From IMG/VR virus record IMGVR_UViG_3300006805_000023: a stretch of DNA of 64,000 nt. One strand, given 5' to 3'. This stretch comes from a virus (Duplodnaviria; Caudoviricetes). A program made the position numbers and the translations under genes. Under the pieces are notes generated by a model. It made no database searches and was not told the origin of the DNA. It saw only the letters and a program-made list of their open reading frames with translations. Shown here in pieces: positions 1-64,000 of this stretch (position 1 is its first letter; each line of letters starts with the position of its first letter).

Positions 1-59
1 ATGCGGTGGATGTCTTTGAGGAGGTTCATGACGAAACCTAATATAGGAACTAGCGTTTG

Positions 60-338
60 TCAAGTTCTCAGCTTGAGCAGCTCAGCCAGCATCTTAAGAG
101 ACGGGGCAATTTCCATGAGCTGCGCGATGTTATAGCTGATGCAACGCCAGATCATCAGAGAGAACTGCAACCACATGCCGACGAACATCGTGGCGAGACC
201 GGCGAACGGGTGTCCGAAGTAAATCAGAAGACCCCCAGTGACCATGAAGATCGCACCGATTGCCAGCTCGGCAAGGACGAAGACGCGTACTCTGGTGGTG
301 AAACGGGATGGACCCTTTGGCTTGGTTTCTTGACTCAT
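60..338 (-). CDS. small membrane protein with two predicted TM helices
   Basis: ORF 60..380; likely start at MSQETKPK (ATG 338); two long hydrophobic stretches (VFVLAELAIGAIFMVTGGLLIYFG; FAGLATMFVGMWLQFSLMIW); divergent from uvsY. Confidence 0.5.
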   Translation of the reverse strand: MSQETKPKGPSRFTTRVRVFVLAELAIGAIFMVTGGLLIYFGHPFAGLATMFVGMWLQFSLMIWRCISYNIAQLMEIAPSLKMLAELLKLRT

Positions 339-359
339 GCCACGATAGAAAGCACGAAC

Positions 360-809
360 ATGATCCCGCCTCCCCCACACGCTCTACTTCCTGAACTGAA
401 AATCGGCGACTACACGTTACCAGTAGCGTCGTTGCTGAAGCTCGATCCCGAAGCCCTGGACGAAGCCTATCAGGCTCAGGCGTCGTGGTTCGCCACTCTG
501 TCCTACCAGGAGTCCCAGCTTGAGAGCAAGATCAGGCGCAAGGAACGCCACATCAAGGAACTGGAGGCGAGCCATTACGGGCAGATCGCAGAGAGGGGCG
601 GCAAGAAGCCAGCCGAGGCTGCCATCAAAGCTCTGATCTCGATCAGCACGCCGGTCAGGCACGCCTACAAGGAGCTGTTTGATCTGGAGGAGGAACGCGA
701 TGCTTGGGCGGCGGTCCGGCAGGGGCTGGCTCAAAAGAAGGACATGATGGTGAACCTCGGAGCTAGCAAGCGCCTCGATCAGAAGTCCAACCTCGGTGCG
801 AGGGATTAA
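360..809 (+). CDS. uvsY: UvsY-like recombination mediator protein
   Basis: C-terminal part of ORF 57..809 (ATG 360); all-helical LKLDPEALDEAYQAQASWF...AIKALI...QKKDMMVNLGA pattern typical of T4 UvsY-like proteins. Confidence 0.65.
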   Translation: MIPPPPHALLPELKIGDYTLPVASLLKLDPEALDEAYQAQASWFATLSYQESQLESKIRRKERHIKELEASHYGQIAERGGKKPAEAAIKALISISTPVRHAYKELFDLEEERDAWAAVRQGLAQKKDMMVNLGASKRLDQKSNLGARD

Positions 810-848
810 CTTGCGCCAGCCTAAGGCGAACCTTTTACTACTCCCCAC

Positions 849-2495
849 ATGACCGACGAATCCAGCACCCTCCCCGACCTTGAAGAAGCCGACAACTCCC
901 CGCCGTGGGAAGATAACTTCAGTCCCGCAGCTGGGCGTGCAGCAGCTGAAGAGGAACAAGAGGATTGGGACGCCCCTAGAAAATCAACCTTCCTGACTGC
1001 TGCTCCAGTCGAGGTGGTTTTGACGAAGCGCGATCCGGTCCCGATGAAGTGGGACTTTGCAAAGCCGCCACGCCAGCCCCAGACCACGGCGCTCGACTGG
1101 CTGGTCACTCAGGAGCATGAGCAGGAGTCCTGTTCAATCTGCGCCCCAACCGGGTCCGGCAAGAGTGCCATCGCCCGTGCCGTCTCGGCAACGCACCGTG
1201 GTATCACGCTGGTCCCGCAAAAGATCCTGCAGGATCAGTACATGAACACCTGGCCCGACTCACGCCTCTTGAAGGGCTCCGGCAACTACTCATGCAAGGG
1301 CGCAGTAAACTGCAAGGTTGGAGCCAAACACTCCAAGGTCAAGGACTGCCGCAAATGCGCCTGCCCCTTCGCAGAGGCGAAGAGCGCGTTCCTGAGCGGT
1401 CAGTGCTCGATCACCAACTACGCGGCCTTCTTCAGCTTCCGGCAGCACGACCCAGGATTCGATCCAACTCACCACGCGCTCATCATGGACGAGTCCCACA
1501 ACTTGGAGGGGGCCTTGATCAACTCGGCGACTCTGGTGATGACTGAGGAGAAGTACGTGAAGGTCACCAAGGCTGACTTCCGGATGCCGCGCACCCTGAA
1601 CGCTGCCATGACGATGATGGAGACCTTCGTGAAGGCCTTCCAGAAGGAGACTATCTCACCGAGCCCGTTCTGGACTGAGATCGAAGAAATGGTGGACCTA
1701 ATCACGTTCGTGTTCGAACGGGTTGAGGAGGAGGGCGACGACTCTTGGATTCTGTGCAACGACAAAGATGGCTTCCGGGTCTGCCCGGTCACTTCCGACA
1801 GCCTCTACCAGCGTTACGTCGGCAGCCGCTGGAGCATCCTAATGTCTGCCACCCCTCCCCCGCAAGACCAGCTCGATAACTGGCTGGGCGAAGGCCACCG
1901 GTCGCTGGAACTGCCCAGCACCTTCCCAGTCGCCAACAGGCCGGTGCGCTTCGTGCCGGTGGGTCGTCTCAACAAGGACAGCCTCGCCACCCCTGACATC
2001 CAGAACAAGCTGCTCAAACGGATCGCCGCTATCCTGAACCACCACACCGGCGAGAAGGGCATCATCCACACGGCGACCTATGCGCTGGCTGAAATGATCG
2101 GCAGCAGGCTCAAAAGCCCACGCCTGTTGATTCAACAGCCAGGCAACCGCGAGGAGATCTTGGAGAAGCACCTGATGTCGAAGCAACCGACCGTTCTGGT
2201 GTCGCCGTCGATGACTGAGGGCGTCGATCTCTACGACAACCTTGGCCGGTTCAACATCATCGTGAAGGTGCCGTTCGCCAATCTGGGTGACAACTGGGTC
2301 AAGGCCCGTAAGGAGCGCTCCCCCAACTGGTACAACTGGTGTGCCATGAAGGATCTGGTCCAGGCGATCGGTCGCACGACCCGACACGAGAACGACTACA
2401 GCGAGTCCTACATCCTGGACGGGTCGTTCGAAATGCTGTTCAATCGCAGCTCGTTCCTGTTCCCGAAATGGTTCGCCGACTCAATCCAGAGCTAG
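849..2495 (+). CDS. DinG/Rad3-like SF2 helicase
   Basis: Walker A APTGSGKS, IMDESHN (DEAH-like), Cys cluster, C-terminal SPSMTEGVDL and QAIGRTTRHENDY motifs. Confidence 0.85.
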   Translation: MTDESSTLPDLEEADNSPPWEDNFSPAAGRAAAEEEQEDWDAPRKSTFLTAAPVEVVLTKRDPVPMKWDFAKPPRQPQTTALDWLVTQEHEQESCSICAPTGSGKSAIARAVSATHRGITLVPQKILQDQYMNTWPDSRLLKGSGNYSCKGAVNCKVGAKHSKVKDCRKCACPFAEAKSAFLSGQCSITNYAAFFSFRQHDPGFDPTHHALIMDESHNLEGALINSATLVMTEEKYVKVTKADFRMPRTLNAAMTMMETFVKAFQKETISPSPFWTEIEEMVDLITFVFERVEEEGDDSWILCNDKDGFRVCPVTSDSLYQRYVGSRWSILMSATPPPQDQLDNWLGEGHRSLELPSTFPVANRPVRFVPVGRLNKDSLATPDIQNKLLKRIAAILNHHTGEKGIIHTATYALAEMIGSRLKSPRLLIQQPGNREEILEKHLMSKQPTVLVSPSMTEGVDLYDNLGRFNIIVKVPFANLGDNWVKARKERSPNWYNWCAMKDLVQAIGRTTRHENDYSESYILDGSFEMLFNRSSFLFPKWFADSIQS

Positions 2496-3283
2496 GCATC
2501 GCCCGGAGGAGCTTGGGTCGGGTCCACCCTGATGTTGGCACCGGTATCGAAGATCTCGTTTCCGATGTCGTCATTTTCGTGGTTCACACCGAGGATGCGA
2601 GGGGCGAACAGAATGTCGTCCCACATCCAGGCCTCGACCTTGACGGTCAAAACCGCGTGCATGATCAGCTCCTCGTTTTCCGAGCGAGACACTTGGCTTT
2701 GGTCTTCCATGGCTTCGCGCCAGATCGCCGTGATGAACTTAGTGGGTCCAGGAGAATGAGCAATCGTGGCGTGGGCGAGGCGGTCGCGGAACGACATCTC
2801 CATGCGGTGTTTCATCCAGGCCAGATGGTTTTTCTTGCGCGCCCACAGGTCGATGGAGTACATGAACCACATCGGCTTCGGGTAACGAGTGAACTGCTCG
2901 TTGGTCTGGCCGTACACTCCCAGATTGCGTAGCGGGAAGCGGGTCTGACCCTCGCGCAAGTCCTCTCCGGTGTTATGGACGCTCGCCATCGGAAGCGGGA
3001 GGTTGGAATAGTCACGCGGGTTGTTGGAGCAGTTCTCCAGCACGCCCAGCTCGATCAACATCGTGCGCATGTTCGCAAAAGCGTTCTGAGGTGGGGAAGG
3101 GATGACCGGCAACGCCTTGCCGTCAACCATCAGACGCGACCTCACCCAGTCAGCCATCGCCTCGTTGTAGATGCGGTATGAGGTCCCAAGGCTGTCCATG
3201 TTGGGGGCGACCTGCAGAGACACCTTGTTGTAGTCCGTGGGAACTAAACTGGCTGAATGTAGTGGCAGGACAGTCTTGATCAT
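2492..3283 (-). CDS. putative tail completion/terminator-like virion protein
   Basis: 263 aa; RYPKPMWFMYSIDLWAR pattern resembles myovirus tail-completion proteins; coupled to upstream structural gene. Confidence 0.4.
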   Translation of the reverse strand: MIKTVLPLHSASLVPTDYNKVSLQVAPNMDSLGTSYRIYNEAMADWVRSRLMVDGKALPVIPSPPQNAFANMRTMLIELGVLENCSNNPRDYSNLPLPMASVHNTGEDLREGQTRFPLRNLGVYGQTNEQFTRYPKPMWFMYSIDLWARKKNHLAWMKHRMEMSFRDRLAHATIAHSPGPTKFITAIWREAMEDQSQVSRSENEELIMHAVLTVKVEAWMWDDILFAPRILGVNHENDDIGNEIFDTGANIRVDPTQAPPGDA

Positions 3284-4065
3284 ACGGCGAGTCCGGTCCC
3301 CTTGACAACCGCCTTGAGAGCGCGGCTGCGCGGTGTCTGCAGTCGGTCATAGGCGGAACCGATGTAGCTTGGGTCGTAGCCGGAGCTATTAGGGATGAGG
3401 AGCCGGACCGTGCGCGTCCCTGGAATCAACCACATGTCCTCGACCGCGAAGCCGTTGGCACCACGGTCGAGCTGGCGGTAAACGTACTCAGGAGGTGGGT
3501 CTGGGACAGCGTTGGTAGGGACGGCAATGTCGAGGCGCTCAAGCACCGTGATCGACAAGACGCTGCTCGGATCGAGTACTTTGCCACTGAGAGCGGCCAG
3601 AGCAAGATCGGTCACGGTCCGTGCTCCGGCCTGCCACGTGAAGTTGACCCAGGCGGATGCGAAGTCGAGCGGAACGCCGTCCTTGTAGTTTTGAAAGCTA
3701 GAGGACAGAGTCTCCGCCTCACTCGCAACGTTAAGCACTGCGGCGTCCACATAACGCTTCGTGGTGAGGTGGGAGGCTGCGGTCGGGTCGATCCCGGACT
3801 GTGGCTTCGTGAACCGAACCGAGCCGTTGGACAGGATGTTACGGGAGACGTCGCCAGTGCCAACTTGCTGACTGAGGGCTCCGACTACCTCGTTGACCTT
3901 GGCAGCGATCAGGTTGGTCCGGTGGGCCACGTCTCCGAAAACCCGGTTGAACAACGCTATGGTCAGTGCGTCTGATACCTCGATGTAACGAATTCTACCA
4001 CCGTTGGTCGGAGACCTGAATGGGTCCGTGTTTGGTAGCATCGGGTCTATGGTAAGCGTCTGCAT
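3280..4065 (-). CDS. putative virion structural protein
   Basis: contains GIDPTAASHLTTKRYVD, the same short motif repeated in the tail fibre at 18143; preceded by candidate late promoter. Confidence 0.45.
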   Translation of the reverse strand: MQTLTIDPMLPNTDPFRSPTNGGRIRYIEVSDALTIALFNRVFGDVAHRTNLIAAKVNEVVGALSQQVGTGDVSRNILSNGSVRFTKPQSGIDPTAASHLTTKRYVDAAVLNVASEAETLSSSFQNYKDGVPLDFASAWVNFTWQAGARTVTDLALAALSGKVLDPSSVLSITVLERLDIAVPTNAVPDPPPEYVYRQLDRGANGFAVEDMWLIPGTRTVRLLIPNSSGYDPSYIGSAYDRLQTPRSRALKAVVKGTGLAV

Positions 4066-4080
4066 GTGTAAATAAGTAAA

Positions 4081-4620
4081 ATGGCACAGACACGACTCCT
4101 AGGGCAGCTTGGATTTGCAGACAGGCTCAACGGAGTGACTGTGCCTGGAATCCCGATTTATGGGATGGACCCTATCATCCTCAGCCGGGAGGCCAGATTC
4201 GACATGGAGTCAGGTTCTCAGGCTATCATGCCAGTGACTTGGCAGGGCAGCACCGTGCTTGAGTACCAGTTCAGGTTCGAGCTGGTAGCTGGGATCGAGG
4301 TGGCGAACCGTGATGAGCTGTTCAAGCACATGAAAACGGCGCAGGCTCTGGTGGCGCACACCATTTCACCGGGAGGTGGAGTGGCTGGCCCTGCCGCAGC
4401 GCGGCTGTTCCTTGGCAAGTTCTTGAACACTCGTGGTGTAGTCAAGTCCTGCACCGTCGAGGGGAAAGGGCCGTATGACATCAACCTGCAGCCTACGTCT
4501 TGCGTGTTCACTGGAGTGTTCGCCGTCGTTCCTGGCTATAACGCTATCCTAGCTCAGGTGGAGCAGAACCGCAACACGCTGTCCGCTAGCGCGGTCCTGG
4601 AGCGTTTCTATTCTGTCTAA
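4081..4620 (+). CDS. putative baseplate/tube-initiator (contractile system tube-like) protein
   Basis: 179 aa; LEYQFRFELVAG...RLFLGKFLNTRGVVKSCTVE pattern; TAATG-coupled to baseplate wedge gene. Confidence 0.45.
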   Translation: MAQTRLLGQLGFADRLNGVTVPGIPIYGMDPIILSREARFDMESGSQAIMPVTWQGSTVLEYQFRFELVAGIEVANRDELFKHMKTAQALVAHTISPGGGVAGPAAARLFLGKFLNTRGVVKSCTVEGKGPYDINLQPTSCVFTGVFAVVPGYNAILAQVEQNRNTLSASAVLERFYSV

Positions 4621-7600
4621 TGCGCACTCTCGACTATCAGATCGCCACCCTTGAAGATGGTGCGTTGTTCAACCTGCTGCCACGCACGGTGCGATCCCGC
4701 GATGGCGGAGCGGTCCGGGCCTTGGTGAGGCTGCTTGAATCTCGTCACAACGAGATGGCTGAGGTGTACCGGCAGCTGCCTCGACTGCAAGACCCGACCA
4801 AGGCCGGAGCTTTCGCCCCAGAGGATTTCCGAGAAGACCCAGTTCTGTACGCTCAGTGGAAGGAGCTGCGCGAACGGCTTAGCCCACTGAGCGCTCCGGA
4901 GCAGCTGCTGCTCGACCATCTGGCAGAACTGGTGCCGGTGTCAGTGCGAGCCCGCTCTTGGGAACAGCAGTCACTGCGAGCCCTGGCTGGTGCCTGCGGC
5001 GACACGCTTCCGCAAGGCCCGTTCTCCAATTACTGGCGTGACTTTGTGGCGTCGGCCACCCTGCGCCATCGACTGCGCGGCACCCACTCAGGCCTGTACC
5101 TGCTCGGCGCTGTGCTGGGTATTGTGGACATTAAGATCACGGAGCTGTGGACGTCGTATGACATCAAACAGCCAGAGACCCCGCAGCAGACTGGCACCTC
5201 CAGACTGGTGCTGGTCCCCGATGAGTACCCTCTGTGGGGCGAGGCGTCCTCCCTGCTTGAACGTGGCAACGAGCTTGGATCAGAGACCTCATTCCAGAGC
5301 CCGCAGGTCCCATACGGCACGCCTGGTTATAGCCCGCTGATCCAAGACGACGGCGGCTCGACGGTGACTGCTACCTTTCCGCGCCTCTCACCCTCGCCAT
5401 CGAGCCCGTACAGTTTCCGTAAGATCGTTAACCAGAACAACCCGTTCGGCAACTTCATCGGCGAGGTTCGTGGGGCGTTGGAGCCTGGAACCTACCTCTC
5501 AGACGTTGACGCGGTCGGTCGTGGAGTGATCCGCTTCCCATACCTGGCTCTGACCGGCTTTGCCACCTTCCAGCTGTCTGAGCATCTGACCAAGACAATC
5601 ACAGTGGCGATCAGTGGTACCTCGACCCAGTCGATGGCTCTGACCGGACCAACCAGCAAAGTCAGGTTCAAGTCATCCCGTTACAACGCCAGTTATGTGG
5701 TTGATCCTCTGGAAATGTCCAGGTTCTATCTGCCAGAGCTGGTGGTGCTGATTCCTGACGCCACGCCGGACGATGGCACACTGAGCCGGACCGTGCCAGC
5801 TAGGCCGGTTACTGGATCACTTGACGGTACACGCATCATCGCCCCGGCTGATCTCAAAGTCATGAGCCTTGGTGGCATGAACGAGACCGCCGGAGTGGCG
5901 CGTGCTCTGGCTCAAGGCCAGCTCCCTATGACCAGAGAGGTCAACCAGGAGTTGTTTGGGGTGTCATCCAAGGACTTGGTGCGTTACGCCCCCTACAAAC
6001 CACTGACGTCAGTGGTGCTGGCCGATGCCAACGGCCTGTGCTGGGAACTGACCGTCGATCAGTCTGGGGTCGTGCTGCTGAGCGAGTCCAACAAGGCAGC
6101 TACGACAGCCCCGGTTCAGAACGATAACGGCACGATGGTCGAGTGGGCGGTGTCGGTGGTTGGAAAGTTTGTACCACGCGCCACCCAGCTCTCACGTAAC
6201 GACGTGGTGTTCCTGAGTTCGGATTCGTTTTCGGGTTATGTTTACCTGAGTCAGGGAGGCTTGTTCTCCAGCCGTGTCCAAGGTGAGTTCATCACCGAGG
6301 TGCTGCATGGTGATGGAACCCCGAACGAACAGAACCTGCGTGCACTCTATCACAACGTGGTCGAAAACCCGCCGGAGCACCTGCGTGGTGTTATGTCAGA
6401 GGACGCCTTTGCTGTGTCGCAGGACACTGGAGTGCTGTTCCAGACCCGGCCAGAAGACTCCGTACAGGCCTCCCCGTTGCTACGCGACCGAGTCCCGTCT
6501 GGAATAGCTGCCAACCTGATTCCAGGAGACGAGGGCTTCTCAGCCGAGCGCTCGATGGGGTCGCTGACCGGTAGGACTGCCTGTAACGACATTCGCAACC
6601 GTTACGTCGGGATCGAGGCTACGCTGGTTCAGCCAGTCCCAACCGGTGACGCGACCCGGAATGACGGCCTCACTTACGATTACCCGATCGAGTTCCTGAC
6701 CTACTACGGGTTCTGGCACTGGCGTGATCGTCTGACCAACGCCCCCTACAAAAGCCACTACCTCTACGGGTCGGCGTCTCCGACTTGCGGCGGCACCCTA
6801 GTCACTGAAAGCCTTGGTGGTGATGGCCCCAACGAGGGCTCGCACATTCCGCCTCAAGGAGATTTCCCCGAAGTGTCATCCACCGGCTTCCGTGTCAGCC
6901 CCAACTCGCAGGTCACCTTGCGCGATCTGACAACTGAGTGGAGGCGCGAGTTTCATCAGTCAGCTGAAGCTCTCGCGACTGCGGCCAGCGTCGTTGATAG
7001 TGGAGGGCAGGCGAAGATATCCGCACTCGCGGAGCAGCCGGTCGGGTCGTTGTTCACAATCACCAGCCCATCCGGCAATTATACCACGTCCGGAGCGTTT
7101 CACCTCGGCGGTGGAGTCCTTGACCTCACCTTCATTGCGACAGAGGACGTCGAGCTGTACCGGAGGCGTGGCGAATTGGAGTTGTCAAGCGAACGTCAGG
7201 TGGTGCTGAACATCCGCTCAACCGACGTTATCAAGACGTCGTGGCGGATCGGGTACACCAACAGCTCCGGGCGTCACCTGCTGCGCTTCGGCCAAGTGGT
7301 TCCAGGCAACCAGTACGAGGCCACCTTCACCGTCCCTGACGGCAGCTATTCAGCATGGGCCGACAGCAGCGGCGGGCAGCACCAACTTAGCCTACGCATC
7401 GACGTGCCGACTGGCACCCTACCGACCTGGCCCGAACTGGCTGGGCAACAACTGATGGGTGGAGGCGAGCGTGATGCTATCGAGGTCACAATCGTTGATC
7501 CAGGCGAGCACTACTACGACTACGGCGACGGACGCAGCTCGTTGGACCCTTTGCTATCTGGCAAGAAGTGGTTCAGAGGTGGCGACTGGGCTGGCGGAGC

Positions 7601-8618
7601 CCCGAACCAGTTCTCCAGCAGCTCCAGCTCCTCGCGGTCGTCGGCCAGCTCTGCCTCTTCGAACTCCTCGTCCAGCTCAACGCCATCGTCTGCCTCTTCG
7701 AATTCTTCGTCCAGTTCTTCTCGTAACAGCTCCTCGTCCAGCTCCAGCCAGGAACTGTTCTTGCTGCTCGGTGGCTCGCTTCTCACTCTGGGAGACGGGG
7801 TGACGCCGCTTAGGTTGTACGCTCCCCCTGAGTCATCGTCGGCCAGTTCTGCCAGCTCGGCTAGTTCTGCCTCCTCCAACTCAAGCTCTAGCTCTAGCCC
7901 CTCGTCGAACTCCTCATCGAGCTCAAGCTCAACACCGTCGTCGGCGTCTTCAAACTCCAGCTCTAGCAGTTCCACACCATCGTCTGTCTCCTCCCAGAGC
8001 AGTGCATCCTCGAACTCCTCCAGCTCATCCTCCAGTCCGTCGTCGGCCTCCTCGAACTCCTCCAGCTCATCCTCCAGTCCGTCGTCGGCCTCCTCGAACA
8101 GCTCCTCCAGTTCTTCGAGTTCCTCGCACCATGCTACCAGCTACGGTAACACACTTGGAACAGGCAACCGCACTAGCTTTATCACCACTCAAACCAACAC
8201 AATCAATGGTGGTGATGCCAGCAGTTTGGTTGATGGCAACACAGCCTCTGGCGGGGGCTTGCTTCTGACACTCGGTTCCCCGGCCTACATTCGGTTTGAC
8301 CTTGGTAGCGCCCGTTGGATTGACCAGGTGCGCTGGATACAGTCGAGTGCTGCCTCAAGTGGTACCTGGCGCTGGGAAGGGTCAAGCGACACTATCAACT
8401 GGACCGTCCTCTCGGCCAACTTCACCCTGGGTGGCTCCACAACACAGACTCATGACCTTAACATCTGGCAGGACGCATTCAGGTACTACCGGATCATTCA
8501 GGTGAGCGGCTCGATCACGAGCACGACAATCCGTGAAGTTGAGTTCCAGATCGACGCCTCTTCCGGGATCGACTACTCCAGCTCATCCAGCTCCTCCAGC
8601 AGCTCATCTTCACCCTAA
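4620..8618 (+). CDS. large baseplate wedge protein (P2 gpI/T4 gp7-like N-terminus) with poly-Ser tracts and F5/8-type C (discoidin-like) domain
   Basis: N-terminal DPTKA...LRHRLRGTHSGLYLLGAVLG...ITELW; C-terminal LVDGNT...IRFDLGSARWIDQVR...WEGSSDTINWT...FRYYRII; Ser tracts 7614-7748, 7833-8126, 8577-8612. Confidence 0.65.
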   Translation: MRTLDYQIATLEDGALFNLLPRTVRSRDGGAVRALVRLLESRHNEMAEVYRQLPRLQDPTKAGAFAPEDFREDPVLYAQWKELRERLSPLSAPEQLLLDHLAELVPVSVRARSWEQQSLRALAGACGDTLPQGPFSNYWRDFVASATLRHRLRGTHSGLYLLGAVLGIVDIKITELWTSYDIKQPETPQQTGTSRLVLVPDEYPLWGEASSLLERGNELGSETSFQSPQVPYGTPGYSPLIQDDGGSTVTATFPRLSPSPSSPYSFRKIVNQNNPFGNFIGEVRGALEPGTYLSDVDAVGRGVIRFPYLALTGFATFQLSEHLTKTITVAISGTSTQSMALTGPTSKVRFKSSRYNASYVVDPLEMSRFYLPELVVLIPDATPDDGTLSRTVPARPVTGSLDGTRIIAPADLKVMSLGGMNETAGVARALAQGQLPMTREVNQELFGVSSKDLVRYAPYKPLTSVVLADANGLCWELTVDQSGVVLLSESNKAATTAPVQNDNGTMVEWAVSVVGKFVPRATQLSRNDVVFLSSDSFSGYVYLSQGGLFSSRVQGEFITEVLHGDGTPNEQNLRALYHNVVENPPEHLRGVMSEDAFAVSQDTGVLFQTRPEDSVQASPLLRDRVPSGIAANLIPGDEGFSAERSMGSLTGRTACNDIRNRYVGIEATLVQPVPTGDATRNDGLTYDYPIEFLTYYGFWHWRDRLTNAPYKSHYLYGSASPTCGGTLVTESLGGDGPNEGSHIPPQGDFPEVSSTGFRVSPNSQVTLRDLTTEWRREFHQSAEALATAASVVDSGGQAKISALAEQPVGSLFTITSPSGNYTTSGAFHLGGGVLDLTFIATEDVELYRRRGELELSSERQVVLNIRSTDVIKTSWRIGYTNSSGRHLLRFGQVVPGNQYEATFTVPDGSYSAWADSSGGQHQLSLRIDVPTGTLPTWPELAGQQLMGGGERDAIEVTIVDPGEHYYDYGDGRSSLDPLLSGKKWFRGGDWAGGAPNQFSSSSSSSRSSASSASSNSSSSSTPSSASSNSSSSSSRNSSSSSSSQELFLLLGGSLLTLGDGVTPLRLYAPPESSSASSASSASSASSNSSSSSSPSSNSSSSSSSTPSSASSNSSSSSSTPSSVSSQSSASSNSSSSSSSPSSASSNSSSSSSSPSSASSNSSSSSSSSSHHATSYGNTLGTGNRTSFITTQTNTINGGDASSLVDGNTASGGGLLLTLGSPAYIRFDLGSARWIDQVRWIQSSAASSGTWRWEGSSDTINWTVLSANFTLGGSTTQTHDLNIWQDAFRYYRIIQVSGSITSTTIREVEFQIDASSGIDYSSSSSSSSSSSSP
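7614..8126 (+). repeat. poly-serine coding repeat (unit approx. PSSASSNSSSSSS) in two blocks
   Basis: direct translation; mixed TCN/AGY codons; interrupted by a 28-aa non-Ser spacer. Confidence 0.95.
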
Positions 8619-8627
8619 GTATTTCAC

Positions 8628-9587
8628 ATGGACTGGCCAGACATCCCCGTAGCTTCAATCGCAGACATCCTAAGCACCTCCACGTTTCTGGTGTGCGACC
8701 AGCCCAACCTAGCTGGGCAAGGGCCAGCTGCTTTCAAGGTCGTCGATCGCGAGCTGCTACGCCGCATCTGCGGAGTTGCCGATATCCAGGTCTTTTCGAC
8801 GGCGGGCTCAACCTCCACATGGACCAAGCCCGCCCTGGCTTCCATGGTGGACGTTTTAGTCGTTGGCGGAGGTGGTGGTGGCGGCGGTGGTCGCAGAGGC
8901 GCGGCGACCACAGTACGCGGCGGTGGCGGTGGTGGTGCCCCTGCAGCGATCAAAAGGCTGCGCATTGAAGCCTCCCAGCTCGACCCTACTGTGTCGGTGT
9001 ATGTGGGAAACGGTGGTGGTGGCGGGGCAAAGGCTACAACGAACGACGCCAACGGCTCAAACGGCGGAGCTGGTGAAAGTTCTTCGTTTGGAAGCATCAT
9101 CGCGGTCGGCGGCTCGGTCGGCGGGGGAGGAAGCGCCAGCCCAGGCGCAGCTGGTTCTCTCAAAAACAACTCAATCTCGATCTACAACGGCATCGCAGGA
9201 GCCACGGGGGCTGGAGGTCTCGGTGGCGTCACTGCTGGTACGAAACCGAGTGCTCTCGCTTATCACGCACCAACCGGAGGCGGAGGTGGTGGGGGTATCA
9301 ACGGTTCTGGCACGGTAGGCACAGGAGCAGACAGCGGTGACATGGGGTCGTCTGGTGACGTTCTATTGGCCGGAGCAACGCCAGCGGGTAGCAACGGCGG
9401 CAACAGCATCTACCGCTTCGGGGTCGGCGGGGCTGGCGGTAGTGCCAGTGCTACAGCTGACGCTCAGGACGGCGGCACCGGCGGTAGAGGTGCTGGCGGT
9501 GGCGGTGGCGGTGGTTCTCTAAACGGCTTCAACAGTGGCGCTGGTGGTGCCGGTGGTGCCGGTCTCGTGATCGTCATCACTACATAA
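8628..9587 (+). CDS. glycine-rich tail fibre/virion protein
   Basis: VDVLVVGGGGGGGGG, GGAGESSSFG, GGAGLVIVIT: typical phage Gly-rich fibre domain. Confidence 0.7.
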   Translation: MDWPDIPVASIADILSTSTFLVCDQPNLAGQGPAAFKVVDRELLRRICGVADIQVFSTAGSTSTWTKPALASMVDVLVVGGGGGGGGGRRGAATTVRGGGGGGAPAAIKRLRIEASQLDPTVSVYVGNGGGGGAKATTNDANGSNGGAGESSSFGSIIAVGGSVGGGGSASPGAAGSLKNNSISIYNGIAGATGAGGLGGVTAGTKPSALAYHAPTGGGGGGGINGSGTVGTGADSGDMGSSGDVLLAGATPAGSNGGNSIYRFGVGGAGGSASATADAQDGGTGGRGAGGGGGGGSLNGFNSGAGGAGGAGLVIVITT

Positions 9588-9622
9588 GGGCGAACCCCGG
9601 TCTTGACATCAGGCCCGTTCTG

Positions 9623-10741
9623 GTGTTTTTTGGATCAATGCTGCTTGGCCCTCGCTTGCTGGACTCCCTCCAGCGACAATTCGAATGCGTCTGGACGGAC
9701 TCAAACGGACAAGTTAACGTAACTTGTCCTTTCTGTCAACTGAGAGGGATGGCCACACCCGATCTAAGCGGTCATTTAGGTCTCAACTTTGAGCTGGATG
9801 CGGCACATTGTGTCAGGTGTGACTGGGGCAGGAGAGGGCTGCGCGCCTGGCTCGGCAAGGGGTTTGGGATCTCAGGAATCGCGGCCACCATGCAAGAAAC
9901 CAGGTCCACACTGGACGGCTTGCGCAAACGCCTCAACCCACGCAAAGCCGTCTATCAGCTGGCACCGGCCAAACTCCCATCTGACTGCTTCTTCTTCGAG
10001 GATTGGCACTTCGATGAAAACTTTCCTCACATCCGGTCGCTGTTCGACAAAGGGATCACGAAAGAGGAGATTCTGAGGCACCGCCTAGGGTTTCAGGCCG
10101 AGGGGCGTTACGCGGATTACGTGATCTTCCCGTTTTTCGAGGACGACGAGGTAGTGTACTGGCAGGGACGCAGCCATCGCGACAACGCTGAGCTTAAGAA
10201 GGTCAACCCACCACCGTCTGAAGCCCCGCTCGGCAAGTCTCACTGGCTCTACGGGTTCGAGCAGGCCCAAAAGGGCTGCTGCGTCGCTATCGTGGAAGGG
10301 ACTCTGGACTCCATCACAACCACCAGCTGGCTGATCGGCCTGAAGGGGGAGGGCAATGCAGCTCTGGGCTTGAACGGTACCGCGATGAGCTTCCCGGATG
10401 GTGAGACTCACCCGCTCAACACTCACTTCGGCAGGCTGTGCAGTTTGGAGCCATCCGAGGTCTTAATCTTGCTGGACCGCGACGCCATCAAGAAGGGCGA
10501 GGAACTGGCCTTGCTGCTCGCCAGTGCTGGGCTCCCAGCCAGAGCCGTCCCCCTACACTCAGCCAAGGACCCCAACGACGCTGGCTCCGACAAACTCACA
10601 GCAGCCTATTCGGGAGACGCACTCGACCGGCTGCGCCAACGGGTCGATCAGGACACCGCGATAGTGGTACAGGCCCCCAAACCAACCAAGAACAGTAGCC
10701 TTGACCAACTGCGCGAGCGCGCACTTAGTTTACCCGTATGA
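9623..10741 (+). CDS. DNA primase (Zn-finger + TOPRIM)
   Basis: CPFC...HCVRCD zinc finger, YWQGRS, IVEGTLDS, LLDRDA, KDPND; start may be ATG 9638. Confidence 0.85.
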   Translation: MFFGSMLLGPRLLDSLQRQFECVWTDSNGQVNVTCPFCQLRGMATPDLSGHLGLNFELDAAHCVRCDWGRRGLRAWLGKGFGISGIAATMQETRSTLDGLRKRLNPRKAVYQLAPAKLPSDCFFFEDWHFDENFPHIRSLFDKGITKEEILRHRLGFQAEGRYADYVIFPFFEDDEVVYWQGRSHRDNAELKKVNPPPSEAPLGKSHWLYGFEQAQKGCCVAIVEGTLDSITTTSWLIGLKGEGNAALGLNGTAMSFPDGETHPLNTHFGRLCSLEPSEVLILLDRDAIKKGEELALLLASAGLPARAVPLHSAKDPNDAGSDKLTAAYSGDALDRLRQRVDQDTAIVVQAPKPTKNSSLDQLRERALSLPV

Positions 10742-11322
10742 TCACCTACGAAGAAGCACTATCAAACGGCATGGAAGTGGTAAACATCTGCGCCACCAAA
10801 TTCTGGACCTCAAACCGCGAGTCCTACCTCAAGTTCGGGTTTGACCAGGAGGACATGGTCGGGTATCTGAACGTGCACATCTTGGTGCGTCGTTACCTGC
10901 AGTATGCGGAAGACCGCCCCGACTTCTACGCAACGATCGAAAACTACCGGGCTTCCCTTTATGTCGCTTGCTGGAAGGCCTGCCTGGCACACTTCCGCCA
11001 GCTCAACGCCAAGAAGCGTGAAGCCGCATTCCGTCCGGGTGCTATGGTGTACTTGGACCAGCCCATCGGGGACGACAGCTCCGACACCCCGACGGTCGAG
11101 AACAACTTGCTGTTCTCCGTAAACGAAAGCATGGACGACTACGTCAAGCGCACAGCTGACACCCTGTTCGATCAACATGGGTGCCTTACCAGCCGCGTGT
11201 TCATCTTGATGACGTCCAAGGGGACAACGCTGCGTTACCTGCAGCACCTCGTGCCGGAGCCCCGTGATCGCCTCCAAGCGATCATGAGCACCATAAAAGA
11301 ACATCTCAGGAACTCCCGCTAA
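10738..11322 (+). CDS. putative sigma-70/ECF-like phage sigma factor
   Basis: GFDQEDMV, YVACWKACLAHFRQLNAKKR (region-2-like), VYLDQPIGDD, C-terminal helical region. Confidence 0.5.
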   Translation: MITYEEALSNGMEVVNICATKFWTSNRESYLKFGFDQEDMVGYLNVHILVRRYLQYAEDRPDFYATIENYRASLYVACWKACLAHFRQLNAKKREAAFRPGAMVYLDQPIGDDSSDTPTVENNLLFSVNESMDDYVKRTADTLFDQHGCLTSRVFILMTSKGTTLRYLQHLVPEPRDRLQAIMSTIKEHLRNSR

Positions 11323-11348
11323 CCAACGCCAACAAAGACCACGCCCTT

Positions 11349-11954
11349 ATGGACCCAGACCGAATCCGCAGTATCGTCGCACGCGCAAAAGCCAGAGGGC
11401 TCATTAGTCAAGCACCGGAAAGAGTGCCGACGCCGTTACCGGAATCGAGGATGTCGTTTGAAGAGCCTGTCGAGGAGTTGCCTGAACCGGGAGACAAAGA
11501 GCGCAACCGCAGACTCAAGAAGCACGTCAAGACTGGGCTCGATATGGACTTCGAGGTGCTGGCGGCCTTCATGAGCCTTGAGATCAATGCGGAGGTGTCC
11601 CCGCTACGGCTGAACACCATCCTCACAAAGCGGATCTCAGAAATGAAGTCGGATGGGTCCTTCCGGAAGGTGCCAAAGGTGGTTCTTGAAATGCTGGAGT
11701 CACTGCGCGTCCCGAACTTCGCTCCGGTGCGTGAACCTGAGTACACTGTCTCATCTCGCGGCGGCCTGTTGGTGGTGTCTGGAGACGGAGTCGAGTCAAC
11801 CCTGCGCAGCAAGTCAATCCAGGGTCTGTTGCGTCATTGCGAGTGGCAGATCAACGGCAACGACCTGATCCTGTCGGGAGGATTCGTTGACGCGTTCGGT
11901 CAGGAAGCCGTCAAACGCATCTGGCAGAATTGCCAGGCAGCCTCCCTATGCTGA
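11349..11954 (+). CDS. hypothetical protein
   Basis: 201-aa ORF with phage-like codon usage in a co-directional operon. Confidence 0.6.
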   Translation: MDPDRIRSIVARAKARGLISQAPERVPTPLPESRMSFEEPVEELPEPGDKERNRRLKKHVKTGLDMDFEVLAAFMSLEINAEVSPLRLNTILTKRISEMKSDGSFRKVPKVVLEMLESLRVPNFAPVREPEYTVSSRGGLLVVSGDGVESTLRSKSIQGLLRHCEWQINGNDLILSGGFVDAFGQEAVKRIWQNCQAASLC

Positions 11955-12322
11955 AGGCTCTCAAAGCCGTTATCAATGAGGTACGCAAGAACGACCAGCG
12001 GTCACTGGCGCTGGAGCTTGCCATGGAAAGCTGCGGCCAGCTTGGTCAGCTGGTTCGCACCATCGGCGTAGGGCCAACGCTATTGTTGGTCAAAGCGTTC
12101 GCCGGTAAGTCCCTGAAGATCCCAGACCTTGAGCAGTTCAGCTCTACTCTGGAGGCCGCAGCAGCTGCGGTGGAGGGGGACGGAGTTCCCCCGGTGATGA
12201 TGCGCAAGCGTTACTCGAAGGAGGTGGTCGCACGGGCCTCGCAGTTACGCACCCAGCTCAAAGAGGTGGAGCTTGCCAGAATAGCGCTGGTGCAAAAGAT
12301 GGATGCGCGAGATACAGACTGA
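11948..12322 (+). CDS. Mor/Mu-C-like transcription regulator domain protein
   Basis: LVRTIGVGPTLLLVKAFAGKSLKIP resembles the Mor family IG...L...FGG..IY.P motif; likely start ATG 11948. Confidence 0.5.
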   Translation: MLKALKAVINEVRKNDQRSLALELAMESCGQLGQLVRTIGVGPTLLLVKAFAGKSLKIPDLEQFSSTLEAAAAAVEGDGVPPVMMRKRYSKEVVARASQLRTQLKEVELARIALVQKMDARDTD

Positions 12323-12385
12323 CACGCTCTCGTTAGACGTCCCCCGTATCAAGTTCGGTCTATTCTCTAGGTGTAGGGGAACACG

Positions 12386-12733
12386 ATGCAGGCCTTCGCT
12401 AACAGCTCCAATCCGTTTGCCGACTTCATGCTGAGTCTTTTCAGCCGGGACGTTCTTCTGATGGACGCGGTGTCACAAATCGCCTGGGTGGACGGGAAAG
12501 ACGACTCAAAGGGTTACCTGCTGGTGCGGGTGCTCCCACGGTCCGAAGAATCGTTCGAAGACATCAGGGAACTGCTAGTGCAGGGCCTTGAAGACGCCCA
12601 GGAAGACGCCCCGTTTCCCTTCAGATGTAGCGGCCAGGCAGTCCAAGACTCGACCGGAAGGCGTAACATGCTGGTCAAGCTCTGGCAGAAAGTCAGCTCG
12701 CCAAAACGCCCACAACCCACCTCTAATCGCTAA
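12386..12733 (+). CDS. hypothetical protein
   Basis: 115-aa ORF. Confidence 0.5.
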   Translation: MQAFANSSNPFADFMLSLFSRDVLLMDAVSQIAWVDGKDDSKGYLLVRVLPRSEESFEDIRELLVQGLEDAQEDAPFPFRCSGQAVQDSTGRRNMLVKLWQKVSSPKRPQPTSNR

Positions 12734-12739
12734 CTCACC

Positions 12740-13216
12740 ATGCAGATCCTCCAACACACCCTCCAGGTCCCAACCGGCAACACTTTCAAGACTGCCGCTG
12801 CCTTCAAAAACAGCTCCGGCAAAGTCGGCAAGGTCACCTTCTTCTTCATGAATCAGACCAACGCTGGTCTGGACAACAAGGCTACGAAGGCCGAACCGAT
12901 CCTCGTCAACATCTATGAGTCCGATGACGGACGCACGCTGGGCAGCCCCCTCAACAATAGCCCCCTCGCGGTGGCCGGTGGTGCTGAGCAGCCCGTGACC
13001 GTCAAGATCTCCAAGGCCTTCATCACCCTCAAGCTCAAAGGCTCCAACGGCAAGGGCGGCAGCATGCGCGTCAACGCCTCCTACGAAGGCCGCCAGGAAA
13101 TGGGCCAGCTCGATGTGCTCTCCCTCGGCAAGGCCGGTTACGGCTTCGACGGCGGCACCGAGAACGGTCAGAGCGACGGCAGCTTCCCTTCTTACCCAGA
13201 AGGCGCTCCGGCCTAA
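12740..13216 (+). CDS. putative virion decoration/beta-sandwich protein (paralog A, no Ser tail)
   Basis: MQILQHT start and GKAGYGFDGGT...YPEG end shared with the next gene; YESDDG beta-sandwich motif. Confidence 0.6.
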   Translation: MQILQHTLQVPTGNTFKTAAAFKNSSGKVGKVTFFFMNQTNAGLDNKATKAEPILVNIYESDDGRTLGSPLNNSPLAVAGGAEQPVTVKISKAFITLKLKGSNGKGGSMRVNASYEGRQEMGQLDVLSLGKAGYGFDGGTENGQSDGSFPSYPEGAPA

Positions 13217-13243
13217 GCGGAGCCGGTATCCGGCTATTAACCA

Positions 13244-13272
13244 GGGGAGGCGGACTTCAGAAACGCCTCCCC
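13244..13272 (+). terminator. hairpin, probable intrinsic terminator
   Basis: GGGGAGGCG/CGCCTCCCC 9-bp stem followed by ttcagtttgttttc. Confidence 0.55.
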
Positions 13273-13304
13273 TTCAGTTTGTTTTCTGACTACCTCTATT
13301 CCTC

Positions 13305-13982
13305 ATGCAGATCCTACAGCACACGTTCCCCGTCGCAACCGGGCTTACCGCCAAAATCGCGGTGCGCCTTCATCAAGATGGCAAGGTCAATCAGGCCTCG
13401 TTCACCTTCATCAACAAGCCGAACCAGAACCTGGATGGCAAGACGGTCCACACCGACCCTCTGACCATTTCTCTCCAGGCCTCCGCTGACGGCATCAACA
13501 ACTGGGTCGAAATCCTCGCCCCATTCGCGGTGCCAGGCAACGGCCAGATCACCAAAACCGTCACCCTTACTGCCAACTACATCAACATCTTGGGCAAGAC
13601 GGCGAACGGCAAAGGCGGCTACTGCCGTCTCCACTGCTCGTACGAAGGCGTGCAGGATGGTGGTCAGATCGAGGTCATCACCTTCGGCAAGCAGGGCTAC
13701 GGCTTTGACGGCGGCACCGGTCAGGGTCAGACCCTCGCCCAGCCTCCAGGCTACCCAGAGGGTACCTTCATCGAAGCCGAAGAGTCATCCAGCTCCAGCA
13801 GCTCGGAGAACTCCTCATCCAGCTCGTCCGACTCATCCGCATCTTCGAACAGCTCCAGCAGCTCGGTCAACAGTTCATCCAGCTCCAGCAGCTCGGTCAA
13901 CAGTTCATCCAGCTCCAGCAGCTCGTCCAAGTCCTCGCAGTCCTCGTCCAGCTCCAGCAGCTCGTCCAGCACCTCCGCCTAA
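13305..13982 (+). CDS. putative virion decoration protein (paralog B) with C-terminal poly-Ser tail
   Basis: paralog of 12740..13216 plus about 65-aa Ser-rich tail (13785-13979) that includes an exact 30-bp tandem duplication at 13861-13920. Confidence 0.65.
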   Translation: MQILQHTFPVATGLTAKIAVRLHQDGKVNQASFTFINKPNQNLDGKTVHTDPLTISLQASADGINNWVEILAPFAVPGNGQITKTVTLTANYINILGKTANGKGGYCRLHCSYEGVQDGGQIEVITFGKQGYGFDGGTGQGQTLAQPPGYPEGTFIEAEESSSSSSSENSSSSSSDSSASSNSSSSSVNSSSSSSSSVNSSSSSSSSSKSSQSSSSSSSSSSTSA

Positions 13983-14002
13983 GAGGCTCAAGTCGTTTAG
14001 TG

Positions 14003-14036
14003 GAAACGGCCCGGTTTGCTCCGGGCCGTTTCTTTG
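14003..14036 (+). terminator. intrinsic terminator
   Basis: GAAACGGCCCGG-tttgct-CCGGGCCGTTTC 12-bp stem followed by TTTGT. Confidence 0.75.
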
Positions 14037-14044
14037 TACACTAC

Positions 14045-14073
14045 TTGACAGATTGACAAGCCTGTGTTACGTT
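14045..14073 (+). promoter_or_regulatory. sigma70-type (early) promoter, leaderless geometry
   Basis: TTGACA-17 nt-TACGTT with TGn extension; ATG 14079 lies 5 nt after the -10. Confidence 0.65.
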
Positions 14074-14078
14074 ATTAC

Positions 14079-14582
14079 ATGGCTAAAACTACCACACCCT
14101 ACGAACCCCAAATTAACGACATCGCTGCTTATCGCGGCTCAACTGGACTCGTACTCAGCCTCGGCGGAGTCGGCTCCATGCAAGACGTCCCACTCGGCTC
14201 CATGCAAGACGTCCCACTCGGCTCAACCGAGTATCTCAGCCACGAGCCCACGGTTCTGATGGTTGATCTCAGCATCATCAGCTCCGGCATGGACCGCCAA
14301 CTCCACAGCTTCCGAGTCCCGACCCGTTTGGTCACTTATGTCGGCAAATACAACCCAGAACTGGATGCGGTGGCTGCTGCACCCGTAGCAGTGCCAATCA
14401 AGGAACTGATCGTCGCCGACCTTCTCGGAGCCCCCGACGTCGGGATGACGATCTCACAGCTAGCAGCCTCTCTGCAGCGTCCGTCGGCTGCTATTCACAG
14501 CTCTCTGCAGAGCCTAAAGACTGCTGGACGGGTGGCTCAGCGGGAGACGCTGGAGTGGCATCTGCTGCCTCAGGCTGCGTAG
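14079..14582 (+). CDS. putative winged-helix DNA-binding protein
   Basis: C-terminal GMTISQLAASLQRPSAAIHSSLQSLKTAGRV HTH-like; internal 24-bp tandem duplication. Confidence 0.5.
   Translation: MAKTTTPYEPQINDIAAYRGSTGLVLSLGGVGSMQDVPLGSMQDVPLGSTEYLSHEPTVLMVDLSIISSGMDRQLHSFRVPTRLVTYVGKYNPELDAVAAAPVAVPIKELIVADLLGAPDVGMTISQLAASLQRPSAAIHSSLQSLKTAGRVAQRETLEWHLLPQAA
14170..14224 (+). repeat. exact 24-bp tandem duplication (GSMQDVPL x2)
   Basis: tcggctccatgcaagacgtcccac twice plus partial third copy. Confidence 0.95.
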
Positions 14583-14943
14583 GCTCGAACACCTCCCAGA
14601 ACCGCGACGGCGGGACCAGCTCAAGGAGTGTGGTCCTGCCGTCTCTCACGTTAGTGTTCATTCGCTCGGCAAACCGAACTTCGAGGTTGCAGCCACGGGA
14701 CTGCACCCAGTCGCCGAACACCCAGACCTCATCGCACTTGGCGAGCAACCAGAGGCAGGATGCCATGGCGCGGTTGTAGTTCTCGGCGTCGTGCGGAATC
14801 ACCTTCCCGAAGGCTAGAATGGGTGAGACCGGGATGAAGCCAGCCTCGAAGATCAGCTGGCCGATCTTAGCCTGAGCGTCGAAGTTGGCAGCCGGGTCGC
14901 CATGAGTCGTGAACGGGTGGCAGATGTAGATGGACTTTCTCAT
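14491..14943 (-). CDS. DUF4406/nucleoside deoxyribosyltransferase-like protein
   Basis: IYICHPF, PVSP, LLAKCDEVWVFGDWVQSRGCNLE motifs. Confidence 0.7.
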   Translation of the reverse strand: MRKSIYICHPFTTHGDPAANFDAQAKIGQLIFEAGFIPVSPILAFGKVIPHDAENYNRAMASCLWLLAKCDEVWVFGDWVQSRGCNLEVRFAERMNTNVRDGRTTLLELVPPSRFWEVFEPTQPEAADATPASPAEPPVQQSLGSAESCE

Positions 14944-14946
14944 GGC

Positions 14947-15294
14947 TTAGCGGGTTTCGACGACGAAGATGGCCCAGCTTGAGCTGGTAGCGATAGCCTT
15001 AGGGAGAAGTTCCCAGGACGCCGACTGGTTGAAGTCACGGTCGAAGTAGTGCTGCTTGTCGCGTGGGATGTAGCCGATGTCGCGACCACCGTGACACACC
15101 TTGATGGCCTTGGCGTCGTAGGGGTTGGTCGGCTCGCGCTCCAGCGTGACGCCTTTGGTGAGCTGGTACGGATCGACGTCCATGTGCTTGGAGCCGACGA
15201 TCGGAATCTTGACGATCCGGGCTGGCTCACCCTTGATCACGATGTTCGAGGCCTGCAGTTCTGGAGCGTGCAGCAGCTGTAAAGTGTCCCACAT
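14947..15294 (-). CDS. stand-alone HIRAN domain protein
   Basis: IVGSKH...LEREPTNPYDAKAIKV...IGYIPR. Confidence 0.8.
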   Translation of the reverse strand: MWDTLQLLHAPELQASNIVIKGEPARIVKIPIVGSKHMDVDPYQLTKGVTLEREPTNPYDAKAIKVCHGGRDIGYIPRDKQHYFDRDFNQSASWELLPKAIATSSSWAIFVVETR

Positions 15295-15298
15295 AGTT

Positions 15299-16426
15299 TT
15301 ACAAGTTTAGTGCAGAGTGACCTGCGTTTGGTTTGTGTTTAACGAGTTGCCTCGTTCTCGAAACTCGTGGGGACGATACGCTCCCACGTGCCCGGATAAG
15401 GATGTTCCGCGCACCAACAGTGTCCGCGTTGGCGGTGTGGCCGCAAGAGCCACACTGGAACTTCTCATTCGTCCGGTTGTCATTTGCTCGGTGACTGCAT
15501 TCAGGGCACGTCTGCGAGGTGTAGGCAGGGTTTACTCGGACAAACAGAACACAGTTCTCTCTGGCCTTTTGTTCAACCCTACCCAGCACAGAGGCATAGC
15601 GCCAAGGAGCAAGGAGTTTACGAAATTGTTTGCCGCGCTTGGGCTGCTTGCCTATCTTCAGGCCAGTCAGATCCTCGACCGCAACGGTTTTGAGAATACC
15701 CCAGGGAAGTTGGTTAACGCAGCGGTTCAGGTAACGATCCCGCGTGGTGCGAGCCCTACGCATCCCCTGGCCCCCTGGCTTCGCCATCCTGACGGCCTTG
15801 CCGATGGTCTTGAAGTCACGACCGATCAAGTTGCCGTCACTAGTTGCAAGAACAGTGCTGACCCCGCAATCCACGCCCAGCTCCGCACCCTCGGACCGCA
15901 GTGCGAGGTCCGGAATGTCAATCCAGAGGATGGCATACGCCCCTCTGTTTGTGAGACTAAGTTCGCAGCCTTTGGCAAGCACTGCCCCAGGCTTGCTCAA
16001 CCATTTATTAAGAACCTTCGTGGACTTCGCTGGGACGTTTATGCGGCAACCACTGCGCAGCGTGGAAACGCGCAGCCAGGTGTCGAACGCCTTGCTTGAC
16101 TTCCCGAAGGTGATGGAGACACACTTCTGGTTGACTTTGACACCGCGCTTGACCACAGGGCGGGTGGCCTTATTGACCGTGGCTCGTTGGGATTCCCGCG
16201 TCGCCTTGACTATTCCGAGCGCCTGTCGCAAAGCTGCAGCTCTGTAGTTGAACGGTAAGTGCCCGAGCGGCACAACGTCAGCAGTGGCCTTATCGAGACC
16301 GCCTTTGTTACCCCACAGAAACTTGATGTAACGGTTGCAGGCGCTCAAAAAACGCGACTCCACCGCCCGCAGCTTGCGCAGTTTGGACTCGGTGGCGTAA
16401 AGTTTGATTTTGACAGAGCGCGTCAT
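15299..16426 (-). mobile_element. tnpB: IS200/IS605-family TnpB RNA-guided nuclease (solo, no tnpA)
   Basis: RuvC-I GVDCG, RuvC-II AVEDL, VNPAYTSQTCPEC and CGSCG zinc finger, RuvC-III NADTVGARNI. Confidence 0.9.
15337..15400 (-). ncRNA. putative 3' part of the TnpB omegaRNA / element right end
   Basis: overlaps tnpB 3' end; AACGAG-GCAA-CTCGTT GNRA hairpin (15341-15356) and an upstream imperfect stem; boundaries inferred. Confidence 0.4.
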
Positions 16427-16469
16427 CGTTTGGTGTTCGCCTTAGAAAACAAACTCTACCTATTGGAGA

Positions 16470-16742
16470 ATGAAACAAGCAGCAGTCCAGGGTTCAGGGT
16501 GTCAAGGTAACACCGGGCCGTTGTACCTGATCGACTACGTGCCACAAGACCGGGTGCTGCTCAGCGGAGTCCCTCTGGCCACCAAGGCATCGCGAATCGG
16601 CTCCAGCGAGGTCCGTGAGGGCGATGAGCGCGTCCTAGTCGCCAACCGTTTCCCGGTCGCCGGTGAGGGTGACGCCATCGAGGGTCCGGTAGTGAGTGGC
16701 ACTATCAACCAGGATACCAGCGACCGTGTGCTGATCGGATGA
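16470..16742 (+). CDS. PAAR-like baseplate spike-tip protein
   Basis: ASRIGS...RVLVANRFPVAGEGD...SDRVLIG, 90 aa. Confidence 0.65.
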   Translation: MKQAAVQGSGCQGNTGPLYLIDYVPQDRVLLSGVPLATKASRIGSSEVREGDERVLVANRFPVAGEGDAIEGPVVSGTINQDTSDRVLIG

Positions 16743-16760
16743 TTTCTTGCTGTCAACCCT

Positions 16761-17651
16761 ATGATTCGATCCAACGTTGATTCCCTGCCGCCAGAGTTCA
16801 CCGAGTTCACCCTCCCATCAGGTGGACTGCCTTACCGAAACAACTTCCCGGACTTCCCGTCTGTAGCCAGGGTAGGGTCATTCACGTTCAAAACCGAGTG
16901 TATCTTGACCACTAACATGGACCTGATGGAGAAGATGGCCAGGATCACCAGAGACGTATTCCAGAACCTTCCGCCGAACTTCCCGATCGACGACCTCCTC
17001 GAAGAGGATCAGATGGTAGTCATGGCGCTGGCACGCGGCCAGACCTACGGCGAGTCTTACATCTTTGCCACTGTTTGCCCCAGCTGCAAACACCGCGAGT
17101 CTCACGAAATGAAGATCCCGGAGCAGCTCCCAGTCGTGAACTGGAAGTTCGACAGCCTGGAAAAACTGGAGGAACATCTGACCGTGGCGCTTCCCTACTC
17201 CAAGGACGTTGTGCGTCTGCGCCCCATTACGGTCGGCATGGGTAAGAAGAGCGTCAAGGGTAACGAGCCCGCCAATGCCCCGGCAGAGGGCGAAGCCGCC
17301 CCAGCAGAGGCGAAGCCGCGCTCGTCCAAGTCGGCCATTGTGAAAGCCACAGCGGTCGCAGCTGCGCCAGACAAAGTCAGCCTGAGCGACCTCCCCAAAG
17401 AAGCGTCGGACTTCTTGTTCGGTGTCGCTCGTAGGATCGAGTCGGTCAATGGCACCACGCCGGACTCCTTGCAGGAGGCAGCCGACTGGCTGTTGCGTTT
17501 GTCGGGTCGTGACCGGGTGGCTATCGAGGAACATCGAGTCAAAACCGCGTGTGGGATCAACTATGACATCCCAGTGAAATGCGATAACTGCGCTAACCAG
17601 TTCACGGCGTTCCTGCCGATTGCGTCGTCATTTTTTCGTCGAGGCCAGTGA
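16761..17651 (+). CDS. T4 gp26-like baseplate hub assembly protein/chaperone
   Basis: FTLPSGGLPY start, CPSC and CDNC Zn motifs, C-terminal LPIASSFF. Confidence 0.65.
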   Translation: MIRSNVDSLPPEFTEFTLPSGGLPYRNNFPDFPSVARVGSFTFKTECILTTNMDLMEKMARITRDVFQNLPPNFPIDDLLEEDQMVVMALARGQTYGESYIFATVCPSCKHRESHEMKIPEQLPVVNWKFDSLEKLEEHLTVALPYSKDVVRLRPITVGMGKKSVKGNEPANAPAEGEAAPAEAKPRSSKSAIVKATAVAAAPDKVSLSDLPKEASDFLFGVARRIESVNGTTPDSLQEAADWLLRLSGRDRVAIEEHRVKTACGINYDIPVKCDNCANQFTAFLPIASSFFRRGQ

Positions 17652-17712
17652 AAATGGCCGAGTCCCGCACGCTTCCTTGTTGACACGAAACCGGGCTGCG
17701 TACATCTCAATC

Positions 17713-17835
17713 ATGAGACTGTCAAGGTTTACAGGGACTCCGATGCCCTACTTCGAAACGATCCCGCTGTCACGCCTTCCAGTGTTGGAGGTGGAGCTAG
17801 AGGAACTCATCACTCAAACCAAGGGGCTGAGGTAG
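17713..17835 (+). CDS. small gp51-like/tail-chaperone-extension ORF
   Basis: MRLSRFTGTPMPYFETIPLSRLPVLEVELEEL; frame is open from 17620; typical small ORF following gp26-like genes; true start uncertain. Confidence 0.45.
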   Translation: MRLSRFTGTPMPYFETIPLSRLPVLEVELEELITQTKGLR

Positions 17836-17836
17836 C

Positions 17837-18133
17837 ATGCAAGACCTAGACGCTAAATGCCGCGAGATCCTCAAAGAGGAGCTAAAAAGACTGCTCGATG
17901 AGCACCGTGAGGTCCTTGATTCACTGCCTGATCGGTATCTCGAAGAACTAACCCTGTTGCGCACACTGAGCACAGTGTCGCTCACTGAAGCTCTCAAGTT
18001 TGACTTTGGGGATGCTGCTGGGCTGGCGTTCGTGTTGCAGCACGGAGGGCACGATTTTCCGGCGCTCCAGTTCATCACCAGACTAGACAAAGCGGTTGGT
18101 AGGCGGTTGACGGAGCTGATAGAGAAGCTCTAG
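17837..18133 (+). CDS. hypothetical protein
   Basis: 98-aa helical ORF in operon. Confidence 0.55.
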   Translation: MQDLDAKCREILKEELKRLLDEHREVLDSLPDRYLEELTLLRTLSTVSLTEALKFDFGDAAGLAFVLQHGGHDFPALQFITRLDKAVGRRLTELIEKL

Positions 18134-18142
18134 GTATAAGCA

Positions 18143-21028
18143 ATGACAGTCCTGGTCAACAAGTCAACCGCACCGGTCACGGTGTTCTACTATGATGCCT
18201 CCAATCGTGAGCAGCAGACGGTCATAGATCCTGGCAAACAATTCGTCCTGAACGGAGCGGTTCACCCGTCCACTCAGGCTCTGATCAAACGTAAGGTGCT
18301 CGTGGTGAGTTCCAGCACCGTCACCGATCCACGCGCCAACACCCTCGCTTGGGGGACTCCACTCGTCTGGGCTGGAGGTTGGCGTCCCAACGCTTTGTAC
18401 AAGGCCGGATTCGTTGTCCTGCACAACGGCAAGACCTTTGTGGCGATTCTGGATCACACGTCCGTCAACCCTCCGTCGGAGTCCGATCAGCGCTGGGATC
18501 TGTTTTCCCTTAAGAGCTTCGCGGCGGCATTCGACTTCCTAGTCACGGTCGCCAACGATGGCTCCGTGGTGTCGTATGACGCAACTGCTGATGAATGGAA
18601 GCTCGCCAAGATTGGCGACGCCAATGTTCAGGGGATCTCGGCCAGCAAGATCACAGACATGGCCCAAGTCTTGGCTACGCTGATCGCCTCAGCAGGTGGC
18701 ACGATGACTGGCCCTCTGGTCCTCGTAGGAAACCCGACCGAGAACCTACACGCGGCACCAAAGCAGTATGTTGATGGCTTCCTGTCGAAGGACGGTGGCA
18801 CGATGACCGGAGCCTTGGTCCTGAACGGCAACCCAACTGCGGCCCTGCACGCCACTCCGAAGCAATACGTCGATACGTTCGTCTCTGGTGGTGGCGGCAC
18901 GATGACTGGACTATTGACGCTATCCGGCAACCCGATCGAGAGCCTGCATGCTGCTCCCAAGCAGTATGTTGATGGCTTCCTGTCGAAGGCTGGTGGCACG
19001 ATGACTGGTGACCTGACTCTGAGCGGCAACCCGTCCGCAGCCCTGCACGCAGCACCGAAGCAATACGTTGATGGCTTCCTGCCAAAGGCTGGTGGCACGA
19101 TGACGGGAGATCTGGTCTTGTCCGGTAACCCGTCCGCAGCCCTGCACGCCACTCCGAAGCAATACGTTGATGGCTTCCTGCCAAAGGCTGGTGGCACGAT
19201 GACGGGCGATCTGGTTCTGACTGGTAACCCGTCTGCGGCGTTGCACGCCACTCCGAAGCAGTATGTTGATGGCTTCCTGTCGAAGGCCGGTGGCGCAATG
19301 ACTGGTGCGATCACTGGCGCTCATGGCCTGCTGCCGCTCGCCGGTGGCGCGATGACCGGTGATTTGATCCTGTCGGGCAGCCCCTCAGCGGCATTGCACG
19401 CTGCCCCGAAACAGTACGTTGACCTGCGCCTTCTCAAGTCCGGTGACACCATGACAGGGCAGCTCAATCTGCTGTCAACCACCCTGAACGCTGGGACTGG
19501 ACTCTACGAGACGTCTGATTATGGCGCTCCTGCCTGGAAATCTGGGCTCCTGCAGGTCAGTTATCCACCGACTTACATAACCGGCAGTCACACCGCCACA
19601 GCGACCGAAAGCATCTTCGTCTTCCGTGGCTATCAGGAGTCAACCCTCAACTTGAGCACCAACGCCCCATTCTCGTTCAAGGAAATGACTGTGACCAACG
19701 ATGGCCAGGCCAACCTCTACGTGGTGGGCAGCTCCGAGACGGTCGTGATGGCTCCCGGCGAAACCCTGACCCTCCTACCATCCGGAACGGACTTCATTGT
19801 GTTGTCTCGCGGCTTGGTCCAAGACGTCGGAGCTGTCCTGGTGCTCTCTTCCATCGGCTCCGAGTCGGGAGGTACCAAGAACGTGACCTTCAGCATCTAC
19901 GACACCTCTAAAGAGACCACGGCGATCACCGTGGTGGCAAATCCCTCAGTCGGCGTCCTGCGCTTCACTGTGGGGAGCGCCCTGAACATCATGCTCGGCT
20001 CAAAGATCTTCGTGACCGGCACCGGCACGTATGATGGCGAGTATTTGGTACACGACGTCTCAGGCTCCAACATCGACGTGCAGACCAGCACCCCGTTTAC
20101 GATCTCCAAAACCGGCACTATGGGGGTGACCAGGGTTGCAGCACGCAGCAGCACGCTGCCTCTCCTAGCCTTGGTCTCCGACACCGCGCAGGCAGCCTGG
20201 GGTGGCGCATCTGGAGCCGTCCTCTCAATGGTGAGTGGCGGGGCTTTCCAGGCACGTTCACCGACCGGCAACGGCTATCGTCTTGACAGCACCGGCAGCA
20301 GCTTGGTCCTGAACCTCGACGAGCAGTTCGTCGATTATCGCCTGCTGTACGTTCACCTGCTCACCATGGGCAGGTCGTCTCCGGTCCGCTCAACCTTGAT
20401 CAGCGATGTGGCACAGCTGGCTGTCGCCCTCACCAGCTCCTCTGACAACGGCGGGTTCCTGCAGATCGAGCTGGCGAGCGTTGACGGGTTCGAAGCCGGA
20501 GACTTGGTGACCCTGGCTGGCACATCAGGCGATGGCGACTACACAATCACAGCGGTCCTCACCGGACCTCCTCGAATTCGCCTGAGCACCGCGTACTTCG
20601 CGATCACCACTGGCACGCTCACGAACAACATGGCGCTGGTCTTGACAGCGACCGAGACCGCCGGTCTGGTGGTAGGCTCGTTTGTGAACCTCAAGAACCT
20701 GCCCTGCCTTGGCGCACAGCGTGTGACCAGAGAAGTTAAGGGCCTGACTGGTACCACGATCATCGTCAAAGACCCGTTCGAGGCGTTCAACAACGCGCTG
20801 GGCAAGGTCGGAGTCTCGGAGCAGGCCTGCATCGCCAAGGTCGAATTCCTGGAAAACTCATCGAGCAGCTCCTCCAGCAGCTCCATCAAGTCGTCGCAGT
20901 CGAGCGCCAGCTCCGTCAACTCCTCGTCCAGCTCCAGCTCCAGCTCCGTCAACTCCTCATCATCGTCCAGCTCGGTCAACTCATCGTCCAGCTCGGTCAA
21001 TTCGTCCTCGTCCTCGTCGTCACCATAA
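18143..21028 (+). CDS. tail fibre with CBM5/12-like domain, 33-aa repeats and C-terminal poly-Ser tail
   Basis: WRPNALYKAGFVVLHNGKTFVA...WDL (CBM5/12-like); GGTMTGxLxLxGNPxxxLHAxPKQYVD repeats; Ser tail 20858-21022. Confidence 0.75.
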   Translation: MTVLVNKSTAPVTVFYYDASNREQQTVIDPGKQFVLNGAVHPSTQALIKRKVLVVSSSTVTDPRANTLAWGTPLVWAGGWRPNALYKAGFVVLHNGKTFVAILDHTSVNPPSESDQRWDLFSLKSFAAAFDFLVTVANDGSVVSYDATADEWKLAKIGDANVQGISASKITDMAQVLATLIASAGGTMTGPLVLVGNPTENLHAAPKQYVDGFLSKDGGTMTGALVLNGNPTAALHATPKQYVDTFVSGGGGTMTGLLTLSGNPIESLHAAPKQYVDGFLSKAGGTMTGDLTLSGNPSAALHAAPKQYVDGFLPKAGGTMTGDLVLSGNPSAALHATPKQYVDGFLPKAGGTMTGDLVLTGNPSAALHATPKQYVDGFLSKAGGAMTGAITGAHGLLPLAGGAMTGDLILSGSPSAALHAAPKQYVDLRLLKSGDTMTGQLNLLSTTLNAGTGLYETSDYGAPAWKSGLLQVSYPPTYITGSHTATATESIFVFRGYQESTLNLSTNAPFSFKEMTVTNDGQANLYVVGSSETVVMAPGETLTLLPSGTDFIVLSRGLVQDVGAVLVLSSIGSESGGTKNVTFSIYDTSKETTAITVVANPSVGVLRFTVGSALNIMLGSKIFVTGTGTYDGEYLVHDVSGSNIDVQTSTPFTISKTGTMGVTRVAARSSTLPLLALVSDTAQAAWGGASGAVLSMVSGGAFQARSPTGNGYRLDSTGSSLVLNLDEQFVDYRLLYVHLLTMGRSSPVRSTLISDVAQLAVALTSSSDNGGFLQIELASVDGFEAGDLVTLAGTSGDGDYTITAVLTGPPRIRLSTAYFAITTGTLTNNMALVLTATETAGLVVGSFVNLKNLPCLGAQRVTREVKGLTGTTIIVKDPFEAFNNALGKVGVSEQACIAKVEFLENSSSSSSSSSIKSSQSSASSVNSSSSSSSSSVNSSSSSSSVNSSSSSVNSSSSSSSP
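18695..19441 (+). repeat. 99-bp (33-aa) tandem repeat array in tail fibre
   Basis: six full units from 18695, one 54-bp truncated unit at 19289, a seventh full unit at 19343. Confidence 0.95.
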
Positions 21029-21561
21029 TGCTGATCCTTGGCCCCTCAGACACGCTGCTGCAACAAGTCGAGCCCATCAGGTCCCACTGGTGGAGTTTGT
21101 CCCTTACCGGGCCGTCGGCGGTAGGCACTCTGCCCGGAATCGAGGGGTTGTCCCTGCGCGATCTACCGTCCATTGGCAACGAGCAGGAAGCGATCGAGCA
21201 CACCCCGATCAACAACACGATCAAGTATCCCGGAAAGCAACTGGCTCAGTCCTGTCAGCTGCGCCTGATCATGCTGGACACCGACCCGGTGTACGACTTC
21301 TTCGTGCGCTGGCGTAGGATGTGCTACGATCCGGAGACCAACTTGGTTGGGCTGCTCAACGAGGTGGCTGGGGTTGGCTACGTCAGGATCTTCGCCCCTA
21401 CAAGCTCATCGTTCGCCCCGCAGAACATCCGGACGATCAGGCTTGACGTGGTCTGGCCGAGCAGTCTGATCGTGACGGGCTTGTCACGTGATGGGGAGGG
21501 AGACCCAGCGGAGTATCAGGTAATGCTGGAGATCGGCAGCTCATACGACGTCAGCCTGTAG
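21028..21561 (+). CDS. T4 gp19-like tail tube (or tube-initiator) protein
   Basis: LPSIGNEQEAIEH...TIKYPGK...VYDFFVRWRRMCYDP...VWPSSL. Confidence 0.7.
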   Translation: MLILGPSDTLLQQVEPIRSHWWSLSLTGPSAVGTLPGIEGLSLRDLPSIGNEQEAIEHTPINNTIKYPGKQLAQSCQLRLIMLDTDPVYDFFVRWRRMCYDPETNLVGLLNEVAGVGYVRIFAPTSSSFAPQNIRTIRLDVVWPSSLIVTGLSRDGEGDPAEYQVMLEIGSSYDVSL

Positions 21562-21569
21562 ATATCGAC

Positions 21570-21926
21570 GTGATCACAAACCGCTCTCTAGTCGCCGCCG
21601 TCGGACCAACGCAGGCACCCATCTTCAAGTTCACAGGAACAGTCCGTGGTGCATTGCTGCTGATCCTCGAAAACCTCGATGATGTCAACCAGCTCACCTA
21701 CAAGGTGCAGGAGAGCAATGACGGCGTCACCTGGACCGACAAAATCTTCGTAGTTGGCGACTCAAACGTCAGCACGTTTGTGATCGACCACGGCGGAGCA
21801 CACACTTTCCGGGTTCAACCAGCCACCCTCCACACCCGCTTGGTCGGAAGTGGTAGCCTCACAGTCAATGTCGGCCTCTCCTATTCAACCGCAGGATCAG
21901 ACAGCGCCCCTGAGCTTTACGCGTGA
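21570..21926 (+). CDS. putative small virion beta-sandwich protein
   Basis: YKVQESNDGVTWTD motif similar to the 12740/13305 pair; GTG start after candidate late promoter. Confidence 0.5.
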   Translation: MITNRSLVAAVGPTQAPIFKFTGTVRGALLLILENLDDVNQLTYKVQESNDGVTWTDKIFVVGDSNVSTFVIDHGGAHTFRVQPATLHTRLVGSGSLTVNVGLSYSTAGSDSAPELYA

Positions 21927-22548
21927 GGTCTGGGACAAGGTCTCACCTGAGACGCTCGCCTTCCTAGACTGTCACGAAACCATGGGACTACTGGAGCACG
22001 GCCAAGAGGCCGCTCTTGAGTTATGCGCCATGGACGCCCTGATCGAGGAGTTCGAGAGCCACATCAAGCGCAGCCCACGCCACGGGCGGGTCAGAGATAC
22101 ATGGCAGACTCTGAAAGAAGCAGTTCGTATTGGTAACGTTGGACCGCAGATCCTACTCAGGTTCTCACGCCGCACCAAAATCATGCTAGAACAAACCAGA
22201 AAAAACCGCTTCGAGGCTTCCCTGATGGAGTCGCTCCTCAACATGGGAGACCTCAGCGCCCTCGCCCCTGAAAGACTTCAGGACTTGGAGCCACACCAGG
22301 CTTTCCTACGCGAGATGGGCCGCACCTTCAAGTGTCGCAGCGGCGATCTGGCCGAATCGGTGTCGAGTGGCCTCCACGTTTACCTCGATGAAGCCGACAC
22401 CAAGAAGCTGCTGGAGCAACGCGCCATGATGCTTGAGCAGTTTGCTCTGAAGCACGGCTATCACTGCGTGCGCCGTGGCAGCATGTCGGACATCAGTCAC
22501 GGACACTCCAGCCAGCGGGTATCACGCTGGACCTTCATCAAGATATGA
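21850..22548 (+). CDS. hypothetical protein (start uncertain; ATG 21868 or 21982 possible)
   Basis: ORF track; ATGA overlap with the next gene. Confidence 0.5.
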   Translation: MVASQSMSASPIQPQDQTAPLSFTREVWDKVSPETLAFLDCHETMGLLEHGQEAALELCAMDALIEEFESHIKRSPRHGRVRDTWQTLKEAVRIGNVGPQILLRFSRRTKIMLEQTRKNRFEASLMESLLNMGDLSALAPERLQDLEPHQAFLREMGRTFKCRSGDLAESVSSGLHVYLDEADTKKLLEQRAMMLEQFALKHGYHCVRRGSMSDISHGHSSQRVSRWTFIKI

Positions 22549-25355
22549 GCGCGGCCTTGCTGCTACAGAAACACCGCCGGAGGCGCAAAGCGTCTTCCGT
22601 ACCCAAGCCTTGCCCAGAAGAAGGCCAAGAGCCAGACAACCTGACCGAGTCCTCGGCATGGGTGGCAAACGTCCTAATCCCGGACGCTGGCAAGCTGATC
22701 CTGCTGCCGGTCCTCGACACTTATCAATCAAATGGGGTCGCGTTTCACGCCAACTCCCCAGGAGGCAGGATGCTGCCGATCTATTCAGTCCTTGCCAATC
22801 GCGCAGTCCTCCAGAAACACTTCCCCTGGCTCGGTCGCGAGATCAACCGGCTGAAACAAGAGGACCTCGTGGACGAGTCTGAAATGTCGATGGTGCAGAA
22901 ACGGGTGTTCGAGCGCAGCGGGTTCGGATTCTGGATCGTTAAGGGCCAGCGCGGCTACTTCTATGGCAACCCGTTGGTGCATAAGCTGTTCATGCGCGAC
23001 GTCACAACCGAAGAACTGCGCAAGCTGTCTCACATCTTCAAAGCAACGGCTGCCGGACTTCCGCAGGAGGTAGTGTCCATTGAGGACTTCACAGGCCAGG
23101 ACGACCTGTCCTTGAAGGGACTGGTCAACTCAGGCAGGCACGCCACCCCGAATGAGGTGGCGTTTTTGATCTACGACCAAGGAGACTTGGAAGGAGTCAA
23201 CCCAAAACAGCTGGCTGACCTGCTGGATTACCCAGCGGTCACTGATAGCCTTAGGCACCTCCAGGGGCCGTCACAACTCAAGTTTGCTCACAACGTCGTG
23301 CTGGCGCTCAAGTACTCTATGAGCAAAGGGGTGGAGGTGGAGATCGACAAATACCCGCCTTACATCGCAATGGCACTCCGCAAGGTCGGCGAGAGCCTGG
23401 AAGAGGCCTCCTTCAGCAAGCTGCTTGGCCTGACCCAGTCCAATGGTGGCTACCGTTACGGCGGTATGCGCAAGGTAAACGACCGGTGGGTGATCGACCC
23501 CGCCATCAACGGACGTCTTGACAACAGCCGTTTCATCGTGACCTCGATGCCATCCTGGAGGCTCGGTCAAGACGGGTTTCCTGTGATGCCCTACGTCTGC
23601 AAATCGGCTCCAGAGCGCAGCACCACTGGCATGAAGCAGGTTGGGTTCGTGCGCGTCACTAACCAAGGCGGGTTTTTGCGCAAGCTCGCTGGTAAACTCA
23701 TTCCGCAGATCCGGGCGGCAGAGCCCGACGTTCAGGTGTTCTGCAGCTGTCTGTCGGCGGAGTCAGTTGTATTGATGAGCGACGGCACCTATCGCCCAAT
23801 CGCTGAGGTCAGGGTGGGGGACAACGTGATCACCCACAAGGGACGCTCACGCAGAGTCACCAAGGTGGCAGCCCGTCAGGTCAGGCCAGACGAGAACGTG
23901 TATCGCGTAAAGGTACAAGGCTTCCCATTTGAAATGACTGTGACCGGCAACCACCCGTTCTACACGCTCCGAGGTAACGACAAGTGCCTGTGCGGCTGCG
24001 GGCAGCTCCTACAGCGTCCAAAGCGCAGTGCCTGGTCGCCGGAACTGCTCCTAGGGCGTCGTTTCATTCAGGGCCATGGTGCACGCCCAGCAGTTGAGCA
24101 GGACCACTCAACTGGCAGGTTCTCGTGGATTGACGTGGATAACCTTGAGCCAAACGAATGGTTCCTCTCCCCATGGCAGCAGTCCGGGTGCGCCAGCATG
24201 AGCAGGAGTCTGGCAAGGCTGTTGGGATATTACGCGGCGGAAGGCTCCGTTGCAACCAGAGGGACGACGGTTAGCTTCACTCTCAACATGAACGAGTGGG
24301 ATACCATCGGCAACGATGTGTTGAGGCTCTGCCACAATCTCGGCCTTAAGGCGCGCAGGAAGCAGTCAGGCGACCACAACTGGTTCAACGTTTACGTCTC
24401 AGACAAGAAATTCCGCGACCAGTGCGTGTCCCTGGCGGGCACCGGGTCCCGCACCAAGAAATTGGCTAGCAGCTTGATGGACCTCCACCATGAATCACTC
24501 GTAGAACTGCTCCTAGGCATGTTACTAGGAGATGGCACAGTCGGTGGTGTGAGTGGTGGAAAACGTCAGGGACGAGTCAGGTACCACTCAACCAGCAGAG
24601 ATCTTGCCAGCCAGGCCCAGACCATCATGAGCAGGCTCGGACTGCGAAGCTCCCTGTCCTTCTCCAGGAAGGCCACGAAGCCAAGGCAGGCACGCAGCAA
24701 GCGCGAGGGCAAAGTGGTTACCCTTAACCAGTCGGCTTGTTGGCAGGTCACTCCTGACCCAACGGCCTGTTCATCCCTGCGTCGCCTGATGCGCTCAGTA
24801 ACGGGCGGTAAGGACTCCATGCCGGACAACCCCGCAGCACAGCGCAGCGTTAAATTCGTCCCGAAGGAGGGACAACTGCGTGCTATGCTCAAACGCGAGA
24901 AGGTTGACTTTGACGGACTCGTTTACGACTTGACTGTCGAGGAGGACGAGTCGTTTGTGGCGCATGGGGTCGCGGTTCATAACTGTCCCGACTTCAAGTA
25001 TCGGTACCACTGGGTGCTGTCCCAAATGGGCGCAGCCGCGAAGCCGTCCGGAGCCGGTGGAGAGGCCACCAATGCCCCTCCCAACAAGACCAACCCGTCA
25101 TTCAGGCCATCGCTGTGCAAGCATCTGGCAGCCTGTGACCAGTTTATCGACTTTGGCAACGCCGACTTCAGGAAGATGCTGCGCAAGGTCGGTAACTCGC
25201 CGGTCCAGACTACACAGCCAAAGCGCGATCCGGTGATTCGCCGGAACGCGCCAGTCAGAGCAGCCCCGACACCACCAAAAAACGGCGATCCGAAGCCTGC
25301 TGATCAAGGTGTTACTCCTCCAGAAGCTGCTTCGGTGTCACCCCGCCTTGCCTGA
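22545..25355 (+). CDS. SWIM zinc-finger protein interrupted by an intein
   Basis: removing 23748-24983 restores VFCSCPDFKYRYHW...LCKHL (SWIM CxC...CxH). Confidence 0.8.
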   Translation: MSAALLLQKHRRRRKASSVPKPCPEEGQEPDNLTESSAWVANVLIPDAGKLILLPVLDTYQSNGVAFHANSPGGRMLPIYSVLANRAVLQKHFPWLGREINRLKQEDLVDESEMSMVQKRVFERSGFGFWIVKGQRGYFYGNPLVHKLFMRDVTTEELRKLSHIFKATAAGLPQEVVSIEDFTGQDDLSLKGLVNSGRHATPNEVAFLIYDQGDLEGVNPKQLADLLDYPAVTDSLRHLQGPSQLKFAHNVVLALKYSMSKGVEVEIDKYPPYIAMALRKVGESLEEASFSKLLGLTQSNGGYRYGGMRKVNDRWVIDPAINGRLDNSRFIVTSMPSWRLGQDGFPVMPYVCKSAPERSTTGMKQVGFVRVTNQGGFLRKLAGKLIPQIRAAEPDVQVFCSCLSAESVVLMSDGTYRPIAEVRVGDNVITHKGRSRRVTKVAARQVRPDENVYRVKVQGFPFEMTVTGNHPFYTLRGNDKCLCGCGQLLQRPKRSAWSPELLLGRRFIQGHGARPAVEQDHSTGRFSWIDVDNLEPNEWFLSPWQQSGCASMSRSLARLLGYYAAEGSVATRGTTVSFTLNMNEWDTIGNDVLRLCHNLGLKARRKQSGDHNWFNVYVSDKKFRDQCVSLAGTGSRTKKLASSLMDLHHESLVELLLGMLLGDGTVGGVSGGKRQGRVRYHSTSRDLASQAQTIMSRLGLRSSLSFSRKATKPRQARSKREGKVVTLNQSACWQVTPDPTACSSLRRLMRSVTGGKDSMPDNPAAQRSVKFVPKEGQLRAMLKREKVDFDGLVYDLTVEEDESFVAHGVAVHNCPDFKYRYHWVLSQMGAAAKPSGAGGEATNAPPNKTNPSFRPSLCKHLAACDQFIDFGNADFRKMLRKVGNSPVQTTQPKRDPVIRRNAPVRAAPTPPKNGDPKPADQGVTPPEAASVSPRLA
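23748..24983 (+). mobile_element. intein (412 aa) with LAGLIDADG homing endonuclease
   Basis: starts CLSAESVVLMSDG, block B TGNHPF, LLGYYAAEG and LLGMLLGDG motifs, ends VYDLTVEEDESFVAHGVAVHN followed by Cys+1. Confidence 0.95.
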
Positions 25356-25485
25356 CCGATTCGGTCAGAGTAGGAGCAGCCTGCGCGGCTTCGGAGGCCG
25401 AACCAAAGGTTCCCTTGACTGGAGCAACGCGCTTGCCCTTGGAGTCAACCAGAATCCACTTTTCCTGAGATGTGCTGTTTTGCAT
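25312..25485 (-). CDS. small hypothetical protein (57 aa, below track cutoff)
   Basis: MQNSTSQEKWILVDSKGKRVAPVKGTFGSASEAAQAAPTLTESVRQGGVTPKQLLEE fills an otherwise empty gap. Confidence 0.45.
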   Translation of the reverse strand: MQNSTSQEKWILVDSKGKRVAPVKGTFGSASEAAQAAPTLTESVRQGGVTPKQLLEE

Positions 25486-25517
25486 AGTGAGTGAGCTAGA
25501 AAGCAGGTCAGCTTTCT

Positions 25518-26315
25518 ATGAACAAAAACGGACCATCCATGCCCAGTAACAATCAGCTACCAGATCTCCCTTCTTTCGACCTCGGCGGAGCCAGACTCAT
25601 CCTTGCAGATGAAGAGTCACCCGACTTCGAAAAAGAGGCCAAGAAGCCAACCGCCCCGCCTCCCCCACCGGTGAGCTTGTTCGACGCCCTCAAAGCGACA
25701 TGCGCAGGCACCCCAGCCGTACCGCCAACGGGCTTCCAGTCGGCCAAGGCTTTGGGCAACTTGAACGACAAAAGGTTCATCCCATCGGAAGAAGGCCCGT
25801 TGATGGGGGACGTCGGAGCCTCTGAGCCCAGCCTAGGGCAACGGATGCTGCAGGAACTCAACAACGCTGTCCTCAGCAACTCCATGGACGCCACGACAGC
25901 CCGCGAAATGGCGGTCATGGTGGAAAACTGGCAGACCCGGCTCGATCTCATCGGAATCGGCATGACTGCCTATGGGATGTCACGAGTGCAGAGCGTCACC
26001 CAGATGGCGGAGGACGTCGAAAGGCACATCTGGGAGAGACTCGCCGACCTCCCAGTCACAGAGGCTATCGGCCTGCTCAAAGTTCTCCACAAAGACCGGC
26101 TGGCCTTCATCAACTTGGTTGGCAACAGGGCCTCGAACCCTACCATATCCAGCCCGGACGCACTGTCTGGAGGCCTTAACGGACGCGCTGAGGAGTCCTC
26201 AAAGCCAAAGGTCTCCATGATCAAGCCGGACGGTCGCAAGAGGCTCCACCTGATGATCGGAAAGCTACGCAAGGTGATCGACGCTGATGCAACTGTGGTT
26301 GAGAGTCCCACTTGA
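25518..26315 (+). CDS. hypothetical protein
   Basis: 265-aa ORF, Pro-rich N-terminus, helical C-terminus. Confidence 0.6.
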   Translation: MNKNGPSMPSNNQLPDLPSFDLGGARLILADEESPDFEKEAKKPTAPPPPPVSLFDALKATCAGTPAVPPTGFQSAKALGNLNDKRFIPSEEGPLMGDVGASEPSLGQRMLQELNNAVLSNSMDATTAREMAVMVENWQTRLDLIGIGMTAYGMSRVQSVTQMAEDVERHIWERLADLPVTEAIGLLKVLHKDRLAFINLVGNRASNPTISSPDALSGGLNGRAEESSKPKVSMIKPDGRKRLHLMIGKLRKVIDADATVVESPT

Positions 26316-26347
26316 CGTAGCGGTAGGGAGCACTTACTGTGCTGTCC

Positions 26348-27088
26348 ATGAGCAATTACCTTGAAAACGAAACAACGACCATCCAATGGCTTGATGAAGC
26401 ACTGGAGTCCCTCACAGAGGCCTTGAAGGCACTCGACGTTACGATCGTCAAAATCGAGCGGTTCCCACACCTCACCAGCGCAGCCGAGTGCAACCTGGGC
26501 AATTTCTGGAACCGACAGCGCGGCGGAGCCGTTGAGGTGAGCAGGATGGTCCTATGGATCGTTACTGGAGAGCACGTCCAGATGGTGGGCAGCACCACGG
26601 TCAGCGAGTATCTCCCATCAGTCACAGTCGGCACCATCAACTACAACGCTCCGATGCGCGAGGGCTGGGCTCGGTTCCAGGAGTACAAGTATTCAGCCAG
26701 TGCTGGCAAGAGGGGCATCAAGATCGCCACAGTGGCGGAGCGCTTCAAGGGCTACCATGAGGTAGTGATCGACCCATCCAAGGCGACTTCCAAGAAAAAG
26801 CCAAAGGACTCGGAGGAGCCCGTGGAGTTTCAAAACGAAGCCGCTGTTGACTCCTCCACGGCGTCCCCAACGGAAGCTCCACCTAGGCCAACACCGGAGC
26901 CCAACAAGAAGCAGGCGGCAGCCCCCGAGATCCCGTTGCTCGAAATGGCAGCGGGTCCGGGAGGTATGGTTTACGTACATATCCCGATGACGCTCGTCCC
27001 CCAGACTTTCGCACTGGCGCTGGAGGCCCTCATGAGAGGGGCAAATGGTGATGTCAACATGGCAGCAACAACGCTTCCCCACTCATGA
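26348..27088 (+). CDS. hypothetical protein
   Basis: ORF 26339..27088, likely ATG 26348; ATGA-coupled to next gene. Confidence 0.6.
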   Translation: MSNYLENETTTIQWLDEALESLTEALKALDVTIVKIERFPHLTSAAECNLGNFWNRQRGGAVEVSRMVLWIVTGEHVQMVGSTTVSEYLPSVTVGTINYNAPMREGWARFQEYKYSASAGKRGIKIATVAERFKGYHEVVIDPSKATSKKKPKDSEEPVEFQNEAAVDSSTASPTEAPPRPTPEPNKKQAAAPEIPLLEMAAGPGGMVYVHIPMTLVPQTFALALEALMRGANGDVNMAATTLPHS

Positions 27089-27465
27089 TCAGACCTAAGG
27101 CCCTGACACTGTTCATCAAACGCAGGCTGATCATCGCGGACGGCCTGCTGCTCAACCCAGAGTCGATCGCTGAGGACGTCTTCTACCTTCTGAAGGCAAA
27201 ACTCGAAGATAAGACACTGAAGCCTAGCAGGCTCTTTTTCACGGAGCACGTGGAGTCGCTCTTGAAGTCCTACGGGGAGAGGCTATCAAACATTGAAGCC
27301 GAAACCATGTTGTTCCATGAGGTCAACACCCTGTTTTCGCAGTCATGCGAGGGCGAGTTCATGGACACTGGGAAGTCCTCGTTTGCAGCAAAAGCTGATG
27401 GGGTCGATCAGGACACCGACAACGAGACTGATTTCATGTTGGTGATGGGCAGTACCGAAGAGTAA
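27085..27465 (+). CDS. hypothetical protein
   Basis: 126-aa ORF coupled to previous gene. Confidence 0.55.
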   Translation: MIRPKALTLFIKRRLIIADGLLLNPESIAEDVFYLLKAKLEDKTLKPSRLFFTEHVESLLKSYGERLSNIEAETMLFHEVNTLFSQSCEGEFMDTGKSSFAAKADGVDQDTDNETDFMLVMGSTEE

Positions 27466-27517
27466 GGCGTGAACGGGTCGTTTTGTATCCCTGTGGGGGC
27501 TAGGTTTCTAGCCCTTC

Positions 27518-28009
27518 ATGGACCAGAAACAGCCCAACGATACTGCAATCCCTCTCTCCCTCCAGAAGCACAACCTCCCCCCAGGTCATGCTGGTTATTA
27601 CAACCACAAGAGGTCTCCGCTCACCTTCACCTCCAACTTCTCCAACCGTGGACCTGCCGACATCGACGCCGGTAAGGCAGTCCGCGACCTCCAGGGCGCG
27701 CTCGTCCTCTGGGACCCGGATTTGGAGCGTATGGTTGCCGACGGCGACCTCAAGCGCATCATGCCGAGCGATCCGCGCTACAAACAGTTCGTCAAGGAGA
27801 GCGGCGACCTCAAGAAGCGCCAGAGCACGGTCGTTACTCCGAATGCTCAGGTGCCGGTCGGCTCCCAGCAGGATCAGTCCGACGCTGGCAAACTCCAATA
27901 TGAGACCGACGTCGTGGACGACACCACTTACTACCTCTACGAGGGCCAGCGGTTCTCCTCGATCAGCGCCATGAACGCTTACGCGAGGTCGATCGGCAAC
28001 GTCACCTAG
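27518..28009 (+). CDS. hypothetical protein
   Basis: 163-aa ORF with strong phage codon bias. Confidence 0.6.
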   Translation: MDQKQPNDTAIPLSLQKHNLPPGHAGYYNHKRSPLTFTSNFSNRGPADIDAGKAVRDLQGALVLWDPDLERMVADGDLKRIMPSDPRYKQFVKESGDLKKRQSTVVTPNAQVPVGSQQDQSDAGKLQYETDVVDDTTYYLYEGQRFSSISAMNAYARSIGNVT

Positions 28010-28353
28010 TACCTGGACCACGCGGGACGCCGCTTTCGCTGCCACGACTTGTGAACACGCAGCGTAAAGCGGGTCCCTTCTCCATGAAAGCACTTCTTAT
28101 TGGAGACACCAGACAGGTTCATCGGGTATTCCCTGGCCTTCACCTTGTGAGGTTGGAGCACTGCAAACCCGAGGTCGAGAGGCTTTCCGTTAAACACCTT
28201 CTCTTGAAGGTAATCGACCATCACAGCCGCCAGCTTCCTGGCTTCAGTCGCGCTCATGTCGTACTGAAACTGCAAATCCGAAACCAAGAACTTCATGTAG
28301 GTGCGTCGGTACTCGGAGGCAGGAACGACGTCTTTGACAGGCTTGCGTGGCAT
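28006..28353 (-). CDS. HU/IHF-like DNA-binding protein
   Basis: ATEARKLAAVMVDYLQEKVFNGKPLDLGFAVLQPHKVKAREY...TRFTLRVHKSW matches the HU-fold layout; likely start ATG 28353. Confidence 0.55.
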   Translation of the reverse strand: MPRKPVKDVVPASEYRRTYMKFLVSDLQFQYDMSATEARKLAAVMVDYLQEKVFNGKPLDLGFAVLQPHKVKAREYPMNLSGVSNKKCFHGEGTRFTLRVHKSWQRKRRPAWSRY

Positions 28354-28400
28354 AGGCCAACCAAGAAAGCCACAAATTCTCTCCCAGTAGGTATCACAAT

Positions 28401-29048
28401 ATGCCCGAAGCTGCACTGATAACCACAACCGAGTACGATCGGAACAACAAGTCCCTCAGGAACTGGATCACCGCAGTCGAGGGCAAGGTAGACACCCTTA
28501 GGGCGGAGTTTGACCAGTTTAAGGTTGACATCCGGGCCGAACTGGCTACCGCAGTCAGTGGACTCAATCAGCAGCTCATCGGCAACAGGGCCTACACCTA
28601 TCCGCACTCCTTGCCGTTCATCTTCACAGAGCAGGAGATCGCGGTGTCCTTGTGGAACAAATGGACCACGGTTGACCTGAGTTCGTGGTGGACCGCCACC
28701 ACGGTCGCGTTCCCAGCGAAGGCCGTTCGCCTGCAAGTCAGCGCTCGCATCTGGTGGACCGGGCCTCTGCAGTCTGGAGATGATATCCGGTATCTGGATG
28801 TTGATTTTTCCGGTGTGGAAACCAGCACGGCGGTGACGCAAGACAACTATGCGAGGCCTGCCCCGTCACGACGCGTCCGCGTCAGTGGTGTTAAGGACGA
28901 CAGCACCTACGCAGATTCAGTCAGCCAGGAGCTGTTGGTACCGGTCTATTACAAGGACAACAAACCATACATCAGGTACTGGTTCGGGTCTAACGGAGGC
29001 TCCGTCAGCAGACAGGCCTCCATCGCTATCACTGGCTGGAAGTATTAA
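28401..29048 (+). CDS. putative virion structural/fibre-like protein
   Basis: N-terminal coiled coil, beta-rich C-terminus ending IAITGWKY; candidate late promoter upstream. Confidence 0.5.
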   Translation: MPEAALITTTEYDRNNKSLRNWITAVEGKVDTLRAEFDQFKVDIRAELATAVSGLNQQLIGNRAYTYPHSLPFIFTEQEIAVSLWNKWTTVDLSSWWTATTVAFPAKAVRLQVSARIWWTGPLQSGDDIRYLDVDFSGVETSTAVTQDNYARPAPSRRVRVSGVKDDSTYADSVSQELLVPVYYKDNKPYIRYWFGSNGGSVSRQASIAITGWKY

Positions 29049-29350
29049 ACAGCGGCCTTGACGCCGTTGGGCCACAGCACCGTGTAGAACCCCTTCGGGT
29101 TCAGCTTCTTCTCTGGAAGCTGCTTGCCATCGTACAACAGGCCTTCAGCAGAGGCCTTGAACCTGGAGGTGCGCAGGTGACTCACGAACTTGCGCGACTT
29201 GAGCTGCGTGAACCACGGGTGAAACGGGGTCGTAAACACAGCTGGGTCATGGTGATGGAGCACCGACTGACCCTTAGTCAGAGACATGATGGCTTGAATG
29301 TGGCGAGGCGCGGTGTGAGTGTGAAACTCGATGACGGTGACGTTTTTCAT
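29045..29350 (-). CDS. hypothetical protein
   Basis: 101-aa ORF coupled to nuclease gene. Confidence 0.5.
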   Translation of the reverse strand: MKNVTVIEFHTHTAPRHIQAIMSLTKGQSVLHHHDPAVFTTPFHPWFTQLKSRKFVSHLRTSRFKASAEGLLYDGKQLPEKKLNPKGFYTVLWPNGVKAAV

Positions 29351-30384
29351 GATTGAGGGATGGAGGCGTTGCTTAGGCGTTCGAGTGCCTCGTCAACTAG
29401 GTCGGGGCGTCCTTTGGAAGAAAGCCAGCCGCGCACGGCGTCGTCCCAGTTCATCGCGGCTGCTGTGGCGCGCTGCGTCGGCATGGACTCAGGACGCTCA
29501 AGCAGGGGATGAGCCTTGACACCAAGAGTACGAGCAATCGTAGAGACCCGATCAACTTCGTGGGCGGTCGAGCACCTCACCTTGTAATAGCCAGGCTCCA
29601 GCGCGATGGCTTGGTCGAACTGATCAAAAACCAGATAATGAAACTGGTGGCCGGTGGTACGGATCGAGGTAATCACGCCGTTACGGTCCACCTTGATGAA
29701 GCGCTTGACGTCTCCAGACTCGTCGGACGTCACCTGATATGGAGAGCCCAGATAGGTCACTTTGTCGGTGAGCGACTGTGGCTTGTGGAAGTGGCCCAGG
29801 AACACGTGGTCGAACTTGTCTGGGTGGAGGTCCTCGATTCCGAGCGCCCCCTCGAACAAAGACGAGGCCAGCATGGCTCCGGAGACACCCTGGTGGAGGC
29901 ACAGGAAACGCTTTCCGACGTGCTTAGGTCCGAGAGCGGCTACTACGTGCTGCAAGCGCTCCTTGAGCGCGTCCGTGTCGTCCGTGTAGGCAAAGAAGAT
30001 GTACTGGTTGCCGTCGATCTCCAGGATGGCATGGTCGGACACCACGGTAACACTGCCGAGCAGCTCAAAAGGCTTGAGGGCGTGGATGGTGCCGGACCTG
30101 CTGTAGTGGTCATGATTGCCAGCCACCAAAATGAGCTTGACCCCCTTGTCGCGGACCCTGCCGATCCACTCAGAGACAGCGAACATCACTGAGGTGTCCA
30201 CGGCACGTTGGGTCTCAAACAAGTCGCCCAGAACCACGATGGTGTCGCCCTTCTTGGCCGGAGCCAGCACCTGATCGAGGGCGTGAATTCCGTCCTGCAG
30301 CCGGTTGGAAAACCCGGTCGGCAGGAGCGTCCCGAAAGAACTGTGGTTGTGCAGCTGCAGATCTGCTGTTAGGAACACGCTCAT
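29347..30384 (-). CDS. Mre11/SbcD/T4 gp47-like metallophosphoesterase nuclease
   Basis: TADLQLH, LGDLF, AGNHD, CLHQGV, LGHFH motifs. Confidence 0.85.
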   Translation of the reverse strand: MSVFLTADLQLHNHSSFGTLLPTGFSNRLQDGIHALDQVLAPAKKGDTIVVLGDLFETQRAVDTSVMFAVSEWIGRVRDKGVKLILVAGNHDHYSRSGTIHALKPFELLGSVTVVSDHAILEIDGNQYIFFAYTDDTDALKERLQHVVAALGPKHVGKRFLCLHQGVSGAMLASSLFEGALGIEDLHPDKFDHVFLGHFHKPQSLTDKVTYLGSPYQVTSDESGDVKRFIKVDRNGVITSIRTTGHQFHYLVFDQFDQAIALEPGYYKVRCSTAHEVDRVSTIARTLGVKAHPLLERPESMPTQRATAAAMNWDDAVRGWLSSKGRPDLVDEALERLSNASIPQS

Positions 30385-30698
30385 TCTCTGATGGGCTCTC
30401 CTGGGCTTGATGGAGCAACGCCAGCTGGGAGGATGTTGATGAACTCCGGAAGGGTGAACTTAAGAAGTTCCTCGTTAACCTGCTCGACCTTCATAGGGAG
30501 CTGGGTAGGTACAAAGTCAGAGACCTTGACGACCAAGCTGGGTGAGTCGAGCTTCAGCATGGCACAACGAAGGGCCGACGAGAGGTACTGGACTTCATGA
30601 TCACGACCTTCGGCTTCACCGAGTCGGCGCAGCAGGGCGACCTTGAGGGAGTCACTGAGGTTGCTATTGACGATCTCTTGCACGTCTTTATTCATCAT
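30381..30698 (-). CDS. hypothetical protein
   Basis: 105-aa ORF coupled to nuclease gene. Confidence 0.5.
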   Translation of the reverse strand: MMNKDVQEIVNSNLSDSLKVALLRRLGEAEGRDHEVQYLSSALRCAMLKLDSPSLVVKVSDFVPTQLPMKVEQVNEELLKFTLPEFINILPAGVAPSSPGEPIRE

Positions 30699-30721
30699 AG
30701 ACCGGGCAAGAAAGCAGATTC

Positions 30722-30910
30722 TCAGCCTGTCGAGCGAATAAACTCGACGACGCTGTCCGGTATGTCGTCCACGTCCGGATAGGACTTGGAACGAGCCCGG
30801 TGCGTCTGGATGTACCAGCCCTTGTCGTCGCGTTTGAGCCCGACCCCGTCGAGGCGCTCCGGCTTGAGCGCTTCAAACAGAGCTGATAGGGTGCGCAGGA
30901 CTGAGGTCAT
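30722..30910 (-). CDS. small hypothetical protein
   Basis: 62 aa; GWYIQTHRARSKSYPDVDDIPDSVVEFIRSTG resembles a common small phage protein family. Confidence 0.55.
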   Translation of the reverse strand: MTSVLRTLSALFEALKPERLDGVGLKRDDKGWYIQTHRARSKSYPDVDDIPDSVVEFIRSTG

Positions 30911-30919
30911 CCCCGATAG

Positions 30920-31207
30920 TTAGGGCTTCACCAGCCACTCAAACCGCAGGTGGTTGTCGCCACACAGCACGGGCTCCCAGCCAGCGTCCTTGATCATGCT
31001 GCGGACGCGGCTGAACAGGCACCCCTGGTGACTACCGTCTGGGCTCTTCGGCCAAGTCTTCAAGGCCCTGCCGTCGTAGTGGACGGAGGCATGAATCACT
31101 TTTCCGGGGAGCTCAACTAGGGTTGTGCCTAGGATGAAATCAAGGGCCTCCAGCTTCTCAATAAGCTTGAGGAGCCCCACGTTTCGGTTTCTCAGTGTAC
31201 ATTCCAC
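30920..31207 (-). CDS. hypothetical protein
   Basis: 95-aa ORF in co-directional run. Confidence 0.4.
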   Translation of the reverse strand: MECTLRNRNVGLLKLIEKLEALDFILGTTLVELPGKVIHASVHYDGRALKTWPKSPDGSHQGCLFSRVRSMIKDAGWEPVLCGDNHLRFEWLVKP

Positions 31208-32297
31208 GGGCTGAAGTAGTTGTGTCGATGGTGACGCTCTCGATGGCCTGATCGAAGTCGGCCATTGGGAAGGCCTTGAGGGCCGAGTCTGGGTTGCAGT
31301 TGAAGACCTCGAATCCGACCTTCAAGAAATACTCCTGCAACTGGGTGAAGCGGTTGATCAGAAGCCCGTAGGAACTGTTGTTGCCCTTGATGGCACCCGT
31401 GGTGCGCTCTTCGTCAAAGAAGTACTTGGCGGTCTCAGACATGTTGAAGTCGCAGCCAAGAAGGTAGAGCTTCTTGAAGCCGAGCAGATGGATGATCCGG
31501 ACAGCTGACAGCATGCAGGAACGACCGCCACCAAGGTCGGAGTGATTGCCCCAGTTGATGGTCTGCTCACTCAGGTACTGGGCAGCGAGGAAGCGCTCGT
31601 TGCGGCGGAAGCCGATCACGTTCGGGTGCTGCCACACCTGTGGCCCTTCTTGGTTGGTCTGAGGATTCCAGGTCGGCTTGGAGAAATGCGAGTATGGAAT
31701 GAACTTCATGATGTTCGGGTTACGCCAGATCTCCGGCATAAACCGGGTCGGGTCGTCCACACAAGTCCACATGTTGGGAGTAAGGCTGTGACCACCGTTG
31801 TTGACGCCGAATAACACGACGCCGGTCTGCTTGAGCTTGAGCTTGTCGATTTTGTTGAGGCTTGGCCCGTTGAGTGCCAGGAAGCAGGTCTGACCACGGT
31901 ACAACCCGAGGAGGTCGATCGGAGCCCCGTCGTGCCGGAAGAACATCGGAGTGCCACGCATGGCGTCCGGCTCAGGCAGCTTGCCAATACCACGTTGACC
32001 ACCACACCAGTTGTGCTCGTTGCGGTCGGCCTTGTCCACAAAGTCATCATGAGCACGGCGCATGGCCTTAACGGGGTCGCGCATCAACACCTCAACTCGC
32101 ACGCAGTCGGCACGTTGCTCTGGCGTTACCAGTTCCTCTTTGAAGAGCTTGAAGTCGATGTGACTGCCGTTCTTCATGAACAACCTGACATCGGGCTGCT
32201 TGATGACCGCAACGTTGGCGACGACGGCGTCTAGTTCGCCGGACCCCCAGTTGACGTCGCTAAACTTCAGTGATAGAGTCTCGTAGGTCTTCTTCAT
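31158..32297 (-). CDS. Maf/DUF115 (CstII/GT42-like) glycosyltransferase-family protein
   Basis: CFLALNGPSL, FGVNN, SCMLSAVRIIHLLGFKKLYLLGCDF, VFNCNPDSALKAFP motifs; likely start ATG 32297 (track start overlaps the divergent gene). Confidence 0.65.
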   Translation of the reverse strand: MKKTYETLSLKFSDVNWGSGELDAVVANVAVIKQPDVRLFMKNGSHIDFKLFKEELVTPEQRADCVRVEVLMRDPVKAMRRAHDDFVDKADRNEHNWCGGQRGIGKLPEPDAMRGTPMFFRHDGAPIDLLGLYRGQTCFLALNGPSLNKIDKLKLKQTGVVLFGVNNGGHSLTPNMWTCVDDPTRFMPEIWRNPNIMKFIPYSHFSKPTWNPQTNQEGPQVWQHPNVIGFRRNERFLAAQYLSEQTINWGNHSDLGGGRSCMLSAVRIIHLLGFKKLYLLGCDFNMSETAKYFFDEERTTGAIKGNNSSYGLLINRFTQLQEYFLKVGFEVFNCNPDSALKAFPMADFDQAIESVTIDTTTSARGMYTEKPKRGAPQAY

Positions 32298-32339
32298 AGA
32301 TTGGATGAGCTGAGTTAGAAATCTACGTATTTGACCAGT

Positions 32340-32819
32340 ATGGTCAAGATCACCCCCACCCTCCTCGAATCCAGGCTCCTGATTGAAGCGATCACCGGAG
32401 AAAAGCTGTTCGACAGTCTTGCCTTTTCTTACGAGACCAGCCGTGGCGGCGGTGCCTTTGCACAGGAACTTAACGGCTTGAGTCCAAACGACACCCGAAT
32501 GATCCTCGATTTCATGAAAGAGGCTGGGTATGACGTGAGGCTCCCAGAAACGGGTGCTACTCCGCACGCGATCAAACGCGCTATCACAACCGCTGTGGCG
32601 TCCTCTTCTTCGTCCTCGTCCAGCTCAGCGAGCCGGTCCGAAGGTTTCGGCACTCACGAAGAGGACGAGGACGAGGAGGATGAGACCGGCGTCATCAAGG
32701 ATGACGAGTCCGGCATCAGTGTCAGGCGCGAGCGCCCGATGAAAGACGACCCCGCTGCGAGCGAGCTGGCCCTTGCCAGAACTCTTGGACATCGCAGCGA
32801 GACCGGCGAAGAGGACTAA
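32340..32819 (+). CDS. acidic hypothetical protein with 9-Ser run
   Basis: ORF 32331..32819; Ser run 32601-32627; N-terminal LLES/LIEA motifs. Confidence 0.55.
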   Translation: MVKITPTLLESRLLIEAITGEKLFDSLAFSYETSRGGGAFAQELNGLSPNDTRMILDFMKEAGYDVRLPETGATPHAIKRAITTAVASSSSSSSSSASRSEGFGTHEEDEDEEDETGVIKDDESGISVRRERPMKDDPAASELALARTLGHRSETGEED

Positions 32820-33262
32820 GCTCCCGGCTTCTTGTCAGCACGATCCTTGGCGGCAGCATCAGAGTACTTGCCCTTGTAGCGCTTCTCCAACTTGGCTTTG
32901 TTGTGCGCCTGGACGCTCGCATGAGTGTAACCGAAGTGGTTCATGAGACCCTGCAGGAAGAAGCTGATGTCGCCCAGCTCCTCCAGGATCGTCTCACCGA
33001 TCGTCGCGCCAGTCTGCTCACACATCACGGTGTCCAGTGGCTGGTTGTAGATGGTGTGCTTCTTGATGGCGTCGAGGAGTTCACCAGAGGCTTCTCCGGC
33101 GATGCCGAAGACCATGCGGATGAGGTTCACCTTGTCAGCCGTGAGGGTAGCCAAGATGGCCTCAGGCGGCTTGATCAGGTCGCCCACGAACTTGGCGTAG
33201 GGGATTGCATTGACGTCCAGTTCGGGAACTGGGGTTGCGGGTGCGGATGTGTTTTGGTCCAT
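32816..33262 (-). CDS. mazG: MazG-like nucleotide pyrophosphohydrolase
   Basis: GIAGEASGELLDAIKK...EELGDISFF...NKAKLEKRY. Confidence 0.85.
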   Translation of the reverse strand: MDQNTSAPATPVPELDVNAIPYAKFVGDLIKPPEAILATLTADKVNLIRMVFGIAGEASGELLDAIKKHTIYNQPLDTVMCEQTGATIGETILEELGDISFFLQGLMNHFGYTHASVQAHNKAKLEKRYKGKYSDAAAKDRADKKPGA

Positions 33263-33274
33263 CCGCTCCAGAAA

Positions 33275-33631
33275 TCACGCGATCTTGATCACCAGACGGG
33301 CTTCGATGATGGTGATCCTGACTCCCTCTGGCTCCTCGTTCGTGCGAGCAATTCCGGTCATCAGGAATACACCTTCGTCAGTGCTGATAACAAGGTTGTG
33401 CTCCGGGCCAAACTCGATCCGATCGAAAAAGCGATCGGTCTCGTGCGTGCGACGCACAAAATACTTCGCCCCGAGAGCACGCTGGGTGACAGCTGGTTCA
33501 TCCTGGCCGTCGATCGGGATCGTATGGGGTGCGAATTCGGCCTCAATGTTGCCCATAGCTGTGCAGGAACCATTGTCCGCGACGAAGCCAAGGCGTTGAT
33601 AAGGAAGGGCCGGTTTGGTTGTGTTCTCCAT
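33275..33631 (-). CDS. hypothetical protein
   Basis: ORF 33275..33637, likely ATG 33631. Confidence 0.5.
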   Translation of the reverse strand: MENTTKPALPYQRLGFVADNGSCTAMGNIEAEFAPHTIPIDGQDEPAVTQRALGAKYFVRRTHETDRFFDRIEFGPEHNLVISTDEGVFLMTGIARTNEEPEGVRITIIEARLVIKIA

Positions 33632-33643
33632 AACCACTAGAAA

Positions 33644-33859
33644 TCAGACAACGGCTGTGAGGCGTGCAACTGAAAACACTAGCTTGCCTTTGCTGCCTCC
33701 AAGGAGAGCGATCGGGTCACCAGCGTTGCAGCCAATGGAGGCTATGTTGTCGTGGGAGGGAACAGCAGGACGGGCCACCAAGACTTTGCGTCGCGGACCT
33801 TTGCCATCGACTTTGACGAGGGTTCCAACGAGGGACTTGAGAGGGGAGGGAGCGGTCAT
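33644..33859 (-). CDS. small hypothetical protein (leaderless early gene)
   Basis: ATG 33859 lies 5 nt downstream of a consensus -10. Confidence 0.5.
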   Translation of the reverse strand: MTAPSPLKSLVGTLVKVDGKGPRRKVLVARPAVPSHDNIASIGCNAGDPIALLGGSKGKLVFSVARLTAVV

Positions 33860-33864
33860 TCCAA

Positions 33865-33893
33865 AAGCTAACACAGGAGCTGGTGCTTGTCAA
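33865..33893 (-). promoter_or_regulatory. sigma70-type (early) promoter
   Basis: TTGACA-agcaccagctcctgtgt-TAGCTT, 17-nt spacer, TGn extension. Confidence 0.65.
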
Positions 33894-33916
33894 GCCCTCC
33901 CCGAGTTGGGGAGGGC
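33894..33916 (-). terminator. hairpin downstream of tail sheath gene
   Basis: GCCCTCCCC/GGGGAGGGC 9-bp stem, weak U-tract. Confidence 0.5.
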
Positions 33917-33934
33917 GGCCAGCCCTGATAAGCT

Positions 33935-36316
33935 CTAAGCCTGGACGGTGGAGCCCTGAACGTCGCGAGCGATGAACTGCTCGACGTCGGCACCGCTTGG
34001 CAGGAGCGTGAAGTCGATCTCGAACGCCTCGGCGGACTTGGTCGGAATCACGTACACCTTGGCTTTGGCAAGGTTCTGATTGCGGACGTCCGGTGTGTTG
34101 GTGTCGGCGTCGCACTTGAGCTGGAACCACTCGATAGCTTCCTGCTGCTTGCGCGTCCGGAAGGCAGGTTCCACGATGTTGAGCCAGTCTTCCCACATCG
34201 TCGGGCCGTTCTGTTCGAAGTTCAGACGGCGGGAAGCCTGACGGACGACTTTGATGAGGTCGAACATCATGCGGCGAACGTTGATGCGGTCCAGCGAGGA
34301 CGCGAAGCGCTGCAGAGTGCGCTGGCCGTAAACCACGACGCCGGTGTCGTTGAACGACGCGATGGCGTTGAGGGCGTTGCCGTTGCCGGGGCCGTACATC
34401 GCGTTGCGATCCTCTTCGGTGGTCGCGTATTCGACAGCCAGGGCGTTTGGCACCTGACCGCGCTGCTCACCAGCTGGGGCGGTCCAGACCTTGCCAACCG
34501 AGTCGTTGTAGGCGAAGACGCCGGGAACGAAGGTGGTAGGCGGCATCCAGAGGTTCTTCTTGGAGTAAGGGTCGTAAACCTTGACCCACGGCCAGTAAAG
34601 GGCGGCCATGTTGGTCGCGAAGGCAGTGTGAAGGCCGGTGTACTCGCCGGTGCCGTTGTGCCAGTCGATGACCTGCTGGAGCGACAGGCCGAATGGCGTG
34701 TCATAGATGCCGAAGCAATCGTAGCGCTTCAGAAGGATCTGAGTGACCTCGTCCAGAACGGCTGCCAGAGTAACTCCAGGAACCGCCAAGATGTTGATGT
34801 CATAGAGATCGACGCGGCGGAAGTGCTGCAGACCAGTGTAGGTGCTGTTCGAGATAGTGCCGATGTACTCGGCGCTCGAAGGATTGGAGCCGTTGTAGCC
34901 CTTGGCGTTGTCGAACACCTGCTGGGACGCCTGAGCGTTGTCGGAGGTGCGGATGGAAGTCTGAGCCCCCATCAAGAAGCGCGGGTTGTTGGGGTGACGA
35001 ACGCGATCGTAGGAGTTTATGGGCTGCTCACCATTGGCACCCAAGTAAGTCGCTGTGACGTATTGGGAGATTGGGTTGGCCTCAGTGCCGACCACTGTGT
35101 CCCAGAAGTTCGGGCTGGCGGGATCGTAGCCGATCACGTTGTCGAACACTTCAACCTGAACACCACGGAACAGGATGCGGACGCGCTTGGTAAGGACTCC
35201 GACTGGGCTCCAGGCGCTGGAGGTGGTCGTCACCGCCGTGCAACGGTAAACAACGCCGAAGCGGTGGCCGGTCGTGGACTCCACGAAGCCGGTTTCGGTT
35301 CCAGGAGTGATCGTGCCAGCGTAGCCGGACACCACAATCGAGGTGCCGTTCGGGATGGCCGTAACTGAGTAGTTGCCGTCGTAAACGGAAGTGCCGGACA
35401 CCTCAATGGTGTCGGCGACCTTGAACTCGGAGCTGTTGGAGACGTTCAGGACCAGACTGCCGGAGCTGTTGGCAACACTGGTGATCGTAGCAGCCGCTGA
35501 GTCGAAGTTAACACCACGAGTCTCGCCAACGCGCACGCCATTGGTGGAGTTGAGAGCGAGCAGATCGAATTTGGTGTCCTTCGAAGGCGCAGCTGGCATG
35601 ACGCCCTGCAGGGGGATACCCTGGCTGGTAATGACGTTGCCCTGAGCATCGAGGTTGGCGAACTGGCCACCGTCTTCGATCAGGACTTCAATGCCCTGGG
35701 AAGATCCGAAGTTGGCGAAGTCGCCAGGATAACGAGCGCGGAACGACAGCAACGGGGTGACCTGACCGTGATGACGGCTCATGACGAACACCTCAGCCGG
35801 AGCTGCGGCGGAGTCATCAGAAGAGTCGATGCGGACGTCGCTGGTGTCCGTGTAGATGTCGAGCAGCTTACTTGCGAAGGTGATGACGAGGCCGGTGATG
35901 TCCGTGATCTGCAGGTTCTGGCTGGTGACCCGGCCAGTCTGGGTGATCTTGACGAAGTCGCCAACGTTGAGGCCATGACCGGTCTGAACGTTGATCGAGA
36001 AGATGTCGCCAGAGGCCTCAGCCTCGCCCATGGAGTCAAACAGAGCGGTTTCCTCGGTGTACACCTTGGCAACGCGGCAGTACCACACCTTCTGACCACG
36101 GCGCAGGAAGTTGATCGCGGCGTGCGGACCGAAGGAGTTGGCAGAGGGCTCGCCAAAGACTCTCAAGAACTGATCAGGAGAGGTGAGCAGGGTGGGCTTG
36201 TTGAGGGGGCCGCGTGCTGCCACGCCGACAAGGGCGAAGATGGTCGTGGCCTGACCGGCGATGTAATCGCTAAAGTCGCGTTCGTTGATGTAAACTCCGG
36301 GGCTAAGGGGCGTCAT
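33935..36316 (-). CDS. tail sheath protein
   Basis: SPGVYINERDFS, GVAARGPLNKP, ALYWPWVKV, VWTAPAG, YGQRTL...LDRINVRR, IPTKSAEAFEIDF. Confidence 0.95.
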   Translation of the reverse strand: MTPLSPGVYINERDFSDYIAGQATTIFALVGVAARGPLNKPTLLTSPDQFLRVFGEPSANSFGPHAAINFLRRGQKVWYCRVAKVYTEETALFDSMGEAEASGDIFSINVQTGHGLNVGDFVKITQTGRVTSQNLQITDITGLVITFASKLLDIYTDTSDVRIDSSDDSAAAPAEVFVMSRHHGQVTPLLSFRARYPGDFANFGSSQGIEVLIEDGGQFANLDAQGNVITSQGIPLQGVMPAAPSKDTKFDLLALNSTNGVRVGETRGVNFDSAAATITSVANSSGSLVLNVSNSSEFKVADTIEVSGTSVYDGNYSVTAIPNGTSIVVSGYAGTITPGTETGFVESTTGHRFGVVYRCTAVTTTSSAWSPVGVLTKRVRILFRGVQVEVFDNVIGYDPASPNFWDTVVGTEANPISQYVTATYLGANGEQPINSYDRVRHPNNPRFLMGAQTSIRTSDNAQASQQVFDNAKGYNGSNPSSAEYIGTISNSTYTGLQHFRRVDLYDINILAVPGVTLAAVLDEVTQILLKRYDCFGIYDTPFGLSLQQVIDWHNGTGEYTGLHTAFATNMAALYWPWVKVYDPYSKKNLWMPPTTFVPGVFAYNDSVGKVWTAPAGEQRGQVPNALAVEYATTEEDRNAMYGPGNGNALNAIASFNDTGVVVYGQRTLQRFASSLDRINVRRMMFDLIKVVRQASRRLNFEQNGPTMWEDWLNIVEPAFRTRKQQEAIEWFQLKCDADTNTPDVRNQNLAKAKVYVIPTKSAEAFEIDFTLLPSGADVEQFIARDVQGSTVQA

Positions 36317-36350
36317 GATGTGTTAGAAGGGGTCTTGGATAGGTAGGGAG

Positions 36351-36926
36351 CTAGCAGCGGATGGACCAAATGAAACTCAGCGAAAGGTCTGACGTCTTGA
36401 CGATAGGGACCAGAGCCTTGCGGGCAAATAGGCCGCCACCAGCAGTCCACAGCCCCATCTCACGCAAGGTGTAACCGTTGCACTCGTCGGGGCCGAGCAG
36501 ACACTCGAACCGAGTGACGAACGGTACCGGCCAGTCCACTGAAGTGATCGCCTTGCGGCGGTTCGTGCCGTCATACTTGATCTCGTTCTCACCACCGGCG
36601 GTTGCTCCAGGTTGAGGGGACAGGGTAGTGTCAGTGAAACGTGGAGCCTCGTCGTAGGTGCCCCAGCTCACGCTGGTAATCACCATGTTGGAAGTGCCGA
36701 GGTCCTTGCCGCCGATCAGATAAGCCAGAGCCTGCCTGCCGTTGTTGACCACCATGTTGCGCGACAGATCAAGCCTGCCGTCTTCAAAACGGGGAAGCTG
36801 ATGGCGTGCAAAGTCAGGGTCGGCGAAGGCCTGATACGGATCAACTACCGGATTACCGGAGCGGTCCAGGACCAGCAACGAAACGTCGCCGCGCACCTCG
36901 ACAGTGTCTGTCAGGAGGCTGCTCAC
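36351..36926 (-). CDS. baseplate/tail-collar structural protein
   Basis: NMVVNNGRQALAYL...NGYTLREMGL...LFARK...KTSDLSLSFIWSI. Confidence 0.65.
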   Translation of the reverse strand: MSSLLTDTVEVRGDVSLLVLDRSGNPVVDPYQAFADPDFARHQLPRFEDGRLDLSRNMVVNNGRQALAYLIGGKDLGTSNMVITSVSWGTYDEAPRFTDTTLSPQPGATAGGENEIKYDGTNRRKAITSVDWPVPFVTRFECLLGPDECNGYTLREMGLWTAGGGLFARKALVPIVKTSDLSLSFIWSIRC

Positions 36927-36928
36927 GT

Positions 36929-37174
36929 TTAGAGGATTCCGGATGGGAGGGACATCAGCTGCTGGGAGGAGAGCTTCTTGCGGAGCTTCTTCTTGTCAGC
37001 TGGGCTCAGGATCAGGTTCAGACGCTTGAAGTCGTTGATGCGAAGCCCCTTGATGTCGTGGTCACTGGGAACGCAGCTGGTGGCAATGGTTTCAACCAGA
37101 CGATCAACACCCTCGTGAAAGGCGCGACGGTTGCTGATCCTCTTGGTGGTGGCTTTAGGGCGTGGGCGGCTCAT
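36929..37174 (-). CDS. small basic hypothetical protein
   Basis: 81 aa, Lys/Arg-rich; candidate late promoter upstream. Confidence 0.5.
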   Translation of the reverse strand: MSRPRPKATTKRISNRRAFHEGVDRLVETIATSCVPSDHDIKGLRINDFKRLNLILSPADKKKLRKKLSSQQLMSLPSGIL

Positions 37175-37223
37175 TAGAACTATACTTAGACCCCGACTTC
37201 GAACCGGCCTAGATATTGCCTAC

Positions 37224-37946
37224 ATGGACCCCTCACAACTCCCTGCTGGGATCGGACAGCACTGGCAGGCCATCCTCAGCTGGATCTTTTTAGTCGCAGC
37301 CGTCATCACAGCCGTAGGCGTCGTTTACGCCAAATTCTTCAAACCAGTGGTCATAAAGAACTTTGTTAAGTATCTGATCACCCCGATCAAGAACCATGTG
37401 GCCGAGGTCAGAGAGAACAACCTCGCTGTCAGGGACATGGTGACGGTCGTTGGCGAGGTTAAGGACATCATTCCGAAACTCAAGCAGGTGTGTAAGATGG
37501 TGATGCCGAACCACGGCTCCTCGCTGCCGGACGGCCTCTCCAGGGTAGAGGCTCAGCTGCTTCAACTGGTGCACCAGATGAGCCAGTCCGAAGCAATTCA
37601 GGAGGCGTTGCTCCTAGATCACCCAAAGGCGGTGTTCATCTCCGACATGGAGAACCGCAACACCTTCGTGAACAAGAAGTACGCAGAGCTGATCCGGTGC
37701 GACCGCGAGGAGCTGTTGGAGCTGGGGTGGAGGACCTACCTGATGCCGAGCGAGCTGCTGGTGTACGACACGATCTGGAAAAGCGCCTTCCGTGAGAGCC
37801 GCGATTCGTTCTTCACTCTCAAGATGCGGACCAAGCGCGGCATGGACGCCGTGACGTTTTCGGTCAAGGTCAGTGTTCTGCGCAGTTCCAACGGGAAGCC
37901 GACAGGTCAGTTCATGGGGATCATGGACGAGGTGGCTGCGGCTTGA
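37224..37946 (+). CDS. membrane-anchored PAS-domain protein
   Basis: TM helix ILSWIFLVAAVITAVGVVYA, coiled segment, PAS-like KAVFISDMENRNTFVNKKYAELI...EELLELGWRTYL; likely start ATG 37224. Confidence 0.7.
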   Translation: MDPSQLPAGIGQHWQAILSWIFLVAAVITAVGVVYAKFFKPVVIKNFVKYLITPIKNHVAEVRENNLAVRDMVTVVGEVKDIIPKLKQVCKMVMPNHGSSLPDGLSRVEAQLLQLVHQMSQSEAIQEALLLDHPKAVFISDMENRNTFVNKKYAELIRCDREELLELGWRTYLMPSELLVYDTIWKSAFRESRDSFFTLKMRTKRGMDAVTFSVKVSVLRSSNGKPTGQFMGIMDEVAAA

Positions 37947-38523
37947 GCGATTCCAATAACTCCGCGAGCGAGCGCACGACCTTGTAGTTGAGCTTACGAT
38001 CTTTGCCGGTGCCGGTGATCCTGAACTTGTCCGGTGTCCAGGCGTTGCTGAAGAAGCTACGAGCGCCCTGACCGATCCGGACTAGCTGGACCAGAATCCC
38101 GTAACGTTGCAGCACCCACTTAAGGTTGATGTTGGCAAGCTGGGTCTTGTTGTGAGCATCAAAGCAGGGCTTGACCTCGATGATGGAGTCGGTGCCGGTG
38201 CGCCAGAAGGTAGGAGGCTCAGACACCTTGTCGGACAGATCAGCCGTCAGCAGCTTGGTAGCCGGTGAGTCCAGGTTCCACACCACTTTGAAGTCTGATG
38301 TGTACACGTGTGCCATGAACATCACCTTGCCAGCGAGCTTGAACTGCGGAGACAACTCCAGGGTAGGGGCGCGCTCGATCCGAGCGATGGCACCGATCCC
38401 AATCAGCTCCTCAAACATCCACCAAGCCCAGCGCTCCTCGTCAGAATCGAAGGTGAGTCCACCCTCTGGAACTGGCTTAGGCTTTGGCTTGGTTACTGGG
38501 AAAACTGGGCTGTCGTCGTTCAC
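37921..38523 (-). CDS. PD-(D/E)XK (DUF1064-like) endonuclease
   Basis: FDSDEE...YTSDFKV...IIEVKP. Confidence 0.65.
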   Translation of the reverse strand: MNDDSPVFPVTKPKPKPVPEGGLTFDSDEERWAWWMFEELIGIGAIARIERAPTLELSPQFKLAGKVMFMAHVYTSDFKVVWNLDSPATKLLTADLSDKVSEPPTFWRTGTDSIIEVKPCFDAHNKTQLANINLKWVLQRYGILVQLVRIGQGARSFFSNAWTPDKFRITGTGKDRKLNYKVVRSLAELLESLKPQPPRP

Positions 38524-38827
38524 ACAGAATCAGGTTGAGGAGTGGCAGGGGGCGTGGCTTTCCGTCGTTGCCGGTTAGCGTGACAATATCGGGAGTGACC
38601 TCGGTGATCGTAAGCAGCTCGTTGAACAAAAACACGCGATCTCCCACCTTGTCGGGGAGGTGTAGGTGCCTGATCTTCAGGAGCATGCACATGGTCTTGA
38701 AGGCTAGCACATAGTTGCCGCGCTGAAGATCTGCAGAGGCGGTGCGCTTGGCGAGCTTCCAGGCTTGGTGGACGTCCCTGCATGGCTTCCCAGCTAGGAA
38801 CGCCACAGCGTCTAGGTTTTTGATCAT
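38477..38827 (-). CDS. hypothetical protein
   Basis: 116-aa ORF ATGA-coupled to upstream gene. Confidence 0.45.
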   Translation of the reverse strand: MIKNLDAVAFLAGKPCRDVHQAWKLAKRTASADLQRGNYVLAFKTMCMLLKIRHLHLPDKVGDRVFLFNELLTITEVTPDIVTLTGNDGKPRPLPLLNLILCERRQPSFPSNQAKA

Positions 38828-39867
38828 GAGTCGGAAACCAGACGGGCCACACGATCTCTGCCTCCTCCAAGTTTGATGGGGCGGTCTTCCAAGAGGCCGT
38901 CCTCAATGAAGCTGAGCACGTTCTCGACGTCCGATTCAACGATCGCTGGGCTGATCCCTGGAAGCTTCATCCCCACCTCGACCAGAGACTGCGAGTCCTT
39001 GACCAGAGCGTTGATGACGCCACCGGCGGCGGCAGCACGCTTCATCTGCTGGACCGTGGGGAACCTGACCGACATTCCGGCGAACACGTGCATGAGGTGT
39101 CGAGTGTTTTTGACCCCGATGATGTTGATGAGGTCTGGGATGAAAGAGAACTTGGCACCCAGACGCATAACGTCCCCCTCACTGAGCGGCGAAGCAAAAT
39201 GGTCGAGCAGCACGTTACGGACTGCTCCGGTGGTCCAGTCAACCAGAAACTTGGCCTCGTCGAGCCCGATCTCGTATCCGAGACGCAGAGTGTTGAGCAG
39301 GTTACGTCGGTAGTCAACCGAGCGCCCTTCTGAGTCCTTACCACGGGTCTCACCCCTGCGTTCGAGCACCGACACCAGAATCACCCTGATGGCTTCTTGG
39401 ATGTTGGGTTCAGTCCAGCGAGTCTCGATGGCTGAGAGGCATTTCGCGATCGCCTGGCTGTCATCGAGGCGATGGTGCTCAGAAGCGACTGAGCCAAGTA
39501 GGTCGATTGGAGTATCACCAAGATTTTGGAACCTACCACGATAGTTCGACTCGCGAGCCACTAAGCTGATGCAACCATGCTTGGTCGAGGTAGCCGCGTA
39601 GGTGTAGAACTTGCCATCACCGGGACGCCATTTGAGAGCCCAACGGTCGATCTGACTGTACAGATGGGACAGCAGGTCCTCAAACGGGACCGACTGACTG
39701 TAACGGCTTTTCCTGATGATGCTCGACATCAGGTTGGTGAGGTGATCGCAGATCCGGTGAAAGGTCGCAAAGTCGCGGTTGCGCTTAAACAGAAGGCACA
39801 GCTCCTCAACGGTCTCGTTCTCGAAGATCATTTTCTTGCTGGCTGTTGTCGGAACTCTCGGTATCAT
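38824..39867 (-). CDS. sigma-factor-like protein with C-terminal Mor-like domain
   Basis: FEDLLSHLY...KWRPGDGKFYTYA (sigma region 2-like); LINIIGVKNTRHLMHVFAGMSVRFP (Mor-like). Confidence 0.55.
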   Translation of the reverse strand: MIPRVPTTASKKMIFENETVEELCLLFKRNRDFATFHRICDHLTNLMSSIIRKSRYSQSVPFEDLLSHLYSQIDRWALKWRPGDGKFYTYAATSTKHGCISLVARESNYRGRFQNLGDTPIDLLGSVASEHHRLDDSQAIAKCLSAIETRWTEPNIQEAIRVILVSVLERRGETRGKDSEGRSVDYRRNLLNTLRLGYEIGLDEAKFLVDWTTGAVRNVLLDHFASPLSEGDVMRLGAKFSFIPDLINIIGVKNTRHLMHVFAGMSVRFPTVQQMKRAAAAGGVINALVKDSQSLVEVGMKLPGISPAIVESDVENVLSFIEDGLLEDRPIKLGGGRDRVARLVSDS

Positions 39868-39997
39868 CGTGTCGTGGGAGAGAAACCCCCTGGCTGAAAG
39901 AAAGCAAGGGTGGCTTAAGAGATCGGTTCAGCCTGTACTGAGCGCTGACCTAGGCACCTTGACAAGATCGACGCCGCATGCGAGATTTGCCGACCAC

Positions 39998-40252
39998 ATG
40001 GAAAAGCTCATAGACGTTGCATTATTGATCCTGGCTGACCTCAACGTCGCCGGGGAAGCTGGACGCATAAAGACGCGGATACTGACACTAGTCAGTGGCA
40101 CCGGGGCGAACCTGGACGAAGTCCTCGATTCGTTGGTCAAACGCGAGTATATGACGATCGTGAAGGTGGCCGGTGCCAGAGCAATCGGCAACAAGCACTT
40201 CATCACGGAACTTGGTCAGAGAGCATTCGTGGAGGCTACCACCAAGCTGTGA
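39998..40252 (+). CDS. small winged-helix-like protein
   Basis: likely ATG 39998; NLDEVLDSLVKREYM...HFITELGQR; TTGACA at 39959 upstream. Confidence 0.45.
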   Translation: MEKLIDVALLILADLNVAGEAGRIKTRILTLVSGTGANLDEVLDSLVKREYMTIVKVAGARAIGNKHFITELGQRAFVEATTKL

Positions 40253-40458
40253 ACCACGAGTGCCAGTACTGCGGGACGCTCGGAGATCACTCCTTGGCGA
40301 ACTGTCGTAACTGCGGGGCTCCTACCGCTGAAGCGGTCGTGGCAGCACCACCTCCCCAACGCTTCGCGGTAGCGAAAGGACTGCTCCAGGTGGTTCCCGG
40401 AGCAGTCCTCATATTGATCAATGGCTGGAAGCTGATCTCAGTTCTGGTCGGACTCTAA
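40249..40458 (+). CDS. zinc-ribbon protein with hydrophobic C-terminus
   Basis: CQYCG...CRNCGAP, C-terminal TM-like segment. Confidence 0.45.
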   Translation: MNHECQYCGTLGDHSLANCRNCGAPTAEAVVAAPPPQRFAVAKGLLQVVPGAVLILINGWKLISVLVGL

Positions 40459-41091
40459 GTCATCATCAGCACTGAGCCTTTTCATCCGCTCAAAGCTGCG
40501 GCGTTCCCCGGAAACGCCTGCGCCAGACTCGCCCGTGCCTCTGGTCACCACCATGGTGGCTCCAGCCTCGACCAGAGTGGTTTCGAGCCTGCTCACGAAC
40601 TCGCCGACGTCACCCACGGTGCGTTCGACCTCCTGCAGGTCGTCTTCTTCGTTGCGGGCCTGCTCCACGCCGGGGATCTCGTTGTCCACCTCCTTGATGA
40701 TGGCTGGCTGCTTGTGACGGATCTTGATCCCGGTACCCTTGAGCCATTTGCGCGGCATCGACTCGATCACTTCGGACAGCTTACCAAAGACGTGCTTCTT
40801 CTTGGAGTTCACGTTGGCCTCCCGCACCGCAGTCAGCAGCTTGTCGAGGACCATTGTGTGCGGGATCTCGCGGTCAAACTCAACGATGAGCGCCACGGAT
40901 TCCTCTGGACACGGCCCTTTAATGAACAGGATCATCGGGTCGAACTTCGGCGGCTTGATGGGCTCAGGCTTGGCGTCGTCCTCCTCCTGCTTGGCCTTCT
41001 TGAGGGCGTTTACGATGGCGAGCACTTTGTCGCGCTCCAGTTTGGCTTCAGTGTGAAGCAGTTCTTCGACTAGTTCAAGGTCAACTTGCAT
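40438..41091 (-). CDS. hypothetical protein
   Basis: 217-aa ORF with strong codon bias. Confidence 0.6.
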   Translation of the reverse strand: MQVDLELVEELLHTEAKLERDKVLAIVNALKKAKQEEDDAKPEPIKPPKFDPMILFIKGPCPEESVALIVEFDREIPHTMVLDKLLTAVREANVNSKKKHVFGKLSEVIESMPRKWLKGTGIKIRHKQPAIIKEVDNEIPGVEQARNEEDDLQEVERTVGDVGEFVSRLETTLVEAGATMVVTRGTGESGAGVSGERRSFERMKRLSADDDLESDQN

Positions 41092-41111
41092 AGGACGGCT
41101 CAGAAAGCACG

Positions 41112-42830
41112 TTATGCTATCACGACTTTGTCAACCCGGCACCCGTTGTCCTTGAGATACTTGACGATGCGGCGTGAGTTTTTAGCCAAAGACATGTTGT
41201 GCAGGTCGATCGGCACGTGGACGGTCCCGTGGGTCTTGCCCTCTGCGATACGTCCCACGCGACCGTCTTGCTGGGTCAGAAGCTGCTCACCGGGCTGGCC
41301 GTCGAGCTTGATCAGGTGGTAGAGACCTGGAATGTCGATCCCCTCGCTGACTGACTGATAGATGGCGAGGAGACCGGACACCTTACCCTCGGCGAACTTC
41401 TTGAGTGCCTCTTGGTTCTCGCCGGAGGTGCGGTCGCCCGATACTACCCCGAACGACATCCCGGATTGCTGCAGCAGCCCAGTCAGACGGTCCACGTGGC
41501 GCAGCTTTGCCACGGTCATCAGCCAGGGTTCCCCTTTGGCTGATAAGGAGGCAGCCAGATCGACAGCCCACTGGTTGCGGGGCTTGTACTCCATGATGCC
41601 GATGTCGTGTGAGGTCTGATACACCAGACTGTTTTTAGTCATCTGCGACGGCTTGACTTGAGCCATCTTACCAGTGGCCTTGTCCTTCGCGTAAACACCG
41701 AACTTGGCCTTGTCCACCTTGGTCTTGCCCTTATCATCCGTCGTCGTGCACATCTGGCTGGCCTTCCCGTTCTCGTCGAGGCCGTGGTAGATCCCGTAGG
41801 TCCAGGAGTCGGCCCCGACCATCTTGAAGGCCGCCTTGACCCCGTCCCTGATGCTCGAGGGTAGGTTGGACGTGATCGCGGGCCAGGACTTCGCGGTGTA
41901 GGAGCAGACCACGACCGGGCAACGGCGCTCGACAGCTTCCGATTCAAGGAGGAGCGGTCCAAACTGGGCTTCGATGGTGTGCTCCTTCTGCTTGTTGCCA
42001 GCCTGAGTATACTGCAGCTTACCGGACAGGCCCCATAGAGAAGCCTCTGGGCATCGCTCGGAGGCCTTGGTCCATAGCCCAGAGGCTTGGTGATGTCCCT
42101 CGTCCACCACCACGTGAGTAACCTGAGCTAGGAACTCGTCACCCTCAAGGCAGTTCATTTCAGAGATCGTGTGCGGGGTCGCAATGACCACGTTGGCGTC
42201 AAGTTGCAGTTGAGAGTCACCTGCGATGCCCATACGGAGCAGTCCATCGGTGCCCTCGTCGAACCTCTTATAGGTCTGGTGCAGCAGATTGCGGTTCGGC
42301 ACTAGGACCAGAAACACGGCGTCGGACTGATGCTGCAGGTGGCAGGCCGATGCGTTGATCATGATCTCGGTCTTGCCGGAGCCGGTCTTGAACTGGATGG
42401 AGGCGAGACGCTGGCGCAGCAGCAGCTCGCATACCTCCTGTTGAGCCGGAGACAGTGTCTTCCCTTTCAGGAGCTGTTGGAAGGGCGAGGGGTCGCTGAC
42501 CTCAAGGTAGGGCCTTACGGCGTCCATGAGACCGGTCAGGAATGGGGCCTCGCTCTCGGCCAGTTTGCCGTAGAGGCCGAGGGGGCAGCCGTATACCCCA
42601 GGCCCGTTCCAGTCGCGGTCGATCGAACGCACGAAGCCGTCCCAGTCGCGATAGAAAGGATTCTTCGGGTGCTTACGCTTAAGAAAAAAGGCCTGCGGAT
42701 GCTTGATCCGGGTGGCGTGATGGATAGCTCGCCAGGCAATGTCGTTGCGGCAGTAAAAACGGATCTCCCGCCCAAATACTGAGATGTCCGGAAGGCCGAG
42801 GGTGCTAATTGACTGGAGGGCAGAACTCAT
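41112..42830 (-). CDS. uvsW: UvsW-like SF2 DNA helicase
   Basis: KTGSGKT, VVDEGHH, SEGIDIP, QQDGRVGR. Confidence 0.8.
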   Translation of the reverse strand: MSSALQSISTLGLPDISVFGREIRFYCRNDIAWRAIHHATRIKHPQAFFLKRKHPKNPFYRDWDGFVRSIDRDWNGPGVYGCPLGLYGKLAESEAPFLTGLMDAVRPYLEVSDPSPFQQLLKGKTLSPAQQEVCELLLRQRLASIQFKTGSGKTEIMINASACHLQHQSDAVFLVLVPNRNLLHQTYKRFDEGTDGLLRMGIAGDSQLQLDANVVIATPHTISEMNCLEGDEFLAQVTHVVVDEGHHQASGLWTKASERCPEASLWGLSGKLQYTQAGNKQKEHTIEAQFGPLLLESEAVERRCPVVVCSYTAKSWPAITSNLPSSIRDGVKAAFKMVGADSWTYGIYHGLDENGKASQMCTTTDDKGKTKVDKAKFGVYAKDKATGKMAQVKPSQMTKNSLVYQTSHDIGIMEYKPRNQWAVDLAASLSAKGEPWLMTVAKLRHVDRLTGLLQQSGMSFGVVSGDRTSGENQEALKKFAEGKVSGLLAIYQSVSEGIDIPGLYHLIKLDGQPGEQLLTQQDGRVGRIAEGKTHGTVHVPIDLHNMSLAKNSRRIVKYLKDNGCRVDKVVIA

Positions 42831-42837
42831 TTAACTT
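42809..42837 (+). promoter_or_regulatory. sigma70-type promoter
   Basis: TTGACT-17 nt-TAACTT, 8 nt upstream of ATG 42846. Confidence 0.5.
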
Positions 42838-42845
42838 CTTGTCCT

Positions 42846-43223
42846 ATGCAAGAAAACACGCCTACACCCACCGTCAAGCCAACCTCAACACTTGGATTCC
42901 TCCTGAGCCAGGACAACAACGCCACCCGCGAACGTCGCGTGCGGTCTCTGCTCAAGAACATCGCGACTGAACAGAGCACGCTCATCATCAACCTGGAGCG
43001 CGAAGAAAACGCCCTTCAGGCCAAGCTGGAGAGCCTGTCCGATCAGCTGGCACCGGACGACACCACGTCCCTCAAATTCGGCAAAGATGCCGACGGAAAG
43101 GACCTCGACTGCTCCAAGTGGGTGGCCGACGTTCAAGCCACCAAAGAAGCCATCGAGGAGGTCAAGTTCCGGCTTGAAATCGCTCGCGGAACCCTTCAGG
43201 AGTTCACCCAACAACAGGCATGA
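42846..43223 (+). CDS. coiled-coil hypothetical protein
   Basis: 125 aa with heptad-like pattern. Confidence 0.6.
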   Translation: MQENTPTPTVKPTSTLGFLLSQDNNATRERRVRSLLKNIATEQSTLIINLEREENALQAKLESLSDQLAPDDTTSLKFGKDADGKDLDCSKWVADVQATKEAIEEVKFRLEIARGTLQEFTQQQA

Positions 43224-43837
43224 AGATCTTCTTGGTCCCGTCCAAACTTGCGTCCAGCAAGTTTCAGAACAAGATCGAGCTGCTTTACGACGTCCTGCGA
43301 ACACATCAGGCAGGAGTGAAGCATGCGGTGACAACCGCCAGCACGGACTCCGACTTCAATGAAGAACACGCGAGCGAGGCAAACCTCGTCGTGTTCGCCA
43401 TTACTAAGAGCACCGTGTGGCGTCATCGGGGGGACCCTGCCAACAGGGTTCGACCGCAGAATAAGCTGATCATCGGGCGTGGTGTTTACGACATCAACAG
43501 GATTGTGTGTGATAACATGAGCGACGACGAACTGGTTACGGAGGCCGTCGTGGTCTTCGTGGACGAGGAGTCTGATTCTCGTGCTCACTTCAACGCCTAT
43601 CGGATGCCACACACCAGAGACTTCAGACAGATGGGAAGCACCCGTCCGTCTGGCTTCACAAAGGACACGGACTGGAACCAGTTCGCTTGGTGCGACTGGG
43701 AACCCAACGAGATCGGCTTCCCAGCGCTCCTGCAATGGCAGTCGCCTGAGTATCGGAAGCGCAAAGGCACGGTACCGCCCAAGAAGACCAGGCTTGCAGT
43801 CGCCTGTCGCTACTTGAGGAAGGCCGGTCGGCGCTAA
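43220..43837 (+). CDS. hypothetical protein
   Basis: 205-aa ORF, ATGA-coupled. Confidence 0.55.
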   Translation: MKIFLVPSKLASSKFQNKIELLYDVLRTHQAGVKHAVTTASTDSDFNEEHASEANLVVFAITKSTVWRHRGDPANRVRPQNKLIIGRGVYDINRIVCDNMSDDELVTEAVVVFVDEESDSRAHFNAYRMPHTRDFRQMGSTRPSGFTKDTDWNQFAWCDWEPNEIGFPALLQWQSPEYRKRKGTVPPKKTRLAVACRYLRKAGRR

Positions 43838-43856
43838 ACAACCAACCAGAAAATGC

Positions 43857-43893
43857 AGCAGGCCTGGGAGTGATCCCAGGCCTGCTCTCTTTT
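43857..43893 (+). terminator. intrinsic terminator between convergent operons
   Basis: AGCAGGCCTGGGA-gtga-TCCCAGGCCTGCT 13-bp stem then CTCTTTT. Confidence 0.75.
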
Positions 43894-43935
43894 GTGGCGA
43901 GACGCCCCCACGGCTCTCATCTCACAAAGCTTGTG

Positions 43936-45003
43936 TCAGACGATCATGTTGCTCAAGTCCCCAAGAGCCACCGATGAGCCGGTCCGGTAGGACTCAACTT
44001 CCGTCTCTTGGGGGGCCACCTGAACCAAATGGCCGTCGAACCACTTGTCGATCCAGCCAATAGGGTTGGTCTTCTGTCCGAAAATAGCTGGCAGGCCGAT
44101 GCTCTGGAGGCGGAGGTCGGTGATGAACTTGTTGAAGCCGATCATGCGTGCTTCATCCAGGTTTGCAATTGGGCCTTCTGAGAAGAGGTACTTGGACCAT
44201 TCGATTTCCTCCTGAGCCGCCACCTCAAACATCTCGATGGCGAGCGGCTTGCACTCCTCCCAGACATCCATGAACCCCTCGCGTGGGTCGGTCCTCATAG
44301 CGTTGAGGATTGTCGAGGTGATCTCGACGTGCACGTTTTCGTCGCGGCAGATCTCACGGACGATTTTGGCGTTGCCTTCCATCTTGGCACGCGGTGGCTC
44401 AGCCAGGGCGAACGCGCAGGCAAAGGAGCCGTAGAAGCGGACGCCTTCGAGGATCTGAGTGCTCAGCAGGGTCAAAAGGATCTGCTTGCGCGGGTCGTCA
44501 CCCTCAAAGGCGATCAGGCGGTCGAACTCGGCTTTGACGGCGGCACCGCGCTTGATGATCTCCGGGTTTGTCAGGGCGTCGTCGAAGATCTTTCCAGCGT
44601 CCGGCGTGGCGTTCTGCAGCAGATAGGTGTAAGAGTAGCTGTGGAGGTTCTCGCAGAAGATCCAGTAGTTGAACGCTGCCTCCATTTCGGTCAGCGACAC
44701 GTAGGGCATCAGGGAACTCACACCACGCGTGATCACGGTGTCCATGGCGGTCTGATACTGCAGGTTCAGAGTGAACACGCGGCGTTCCTGTGGGTTCAGG
44801 CGCTCAAAATCGGGACGGTCCTTGGTGAGATCCATGCGCTCCGGACGCCAGAAGAAGTTCATCTGTTTCTTGAACAGCTCAAGAAACTCCGGGCGTTGGG
44901 GCCGATCATAACGGTGGAGACCCAGCGGGGCTCCCAAGAACATAGGTTGTCCGCTACAGTCGGTGGCTGTGTCATCGAATACGGTGCGTTTGGGAAGGAT
45001 CAT
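43936..45003 (-). CDS. nrdB: class I ribonucleotide reductase beta subunit
   Basis: FFWRPE, CENLHSYSY, ILEGVRFYGSF, RDENVH, APQETE di-metal/tyrosyl motifs. Confidence 0.95.
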   Translation of the reverse strand: MILPKRTVFDDTATDCSGQPMFLGAPLGLHRYDRPQRPEFLELFKKQMNFFWRPERMDLTKDRPDFERLNPQERRVFTLNLQYQTAMDTVITRGVSSLMPYVSLTEMEAAFNYWIFCENLHSYSYTYLLQNATPDAGKIFDDALTNPEIIKRGAAVKAEFDRLIAFEGDDPRKQILLTLLSTQILEGVRFYGSFACAFALAEPPRAKMEGNAKIVREICRDENVHVEITSTILNAMRTDPREGFMDVWEECKPLAIEMFEVAAQEEIEWSKYLFSEGPIANLDEARMIGFNKFITDLRLQSIGLPAIFGQKTNPIGWIDKWFDGHLVQVAPQETEVESYRTGSSVALGDLSNMIV

Positions 45004-45039
45004 GGATCGTGCGTTATAGTGGGATTGTTACGGGAGAAA

Positions 45040-48000
45040 TTAAAGGGTGCAGGCACCGCCTGCGCAGCCAGATTCTTCCAGGAATGGGGCCTGGGTGTCA
45101 ACGTGCTCGGAGACCGTCTGGCGGTCGTCATCGTCAGACACGATGTAGTAGAGAGACTTGCCGCCGATCCGGAAGAAAAACAGCTGTTCACGCAGAATCA
45201 GCTCCAGTGGGATCTTGCCGTCCGGGTAACGCTTGTATTGGTAGTACAGGTTCGTGGAGATCGACATGCACATGAACTTCTGAATCGCGGCGGCGATGCT
45301 GAGGTATCCAAAGTTGTCCTTCATCCCGAAGGCGTGCTGATAGACTCCGAGCGTCCCTTCTCTGGTCAGAACCTGAGGAACCAACACGCGGACCGGGCCA
45401 GACTTGGACTTTTTGAAGGTCACTTCGGAACGCACCGGGTCGATCCCGTTGGTGCTGTTCTGGACGACCGAAGACGACTCGCACGGCATCTGAGCCGACA
45501 GCGTGCAGTTGCGCAGGCCGTGCTTCTTGATGCGCTCACGCAGGCCTTCCCAATCCATCTTCAGAGGAACCGTCACGATTGTGTCCAGGTCCTTCTTGTA
45601 ATGGTCGATCGGCAGCAGGCCCTGAGCGTATTTAGTATCCCTGAAGCCGGGGGCTGCGCCCAGCTCTTCGGCCAGCTTGCAGGAGGCATCGAGCAGGTGC
45701 CACTGCACCATTTCCATGAGTTCGGCGACGCGGTTCGGGGCGTCCGGGTGGTCGTAAGTGAGGCCTTCGCGAGCCAGCCAGGCGGCGAGGTTGGTGAGGC
45801 CGACTCCGAGGGAGCGCCAGTACTTGCAGAACTGCTCGGCGGCAGGCACTGGGTAGCTCTGGTAGTCGATCAGGGTATCGAGGTGAGACACCGTGGTGTA
45901 GGCGATCCTGGAGATGTTGTCGGCGGTGATTTCGGTGGCGTTGAGAGCACTCAGGATGCACAAGCCAATCCAACCGGGGCCGTCGATGTGCTGAATTGGG
46001 ATCGTCGGGTGGGTGACCTCCATGCACTGTCCAGTTACAATGCCGTTCACAATGATCTGATGATTCTCGGGCTCGGTCAGACAGAAGGTTTCCTCCTCAC
46101 CAGCGTAGGTGATGCTCTCGACTTCCCTGAAGTAGAGGTTGTGGGAGTTGTTGCTGCCAGGGTGCGTCGCCAGCCACTCGCGGAGCGAAGCCATCTTGGA
46201 CTCCTGGCGAACCCCGATAAGGTCCGCAAACAGCACCAGATTATCTCGTGAGGAGATCATCAGACGCCAGGTGGCCTTGCCGTCATACTCGCGCATCCCG
46301 CCCTTGCCGTCTTTCATCAGGCGCTTGCCAGCCTTGACTCCAGGGTGGAGCGATGACATGATACCAAACTGGCTCAGCAAGACTTGCACCTCACGAAGGA
46401 GAGACTTGCTGACCTGAGCAATCGTGACGCTGGCAGAGGCACCATAACAGCCGATTGTAGCATCAGCGGTGTAGAGACCACGCAGGAAAGCCCCAACCGT
46501 GGTTTTCGTCCCACGCCAGATGCTAGCTGGAACGCGATGCTTGCTGCCGGGGGTGACACCATCCGCTAGCAACCTGCGCCCAAAGGGGAGGCTACGCGCA
46601 CTTGCCACCCAGTACCCGAAGGCCTCGTCGAAATGTTTGTTGCTAAACGAGTAATCGGGGACGAGTTCGGATGTTGGGGAACTGTCAGTGAACAGCTGCT
46701 TCAGGAGGCTGGAGAACACCGGCCCCAACTCATCGATTTCATCATCCCACAGCTTGATGATGCCGTGCTGACTGGTAGCGTTGCGGGTTGAAACAGAACC
46801 GTCTCCGATGAGGTGCCCAGCAAGCTCAGCGTAGGTGATGTCATCAAAGTCTCCGAAAAATTCAGTATTGGATACCCTGATGCGGCTGCCAGCTGCTAAC
46901 TCGAACAACCTAGCTCTGCCGCCATCATAAAGCTCGAATTCATGATGAGCTGTTGCCCTCACGGTGAGACCACCAGACAGTTTCAGGTCGAACACCTCAG
47001 ATGACTCAGAGGTCCTCACCACTGGTGTGGAGTTGGCCACCCCGTGCTGGTTGACCACGAAGGAACTGTTGAAGTCAGCACCAGAACCAAGTTCGTGGCA
47101 GCCTTGCTCCAGCCAGAGGTCGCGCATCGGGCGGTACCCGGAAGTGGTGAGCAGTTTGGTGTCACCACTGAGACAGAGGTTGGACATGCGGACCGGCAGC
47201 GAAAAGGAGGAGTGCGTGTTGCAGTTCTCGATGTGCAGGTAGTAGAGGCGGCCAGTCTCAAGGGTGACATCGAGCGAGAGGTTCACCAGCTCCTTGGCTG
47301 AGATCTTCTTGGTGGTCAGTCCGGGGCGACTCTCGCATTCAACGTAGAGGCGGTCGAAGTCCGGAGTCCCCCAAGCCTCATACAGGTCCTTCACCTCGTT
47401 AGGGTTGAACAACGTGATGTCCTGTCCTGCGATGGCGCGGAGGTAAAGCATCCGGTTGACCACGATGCAATAGTCCAGCTTGAACACCTTGCGGTCGTGG
47501 GAGCCACGGGTCGAGGACTTAGCGATCACCAGCGACTCCACCTCAAGGTGCCAGAACTGGAAGAAGACCGTGGCCGACGCCGAGCGCACCCCGTGCTGGC
47601 TGGTGGACTTGATGGTTGACTCGAACATCTTCAGGAACGGAATCACGCCGGTCGAGACGACCTCCCCAGACGCCACCGTGGAGTTCTGAGGGCGAATCCT
47701 GGAGATATTCAGGCCAAGACCAGCACGGGCTGCCCCATACTTCATCATGGCAAGGTTGGTGTGGCCGATGGAATCAAGCGTATCGTCCATTTCAGCCAGA
47801 GTGCAGCTGGCAAACTGCCGCAGCGGGGTCCTGAGACCAGCACGCACTGGAGTGGGCTGGGAGATCACTAGAGTGGACACGCCGTGATAGAGATCGCGGA
47901 CCAGCTGCATCCTGACCTCACGCGGCTTGACGGCGTAGAGGGCGAGGGCTGTGATCATGATAGCGAACTGCGGGGTCTCGTAATGGCACTCCGAAGCCCG

Positions 48001-48321
48001 GTCTTGCACCAGATACTTCTCCATCCACCACACGATAGCAGCATAGGTGTAGCCGAGGTCGCGGGTGTGGTCGATGGCCTGCTCGGCCTCGTCCAGCTCA
48101 GCTTCCGAGTAGAGGGCGAGAGCCTGATCGTAGCGATGGGCGCTCAGACCCTGGTGCAGGAAGTTCTTCAGAGAAGGTGCAATGGTTCCGTCCCCTCCCC
48201 ACACCTCTCGGCGCAGGGCAAGGTTCAGCAACAGGGACGCCTGATACTGGGTGTCTGGGTTTTCCGGCGAGATGGTATCTCCGGCAGATTTTGCGGCAAG
48301 CTTAAGTTCGTCGATGGTCAT
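45040..48321 (-). CDS. nrdA: class I ribonucleotide reductase alpha subunit with intein
   Basis: ETPQF, PTPVRAG, QFASC, SNL|C(intein)|CME, MPCESSS, KSLYY, C-terminal CAGGAC; likely start ATG 48321. Confidence 0.95.
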   Translation of the reverse strand: MTIDELKLAAKSAGDTISPENPDTQYQASLLLNLALRREVWGGDGTIAPSLKNFLHQGLSAHRYDQALALYSEAELDEAEQAIDHTRDLGYTYAAIVWWMEKYLVQDRASECHYETPQFAIMITALALYAVKPREVRMQLVRDLYHGVSTLVISQPTPVRAGLRTPLRQFASCTLAEMDDTLDSIGHTNLAMMKYGAARAGLGLNISRIRPQNSTVASGEVVSTGVIPFLKMFESTIKSTSQHGVRSASATVFFQFWHLEVESLVIAKSSTRGSHDRKVFKLDYCIVVNRMLYLRAIAGQDITLFNPNEVKDLYEAWGTPDFDRLYVECESRPGLTTKKISAKELVNLSLDVTLETGRLYYLHIENCNTHSSFSLPVRMSNLCLSGDTKLLTTSGYRPMRDLWLEQGCHELGSGADFNSSFVVNQHGVANSTPVVRTSESSEVFDLKLSGGLTVRATAHHEFELYDGGRARLFELAAGSRIRVSNTEFFGDFDDITYAELAGHLIGDGSVSTRNATSQHGIIKLWDDEIDELGPVFSSLLKQLFTDSSPTSELVPDYSFSNKHFDEAFGYWVASARSLPFGRRLLADGVTPGSKHRVPASIWRGTKTTVGAFLRGLYTADATIGCYGASASVTIAQVSKSLLREVQVLLSQFGIMSSLHPGVKAGKRLMKDGKGGMREYDGKATWRLMISSRDNLVLFADLIGVRQESKMASLREWLATHPGSNNSHNLYFREVESITYAGEEETFCLTEPENHQIIVNGIVTGQCMEVTHPTIPIQHIDGPGWIGLCILSALNATEITADNISRIAYTTVSHLDTLIDYQSYPVPAAEQFCKYWRSLGVGLTNLAAWLAREGLTYDHPDAPNRVAELMEMVQWHLLDASCKLAEELGAAPGFRDTKYAQGLLPIDHYKKDLDTIVTVPLKMDWEGLRERIKKHGLRNCTLSAQMPCESSSVVQNSTNGIDPVRSEVTFKKSKSGPVRVLVPQVLTREGTLGVYQHAFGMKDNFGYLSIAAAIQKFMCMSISTNLYYQYKRYPDGKIPLELILREQLFFFRIGGKSLYYIVSDDDDRQTVSEHVDTQAPFLEESGCAGGACTL
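46027..47175 (-). mobile_element. intein (383 aa) with LAGLIDADG endonuclease and C-terminal Gln
   Basis: starts CLSGDTKLLT, TAHHEF block B, AGHLIGDG and LRGLYTADA, ends NGIVTGQ followed by Cys+1 (NLC-E active-site motif). Confidence 0.93.
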
Positions 48322-48328
48322 GTGGGGA

Positions 48329-48589
48329 CTAGGCAGAAAGCCAGGAAAGGGCAAACTGAGTTAAAGTTACGTTAGCCCCTTCAATAACGACAAGACCGCA
48401 CTCTTTCAGCCACTCCACAGCGGGGGTGACTTGAGTGCTGCCATTATCTCGAATTGACTGGAGGAGCCGCCAGTCATCACCCGTGATCTCGACCAGATTG
48501 ACGTTGTCAGTGGCGGTCGTGATCATCCCAGTCTCGATCAGACGAGGCTCTTTAGTGCGTTGAGCAAGTTCTTCGCGAAGAGACAGCAT
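48329..48589 (-). CDS. small hypothetical protein
   Basis: 86-aa ORF between baseplate genes and nrdA. Confidence 0.45.
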   Translation of the reverse strand: MLSLREELAQRTKEPRLIETGMITTATDNVNLVEITGDDWRLLQSIRDNGSTQVTPAVEWLKECGLVVIEGANVTLTQFALSWLSA

Positions 48590-48591
48590 GG

Positions 48592-49353
48592 CTAGTCGGT
48601 GTGGATGATGATGGGTGGGAGACCTTGCCAGGCCGGGTTGGTGTCCGGCAGGATGATGCGGTACCTCGGGTAGTACTGAGTGCCGTTCACCATACCGTCA
48701 GCTGTAGTGATCCTGAAGTACACGGGCTGGGTCGCGTAGGTGGCAAGGTCGATCCCGTTGGCAGGGAACGGAAGGTGAGCTCCCTGACCGTTACCAGACC
48801 ATGGATCGTAGTAGAACCAGCGCTCAATGGAGGCAGCTGTCAGCCTGCTCAAAACGACTGCCGAGTACTGGCTGTCGGTGGCGAGTTGCAGCTCGATGTG
48901 CGCCGTCCCAGTGCCACAATCAGGCAGCTGGATGATGAGGTTGAAAATCGTGGAATCAGCGACCGTGACGGGTGCTGCGACCCGGTTCGGAGTCTGGTAC
49001 TGAGGCGGTGTATAAGGGGCTGGGCTTGGCTGGCGAGCAGGCACCTGAGAGGAGTTGACGATGACACCGGCGGGGCGCACTTCGCCCCATGACCAGTCTG
49101 GAATGCGCAGACGATCTCCGACCCGTAGCGAGAATGGGTCTGTGATTGTGTTATAGTCGAGGACGACCCACCAGCGCTCCGTCGTCCCGTAGTAGCGATA
49201 CGAGATCAGCTCAGGCCGGTCGATGTCGCCCTGAGTGATCACGTGGAGCTTTTCGGCGACCTTGCCGTAGGCAGGCGGGTGCCATTCAGCATACGCCACC
49301 ACACCATCCTGACTGAACGTCGGAGTTTGGAGGAAGCGTGAATCGGGGATCAT
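48592..49353 (-). CDS. LysM/T4 gp53-like baseplate wedge protein
   Basis: DRPELISYRYYGTTERWWVVLDYNTITDPFSLRVGDRLRIP. Confidence 0.8.
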   Translation of the reverse strand: MIPDSRFLQTPTFSQDGVVAYAEWHPPAYGKVAEKLHVITQGDIDRPELISYRYYGTTERWWVVLDYNTITDPFSLRVGDRLRIPDWSWGEVRPAGVIVNSSQVPARQPSPAPYTPPQYQTPNRVAAPVTVADSTIFNLIIQLPDCGTGTAHIELQLATDSQYSAVVLSRLTAASIERWFYYDPWSGNGQGAHLPFPANGIDLATYATQPVYFRITTADGMVNGTQYYPRYRIILPDTNPAWQGLPPIIIHTD

Positions 49354-50390
49354 TAGGTGTCGGGGCTGTTTGACAGCGAGATTTCGGCTTCGAACACCTG
49401 CTCTGGAGCATTGGCAAGGCTGCTCTTGACTTTTACTTTGCGCCCGTTGGGGCCGGTCGTCACCACAGTAACTGATGAAATAGACACTCGCGGTTCTGGA
49501 GCCACGGCATCACTCGTGTAGGCTGCTGCAATCTGGTCGAGGAGCGGGGTGGCCTGCTCGAAGACTAACTCAGGCAGTCTGCTGCCGATCCAAGGGCGCA
49601 TCAGGCGCTCCCCGATCCTGGTTTCGAGCAACATTGTGATGCTGGATTGCACCAAATCGGTGTCGTAGATGGTCGGGAAGGCCCAGGAAGAGTCCGTGGC
49701 ACCCTCCAGGCTGCTCACTTGGGCGTAGGAGCGGCGACGCATCTCGACGTTGGCCGTGGCGACGTCGTAATCGTCTTGAGCCGGTATCGTCAGGGTGAAC
49801 TTACCCGCCCCCTGATCCTTGACGACACGGCCAAAAGTGACCTTACGGCCAGGCTGCCAGATCGTGACCTCGGTTCCAGGCTCAAGAGAGATACCACCAG
49901 CCAGAATGACGTCGAACGACCCGCTTGCCAGCCTCGACGCCAAGGTCGTGGTGGTTGATGGGTAGAGGGTCTGAGTGGAAGCTGAAGGAGTGGACAGCTT
50001 GAGGATTGGAAGACCCAGACCACCCCAGCGGCGTAACACTATCTGCCTCTCTGCCTGAGGCATGATTCGCAAGGCGGCCACATCGTTCGGGGACGCAGCC
50101 GAGAAGGTGCCAGACGAGTTAACGCACCGAATCCTGATGAAAAATTCACCCGGAGTGTCGTAGGTGTGCTGGTACGCGAAGTCCCTGCCGACCGGCAAAA
50201 AGTCGCCAGTATCGACCGACCCATCGCCCCAGTCCACGATGAACTTCACGTAGGGGTCGTCATCCAGTCCGGAGGATACGGCGGCGACCTGGACCGATGC
50301 GATCATGAGGTGGTCCAGAATCCAGCGACCGCCGGACTCACTGGCGTTGCCGACAAGCAGCCTGCGGTTGACCAGCTTAGGCGCTGCCAT
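49353..50390 (-). CDS. PKD domain + gp25/GPW-like baseplate protein
   Basis: VDWGDGS...HTYDTPGEF (PKD); ITMLLETRIGERLMRPWIGSRLPELVFE...EPRV (gp25). Confidence 0.8.
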   Translation of the reverse strand: MAAPKLVNRRLLVGNASESGGRWILDHLMIASVQVAAVSSGLDDDPYVKFIVDWGDGSVDTGDFLPVGRDFAYQHTYDTPGEFFIRIRCVNSSGTFSAASPNDVAALRIMPQAERQIVLRRWGGLGLPILKLSTPSASTQTLYPSTTTTLASRLASGSFDVILAGGISLEPGTEVTIWQPGRKVTFGRVVKDQGAGKFTLTIPAQDDYDVATANVEMRRRSYAQVSSLEGATDSSWAFPTIYDTDLVQSSITMLLETRIGERLMRPWIGSRLPELVFEQATPLLDQIAAAYTSDAVAPEPRVSISSVTVVTTGPNGRKVKVKSSLANAPEQVFEAEISLSNSPDT

Positions 50391-52455
50391 GTCGCAGCCC
50401 CTTTCTCATTTTGACAGCTGGGTGGTTCTCAGCAAGAGACTTGGCCTCCGGCGGGGCTTCACCGGCGGCCTCGACCAGGTTGACTTCCAGTTCCCCACCC
50501 TTGGCGTAGGCCTCGACCAGCTTGGTTCGTGACTCGACCAGCTTGTCTGAGCCCGCAGTCCTGACAAGCGCTTTTGGGAGCGTCTCTGTGATGAGGGGCT
50601 CGCCGGTGTAGCTCTCGATCAGGCTGGTGCGTTTGGAGGTGTGCAGTTCGCTGATCGACTTGACTTCATTGATGATGCTCCTGACGAACTTGGCTCGGAG
50701 GAGCTTCTTGTCCTCGCTCTCCAGTGACTTCATCCTAGTGCTGAGGCCACGAATCAGGCTGTCCACCACCGACTGTTGTTTTGGAGTAGAGCGGCGGCGA
50801 CTTTCAAACAGGTTACCTGACTTCGCCCTAGCCCCAGACATAAGGGGAGCCTTCGGAGGAGCCCCATCAACCGGTTCAGCCTCGGAGCCGGAACCGTCTG
50901 GCATTTCGAGGTCGTCCATACCGTCTCCGGCCTCGTCCCCCATATCACCAAGGTCGTCCATCCCACCCATCCCGCCAAGGCCACCGCCTCCAGCGCCACC
51001 GGCGGAGTCCTGATCTGTGCCGAGAGCGCGGGCCACACTGGTGCCGAGCTTGGCGATGTCGATGAAATAGCGAGGCACCGAGAGGTACTCACGGAAAACA
51101 AGGTCGATGATCTCGCGGTTCGGGATCTCAAGCTGCTGGCACAACGTGGCGATTGTGTTGGCGAGGTTGGCCTGCTTCTCCAAGATAGCAACGTTGACCT
51201 CTTCCTCGATGGTCGAGATCCGGCTCATCTTGACCTTGATGTTGTAACGGGTCGGGTCCTTACCGGAAAGGGCGAGGTGGATCTGGCCCAGCCGGTAGAA
51301 GCCAGCCACTAGGATGCGCCGAATGTTGCGGACCATGCGGGCAAACCGGATGTCCTGACTGACCAACGAAGACGAGGCCAGACTGGAGCCTTCGTCGTCC
51401 TGACCCATATAGGTCTTGGGGATGCGAGCGCCACCGTAGAGCTGCTTGAGGAGCTGCTCAATGTCGGGGACGTCGGGGACGTCCTTGTCGCCGACCATGC
51501 TGGTGATCTCCGTCGTGTCGTCGTTGCCACGCTTTGGCAGGAACAACATCGACTCCAGGGCTGGAGGGTTGTAGCGTGACTCCATGTTCCCAGCCGACAG
51601 CATGACGTGCTGGTTGCGCAGCATGTGGGCGAACAGGTGAATCGACTCCATGGAGTCCGTGATGTCCTGCTCTTTGGTGTCGATGATGACGGCGTGCCGG
51701 GTAGGCATCGTGTGACGGCGGTAGAGCACCATCTGGTCGATGGACTGGTCGATCTTGCGCCACAGCGAGTAGAGCTTGTCCATGATCGCCACCCCATACT
51801 CGGTGTCGGACCGATACAGGCGGCGAAAGTGAATGAAGGACCACGGCGGAAAGATCTCCTTGTGGGAGGGGTAGAGGACATCCTCATCGCGAGGCTTCTG
51901 GCCGTCCCACAAAAACCCAATCAGACGGCGGGTGGTCTTGTCCCACAGACGCCGGACCGGCATCCGGGCTGAGTTGGCTGAGTCAGCACGTGGAATCCCG
52001 ACCAGTTGTTGAACCCCGTTGTCGTTGTACAGGATGCGTCGAAACTCGTTGCCAGTACCGGCGGCCCCCATGACAATGCTAGGCAGGTGCTCCTCGGAGT
52101 TGATCCGATCGAGCATTGCGTTGAGGTCCTTCTCGATCTCACCGTCGTCGCACTCATACCAGAGAGCGCGCCCCTTGTTGATGTCTGGCTGGCAGGTCTC
52201 CTCGGCGTACACCTCAAGCATTGGCCCGACCAGCTCAGAGTCGGACATCGCCAGCATGTCGCCATAGCGGGACTCTGGCGAGGCGTTGGAGTTCTGGCGC
52301 GCTAGGCCCTGGTCCTCATTGCCAGAACCGGCAATCTGGCTACCAACACCAGCCCTGCCCTTGACTTCATCCTTGGTAAGGTTAACGGGGGACGAGCTAT
52401 ACCAGCCAAACAGGCCTTGAAGCCCTGCCAGGATGCCTATCTTGGGAGTTTCCAT
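50377..52455 (-). CDS. portal protein (T4 gp20-like)
   Basis: LEVYAEE, FIHFRR, YGVAIMD, IDQMVLYR, DVPDIEQLLKQLYGGARIPK, LVSQDIRFARMVRNIR. Confidence 0.9.
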   Translation of the reverse strand: METPKIGILAGLQGLFGWYSSSPVNLTKDEVKGRAGVGSQIAGSGNEDQGLARQNSNASPESRYGDMLAMSDSELVGPMLEVYAEETCQPDINKGRALWYECDDGEIEKDLNAMLDRINSEEHLPSIVMGAAGTGNEFRRILYNDNGVQQLVGIPRADSANSARMPVRRLWDKTTRRLIGFLWDGQKPRDEDVLYPSHKEIFPPWSFIHFRRLYRSDTEYGVAIMDKLYSLWRKIDQSIDQMVLYRRHTMPTRHAVIIDTKEQDITDSMESIHLFAHMLRNQHVMLSAGNMESRYNPPALESMLFLPKRGNDDTTEITSMVGDKDVPDVPDIEQLLKQLYGGARIPKTYMGQDDEGSSLASSSLVSQDIRFARMVRNIRRILVAGFYRLGQIHLALSGKDPTRYNIKVKMSRISTIEEEVNVAILEKQANLANTIATLCQQLEIPNREIIDLVFREYLSVPRYFIDIAKLGTSVARALGTDQDSAGGAGGGGLGGMGGMDDLGDMGDEAGDGMDDLEMPDGSGSEAEPVDGAPPKAPLMSGARAKSGNLFESRRRSTPKQQSVVDSLIRGLSTRMKSLESEDKKLLRAKFVRSIINEVKSISELHTSKRTSLIESYTGEPLITETLPKALVRTAGSDKLVESRTKLVEAYAKGGELEVNLVEAAGEAPPEAKSLAENHPAVKMRKGLRHGSA

Positions 52456-52480
52456 CAGGAGTCAGTGCTGTAGAGAGGGG

Positions 52481-53086
52481 TTATTTGGCACGACGAGCTG
52501 TCACAGCCTCACGGTGGAGACGCATGAAGCTGCCACGACCGTAGCCAGCGGTGCGACATTCGGCCAGAGGGTTGCGGGCCTTAGGTTTCACGCTGGAAAG
52601 CTGCGGCTGCGGCGGCTCCTGAGGCTTCTCGATGGAACTTTTCCGGATGTCATCGGCCCGTGATTCAAGGTCGGCGTTCGGCAGATCAGCCACGGACTTG
52701 ATTCCAAGGAACTCAGCCAGCGGCTGGTCCCCGATCTCGTCCAGAAACATTGCGAAGGCCAGCTGGTTGGGCTCCCATTTGGCAACACCAAGCTGGCTGG
52801 ACTCGGTACCCTTGAACAGGGACATCAGGTCAGAGGTGAGACCCTGAGCATCCTTAGAATTGAGGTTGCCATCTTCACGGTACAGGTCGTACAACCTGAT
52901 GAAGATCTTGAGGGCCGTCTTGTTGGTCTTCAGGAAGTCCTTGAAACCAGACAGTTCGTCTGGCTCGGAGCTGGTAATGCTCGCCAGATCATCTTCTGGT
53001 TCAGGCGCTGCGGGTGTGTCCAGTTCAGAGCTGCCTGGAGCGTCAGCAGGCTCCAAGTCGTCGGTCAAGGTCTCGATTAGTCTCAT
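52481..53086 (-). CDS. putative head-associated protein
   Basis: 201 aa; starts MRLIETL; candidate late promoter upstream; adjacent to portal. Confidence 0.45.
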   Translation of the reverse strand: MRLIETLTDDLEPADAPGSSELDTPAAPEPEDDLASITSSEPDELSGFKDFLKTNKTALKIFIRLYDLYREDGNLNSKDAQGLTSDLMSLFKGTESSQLGVAKWEPNQLAFAMFLDEIGDQPLAEFLGIKSVADLPNADLESRADDIRKSSIEKPQEPPQPQLSSVKPKARNPLAECRTAGYGRGSFMRLHREAVTARRAK

Positions 53087-53101
53087 CGTGCTGATACCTA
53101 G

Positions 53102-54115
53102 TCAGTCATCCGCTGTCCTGTCGAGGCTCTGGCTGGACGCCACAAAACCGGCCATGAGATCATTCAAGTCAGGACCGTGGCGAGTAGCCGGAGGACGCTT
53201 CGGAGCATCTTCCTCCTCTGACTCTTCTGACTTCCACCAGTAAGCAGGTAGCACCTCAAGGTCTTGCTTGACTGCGTAGTCGCCTACCAGCTTGCGCAGA
53301 CGCCGGTCCCGGTCGGCCAGCGATACCGAGGAGGCCACGATGATGGCTCCGTTGACCTTCTCTGCGAACTCAACGTTGTTACTGACCAGCTGGAAGTGCA
53401 TATCCTCCTTGATGACCGTCCCGATCTTGTGTTGCTGCAGCCAGCCGTAGGTGGCCTCTTCGATCGCAGTAGCAGCGGCCTCAAACAACAGCTCACGCAG
53501 TGGTTTGGAGGAGGCAAGACGAGCCTTTTCGTAAGAAAGGACCTCCATGATCGGTTTGGGGCGCAGCATGGCCGACAGACATGGCGCGGTGCCTTCCGTC
53601 CAGGTCTCGTGAATGCTGGAGTAACCCTTGAAACGGCCTAGGTTAACCGAAGCGATCATCCACCACACTGAGGGCTTCATGGCCGCCGGGTCGGGAGGTC
53701 CGTAGCTCAGAGCACCCTCCAGCCACTGCACCTCACCGGACAAGATGTCCGACCGCATCATCCCAGCGAAGGTCTCGTGCGACGACCCGGCGTTGATGAT
53801 GAACCTGAGCTTGTCGCGCCATGTAGTCAGGTACTCCAGGCTCGACTCGGCGACCAAGTAGGAGTTGGCGAAGAATGGCGCTCGTGGTGGCTTGTTGAGT
53901 CCGCTCCCGGTGCGCAGCAGGTAGGCTGCCACTTGGTCTTCCAGGAACTCCTTGGCCGGTCCGAAGAAGGGCTCCAGTTTCTCGATCTCGATGAGGACCT
54001 CATCAGACGGCATCCACCCTCCATCGGTTGGAGGAACCCCAACTACACGGGTATATTGCTTAGTGAGTATTTCGCGTGCCTGGATGGCGATCATCATGTC
54101 AGAACTAGAAACCAA
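53102..54115 (-). CDS. hypothetical protein
   Basis: 337-aa ORF in minus-strand run. Confidence 0.6.
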   Translation of the reverse strand: MVSSSDMMIAIQAREILTKQYTRVVGVPPTDGGWMPSDEVLIEIEKLEPFFGPAKEFLEDQVAAYLLRTGSGLNKPPRAPFFANSYLVAESSLEYLTTWRDKLRFIINAGSSHETFAGMMRSDILSGEVQWLEGALSYGPPDPAAMKPSVWWMIASVNLGRFKGYSSIHETWTEGTAPCLSAMLRPKPIMEVLSYEKARLASSKPLRELLFEAAATAIEEATYGWLQQHKIGTVIKEDMHFQLVSNNVEFAEKVNGAIIVASSVSLADRDRRLRKLVGDYAVKQDLEVLPAYWWKSEESEEEDAPKRPPATRHGPDLNDLMAGFVASSQSLDRTADD

Positions 54116-54121
54116 GTCTGA

Positions 54122-54343
54122 CTAGTGATCACCGGGCGGAGCCACCATGGTGAGCTTGCCAACCACGGTGACCTTGATAATCTCCCTGAGCGACGGGTGC
54201 CGATCGCGGGCTGCCCTCCTGGCATTGGCCTCAGCAGCCGCTAGGTTTGGAGCAGAGCCCTCCCAGCGCCATAGCGTCTTGAACAGACCCCCTCTGGTGA
54301 GGTTGTCGAACCCTAGTTCAAGATCTGCCAAGTACTCGGCCAT
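54122..54343 (-). CDS. small hypothetical protein
   Basis: 73 aa; CTAAGTAT motif 5 nt upstream of ATG. Confidence 0.55.
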   Translation of the reverse strand: MAEYLADLELGFDNLTRGGLFKTLWRWEGSAPNLAAAEANARRAARDRHPSLREIIKVTVVGKLTMVAPPGDH

Positions 54344-54759
54344 ATCTCATACTTAGTGTGGCCGTCGAACGTGGAGCCGATACTGGTTCTACGTGTGCGC
54401 GCACGCGCTCGCTGGCCGCGCTGGCTCGCGTGCGCGATTCCCTCTTAAACGTGATTTCTGTTATAGCTTTAGCTTTGAAACGGAGTGAACAAGAAGATGA
54501 TGGTAGAACAGAAGATCACCTCTCTCCCCCTCCACGGCCCACGGAGTGGGGCGGAAACCCAACTTGTTGGGTTGTTAAGAAGGGACATAACCTTAAAAAG
54601 TAAACGCGAGCGCGAGCGGCCCGCTGGCTGGCTCCGGCATGTGACTCGCCTAGCGGCGAGGACGGCCCCCACTCCGTGGGGCCGGGTGGCGGTTGGATGG
54701 AGACGATGCAATGTGGCAGCAGGCTGCACTGTTTGGTTTTCTTGGCTGGTCCCCACACC
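54344..54759. other. about 400-bp divergent intergenic region with several inverted repeats
   Basis: IRs 54398-54407/54427-54436, 54538-54551/54667-54680, 54556-54563/54566-54573; AT-rich patch around 54445-54480. Confidence 0.6.
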
Positions 54760-57700
54760 ATGAGCAAAGTCCTAAAGCAGCCCGTTATGTCCGGGCCTGA
54801 GCATCCACCATCCGAGGAGCATCCGGCCTGCATTAAGTGCGCCTTGTTCAAGACTGCCGAGACCCCGTTCTGGGACTCCTTCTACGAGCAGGACGGCAAG
54901 ATCAAGATGGGGATGCCCGATTACCCGGTGAACGGTGGCTGGGTGATGGTAGTCGGCGACGGGATCTCCAAGGAAATGGACGAGGAGGAGAAGCCGACCG
55001 ACCTTAGCGTGCTGATCAAGCACCTACGGAGCATGGGTCTCAACAACCGCGTTGTCTATGTGCCAGGCACGCTCTGTGTGGCCCCGGACGGTACCGAGGG
55101 ACGCAAACGCAACCTCAAGAAGCCAGAGATCAGCCGCTGCTTCGGTCACCATATCCGGTGGCGGGTGGACTACCTGAAGAACATCGGCCTGTGTGGGCTG
55201 ATTGCCGCCGGTCCCGTGGCGTCCTATAGTCTGCTGGGCCACATGGACTCCAAGCAGTGGGGGCAGCGCAAGCCCTACGTCCACGACCACGACATCCCGG
55301 TGATCGGGACGATTGACGTGGAGGCGACTCTGGTTGCTCCGACCAAGCGCCCCCTGCTGATTACGCAGCTCCAGTTTGCTGTGGACTCCTTGGAAGGGCG
55401 CATCGCAGCTACTGACCGTCACCAGGTCGCCTACACAGTGGCGTGGTCTCCTGAAGAGTTCGATGCTTGGTTTGAAGGTCTGGACCTGCGCAAGCCGCTA
55501 ATGTGGGACGTGGAATCCAGTGGGGTCAAGCCCTTCGCAGCTGGTTACCGTCTGGGCGTGTTTTCCTTCTACCACCCGTCCCGCGACAAGGTTCTGATCG
55601 TGGCGACTCCGGACTACAAGCATGCTCACGACAAGTATTCAGACTGGGTGGATGCTGCCCTGGAACGCTTGGAACAGGGCTCCGAAGAGGATGTGCCGTG
55701 CAACAGTTTCGACCAGCAGTGGCGCAAGATGGAGCCAAAGGTCAAGAAGGTGATCGAGGCTGAGGAGTACAAGAAGCTGGGTCACAATCAGCAGTTCGAT
55801 GATGTGTCGGTGTATGCCAGGTACCGCTGGCAGATGGGCGGCTACTTCAACGACACGATGATCATGAACTACCTGTTGACGCCGGACGAAAAGCGCAACG
55901 GTTTGGAGGCTCTGGTCCAGAAGTGGTATCCGGAGGCCGACGGTTACTGGGACGCTCTGGACGAATATAAGAGCCAGTACAACCCAGAGTCTTACATGGA
56001 GATTCCGTGGGACGTCTTGGTGCCTTACGCGGCCTACGACACCTGGGTGCTGTGGCCGGTGTTCATGGCGATCCTCAACGAGTTCAAGAGGCTGGATGAC
56101 GAAGAGTATGGCGGCCTGTTCGTGAGGCGCACCGAGGGTGGAGTGATCCAGCCCACCTACTCGCTCCTTGAGTATGCGATGTTTGGCCGGAAGATTCACC
56201 AACGGATGTGCACCGAGCTGGAGAAGACCGGAGCACCGATCGACACCGAGCTGCTGCCACGCATTTACGACGAGTACAACAGGCAGCGTGATGCTTTGGC
56301 CGTCAAGCTCAACTCCCATCAGGACGTCGTAGCCTTCTGCTCCGAGGTCCTAGGACCACAGGCCAAGAAGGGAACCCCGAACTTCAAGCTGTGGAAGGCA
56401 GGCGAGATCCCAGAGCTCAACTGGGGCTCGCCGGTCCAGCTCAAGACCTTCTTCCTTGACTACCTCGGAATGAGCACTGACCGCCGGACCAAGACCGGCG
56501 GTGTCAGCCTGGATGAAACGGCCCTGCTGGGTATGATGACGGAGCACGAGATCGTCAAGATCCTGCTGGACTGGCGCGGAGCCGACAAGTTCGTGACCTC
56601 CTTCCTCGATCCGCTCATCGAAAAGCGCGTGCTGTGGCCGGACGGACTCACCCACGCCTCCTTCAGGCCGTCCGGCACCGAGACCAGCCGTCTCGCAGTG
56701 TCCAGCCCGAACGTCCAGGCCATCCCGCGTGACGGCTTGGTCAAGAAGCTCTACTGCCCACGCGACCGTGCCAAGGGCTGGCTGGTGACACGCGATTATT
56801 CAGGCCTCGAAGTCCGCGTGATGGCTTGTATGGCGTCCGATGAATCGCTGATTCACACCTTCATGACGGGTGGTGACCCCCACTTCAACACGCAGCGCCA
56901 CTTCTTCCACGACAAAGCTGACAAGAAGAATAAGACCCAGCGCTCGATTTGCAAGCAGGCCCTGTTCGGGCGAATTTACGGCCAGACCGCCAAGGGTCTG
57001 TATGAACTACTGCTCGGAAACGGTGTGATGAACCCCGACACCGGCCTCCCGATCACTATGGAGGAAGCCGAGGCCTTCAACCAGATGCTGGACGACGCCT
57101 ATCCGGCCATCGCCAGCTGGGTCAACGCCTCTCACCGCTTCTCGATCGCTACCAAATACGTGGCGTCGCCCTTCGGATTCGTCCGCCCTCTGGACGCCCT
57201 GCAGGACCACGCCACCTTCCTGACCCGGAAGCGTGAAAAGGGTTGCTGGGACAATCAGCGCTTCCGCAAGCTCTCCAGCGCTATCTCGAAGGACCTCAGG
57301 CGTGCTCAGAACTGTGTGGATGCTGAGACCGAGTGTCTTACTGCCGAAGGCTGGAAAACCTATGATAAGCTGGCAGCCGGTGAGCTAATCATGACGAAAA
57401 ACCCGGATACCGGAATCCTGGAGTGGCACCCGATCCTGAAGATGAACGTCTTCGAGGAATCGTCCACGCCGGTATGGGAAGTCGAGACCAACGCCTTCTC
57501 GGCCTGCGTTACCCCGAACCACCGCTGGCTGGTGACGACCCGCAAGCGTGGCGGCAAGGGTAAGCCAACCCAGTATGTCGATGAAATCTTGACGATGGAG
57601 CAGATGGTAGCCTCGAAGGGCTTCTAGTCTCTGCACCGGACTGGCGAGTGGGAAGGTGCAGACGCCCCTTATTCAGACCGGTTCCTGCAGCTCATCGGGT

Positions 57701-58791
57701 GGTATGTGACCGACTCCAGCATCAAGCGTGGAGTGGATGGGAGGTCTTCTACAATTGAAGTCGGTCAGGACTCTTCCAAAAAAGACAACTGCGAGCAGAT
57801 TCGAAGCATCCTTGGCGACTGGGCTATCAGCGAACGCCCGGAAGGGACTTTCTTGCGCTGGCGTGTGAATGTTGCTATCTCAGAGGAGGTCATCAGGCTG
57901 CTACCGCGCCGGAAGCTCACCAACGAGTTCATCAGGTCACTCTCGCAGTTTCAAGCAAGACTCGTGATGAGTGAAATGCTCAAAGGAGATGGCAGCCGTG
58001 GGCGTGTCCTCTATGCTGAGGACCAGGAGGAGGTTGACTTATTTCAGACTCTGGCTTTCATAGCTGGCATCGCCACCAACGCTGGTTGGCGTGACATGTC
58101 GAAGTACCCGCCACGTGCCAGCAAAAAGCTTAAGCGTCCGATCATTTCGAAGAAGGGTGGCTACTGGGAAGTTTCGGTTCTCAGCCGTAAGACAGCGCAG
58201 GTCCTGAAGCCACAGGTCAAGATTATCGACGACAAGCGCTTGGTGTGGTGCCCGACCGTGCAGAACAGCACCTGGGTGGCCCGTCGCAAGGGCTGCGTTT
58301 ACGTGACAGGGAACACCGCGATCCAGTCGGCTGCCGGAGACCTCACGGTGTTCGCTGGTTGGCAGATCCGCAACGTCATGAAGGACGTTGGGCTGGACTC
58401 CGAGATCGTCAACATCGTTCACGATGATATTTGGATCAACGTCAACAGCGATGATCAGGTGCCGATGACCACCGCTGTGATGCGTCAGGTCATGGACAAC
58501 TCACCGGACTGGCTCCCCGACATGCTCCCAGGCTATGACCCGTCTTGGATCACGGTGCCGATCATCGGCGAGTGCGACGTCGGGATCAACGCCAAGGACG
58601 CCTTTGGCGCTAAAGAACCTGATTGGGGCGTGGCCGACTCCCGTCTGAAGCTCAAGGTGCCAGGCGTCGTCATCAACAAGATCAACGGGCGCGACCTTGC
58701 GACGGAATGCGAGCCAGACTACGTCGATTTCTTGGATAACTCAGATCTTCTCAGGTCAGTACTCAACGTACAACGTAGCCAGTTCAATTAA
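54760..58791 (+). CDS. polA: family A DNA polymerase (UDG-like N-terminal domain, 3'-5' exonuclease, intein) interrupted by one in-frame TAG at 57625-57627
   Basis: WDVESS, GHNQQFD, YAAYD exo motifs; TGTETSRL, RDYSGLEVR (motif A), KQALFGRIYG (B), AQN|TAIQS, IVHDD (C); track ORFs 54676..57627 and 57706..58791 are in the same frame. Confidence 0.9.
57313..58314 (+). mobile_element. intein (334 codons) with degenerate LAGLIDADG domain and internal TAG
   Basis: starts CVDAETECLTAEGW, TPNHRW block B, LIGWYVTDS and MLKGDGS, ends VWCPTVQNSTWVARRKGCVYVTGN followed by Thr+1. Confidence 0.9.
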
Positions 58792-58803
58792 ACACCCTCT
58801 CTC

Positions 58804-59019
58804 ATGTACTTTCGCCGCATCAAGGAAGCCCTTCTCCTCACCTACTTCGCCACCAACTCAACCGGTAACTTTGTAGCTGCTCTCAAGAAGCTCGACGAAC
58901 GAAACGAGGCATCCTGGCAGGTCGCCACCGGCACTGATCGCAGCCCAGTCATCCGAGAGGAAGGACTCACCATGGAACAGGCCTTCGAGGCCGCTGAGCG
59001 TATCGAAGTCATGGGATAA
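58804..59019 (+). CDS. small hypothetical protein
   Basis: 71-aa ORF. Confidence 0.5.
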   Translation: MYFRRIKEALLLTYFATNSTGNFVAALKKLDERNEASWQVATGTDRSPVIREEGLTMEQAFEAAERIEVMG

Positions 59020-59020
59020 C

Positions 59021-59049
59021 TTGACAGGAGCGCGCTCCTGTTGTATGTT
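59021..59049 (+). promoter_or_regulatory. sigma70-type promoter containing an 18-bp perfect palindrome
   Basis: TTGACA-17 nt-TATGTT; ACAGGAGCGCGCTCCTGT at 59024-59041. Confidence 0.65.
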
Positions 59050-59078
59050 ATCTAGTCGTTTCCCACCACACTCCCCCT

Positions 59079-59750
59079 ATGTCAAAACCAACGCCCGCAT
59101 CCGCCCTGTCAGCCTTCGCCAAGAAGGAACCTGCCAAGAAAGTCACCACCCTCACTCTCGATGAGGTCGAGCTGCACAAGCAGGTCCTCGAATACGCCAA
59201 GGCTAAGAAGGCTATGGACGAAGCCGAAGCCGCCCTCAAGAAGTTCAAGCCGGAACTGCGCGACGCCGCCTTGGCGCTCTACGCTGATCACAACGTCGCT
59301 ACCAGTGTTTTCGCTGGCAATGTGGCCTTGCAGTCGCCGTTCGCCGACCTGCGCGTCAACTTCAACAACGGCTACCGGTCCGCTCTGACCAACGAGGCGA
59401 TCGCAGACGCCGAGGCCGCCATCGGCAAGCCTCTCAAGCAGCTGTTCACGACCGCCACGACCACTCTGGTGGACTTCGACAAGCTCCCCAAGGAGCTGCG
59501 CGCCAAGTTCGAGGAAGAGTTCCTGCACCTGTTTGAGAAGTATGACGCCGTCGGAGCCGTCACTCTCAAGTCGGTCAACACCGTCGTGGAAGACTTCAAT
59601 CAGAAGGTGCTCAAGGTCCTCACCGCTGACGAGATCGTGGTGCTCGACCAGTCCCTGCCGATCCCAGCCACCTTCACGGTGACCCGCCTGGAGTCCCCCG
59701 AATTCATCACCGCAGCTCTCCTGAAGCTGCAACAGGGGGCTCAGGCATGA
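59079..59750 (+). CDS. hypothetical protein
   Basis: 223 aa with very strong codon bias. Confidence 0.65.
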   Translation: MSKPTPASALSAFAKKEPAKKVTTLTLDEVELHKQVLEYAKAKKAMDEAEAALKKFKPELRDAALALYADHNVATSVFAGNVALQSPFADLRVNFNNGYRSALTNEAIADAEAAIGKPLKQLFTTATTTLVDFDKLPKELRAKFEEEFLHLFEKYDAVGAVTLKSVNTVVEDFNQKVLKVLTADEIVVLDQSLPIPATFTVTRLESPEFITAALLKLQQGAQA

Positions 59751-61771
59751 GCCCATACTCCTCCCCAACACCAGTTGCGAACGTGTCGGCCTTGGTCGAT
59801 GAGATCGAGATCACGAAGCTCACCGAGGAACTCGAAGCGGCAGCCGCAGCCTACTACAAGGATGGCAGCTCCACGATGACCGACGCAGAGTTCGACCTCA
59901 AAGTCGAAGAGCTGCGCGAGCGCGACCCCGAAAGCGACTTCCTGAAGAAGGTCGGCGCTCCTCCGAGCAGCAACCTCCCTAAGATCGCCCACAAACTCCC
60001 AATGCTGAGCCTCAACAAGGCGACCACGCAGAAGGACTTGAAGGACTGGATCGCCCGCCTCCCAGGCCACTGCCCGGATGAAGATGGCGTCGCGGTTCAG
60101 TTCAAGATGGATGGTGCCTCGGTGGAGCTGTTCTATGACAAAGGCATGCTCGTCCATGGCTCTACCCGTGGCGACGGCGTGACCGGCGAAGATGTCACGG
60201 TTGCGGTTCGCAAGGCTGTTGGCGTCCCCGTCAAAGTCTTGTTCACCGGGCCTCTCTGGGTGCGCGGTGAAGTCACCCTGCCAATCTCCAAATGGGCTGA
60301 GGTCGATCCTGAAATGAAGACCAACCCACGTAACGTCGGGACTGGCATCCTCAGTCGTGAGGATGGGTCGGATGCTGAGAAGCTACGTTTCACAGCATTC
60401 TCTTGCAACGGCAAGGAGATCGACACCCTTAACCACCTTCTTGAAAGCGACGTCCTAGCGTTCCTCAACCTGCAGGGATTCCATATTGCTGAGACCGCGT
60501 TCGTGAAGCTCGATCTGGAAGCCATCGAGCGCGCCATCGAACACATCCGTGAGCGTCGCCCGACCCTTGAATACGCGATCGACGGAGCCGTCATCAAGTT
60601 CAACAGTCTGCAGGCGCAGCACGCCCTCGGAGTGTCGAGCGGACGCCCCAAAGGCCAGATCGCCTTCAAATGGCCATCCGACACCATCGAGACCGTTCTG
60701 ACCGGCGTCACCCTTACAGTAGGCCACACCGGCTACATCGCCCCGACGGCCCAGCTTGCTCCGGTGCAGCTTATGGGCGTGACGGTCCAAAACGCCCTGC
60801 TCAACAACTGGGACGAGATCGCCCGCCTCGGAGTTGCCATCGGTGACACCGTGCTGGTCGAACGCTCTGGCGAAATCATCCCGAAGATCATCGGAGTCAT
60901 CAAGCGCCCTGAGAACCGTCATCCCATCCTGGAGCCTACTAGCTGCCCAGAATGTGGCGGCCCATGCGCACGCTCCACCAGCACTACTGGCGAGTCCGGC
61001 GTCCTGACGGTCTGCCTGAGCAACGACTGCCCATCACGCCTCCGTGGTGTGGTCAAGCGTTGGGTCAAGTCCCTCGATATCTTGGGGATTGGCGACGACG
61101 TTCTTGACTCGATGTTCAAGAGCGGACTGGTGCGAGACCGCATCAGCCTCTACACGGTGCGTCTGGATGATCTGTCAGCCATCCGGGTCGGCAACGGCGT
61201 CCTCGGCCTCAAACGTGCTGATTCAATCATGCATGAGATCAAAAAGACTCATGGTGCGCTGAGCATCAGCCAGTTCATCGGCTCGCTCGGCGCTCCTTAT
61301 CTCGGCGTCCGTAAGGCAGCTATCATGCAGGGACTCGCTAAGGGTGAGCTCAACAAGCTCTCTGACTGGGTCGGTGGCAAGCTGCTCGAAATCGGGTCAC
61401 GGGTCCAGGCCGGTGGCACCGCACCAGTGATGCACGCCTTCTTCCAACGCAATCTGGAAGAGATCAACCGCCTCGCCGTGGTCTGCCTGAAGGCTGAGAG
61501 CGACTTCGTGGAACCTGCTCCTGAGCTTGCCTCGCTGCCGGAGGGTAAGAAGCGCCACACGTTCCTGCTCACCGGTAAGTTCGACCAGAAGAAGTCCCAC
61601 TACCACGACCTCATCACCGCTGCCGGTCACCTCTTCGAAGAGGACTTCAAAGCCGGAGTCACCCACCTCGTGCAGGCTGATCCGGAGTCCGCCAGCGCAA
61701 AAACCAAGAAGGCTCAAAAGGCTGGCATCCCAGTGATCGGGATTGACAATCTGATGTCCTTGATTTCGTAA
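59747..61771 (+). CDS. ligA: NAD-dependent DNA ligase
   Basis: YYKDG..MTDAEFD, KMDG adenylation motif, RGEV, NPRN, DGAVIK, CPEC..C..C Zn finger, HhH repeats, C-terminal BRCT. Confidence 0.95.
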   Translation: MSPYSSPTPVANVSALVDEIEITKLTEELEAAAAAYYKDGSSTMTDAEFDLKVEELRERDPESDFLKKVGAPPSSNLPKIAHKLPMLSLNKATTQKDLKDWIARLPGHCPDEDGVAVQFKMDGASVELFYDKGMLVHGSTRGDGVTGEDVTVAVRKAVGVPVKVLFTGPLWVRGEVTLPISKWAEVDPEMKTNPRNVGTGILSREDGSDAEKLRFTAFSCNGKEIDTLNHLLESDVLAFLNLQGFHIAETAFVKLDLEAIERAIEHIRERRPTLEYAIDGAVIKFNSLQAQHALGVSSGRPKGQIAFKWPSDTIETVLTGVTLTVGHTGYIAPTAQLAPVQLMGVTVQNALLNNWDEIARLGVAIGDTVLVERSGEIIPKIIGVIKRPENRHPILEPTSCPECGGPCARSTSTTGESGVLTVCLSNDCPSRLRGVVKRWVKSLDILGIGDDVLDSMFKSGLVRDRISLYTVRLDDLSAIRVGNGVLGLKRADSIMHEIKKTHGALSISQFIGSLGAPYLGVRKAAIMQGLAKGELNKLSDWVGGKLLEIGSRVQAGGTAPVMHAFFQRNLEEINRLAVVCLKAESDFVEPAPELASLPEGKKRHTFLLTGKFDQKKSHYHDLITAAGHLFEEDFKAGVTHLVQADPESASAKTKKAQKAGIPVIGIDNLMSLIS

Positions 61772-61778
61772 AACCACT

Positions 61779-62690
61779 ATGTCGATCCTAAAAAGCCTCT
61801 TCGGAGGCTCATCCAAGCCGAAGCCAGTAGCCATCAAGCCAGAAGACCGTCTCAAGCGTGAGCTTGAGCGTGTCAACGCCGCACCCCCAGAAGGTGACGC
61901 CGAAATGAACGATCAGGAGCGCGCTCTGATGTGCTTCTCCGCCCAAGAGAAGCGTGAGATGTTCGAGGCCCGTTGCATCCTGCAGCTCCTCCCATCTATG
62001 AGCGTCACCGCGATCACTGAGGTGGTTCAGGTCATGGAGAGGGCTGGCAAGAAGGTCACCAAGCAATACGTCCATCAGGTCATCTACCCGAAAGACCCTG
62101 AGCGTCTGTTCGCTTCCCATAGCCCTGGGTACAAGAAGGTCTGGTGCACCTTCCGTGATGCCATCCACGACAAAATCCGGATGCCGAACGAACAGGAGCT
62201 GGCAGCGATCAGCGCCCTCAAGGAAGCACCAGTCACTCGTCGTGAGATCCTCAAGGAGATCAAGCTCTCGGAGCCTGCTGCCAAGAAGATCAGCGAGGCC
62301 TGCGCGATGCGTGACGCTTACCGGGCGACCGTAACAGCCATTGCTCAGCTGCGCGATGGTCGCGAGGTCCTGCTGCTCGGTGTCAACGCTTCCAGGCTGA
62401 AGTGGATCAAGGTCAAGCTGCGCAAGCTCGGCATCAAGTACTCACTCCGGAAGGATGACTCGGTTTATCCGAACCGCTGCTTGATCACGCCATCGACCAT
62501 CCCGGTCAAGGACGAGGTGTTCTCGGTTGAGAAGTGGCTGGCGGAGAGCATCGGCGTTGGTATCCGGTCAGTCGGTGCCGATCCGCTGATGCGCCCCAAC
62601 CTTGTAGGTCCGAAGGCCGAGGAGACCCTGTTCGGGAAGACCTTCAAGGTCTATCACGTGCTCGGCAACGCGAAGTGCGCGCAGGTATAG
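61779..62690 (+). CDS. hypothetical protein
   Basis: 303-aa ORF following ligA. Confidence 0.6.
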   Translation: MSILKSLFGGSSKPKPVAIKPEDRLKRELERVNAAPPEGDAEMNDQERALMCFSAQEKREMFEARCILQLLPSMSVTAITEVVQVMERAGKKVTKQYVHQVIYPKDPERLFASHSPGYKKVWCTFRDAIHDKIRMPNEQELAAISALKEAPVTRREILKEIKLSEPAAKKISEACAMRDAYRATVTAIAQLRDGREVLLLGVNASRLKWIKVKLRKLGIKYSLRKDDSVYPNRCLITPSTIPVKDEVFSVEKWLAESIGVGIRSVGADPLMRPNLVGPKAEETLFGKTFKVYHVLGNAKCAQV

Positions 62691-63706
62691 CACCCCTTTT
62701 TGACCTCGTGTACCCTGACGACCGCGATGACATTCGCGGCCTCAGGGTAAAACTTTTGGTCCATGGTGATTCTGACAGGCATCTTCACACCACAGTTGGC
62801 ATCACCGAACAAGTTCACGACCACGTAACTGCGACGCCATGAAGCAAATGAGTTGCTAGTAGAGGCAAAGACCTTCAGAGCCTCTTGCTTTAGGCAAGCA
62901 CGAACCTCACGTGATTTCGACTCTGATAGTGGGGTACGACCGCGCTCTTCCCCTGCAGCGAGGCCACCGGGGGAGGTCAGGAGTTCGAGCTTTTCGGGGT
63001 CAAATCCGAGGGACGTCTCTTCACCGCCTCCCTCCGCAAATGACAGCGTGGCCGACCCTTCTACCGAGTCAACTACCTGATCATAGTCTGGTCGTATGCT
63101 GTCACGCACGGTTCGCGGCGTGCAAAATGACACCTCGTCCCCATTGGACGAGAACAGGCAATAGCCGCCCTCACCGCGTGAATTCACAGCCCTCTTCGTC
63201 AGGTGCCTTCTGATGAACTCGTGAGCAGACCAGCCTGGACAATGCAAGATCCTGAACTCGTCCGGGGTTTGAGTAGTCTCGATGGTACCAGGCGTCATCC
63301 CTGACTCCTGAATGACGCGGGAAGCTGTCTCCGATACCTCGCCTTCGTAGTGTTTCATCAAGGACGACGCCAGCATGACGGCTCGCTTTTCGATCGTCAC
63401 GAACTCAAACCGCATCGTGGTCTTGCGCCTTCTGATCCGCGATCCGATCACGATGTGACGTTGTGTAGGCAGGGTGACGGATAGCGCCGTGTCCTTGATC
63501 GAAAACTCGATCTCCCCACCGGCTTTGATCAGCTGCGAGTAGTTGGCGAGCCAGGCTTCCGACTGCTGCCCCATCGGTTTGCTCACGTGCCACGCCATCG
63601 ACCAGTCCCCATCAGCCCGGTCCACGAACCTGAGAGACTCAAACGAGTCGCTGAGTGCGTCATCCTTGTAACGCACACACCAGGAGGTCTTTTGTTGGAA
63701 TGCCAT
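62654..63706 (-). CDS. putative baseplate hub (T4 gp27/late control D-like) protein
   Basis: 350 aa; HYEGEVSE, IETT, CPGWSAHEFIRRHL...GYCLF pattern; TAATG-coupled to upstream Ser-tailed gene. Confidence 0.45.
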   Translation of the reverse strand: MAFQQKTSWCVRYKDDALSDSFESLRFVDRADGDWSMAWHVSKPMGQQSEAWLANYSQLIKAGGEIEFSIKDTALSVTLPTQRHIVIGSRIRRRKTTMRFEFVTIEKRAVMLASSLMKHYEGEVSETASRVIQESGMTPGTIETTQTPDEFRILHCPGWSAHEFIRRHLTKRAVNSRGEGGYCLFSSNGDEVSFCTPRTVRDSIRPDYDQVVDSVEGSATLSFAEGGGEETSLGFDPEKLELLTSPGGLAAGEERGRTPLSESKSREVRACLKQEALKVFASTSNSFASWRRSYVVVNLFGDANCGVKMPVRITMDQKFYPEAANVIAVVRVHEVKKGCYTCAHFALPST

Positions 63707-64000
63707 TAGGACGAGCTAGACGACGAAGAAGAGCTGTTGACCGACGAAGAGGACGAAGAGGACGAGGAGGAACTGTTGACCGAGCTGCTGGAGCTGGACG
63801 AACTGTTGCGCGACGAGGATGATGAAGAGGAACTGTTGACCGAGCTGCTGGAGCTGGACGAGCTGTTGACCGACGAGGATGAGGACGAGCTGGAGTTGGA
63901 AGAGTTGGACGAACGAGAGGACGCGGAGCTGGCTGAGGACTCCGAGGAATAAAGCTCTGCGATGCTATCGAGGTGTGGCACCGCGATGGCCCAGGCCGAC
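63706..64000 (-). CDS. 3' end of a gene truncated by the window edge, ending in an 80-aa poly-Ser tail
   Basis: frame is open to the window end (…SAWAIAVPHLDSIAELY) then Ser tract 63948-63709. Confidence 0.8.
   Translation of the reverse strand, partial: SAWAIAVPHLDSIAELYSSESSASSASSRSSNSSNSSSSSSSSVNSSSSSSSSVNSSSSSSSSRNSSSSSSSSVNSSSSSSSSSSSVNSSSSSSSSS

Follow-up and report, generated by a model that had tools for sequence, protein, structure and literature searches.

An amber codon (TAG, 57625–57627, plus strand) lies in frame within the intein of a family-A DNA polymerase gene in the 64,000-nucleotide stretch of phage DNA analyzed here (hereafter the window). Since the intein is whole in sister assemblies that match the window at every other base compared, this TAG is, as judged from the comparisons described below, either a nonsense allele of very recent origin or an error in the consensus, and the interrupted intein is not an evolved split intein. 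We favor the view, with a probability of about 0.55, that the element is a normal cis-splicing LAGLIDADG intein in which a private C-to-A change at 57626 has converted the codon for Ser105 (TCG) to TAG in one assembly, probably as a real mutation of very recent origin.

The polymerase gene occupies 54760–58791 on the plus strand and ends with TAA (58789–58791). Database gene calls place its start at ATG 54760, and the 955-residue protein P0001 and the 1343-residue protein P0041 both begin with MSKVLKQ. The open reading frame at 54676–57627 closes with the amber codon, after which the same frame is open for 387 codons further and reaches the TAA; the original prediction was therefore right that a stop codon, and not a frameshift, interrupts the gene. 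(Frameshifting past the TAG was considered and rejected, as inspection by eye revealed a TGA in the +1 frame soon after the stop.) The N-extein (54760–57312, plus strand) consists of 851 residues and contains the 3'-5' exonuclease domain together with the polymerase domain until just past motif B, as judged by Pfam (PF01612 and PF00476) and by alignment to intein-less relatives. The C-extein (58315–58791, plus strand), recognized from the sequence, Pfam and alignment, consists of 158 residues plus the TAA, includes motif C (NIVHDD, with VHDD at 58417–58428) and is approximately 87% identical to intein-less relatives. The polymerase is only 23–28% identical to those of the closest cultured phages, a megablast search of the phage collection returned no match, and a polymerase-based locus search recovered only distant relatives (22–28% identity) from viral contigs and none from genome contigs. 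The gene resides in a large contractile-tailed phage, whose contig is 218 kb in length (218,247 bp).

The intein itself (57313–58314, plus strand) is 334 codons long, runs from Cys1 (TGT 57313) to Asn334 (AAC 58312–58314), is followed by Thr as the +1 residue (58315–58317), and contains a nested LAGLIDADG homing endonuclease. Its identification draws on intein-less relatives, on full-length homologous inteins at the same polymerase site and on a structure model. Excision of 57313–58314 yields a gap-free alignment with six relatives (P0002–P0007, 47–87% identity) across RRAQ(N)/(N)T.IQS, where the slash marks the junction; since these intein-less proteins align across it, the insertion point is fixed exactly. 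Family alignments identified block B (57511–57528, T67-P-N-H70-R-W72, of which the Thr, His and Trp are invariant across the intein family), block F (58246–58254, W312-C313-P314, invariant) and the end of block G (58306–58314, T332-G333-N334, invariant), all on the plus strand; the penultimate residue is Gly rather than His throughout the family. The splicing residues C1, T67, H70 and N334 are present and invariant in 16 of 16 family members. On the same strand, model and alignment together placed LAGLIDADG helix 1 at residues 122–134 (57676–57714, ending in LQLIGWYVTD, with G129, W130 and T133 invariant) and LAGLIDADG helix 2 and its motif at residues 212–227 (57946–57993, ending in MSEMLKGDGS, with the helix at 212–225 and G225 and G227 conserved). 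The AlphaFold model of the intein (pLDDT 91, pTM 0.89) displays both a HINT fold and a two-motif LAGLIDADG endonuclease fold; its top matches in Foldseek were the endonuclease-bearing VMA inteins TliVMA and PhoVMA together with PI-SceI and PI-PfuI (E values of 3e-13 to 1e-9), and its endonuclease part matched I-DmoI. As had been noted originally, the LAGLIDADG domain, the intein C-terminus and the 158-residue polymerase tail with its IVHDD motif are all present downstream of the stop. Indeed, everything beyond the TAG is intact (both LAGLIDADG motifs, WCP, TGN plus Thr, and the C-extein), which fits a very recent event.

Where does the amber codon fall within this structure? It is intein codon 105, preceded by 104 sense codons, and in this respect the predicted spacing of 104 codons after Cys1 was correct. 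The stop had also been thought to mark the precise end of the N-terminal splicing domain, which proved not to be the case: it comes directly ahead of a conserved strand and 17 residues ahead of LAGLIDADG helix 1. Residues 105–110 form a family-conserved strand motif, x-L/I-H-R-T-G, and residues 105–108 are a strand in the AlphaFold model. At the position of codon 105 itself, homologous inteins have F, M, H, D or N, and because the residue varies in this way the site is a tolerant one. The base immediately following the TAG is T.

The sister contig L013 (ENA ERZ27275068, 185,594 bp, also in JGI/IMG), compared over 44760–64000 of the window, is equal to it at 19,240 of 19,241 bases, and the sole mismatch is 57626, which is C in L013 and A in the window, that is, TCG (Ser) versus TAG. 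The corresponding polymerase, P0041, which is on record in two contigs, is a single uninterrupted protein identical to the read-through product of the window at 1342 of 1343 residues, with Ser in the place of the stop. Thus, the continuous extein-intein-extein frame that is broken in the window is whole in the sister allele. The assemblies are separated by about 1 base per 10–19 kb. An independent wastewater contig (X1, 468 nucleotides, 57248–57715), with a depth of only 3.7, likewise has C at 57626; its sole further differences are at 57279 and 57294, third codon positions at which both changes are synonymous. The ancestral sense codon was accordingly TCG and not TAC, as had been suggested. 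All 15 homologous inteins that we compared (28–57% identity) are uninterrupted. The alignment proposed beforehand as a check has thus shown that relatives have an unbroken intein and that the TAG allele is in the minority, the very outcome that was to speak against a split intein, whereas, of the options offered at the outset, the two ordinary ones (nonsense mutation of recent date, sequencing error) gain support from the TCG of the sister assemblies and of X1. An exact-pattern scan of viral, metagenome and genome contig collections, with the codon given as NNN, found nothing. Among raw sequencing data, run X11 had no reads over the stretch examined, and runs X8 and X3 cover only 57685–57957, beyond codon 57625–57627.

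How might such an allele behave? The usual allele in the population encodes one 1343-residue precursor, from which splicing would yield a polymerase of about 1009 residues. From the TAG allele, translation normally stops after 955 residues; the product retains the exonuclease domain and, for want of motif C, cannot polymerize. Full-length precursor would be made only upon read-through of UAG, and the allele may be rescued in this way, possibly with the help of a UAG-reading tRNA; a suppressor tRNA of the phage might read the codon through incidentally. Two observations count against our preferred explanation, namely the low depth of X1 and the T after the stop, a base that favors termination in Escherichia coli. 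A further point against a real allele is that the replication gene concerned is apparently essential, so that a lethal nonsense codon would not be expected to reach the consensus unless it is rescued, is carried by co-infecting wild-type phage, or is an error.

This last alternative, that an error of consensus, sequencing or assembly put the TAG into one contig, that the phage truly has TCG and that there is no biology at the site, strikes us as unlikely but serious. In its favor, the TAG is a singleton set against three observations of TCG in DNA that is otherwise identical or 99% identical, no base other than 57626 differs over 19.2 kb, and lethality is to be expected of a nonsense codon in the replicative polymerase. 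Moreover, one-base discrepancies do occur in these data, the other one seen between assemblies being position 11536 of the window as compared to assembly L014. A contig end is 126 bases away from that position, and contig ends are a common place for errors. Against an error, the window is 96% coding and is free of frameshifts and other broken genes, and this speaks against the assembly being error-prone in general. Also, few single-base substitution errors are to be expected in the consensus of a contig of 218 kb, and only about 4% of them would be expected to create a stop (3.9% of the possible substitutions in the polymerase gene do so).

A more speculative proposal, which we hold to be rather improbable, is that the amber allele is both real and viable because a phage with the standard genetic code reads UAG with a tRNA of its own. 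The allele could then represent a first step in the accumulation of in-frame TAG codons in essential genes, an "ambiguous intermediate" on the way to reassignment of a stop codon, and the output of polymerase would become dependent on the tRNA as a side effect. Less probable still, to the point that we give it little credence, is that read-through has been selected, with the amber codon as a newly recruited target of the phage's own UAG-reading tRNA and the stop serving as a timing or dosage switch, such that polymerase would appear only after expression of the tRNA. The stop does fall at a variable, tolerant position of the intein, at which any inserted residue should be accepted. It is missing, however, from the sister assemblies, from the strain represented by X1 and from all homologous inteins, and hence there is no conservation and no sign of selection. 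For the same reason, the suggestion that programmed read-through acts as a conserved polymerase switch was not upheld: L013 and P0041, as well as X1, have TCG at the site, and every homologue has a sense codon. Selected read-through is further at odds with the use of TAG in the window at large, where it is a common terminator and where the polymerase TAG is the only genuine in-frame example within 64 kb.

Indeed, TAG terminates 17 of the 70 open reading frames of the window, including those for the tail sheath and a helicase, and the code is therefore not reassigned. Code-wide reassignment of TAG was rejected on the further grounds that the long open reading frames are intact under the standard code and that only the polymerase gene gains meaningfully from read-through. 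The window thus has neither the many in-frame TAG codons nor the shunning of TAG as a terminator that are the signature of recoding, and no tRNA genes were found within its 64 kb. Three other candidates for TAG-interrupted genes were rejected. On the minus strand, the open reading frames at 54122–54343 and 53102–54115 form one frame across a TAG; homology begins only at the downstream Met, and in a relative (L002) the pair are two genes in different frames. The open reading frames at 48592–49353 and 48329–48589 are in frames that differ, and the TAG that ends the open reading frame at 17837–18133 is followed by a TAA two codons on.

Finally, we consider it highly improbable that the gene encodes a nascent natural split intein, in which a 955-residue N-fragment (the N-extein plus intein residues 1–104) would associate and trans-splice with a separately initiated C-fragment made up of the endonuclease, the intein C-part and the C-extein. 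The idea draws on the position of the break near the canonical split and endonuclease-insertion region, on the intact catalytic residues on both sides of the stop, on the length of natural N-halves of around 100 residues (98 in AceL NrdHF; PMC7891396), and on the occurrence of fractured genes and split inteins mainly in phages (PMC2677866); the original prediction had taken the presence of split inteins in phage fractured genes as established. A split intein calls for two genes that are translated separately from starts and ribosome-binding signals of their own, and these are not what the window contains. There is neither an ATG nor a convincing ribosome-binding site after the stop: the first canonical in-frame start is GTG 57706–57708 (plus strand, intein codon 132), whose Shine-Dalgarno-like match is weak (-5.3 kcal/mol), and the first in-frame ATG is at 57967. 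Gene callers start a 361-residue open reading frame (P0042) at this GTG. It sits inside helix 1, however, and a restart there would cut that helix, as was predicted, and would also lose residues 105–131 (27 residues), including the conserved L/I-H-R-T-G strand. In split inteins a complete HINT domain is assembled across the halves and the endonuclease is absent or free-standing (PMC2677866, PMC7891396), whereas here endonuclease and C-part remain joined in one frame. Nor is a split arrangement conserved in related genomes: the identical sister genomes and the 15 homologous inteins are unsplit, and among proteins of 199–632 residues we found no other with the layout of endonuclease, intein C-part and polymerase tail. 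Had this phage polymerase held a natural split intein in the course of its birth, the find would have been notable both for protein-ligation tools and for the study of how inteins evolve; the evidence shows that it does not.

For a young nonsense allele in a cis-splicing intein, the reading that we favor, a precedent exists in classical amber mutants in the DNA polymerase genes of phages, whose growth depends on a suppressor tRNA. The likeness is that of a single-base change to UAG in a replicative polymerase gene whose function is then dependent on suppression. The allele of the window differs in that it was recovered from an environmental assembly and affects a tolerant position of an intein, and in that its suppressor, if one exists, would be phage-encoded. 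An amber allele of this sort is an ordinary kind of event, and it serves as a clean example of an apparently broken gene that was resolved by comparison with sister assemblies. Stop-codon-recoded phages that carry suppressor tRNAs (Borges et al., bioRxiv 10.1101/2021.08.26.457843; Peters et al. 2022, PMC9523058) also have in-frame TAG codons, but theirs are spread over many genes, and TAG is avoided at the ends of genes, whereas the window has one, which its sister genomes do not share, along with the many TAG-terminated open reading frames described above. The split inteins of phage fractured genes (Dassa et al. 2009, PMC2677866) and of AceL NrdHF (Hoffmann et al. 2020, PMC7891396) resemble our case in that a phage enzyme of replication or nucleotide metabolism is broken near the point of endonuclease insertion to leave an N-half of about 100 residues. 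Those systems, however, consist of two to three separate genes with their own starts and a free-standing endonuclease between the halves, in an arrangement that is conserved, whereas the window has one frame, one stop, no start signal and an endonuclease fused to the C-part, and the stop is missing in otherwise identical genomes.

The intein family itself is most readily compared with class 3 inteins, whose definition includes a WCT triplet (PMC7891396) and of which the DnaB intein of mycobacteriophage Bethlehem is an example (PMC2807308). The triplet Trp(B:12)-Cys(F:4)-Thr(G:5) is present and invariant in the polymerase intein family as W72, C313 and T332, and tblastn also ties the family to mycobacteriophage inteins. 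Class 3 inteins, however, have no Cys or Ser nucleophile at position 1, whereas Cys1 is invariant in 16 of 16 sequences here. The family thus represents a new group of intein alleles at a defined site in family-A polymerases, with an unusual mix of Cys1, the class 3 WCT triplet and a penultimate Gly. Its nearest known systems are the contiguous inteins at the same polymerase site (in the metagenomic PolA proteins P0024, P0025, P0027 and P0028, and in DNA polymerase 1 of Phage DP SC_2_H4_2017, MT121960), which share with the window the insertion point RRxQN|C...TGN|T/S/C-IQS (vertical bars mark the junctions), a length of roughly 335–350 residues, two LAGLIDADG motifs and the invariant residues C1, T67, H70, W72, W312-C313-P314 and T332-G333-N334, at a full-length identity of 33–57% to the window intein. 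All of these are uninterrupted, whereas the copy in the window carries TAG at codon 105.

The window comes from a contig of 218,247 bp that belongs to a large phage with a contractile tail. Genes in the window encode a tail sheath, a portal of the T4-like kind, two helicases, a ribonucleotide reductase and an NAD-dependent ligase. The gene for its family-A DNA polymerase lies on the plus strand, between the ATG at 54760, the start adopted in database gene calls, and the TAA at 58791. The reading frame 54676..57627 (+) ends in TAG (57625-57627), and the same frame then stays open for another 387 codons; the first ORF holds the 3'-5' exonuclease and polymerase domains and the second the end of the polymerase domain, as judged by Pfam. 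Six polymerase relatives (47-87% identity), each a single protein of about 1000 aa, align directly with the window's gene product across ...LRRAQ(N)|(N)T.IQSAAGD when 57313-58314 is left out. The alignment reveals no intein at this site in the closest of them (73-87% identity). A different, small intein (Pfam Hint_2, columns 684-810 of alignment A1) interrupts P0006, a more distant 1120-aa relative with 47% identity, at another site, after the conserved motif PSGTETSRLST.

The segment absent from intein-less relatives, 57313-58314 (+), is an intein of 334 codons. It begins with Cys1 (TGT 57313, +), contains block B (T67-x-x-H70-x-W72, residues 67-72), two LAGLIDADG motifs (helices 122-134 and 212-225) and block F (W312-C313-P314, residues 312-314), and terminates in T332-G333-N334, followed by Thr at +1. 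Its AlphaFold model, built on 16 family members (pLDDT 91), matched the endonuclease-bearing inteins TliVMA, PhoVMA, PI-SceI and PI-PfuI, as well as I-DmoI. Homologous inteins with 30-57% identity occupy the same site in the polymerases P0024, P0025, P0026, P0027, P0028 and others. Aligned as the original prediction had proposed, all of the homologous inteins compared proved to be uninterrupted, including a few in tubulin/FtsZ-like proteins. Full-length inteins with 32-37% identity to the polymerase intein lie in two proteins of this last kind, P0031 and P0033 (Pfam PF00091, tubulin/FtsZ; 765 aa), one of which JGI names cell division GTPase FtsZ. Thus, a single intein lineage has moved between host genes that are unrelated.

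Across the family (P0024-P0039, alignments A2 and A3), Cys1, W72, C313 and T332 are invariant, and the penultimate residue is Gly (T-G-N) instead of His. A Trp-Cys-Thr triplet marks class 3 inteins (PMC7891396), but the family falls outside that class by its published operational definition, the lack of an N-terminal Cys. Given Cys1 together with the triplet and the penultimate Gly, either cysteine may be the splicing-initiating nucleophile in this family.

Two further inteins in the window are intact. The ribonucleotide reductase large subunit (45040-48354, minus strand; a 1104-aa ORF) has a LAGLIDADG intein that is also present in the sister contig. In L002, a relative with about 80% DNA identity, the 722-aa reductase gene (1423-3591) and the polymerase both lack inteins, and hence the reductase and polymerase inteins look like gains in the window's sub-lineage or losses in that of L002. 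The other intact intein interrupts a 936-aa product, of no known family, encoded among the virion genes (22545-25355, plus strand), with Hint and LAGLIDADG_3 matches at residues ~400-813.

The 90%-identity cluster of the N-terminal polymerase product has three members: that product itself (P0001, 955 aa), the window's C-terminal ORF (P0042, 361 aa) and P0041, a single 1343-aa protein from 185,594-bp contigs in JGI/IMG and ENA. Against the window's read-through translation, P0041 matches at 1342 of 1343 residues, with Ser in place of the stop. Positions 1-19241 of the underlying contig (L013; ENA ERZ27275068, k141_133944) match window 44760-64000 without gaps and with exactly one mismatch, at 57626, where L013 has C and the window A (TCG versus TAG). 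C also stands at 57626 in a third, independent source, a 468-nt Logan contig from a 2025 wastewater run, which covers 57248-57715 and includes the extein-intein junction. Its other differences, at 57279 and 57294, are third-position and synonymous and mark it as derived from a slightly different strain. Thus, the relatives' intein is uninterrupted and the TAG allele is a minority variant, an outcome that the original prediction had itself named as telling against it.

In a further JGI sample (3300025896), a 10-kb contig, L014, is identical to window 1583-11662 but for one mismatch, and an identical 250-nt piece of the window occurs in a 2017 freshwater run. The L014 mismatch is at 11536 (G in the window, T in L014; second codon position of ORF 11349-11954); because 126 bases separate it from the end of that contig, it may be a contig-end error. 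L013 and L014 are 99.99% identical to the window, and near-identical contigs come from at least three other samples, the wastewater run among them; the two comparisons indicate a phage population that is nearly clonal across samples, with about one difference per 10-19 kb.

The coordinates and counts originally given are right, with the stop at intein codon 105 and a C-extein of 158 aa that contains VHDD. The stop lies in the neighborhood of the end of the N-terminal splicing domain and not, as had been claimed, exactly after it: the model has a short strand at residues 105-108, a conserved L/I-H-R-T-G follows the stop immediately, and the first endonuclease helix begins 17 residues beyond the stop. 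Other family members have F, M, H, D or N at codon 105, a variable position.

Judged from the sequences compared, the intein is a normal cis-splicing one in which the stop is a private, derived change of a single base. We favor, at a probability of roughly 55%, a real amber mutation of very recent origin that suppression probably makes leaky; otherwise it would be carried by complementation or simply be defective. If the genome encodes a UAG-reading tRNA, the codon would be partly decoded, and any residue inserted at the tolerant codon 105 should permit splicing. Such decoding would explain how a nonsense allele of a gene that seems essential could reach the assembled consensus. The window encodes no detected tRNA. 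It is possible, if somewhat doubtful, that the TAG is instead a consensus or sequencing error at a single base that both other sources read as C. These two leading readings are both ordinary.

A newly selected read-through switch is improbable. Nor is TAG recoded: its read-through gives a meaningful extension to the polymerase gene only, in a window whose ORFs cover 96% under the standard code and in which TAG terminates 17 of 70 ORFs, including those for the sheath and a helicase. Otherwise identical genomes lack the stop, which therefore would not be a selected feature even if suppressed. A second same-frame ORF pair across a TAG was rejected, since a relative has these two genes in separate frames.

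Finally, a working split intein, the nascent trans-splicing form originally suggested, is highly improbable. Between the stop and 57967 there is no in-frame ATG, and the first canonical start, GTG 57706, with only a weak Shine-Dalgarno-like match, falls within the first LAGLIDADG helix (122-134); its product would lack residues 105-131, including the conserved strand. Shine-Dalgarno-like sequences are absent upstream of most predicted genes in the window (median anti-SD duplex energy about -1 kcal/mol), so that start signals in the phage or its host are of a non-classical type, which weakens arguments resting only on whether such a sequence is present or absent. The split is conserved neither in the relatives compared nor in the sister genomes, and among proteins of 199-632 aa, searched with the 361-aa C-terminal ORF as query, no other joins endonuclease, intein C-part and polymerase tail. 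In fractured genes the endonuclease has a gene of its own, free-standing between the halves of the intein (PMC2677866; PMC7891396), whereas in the window it is fused in frame.
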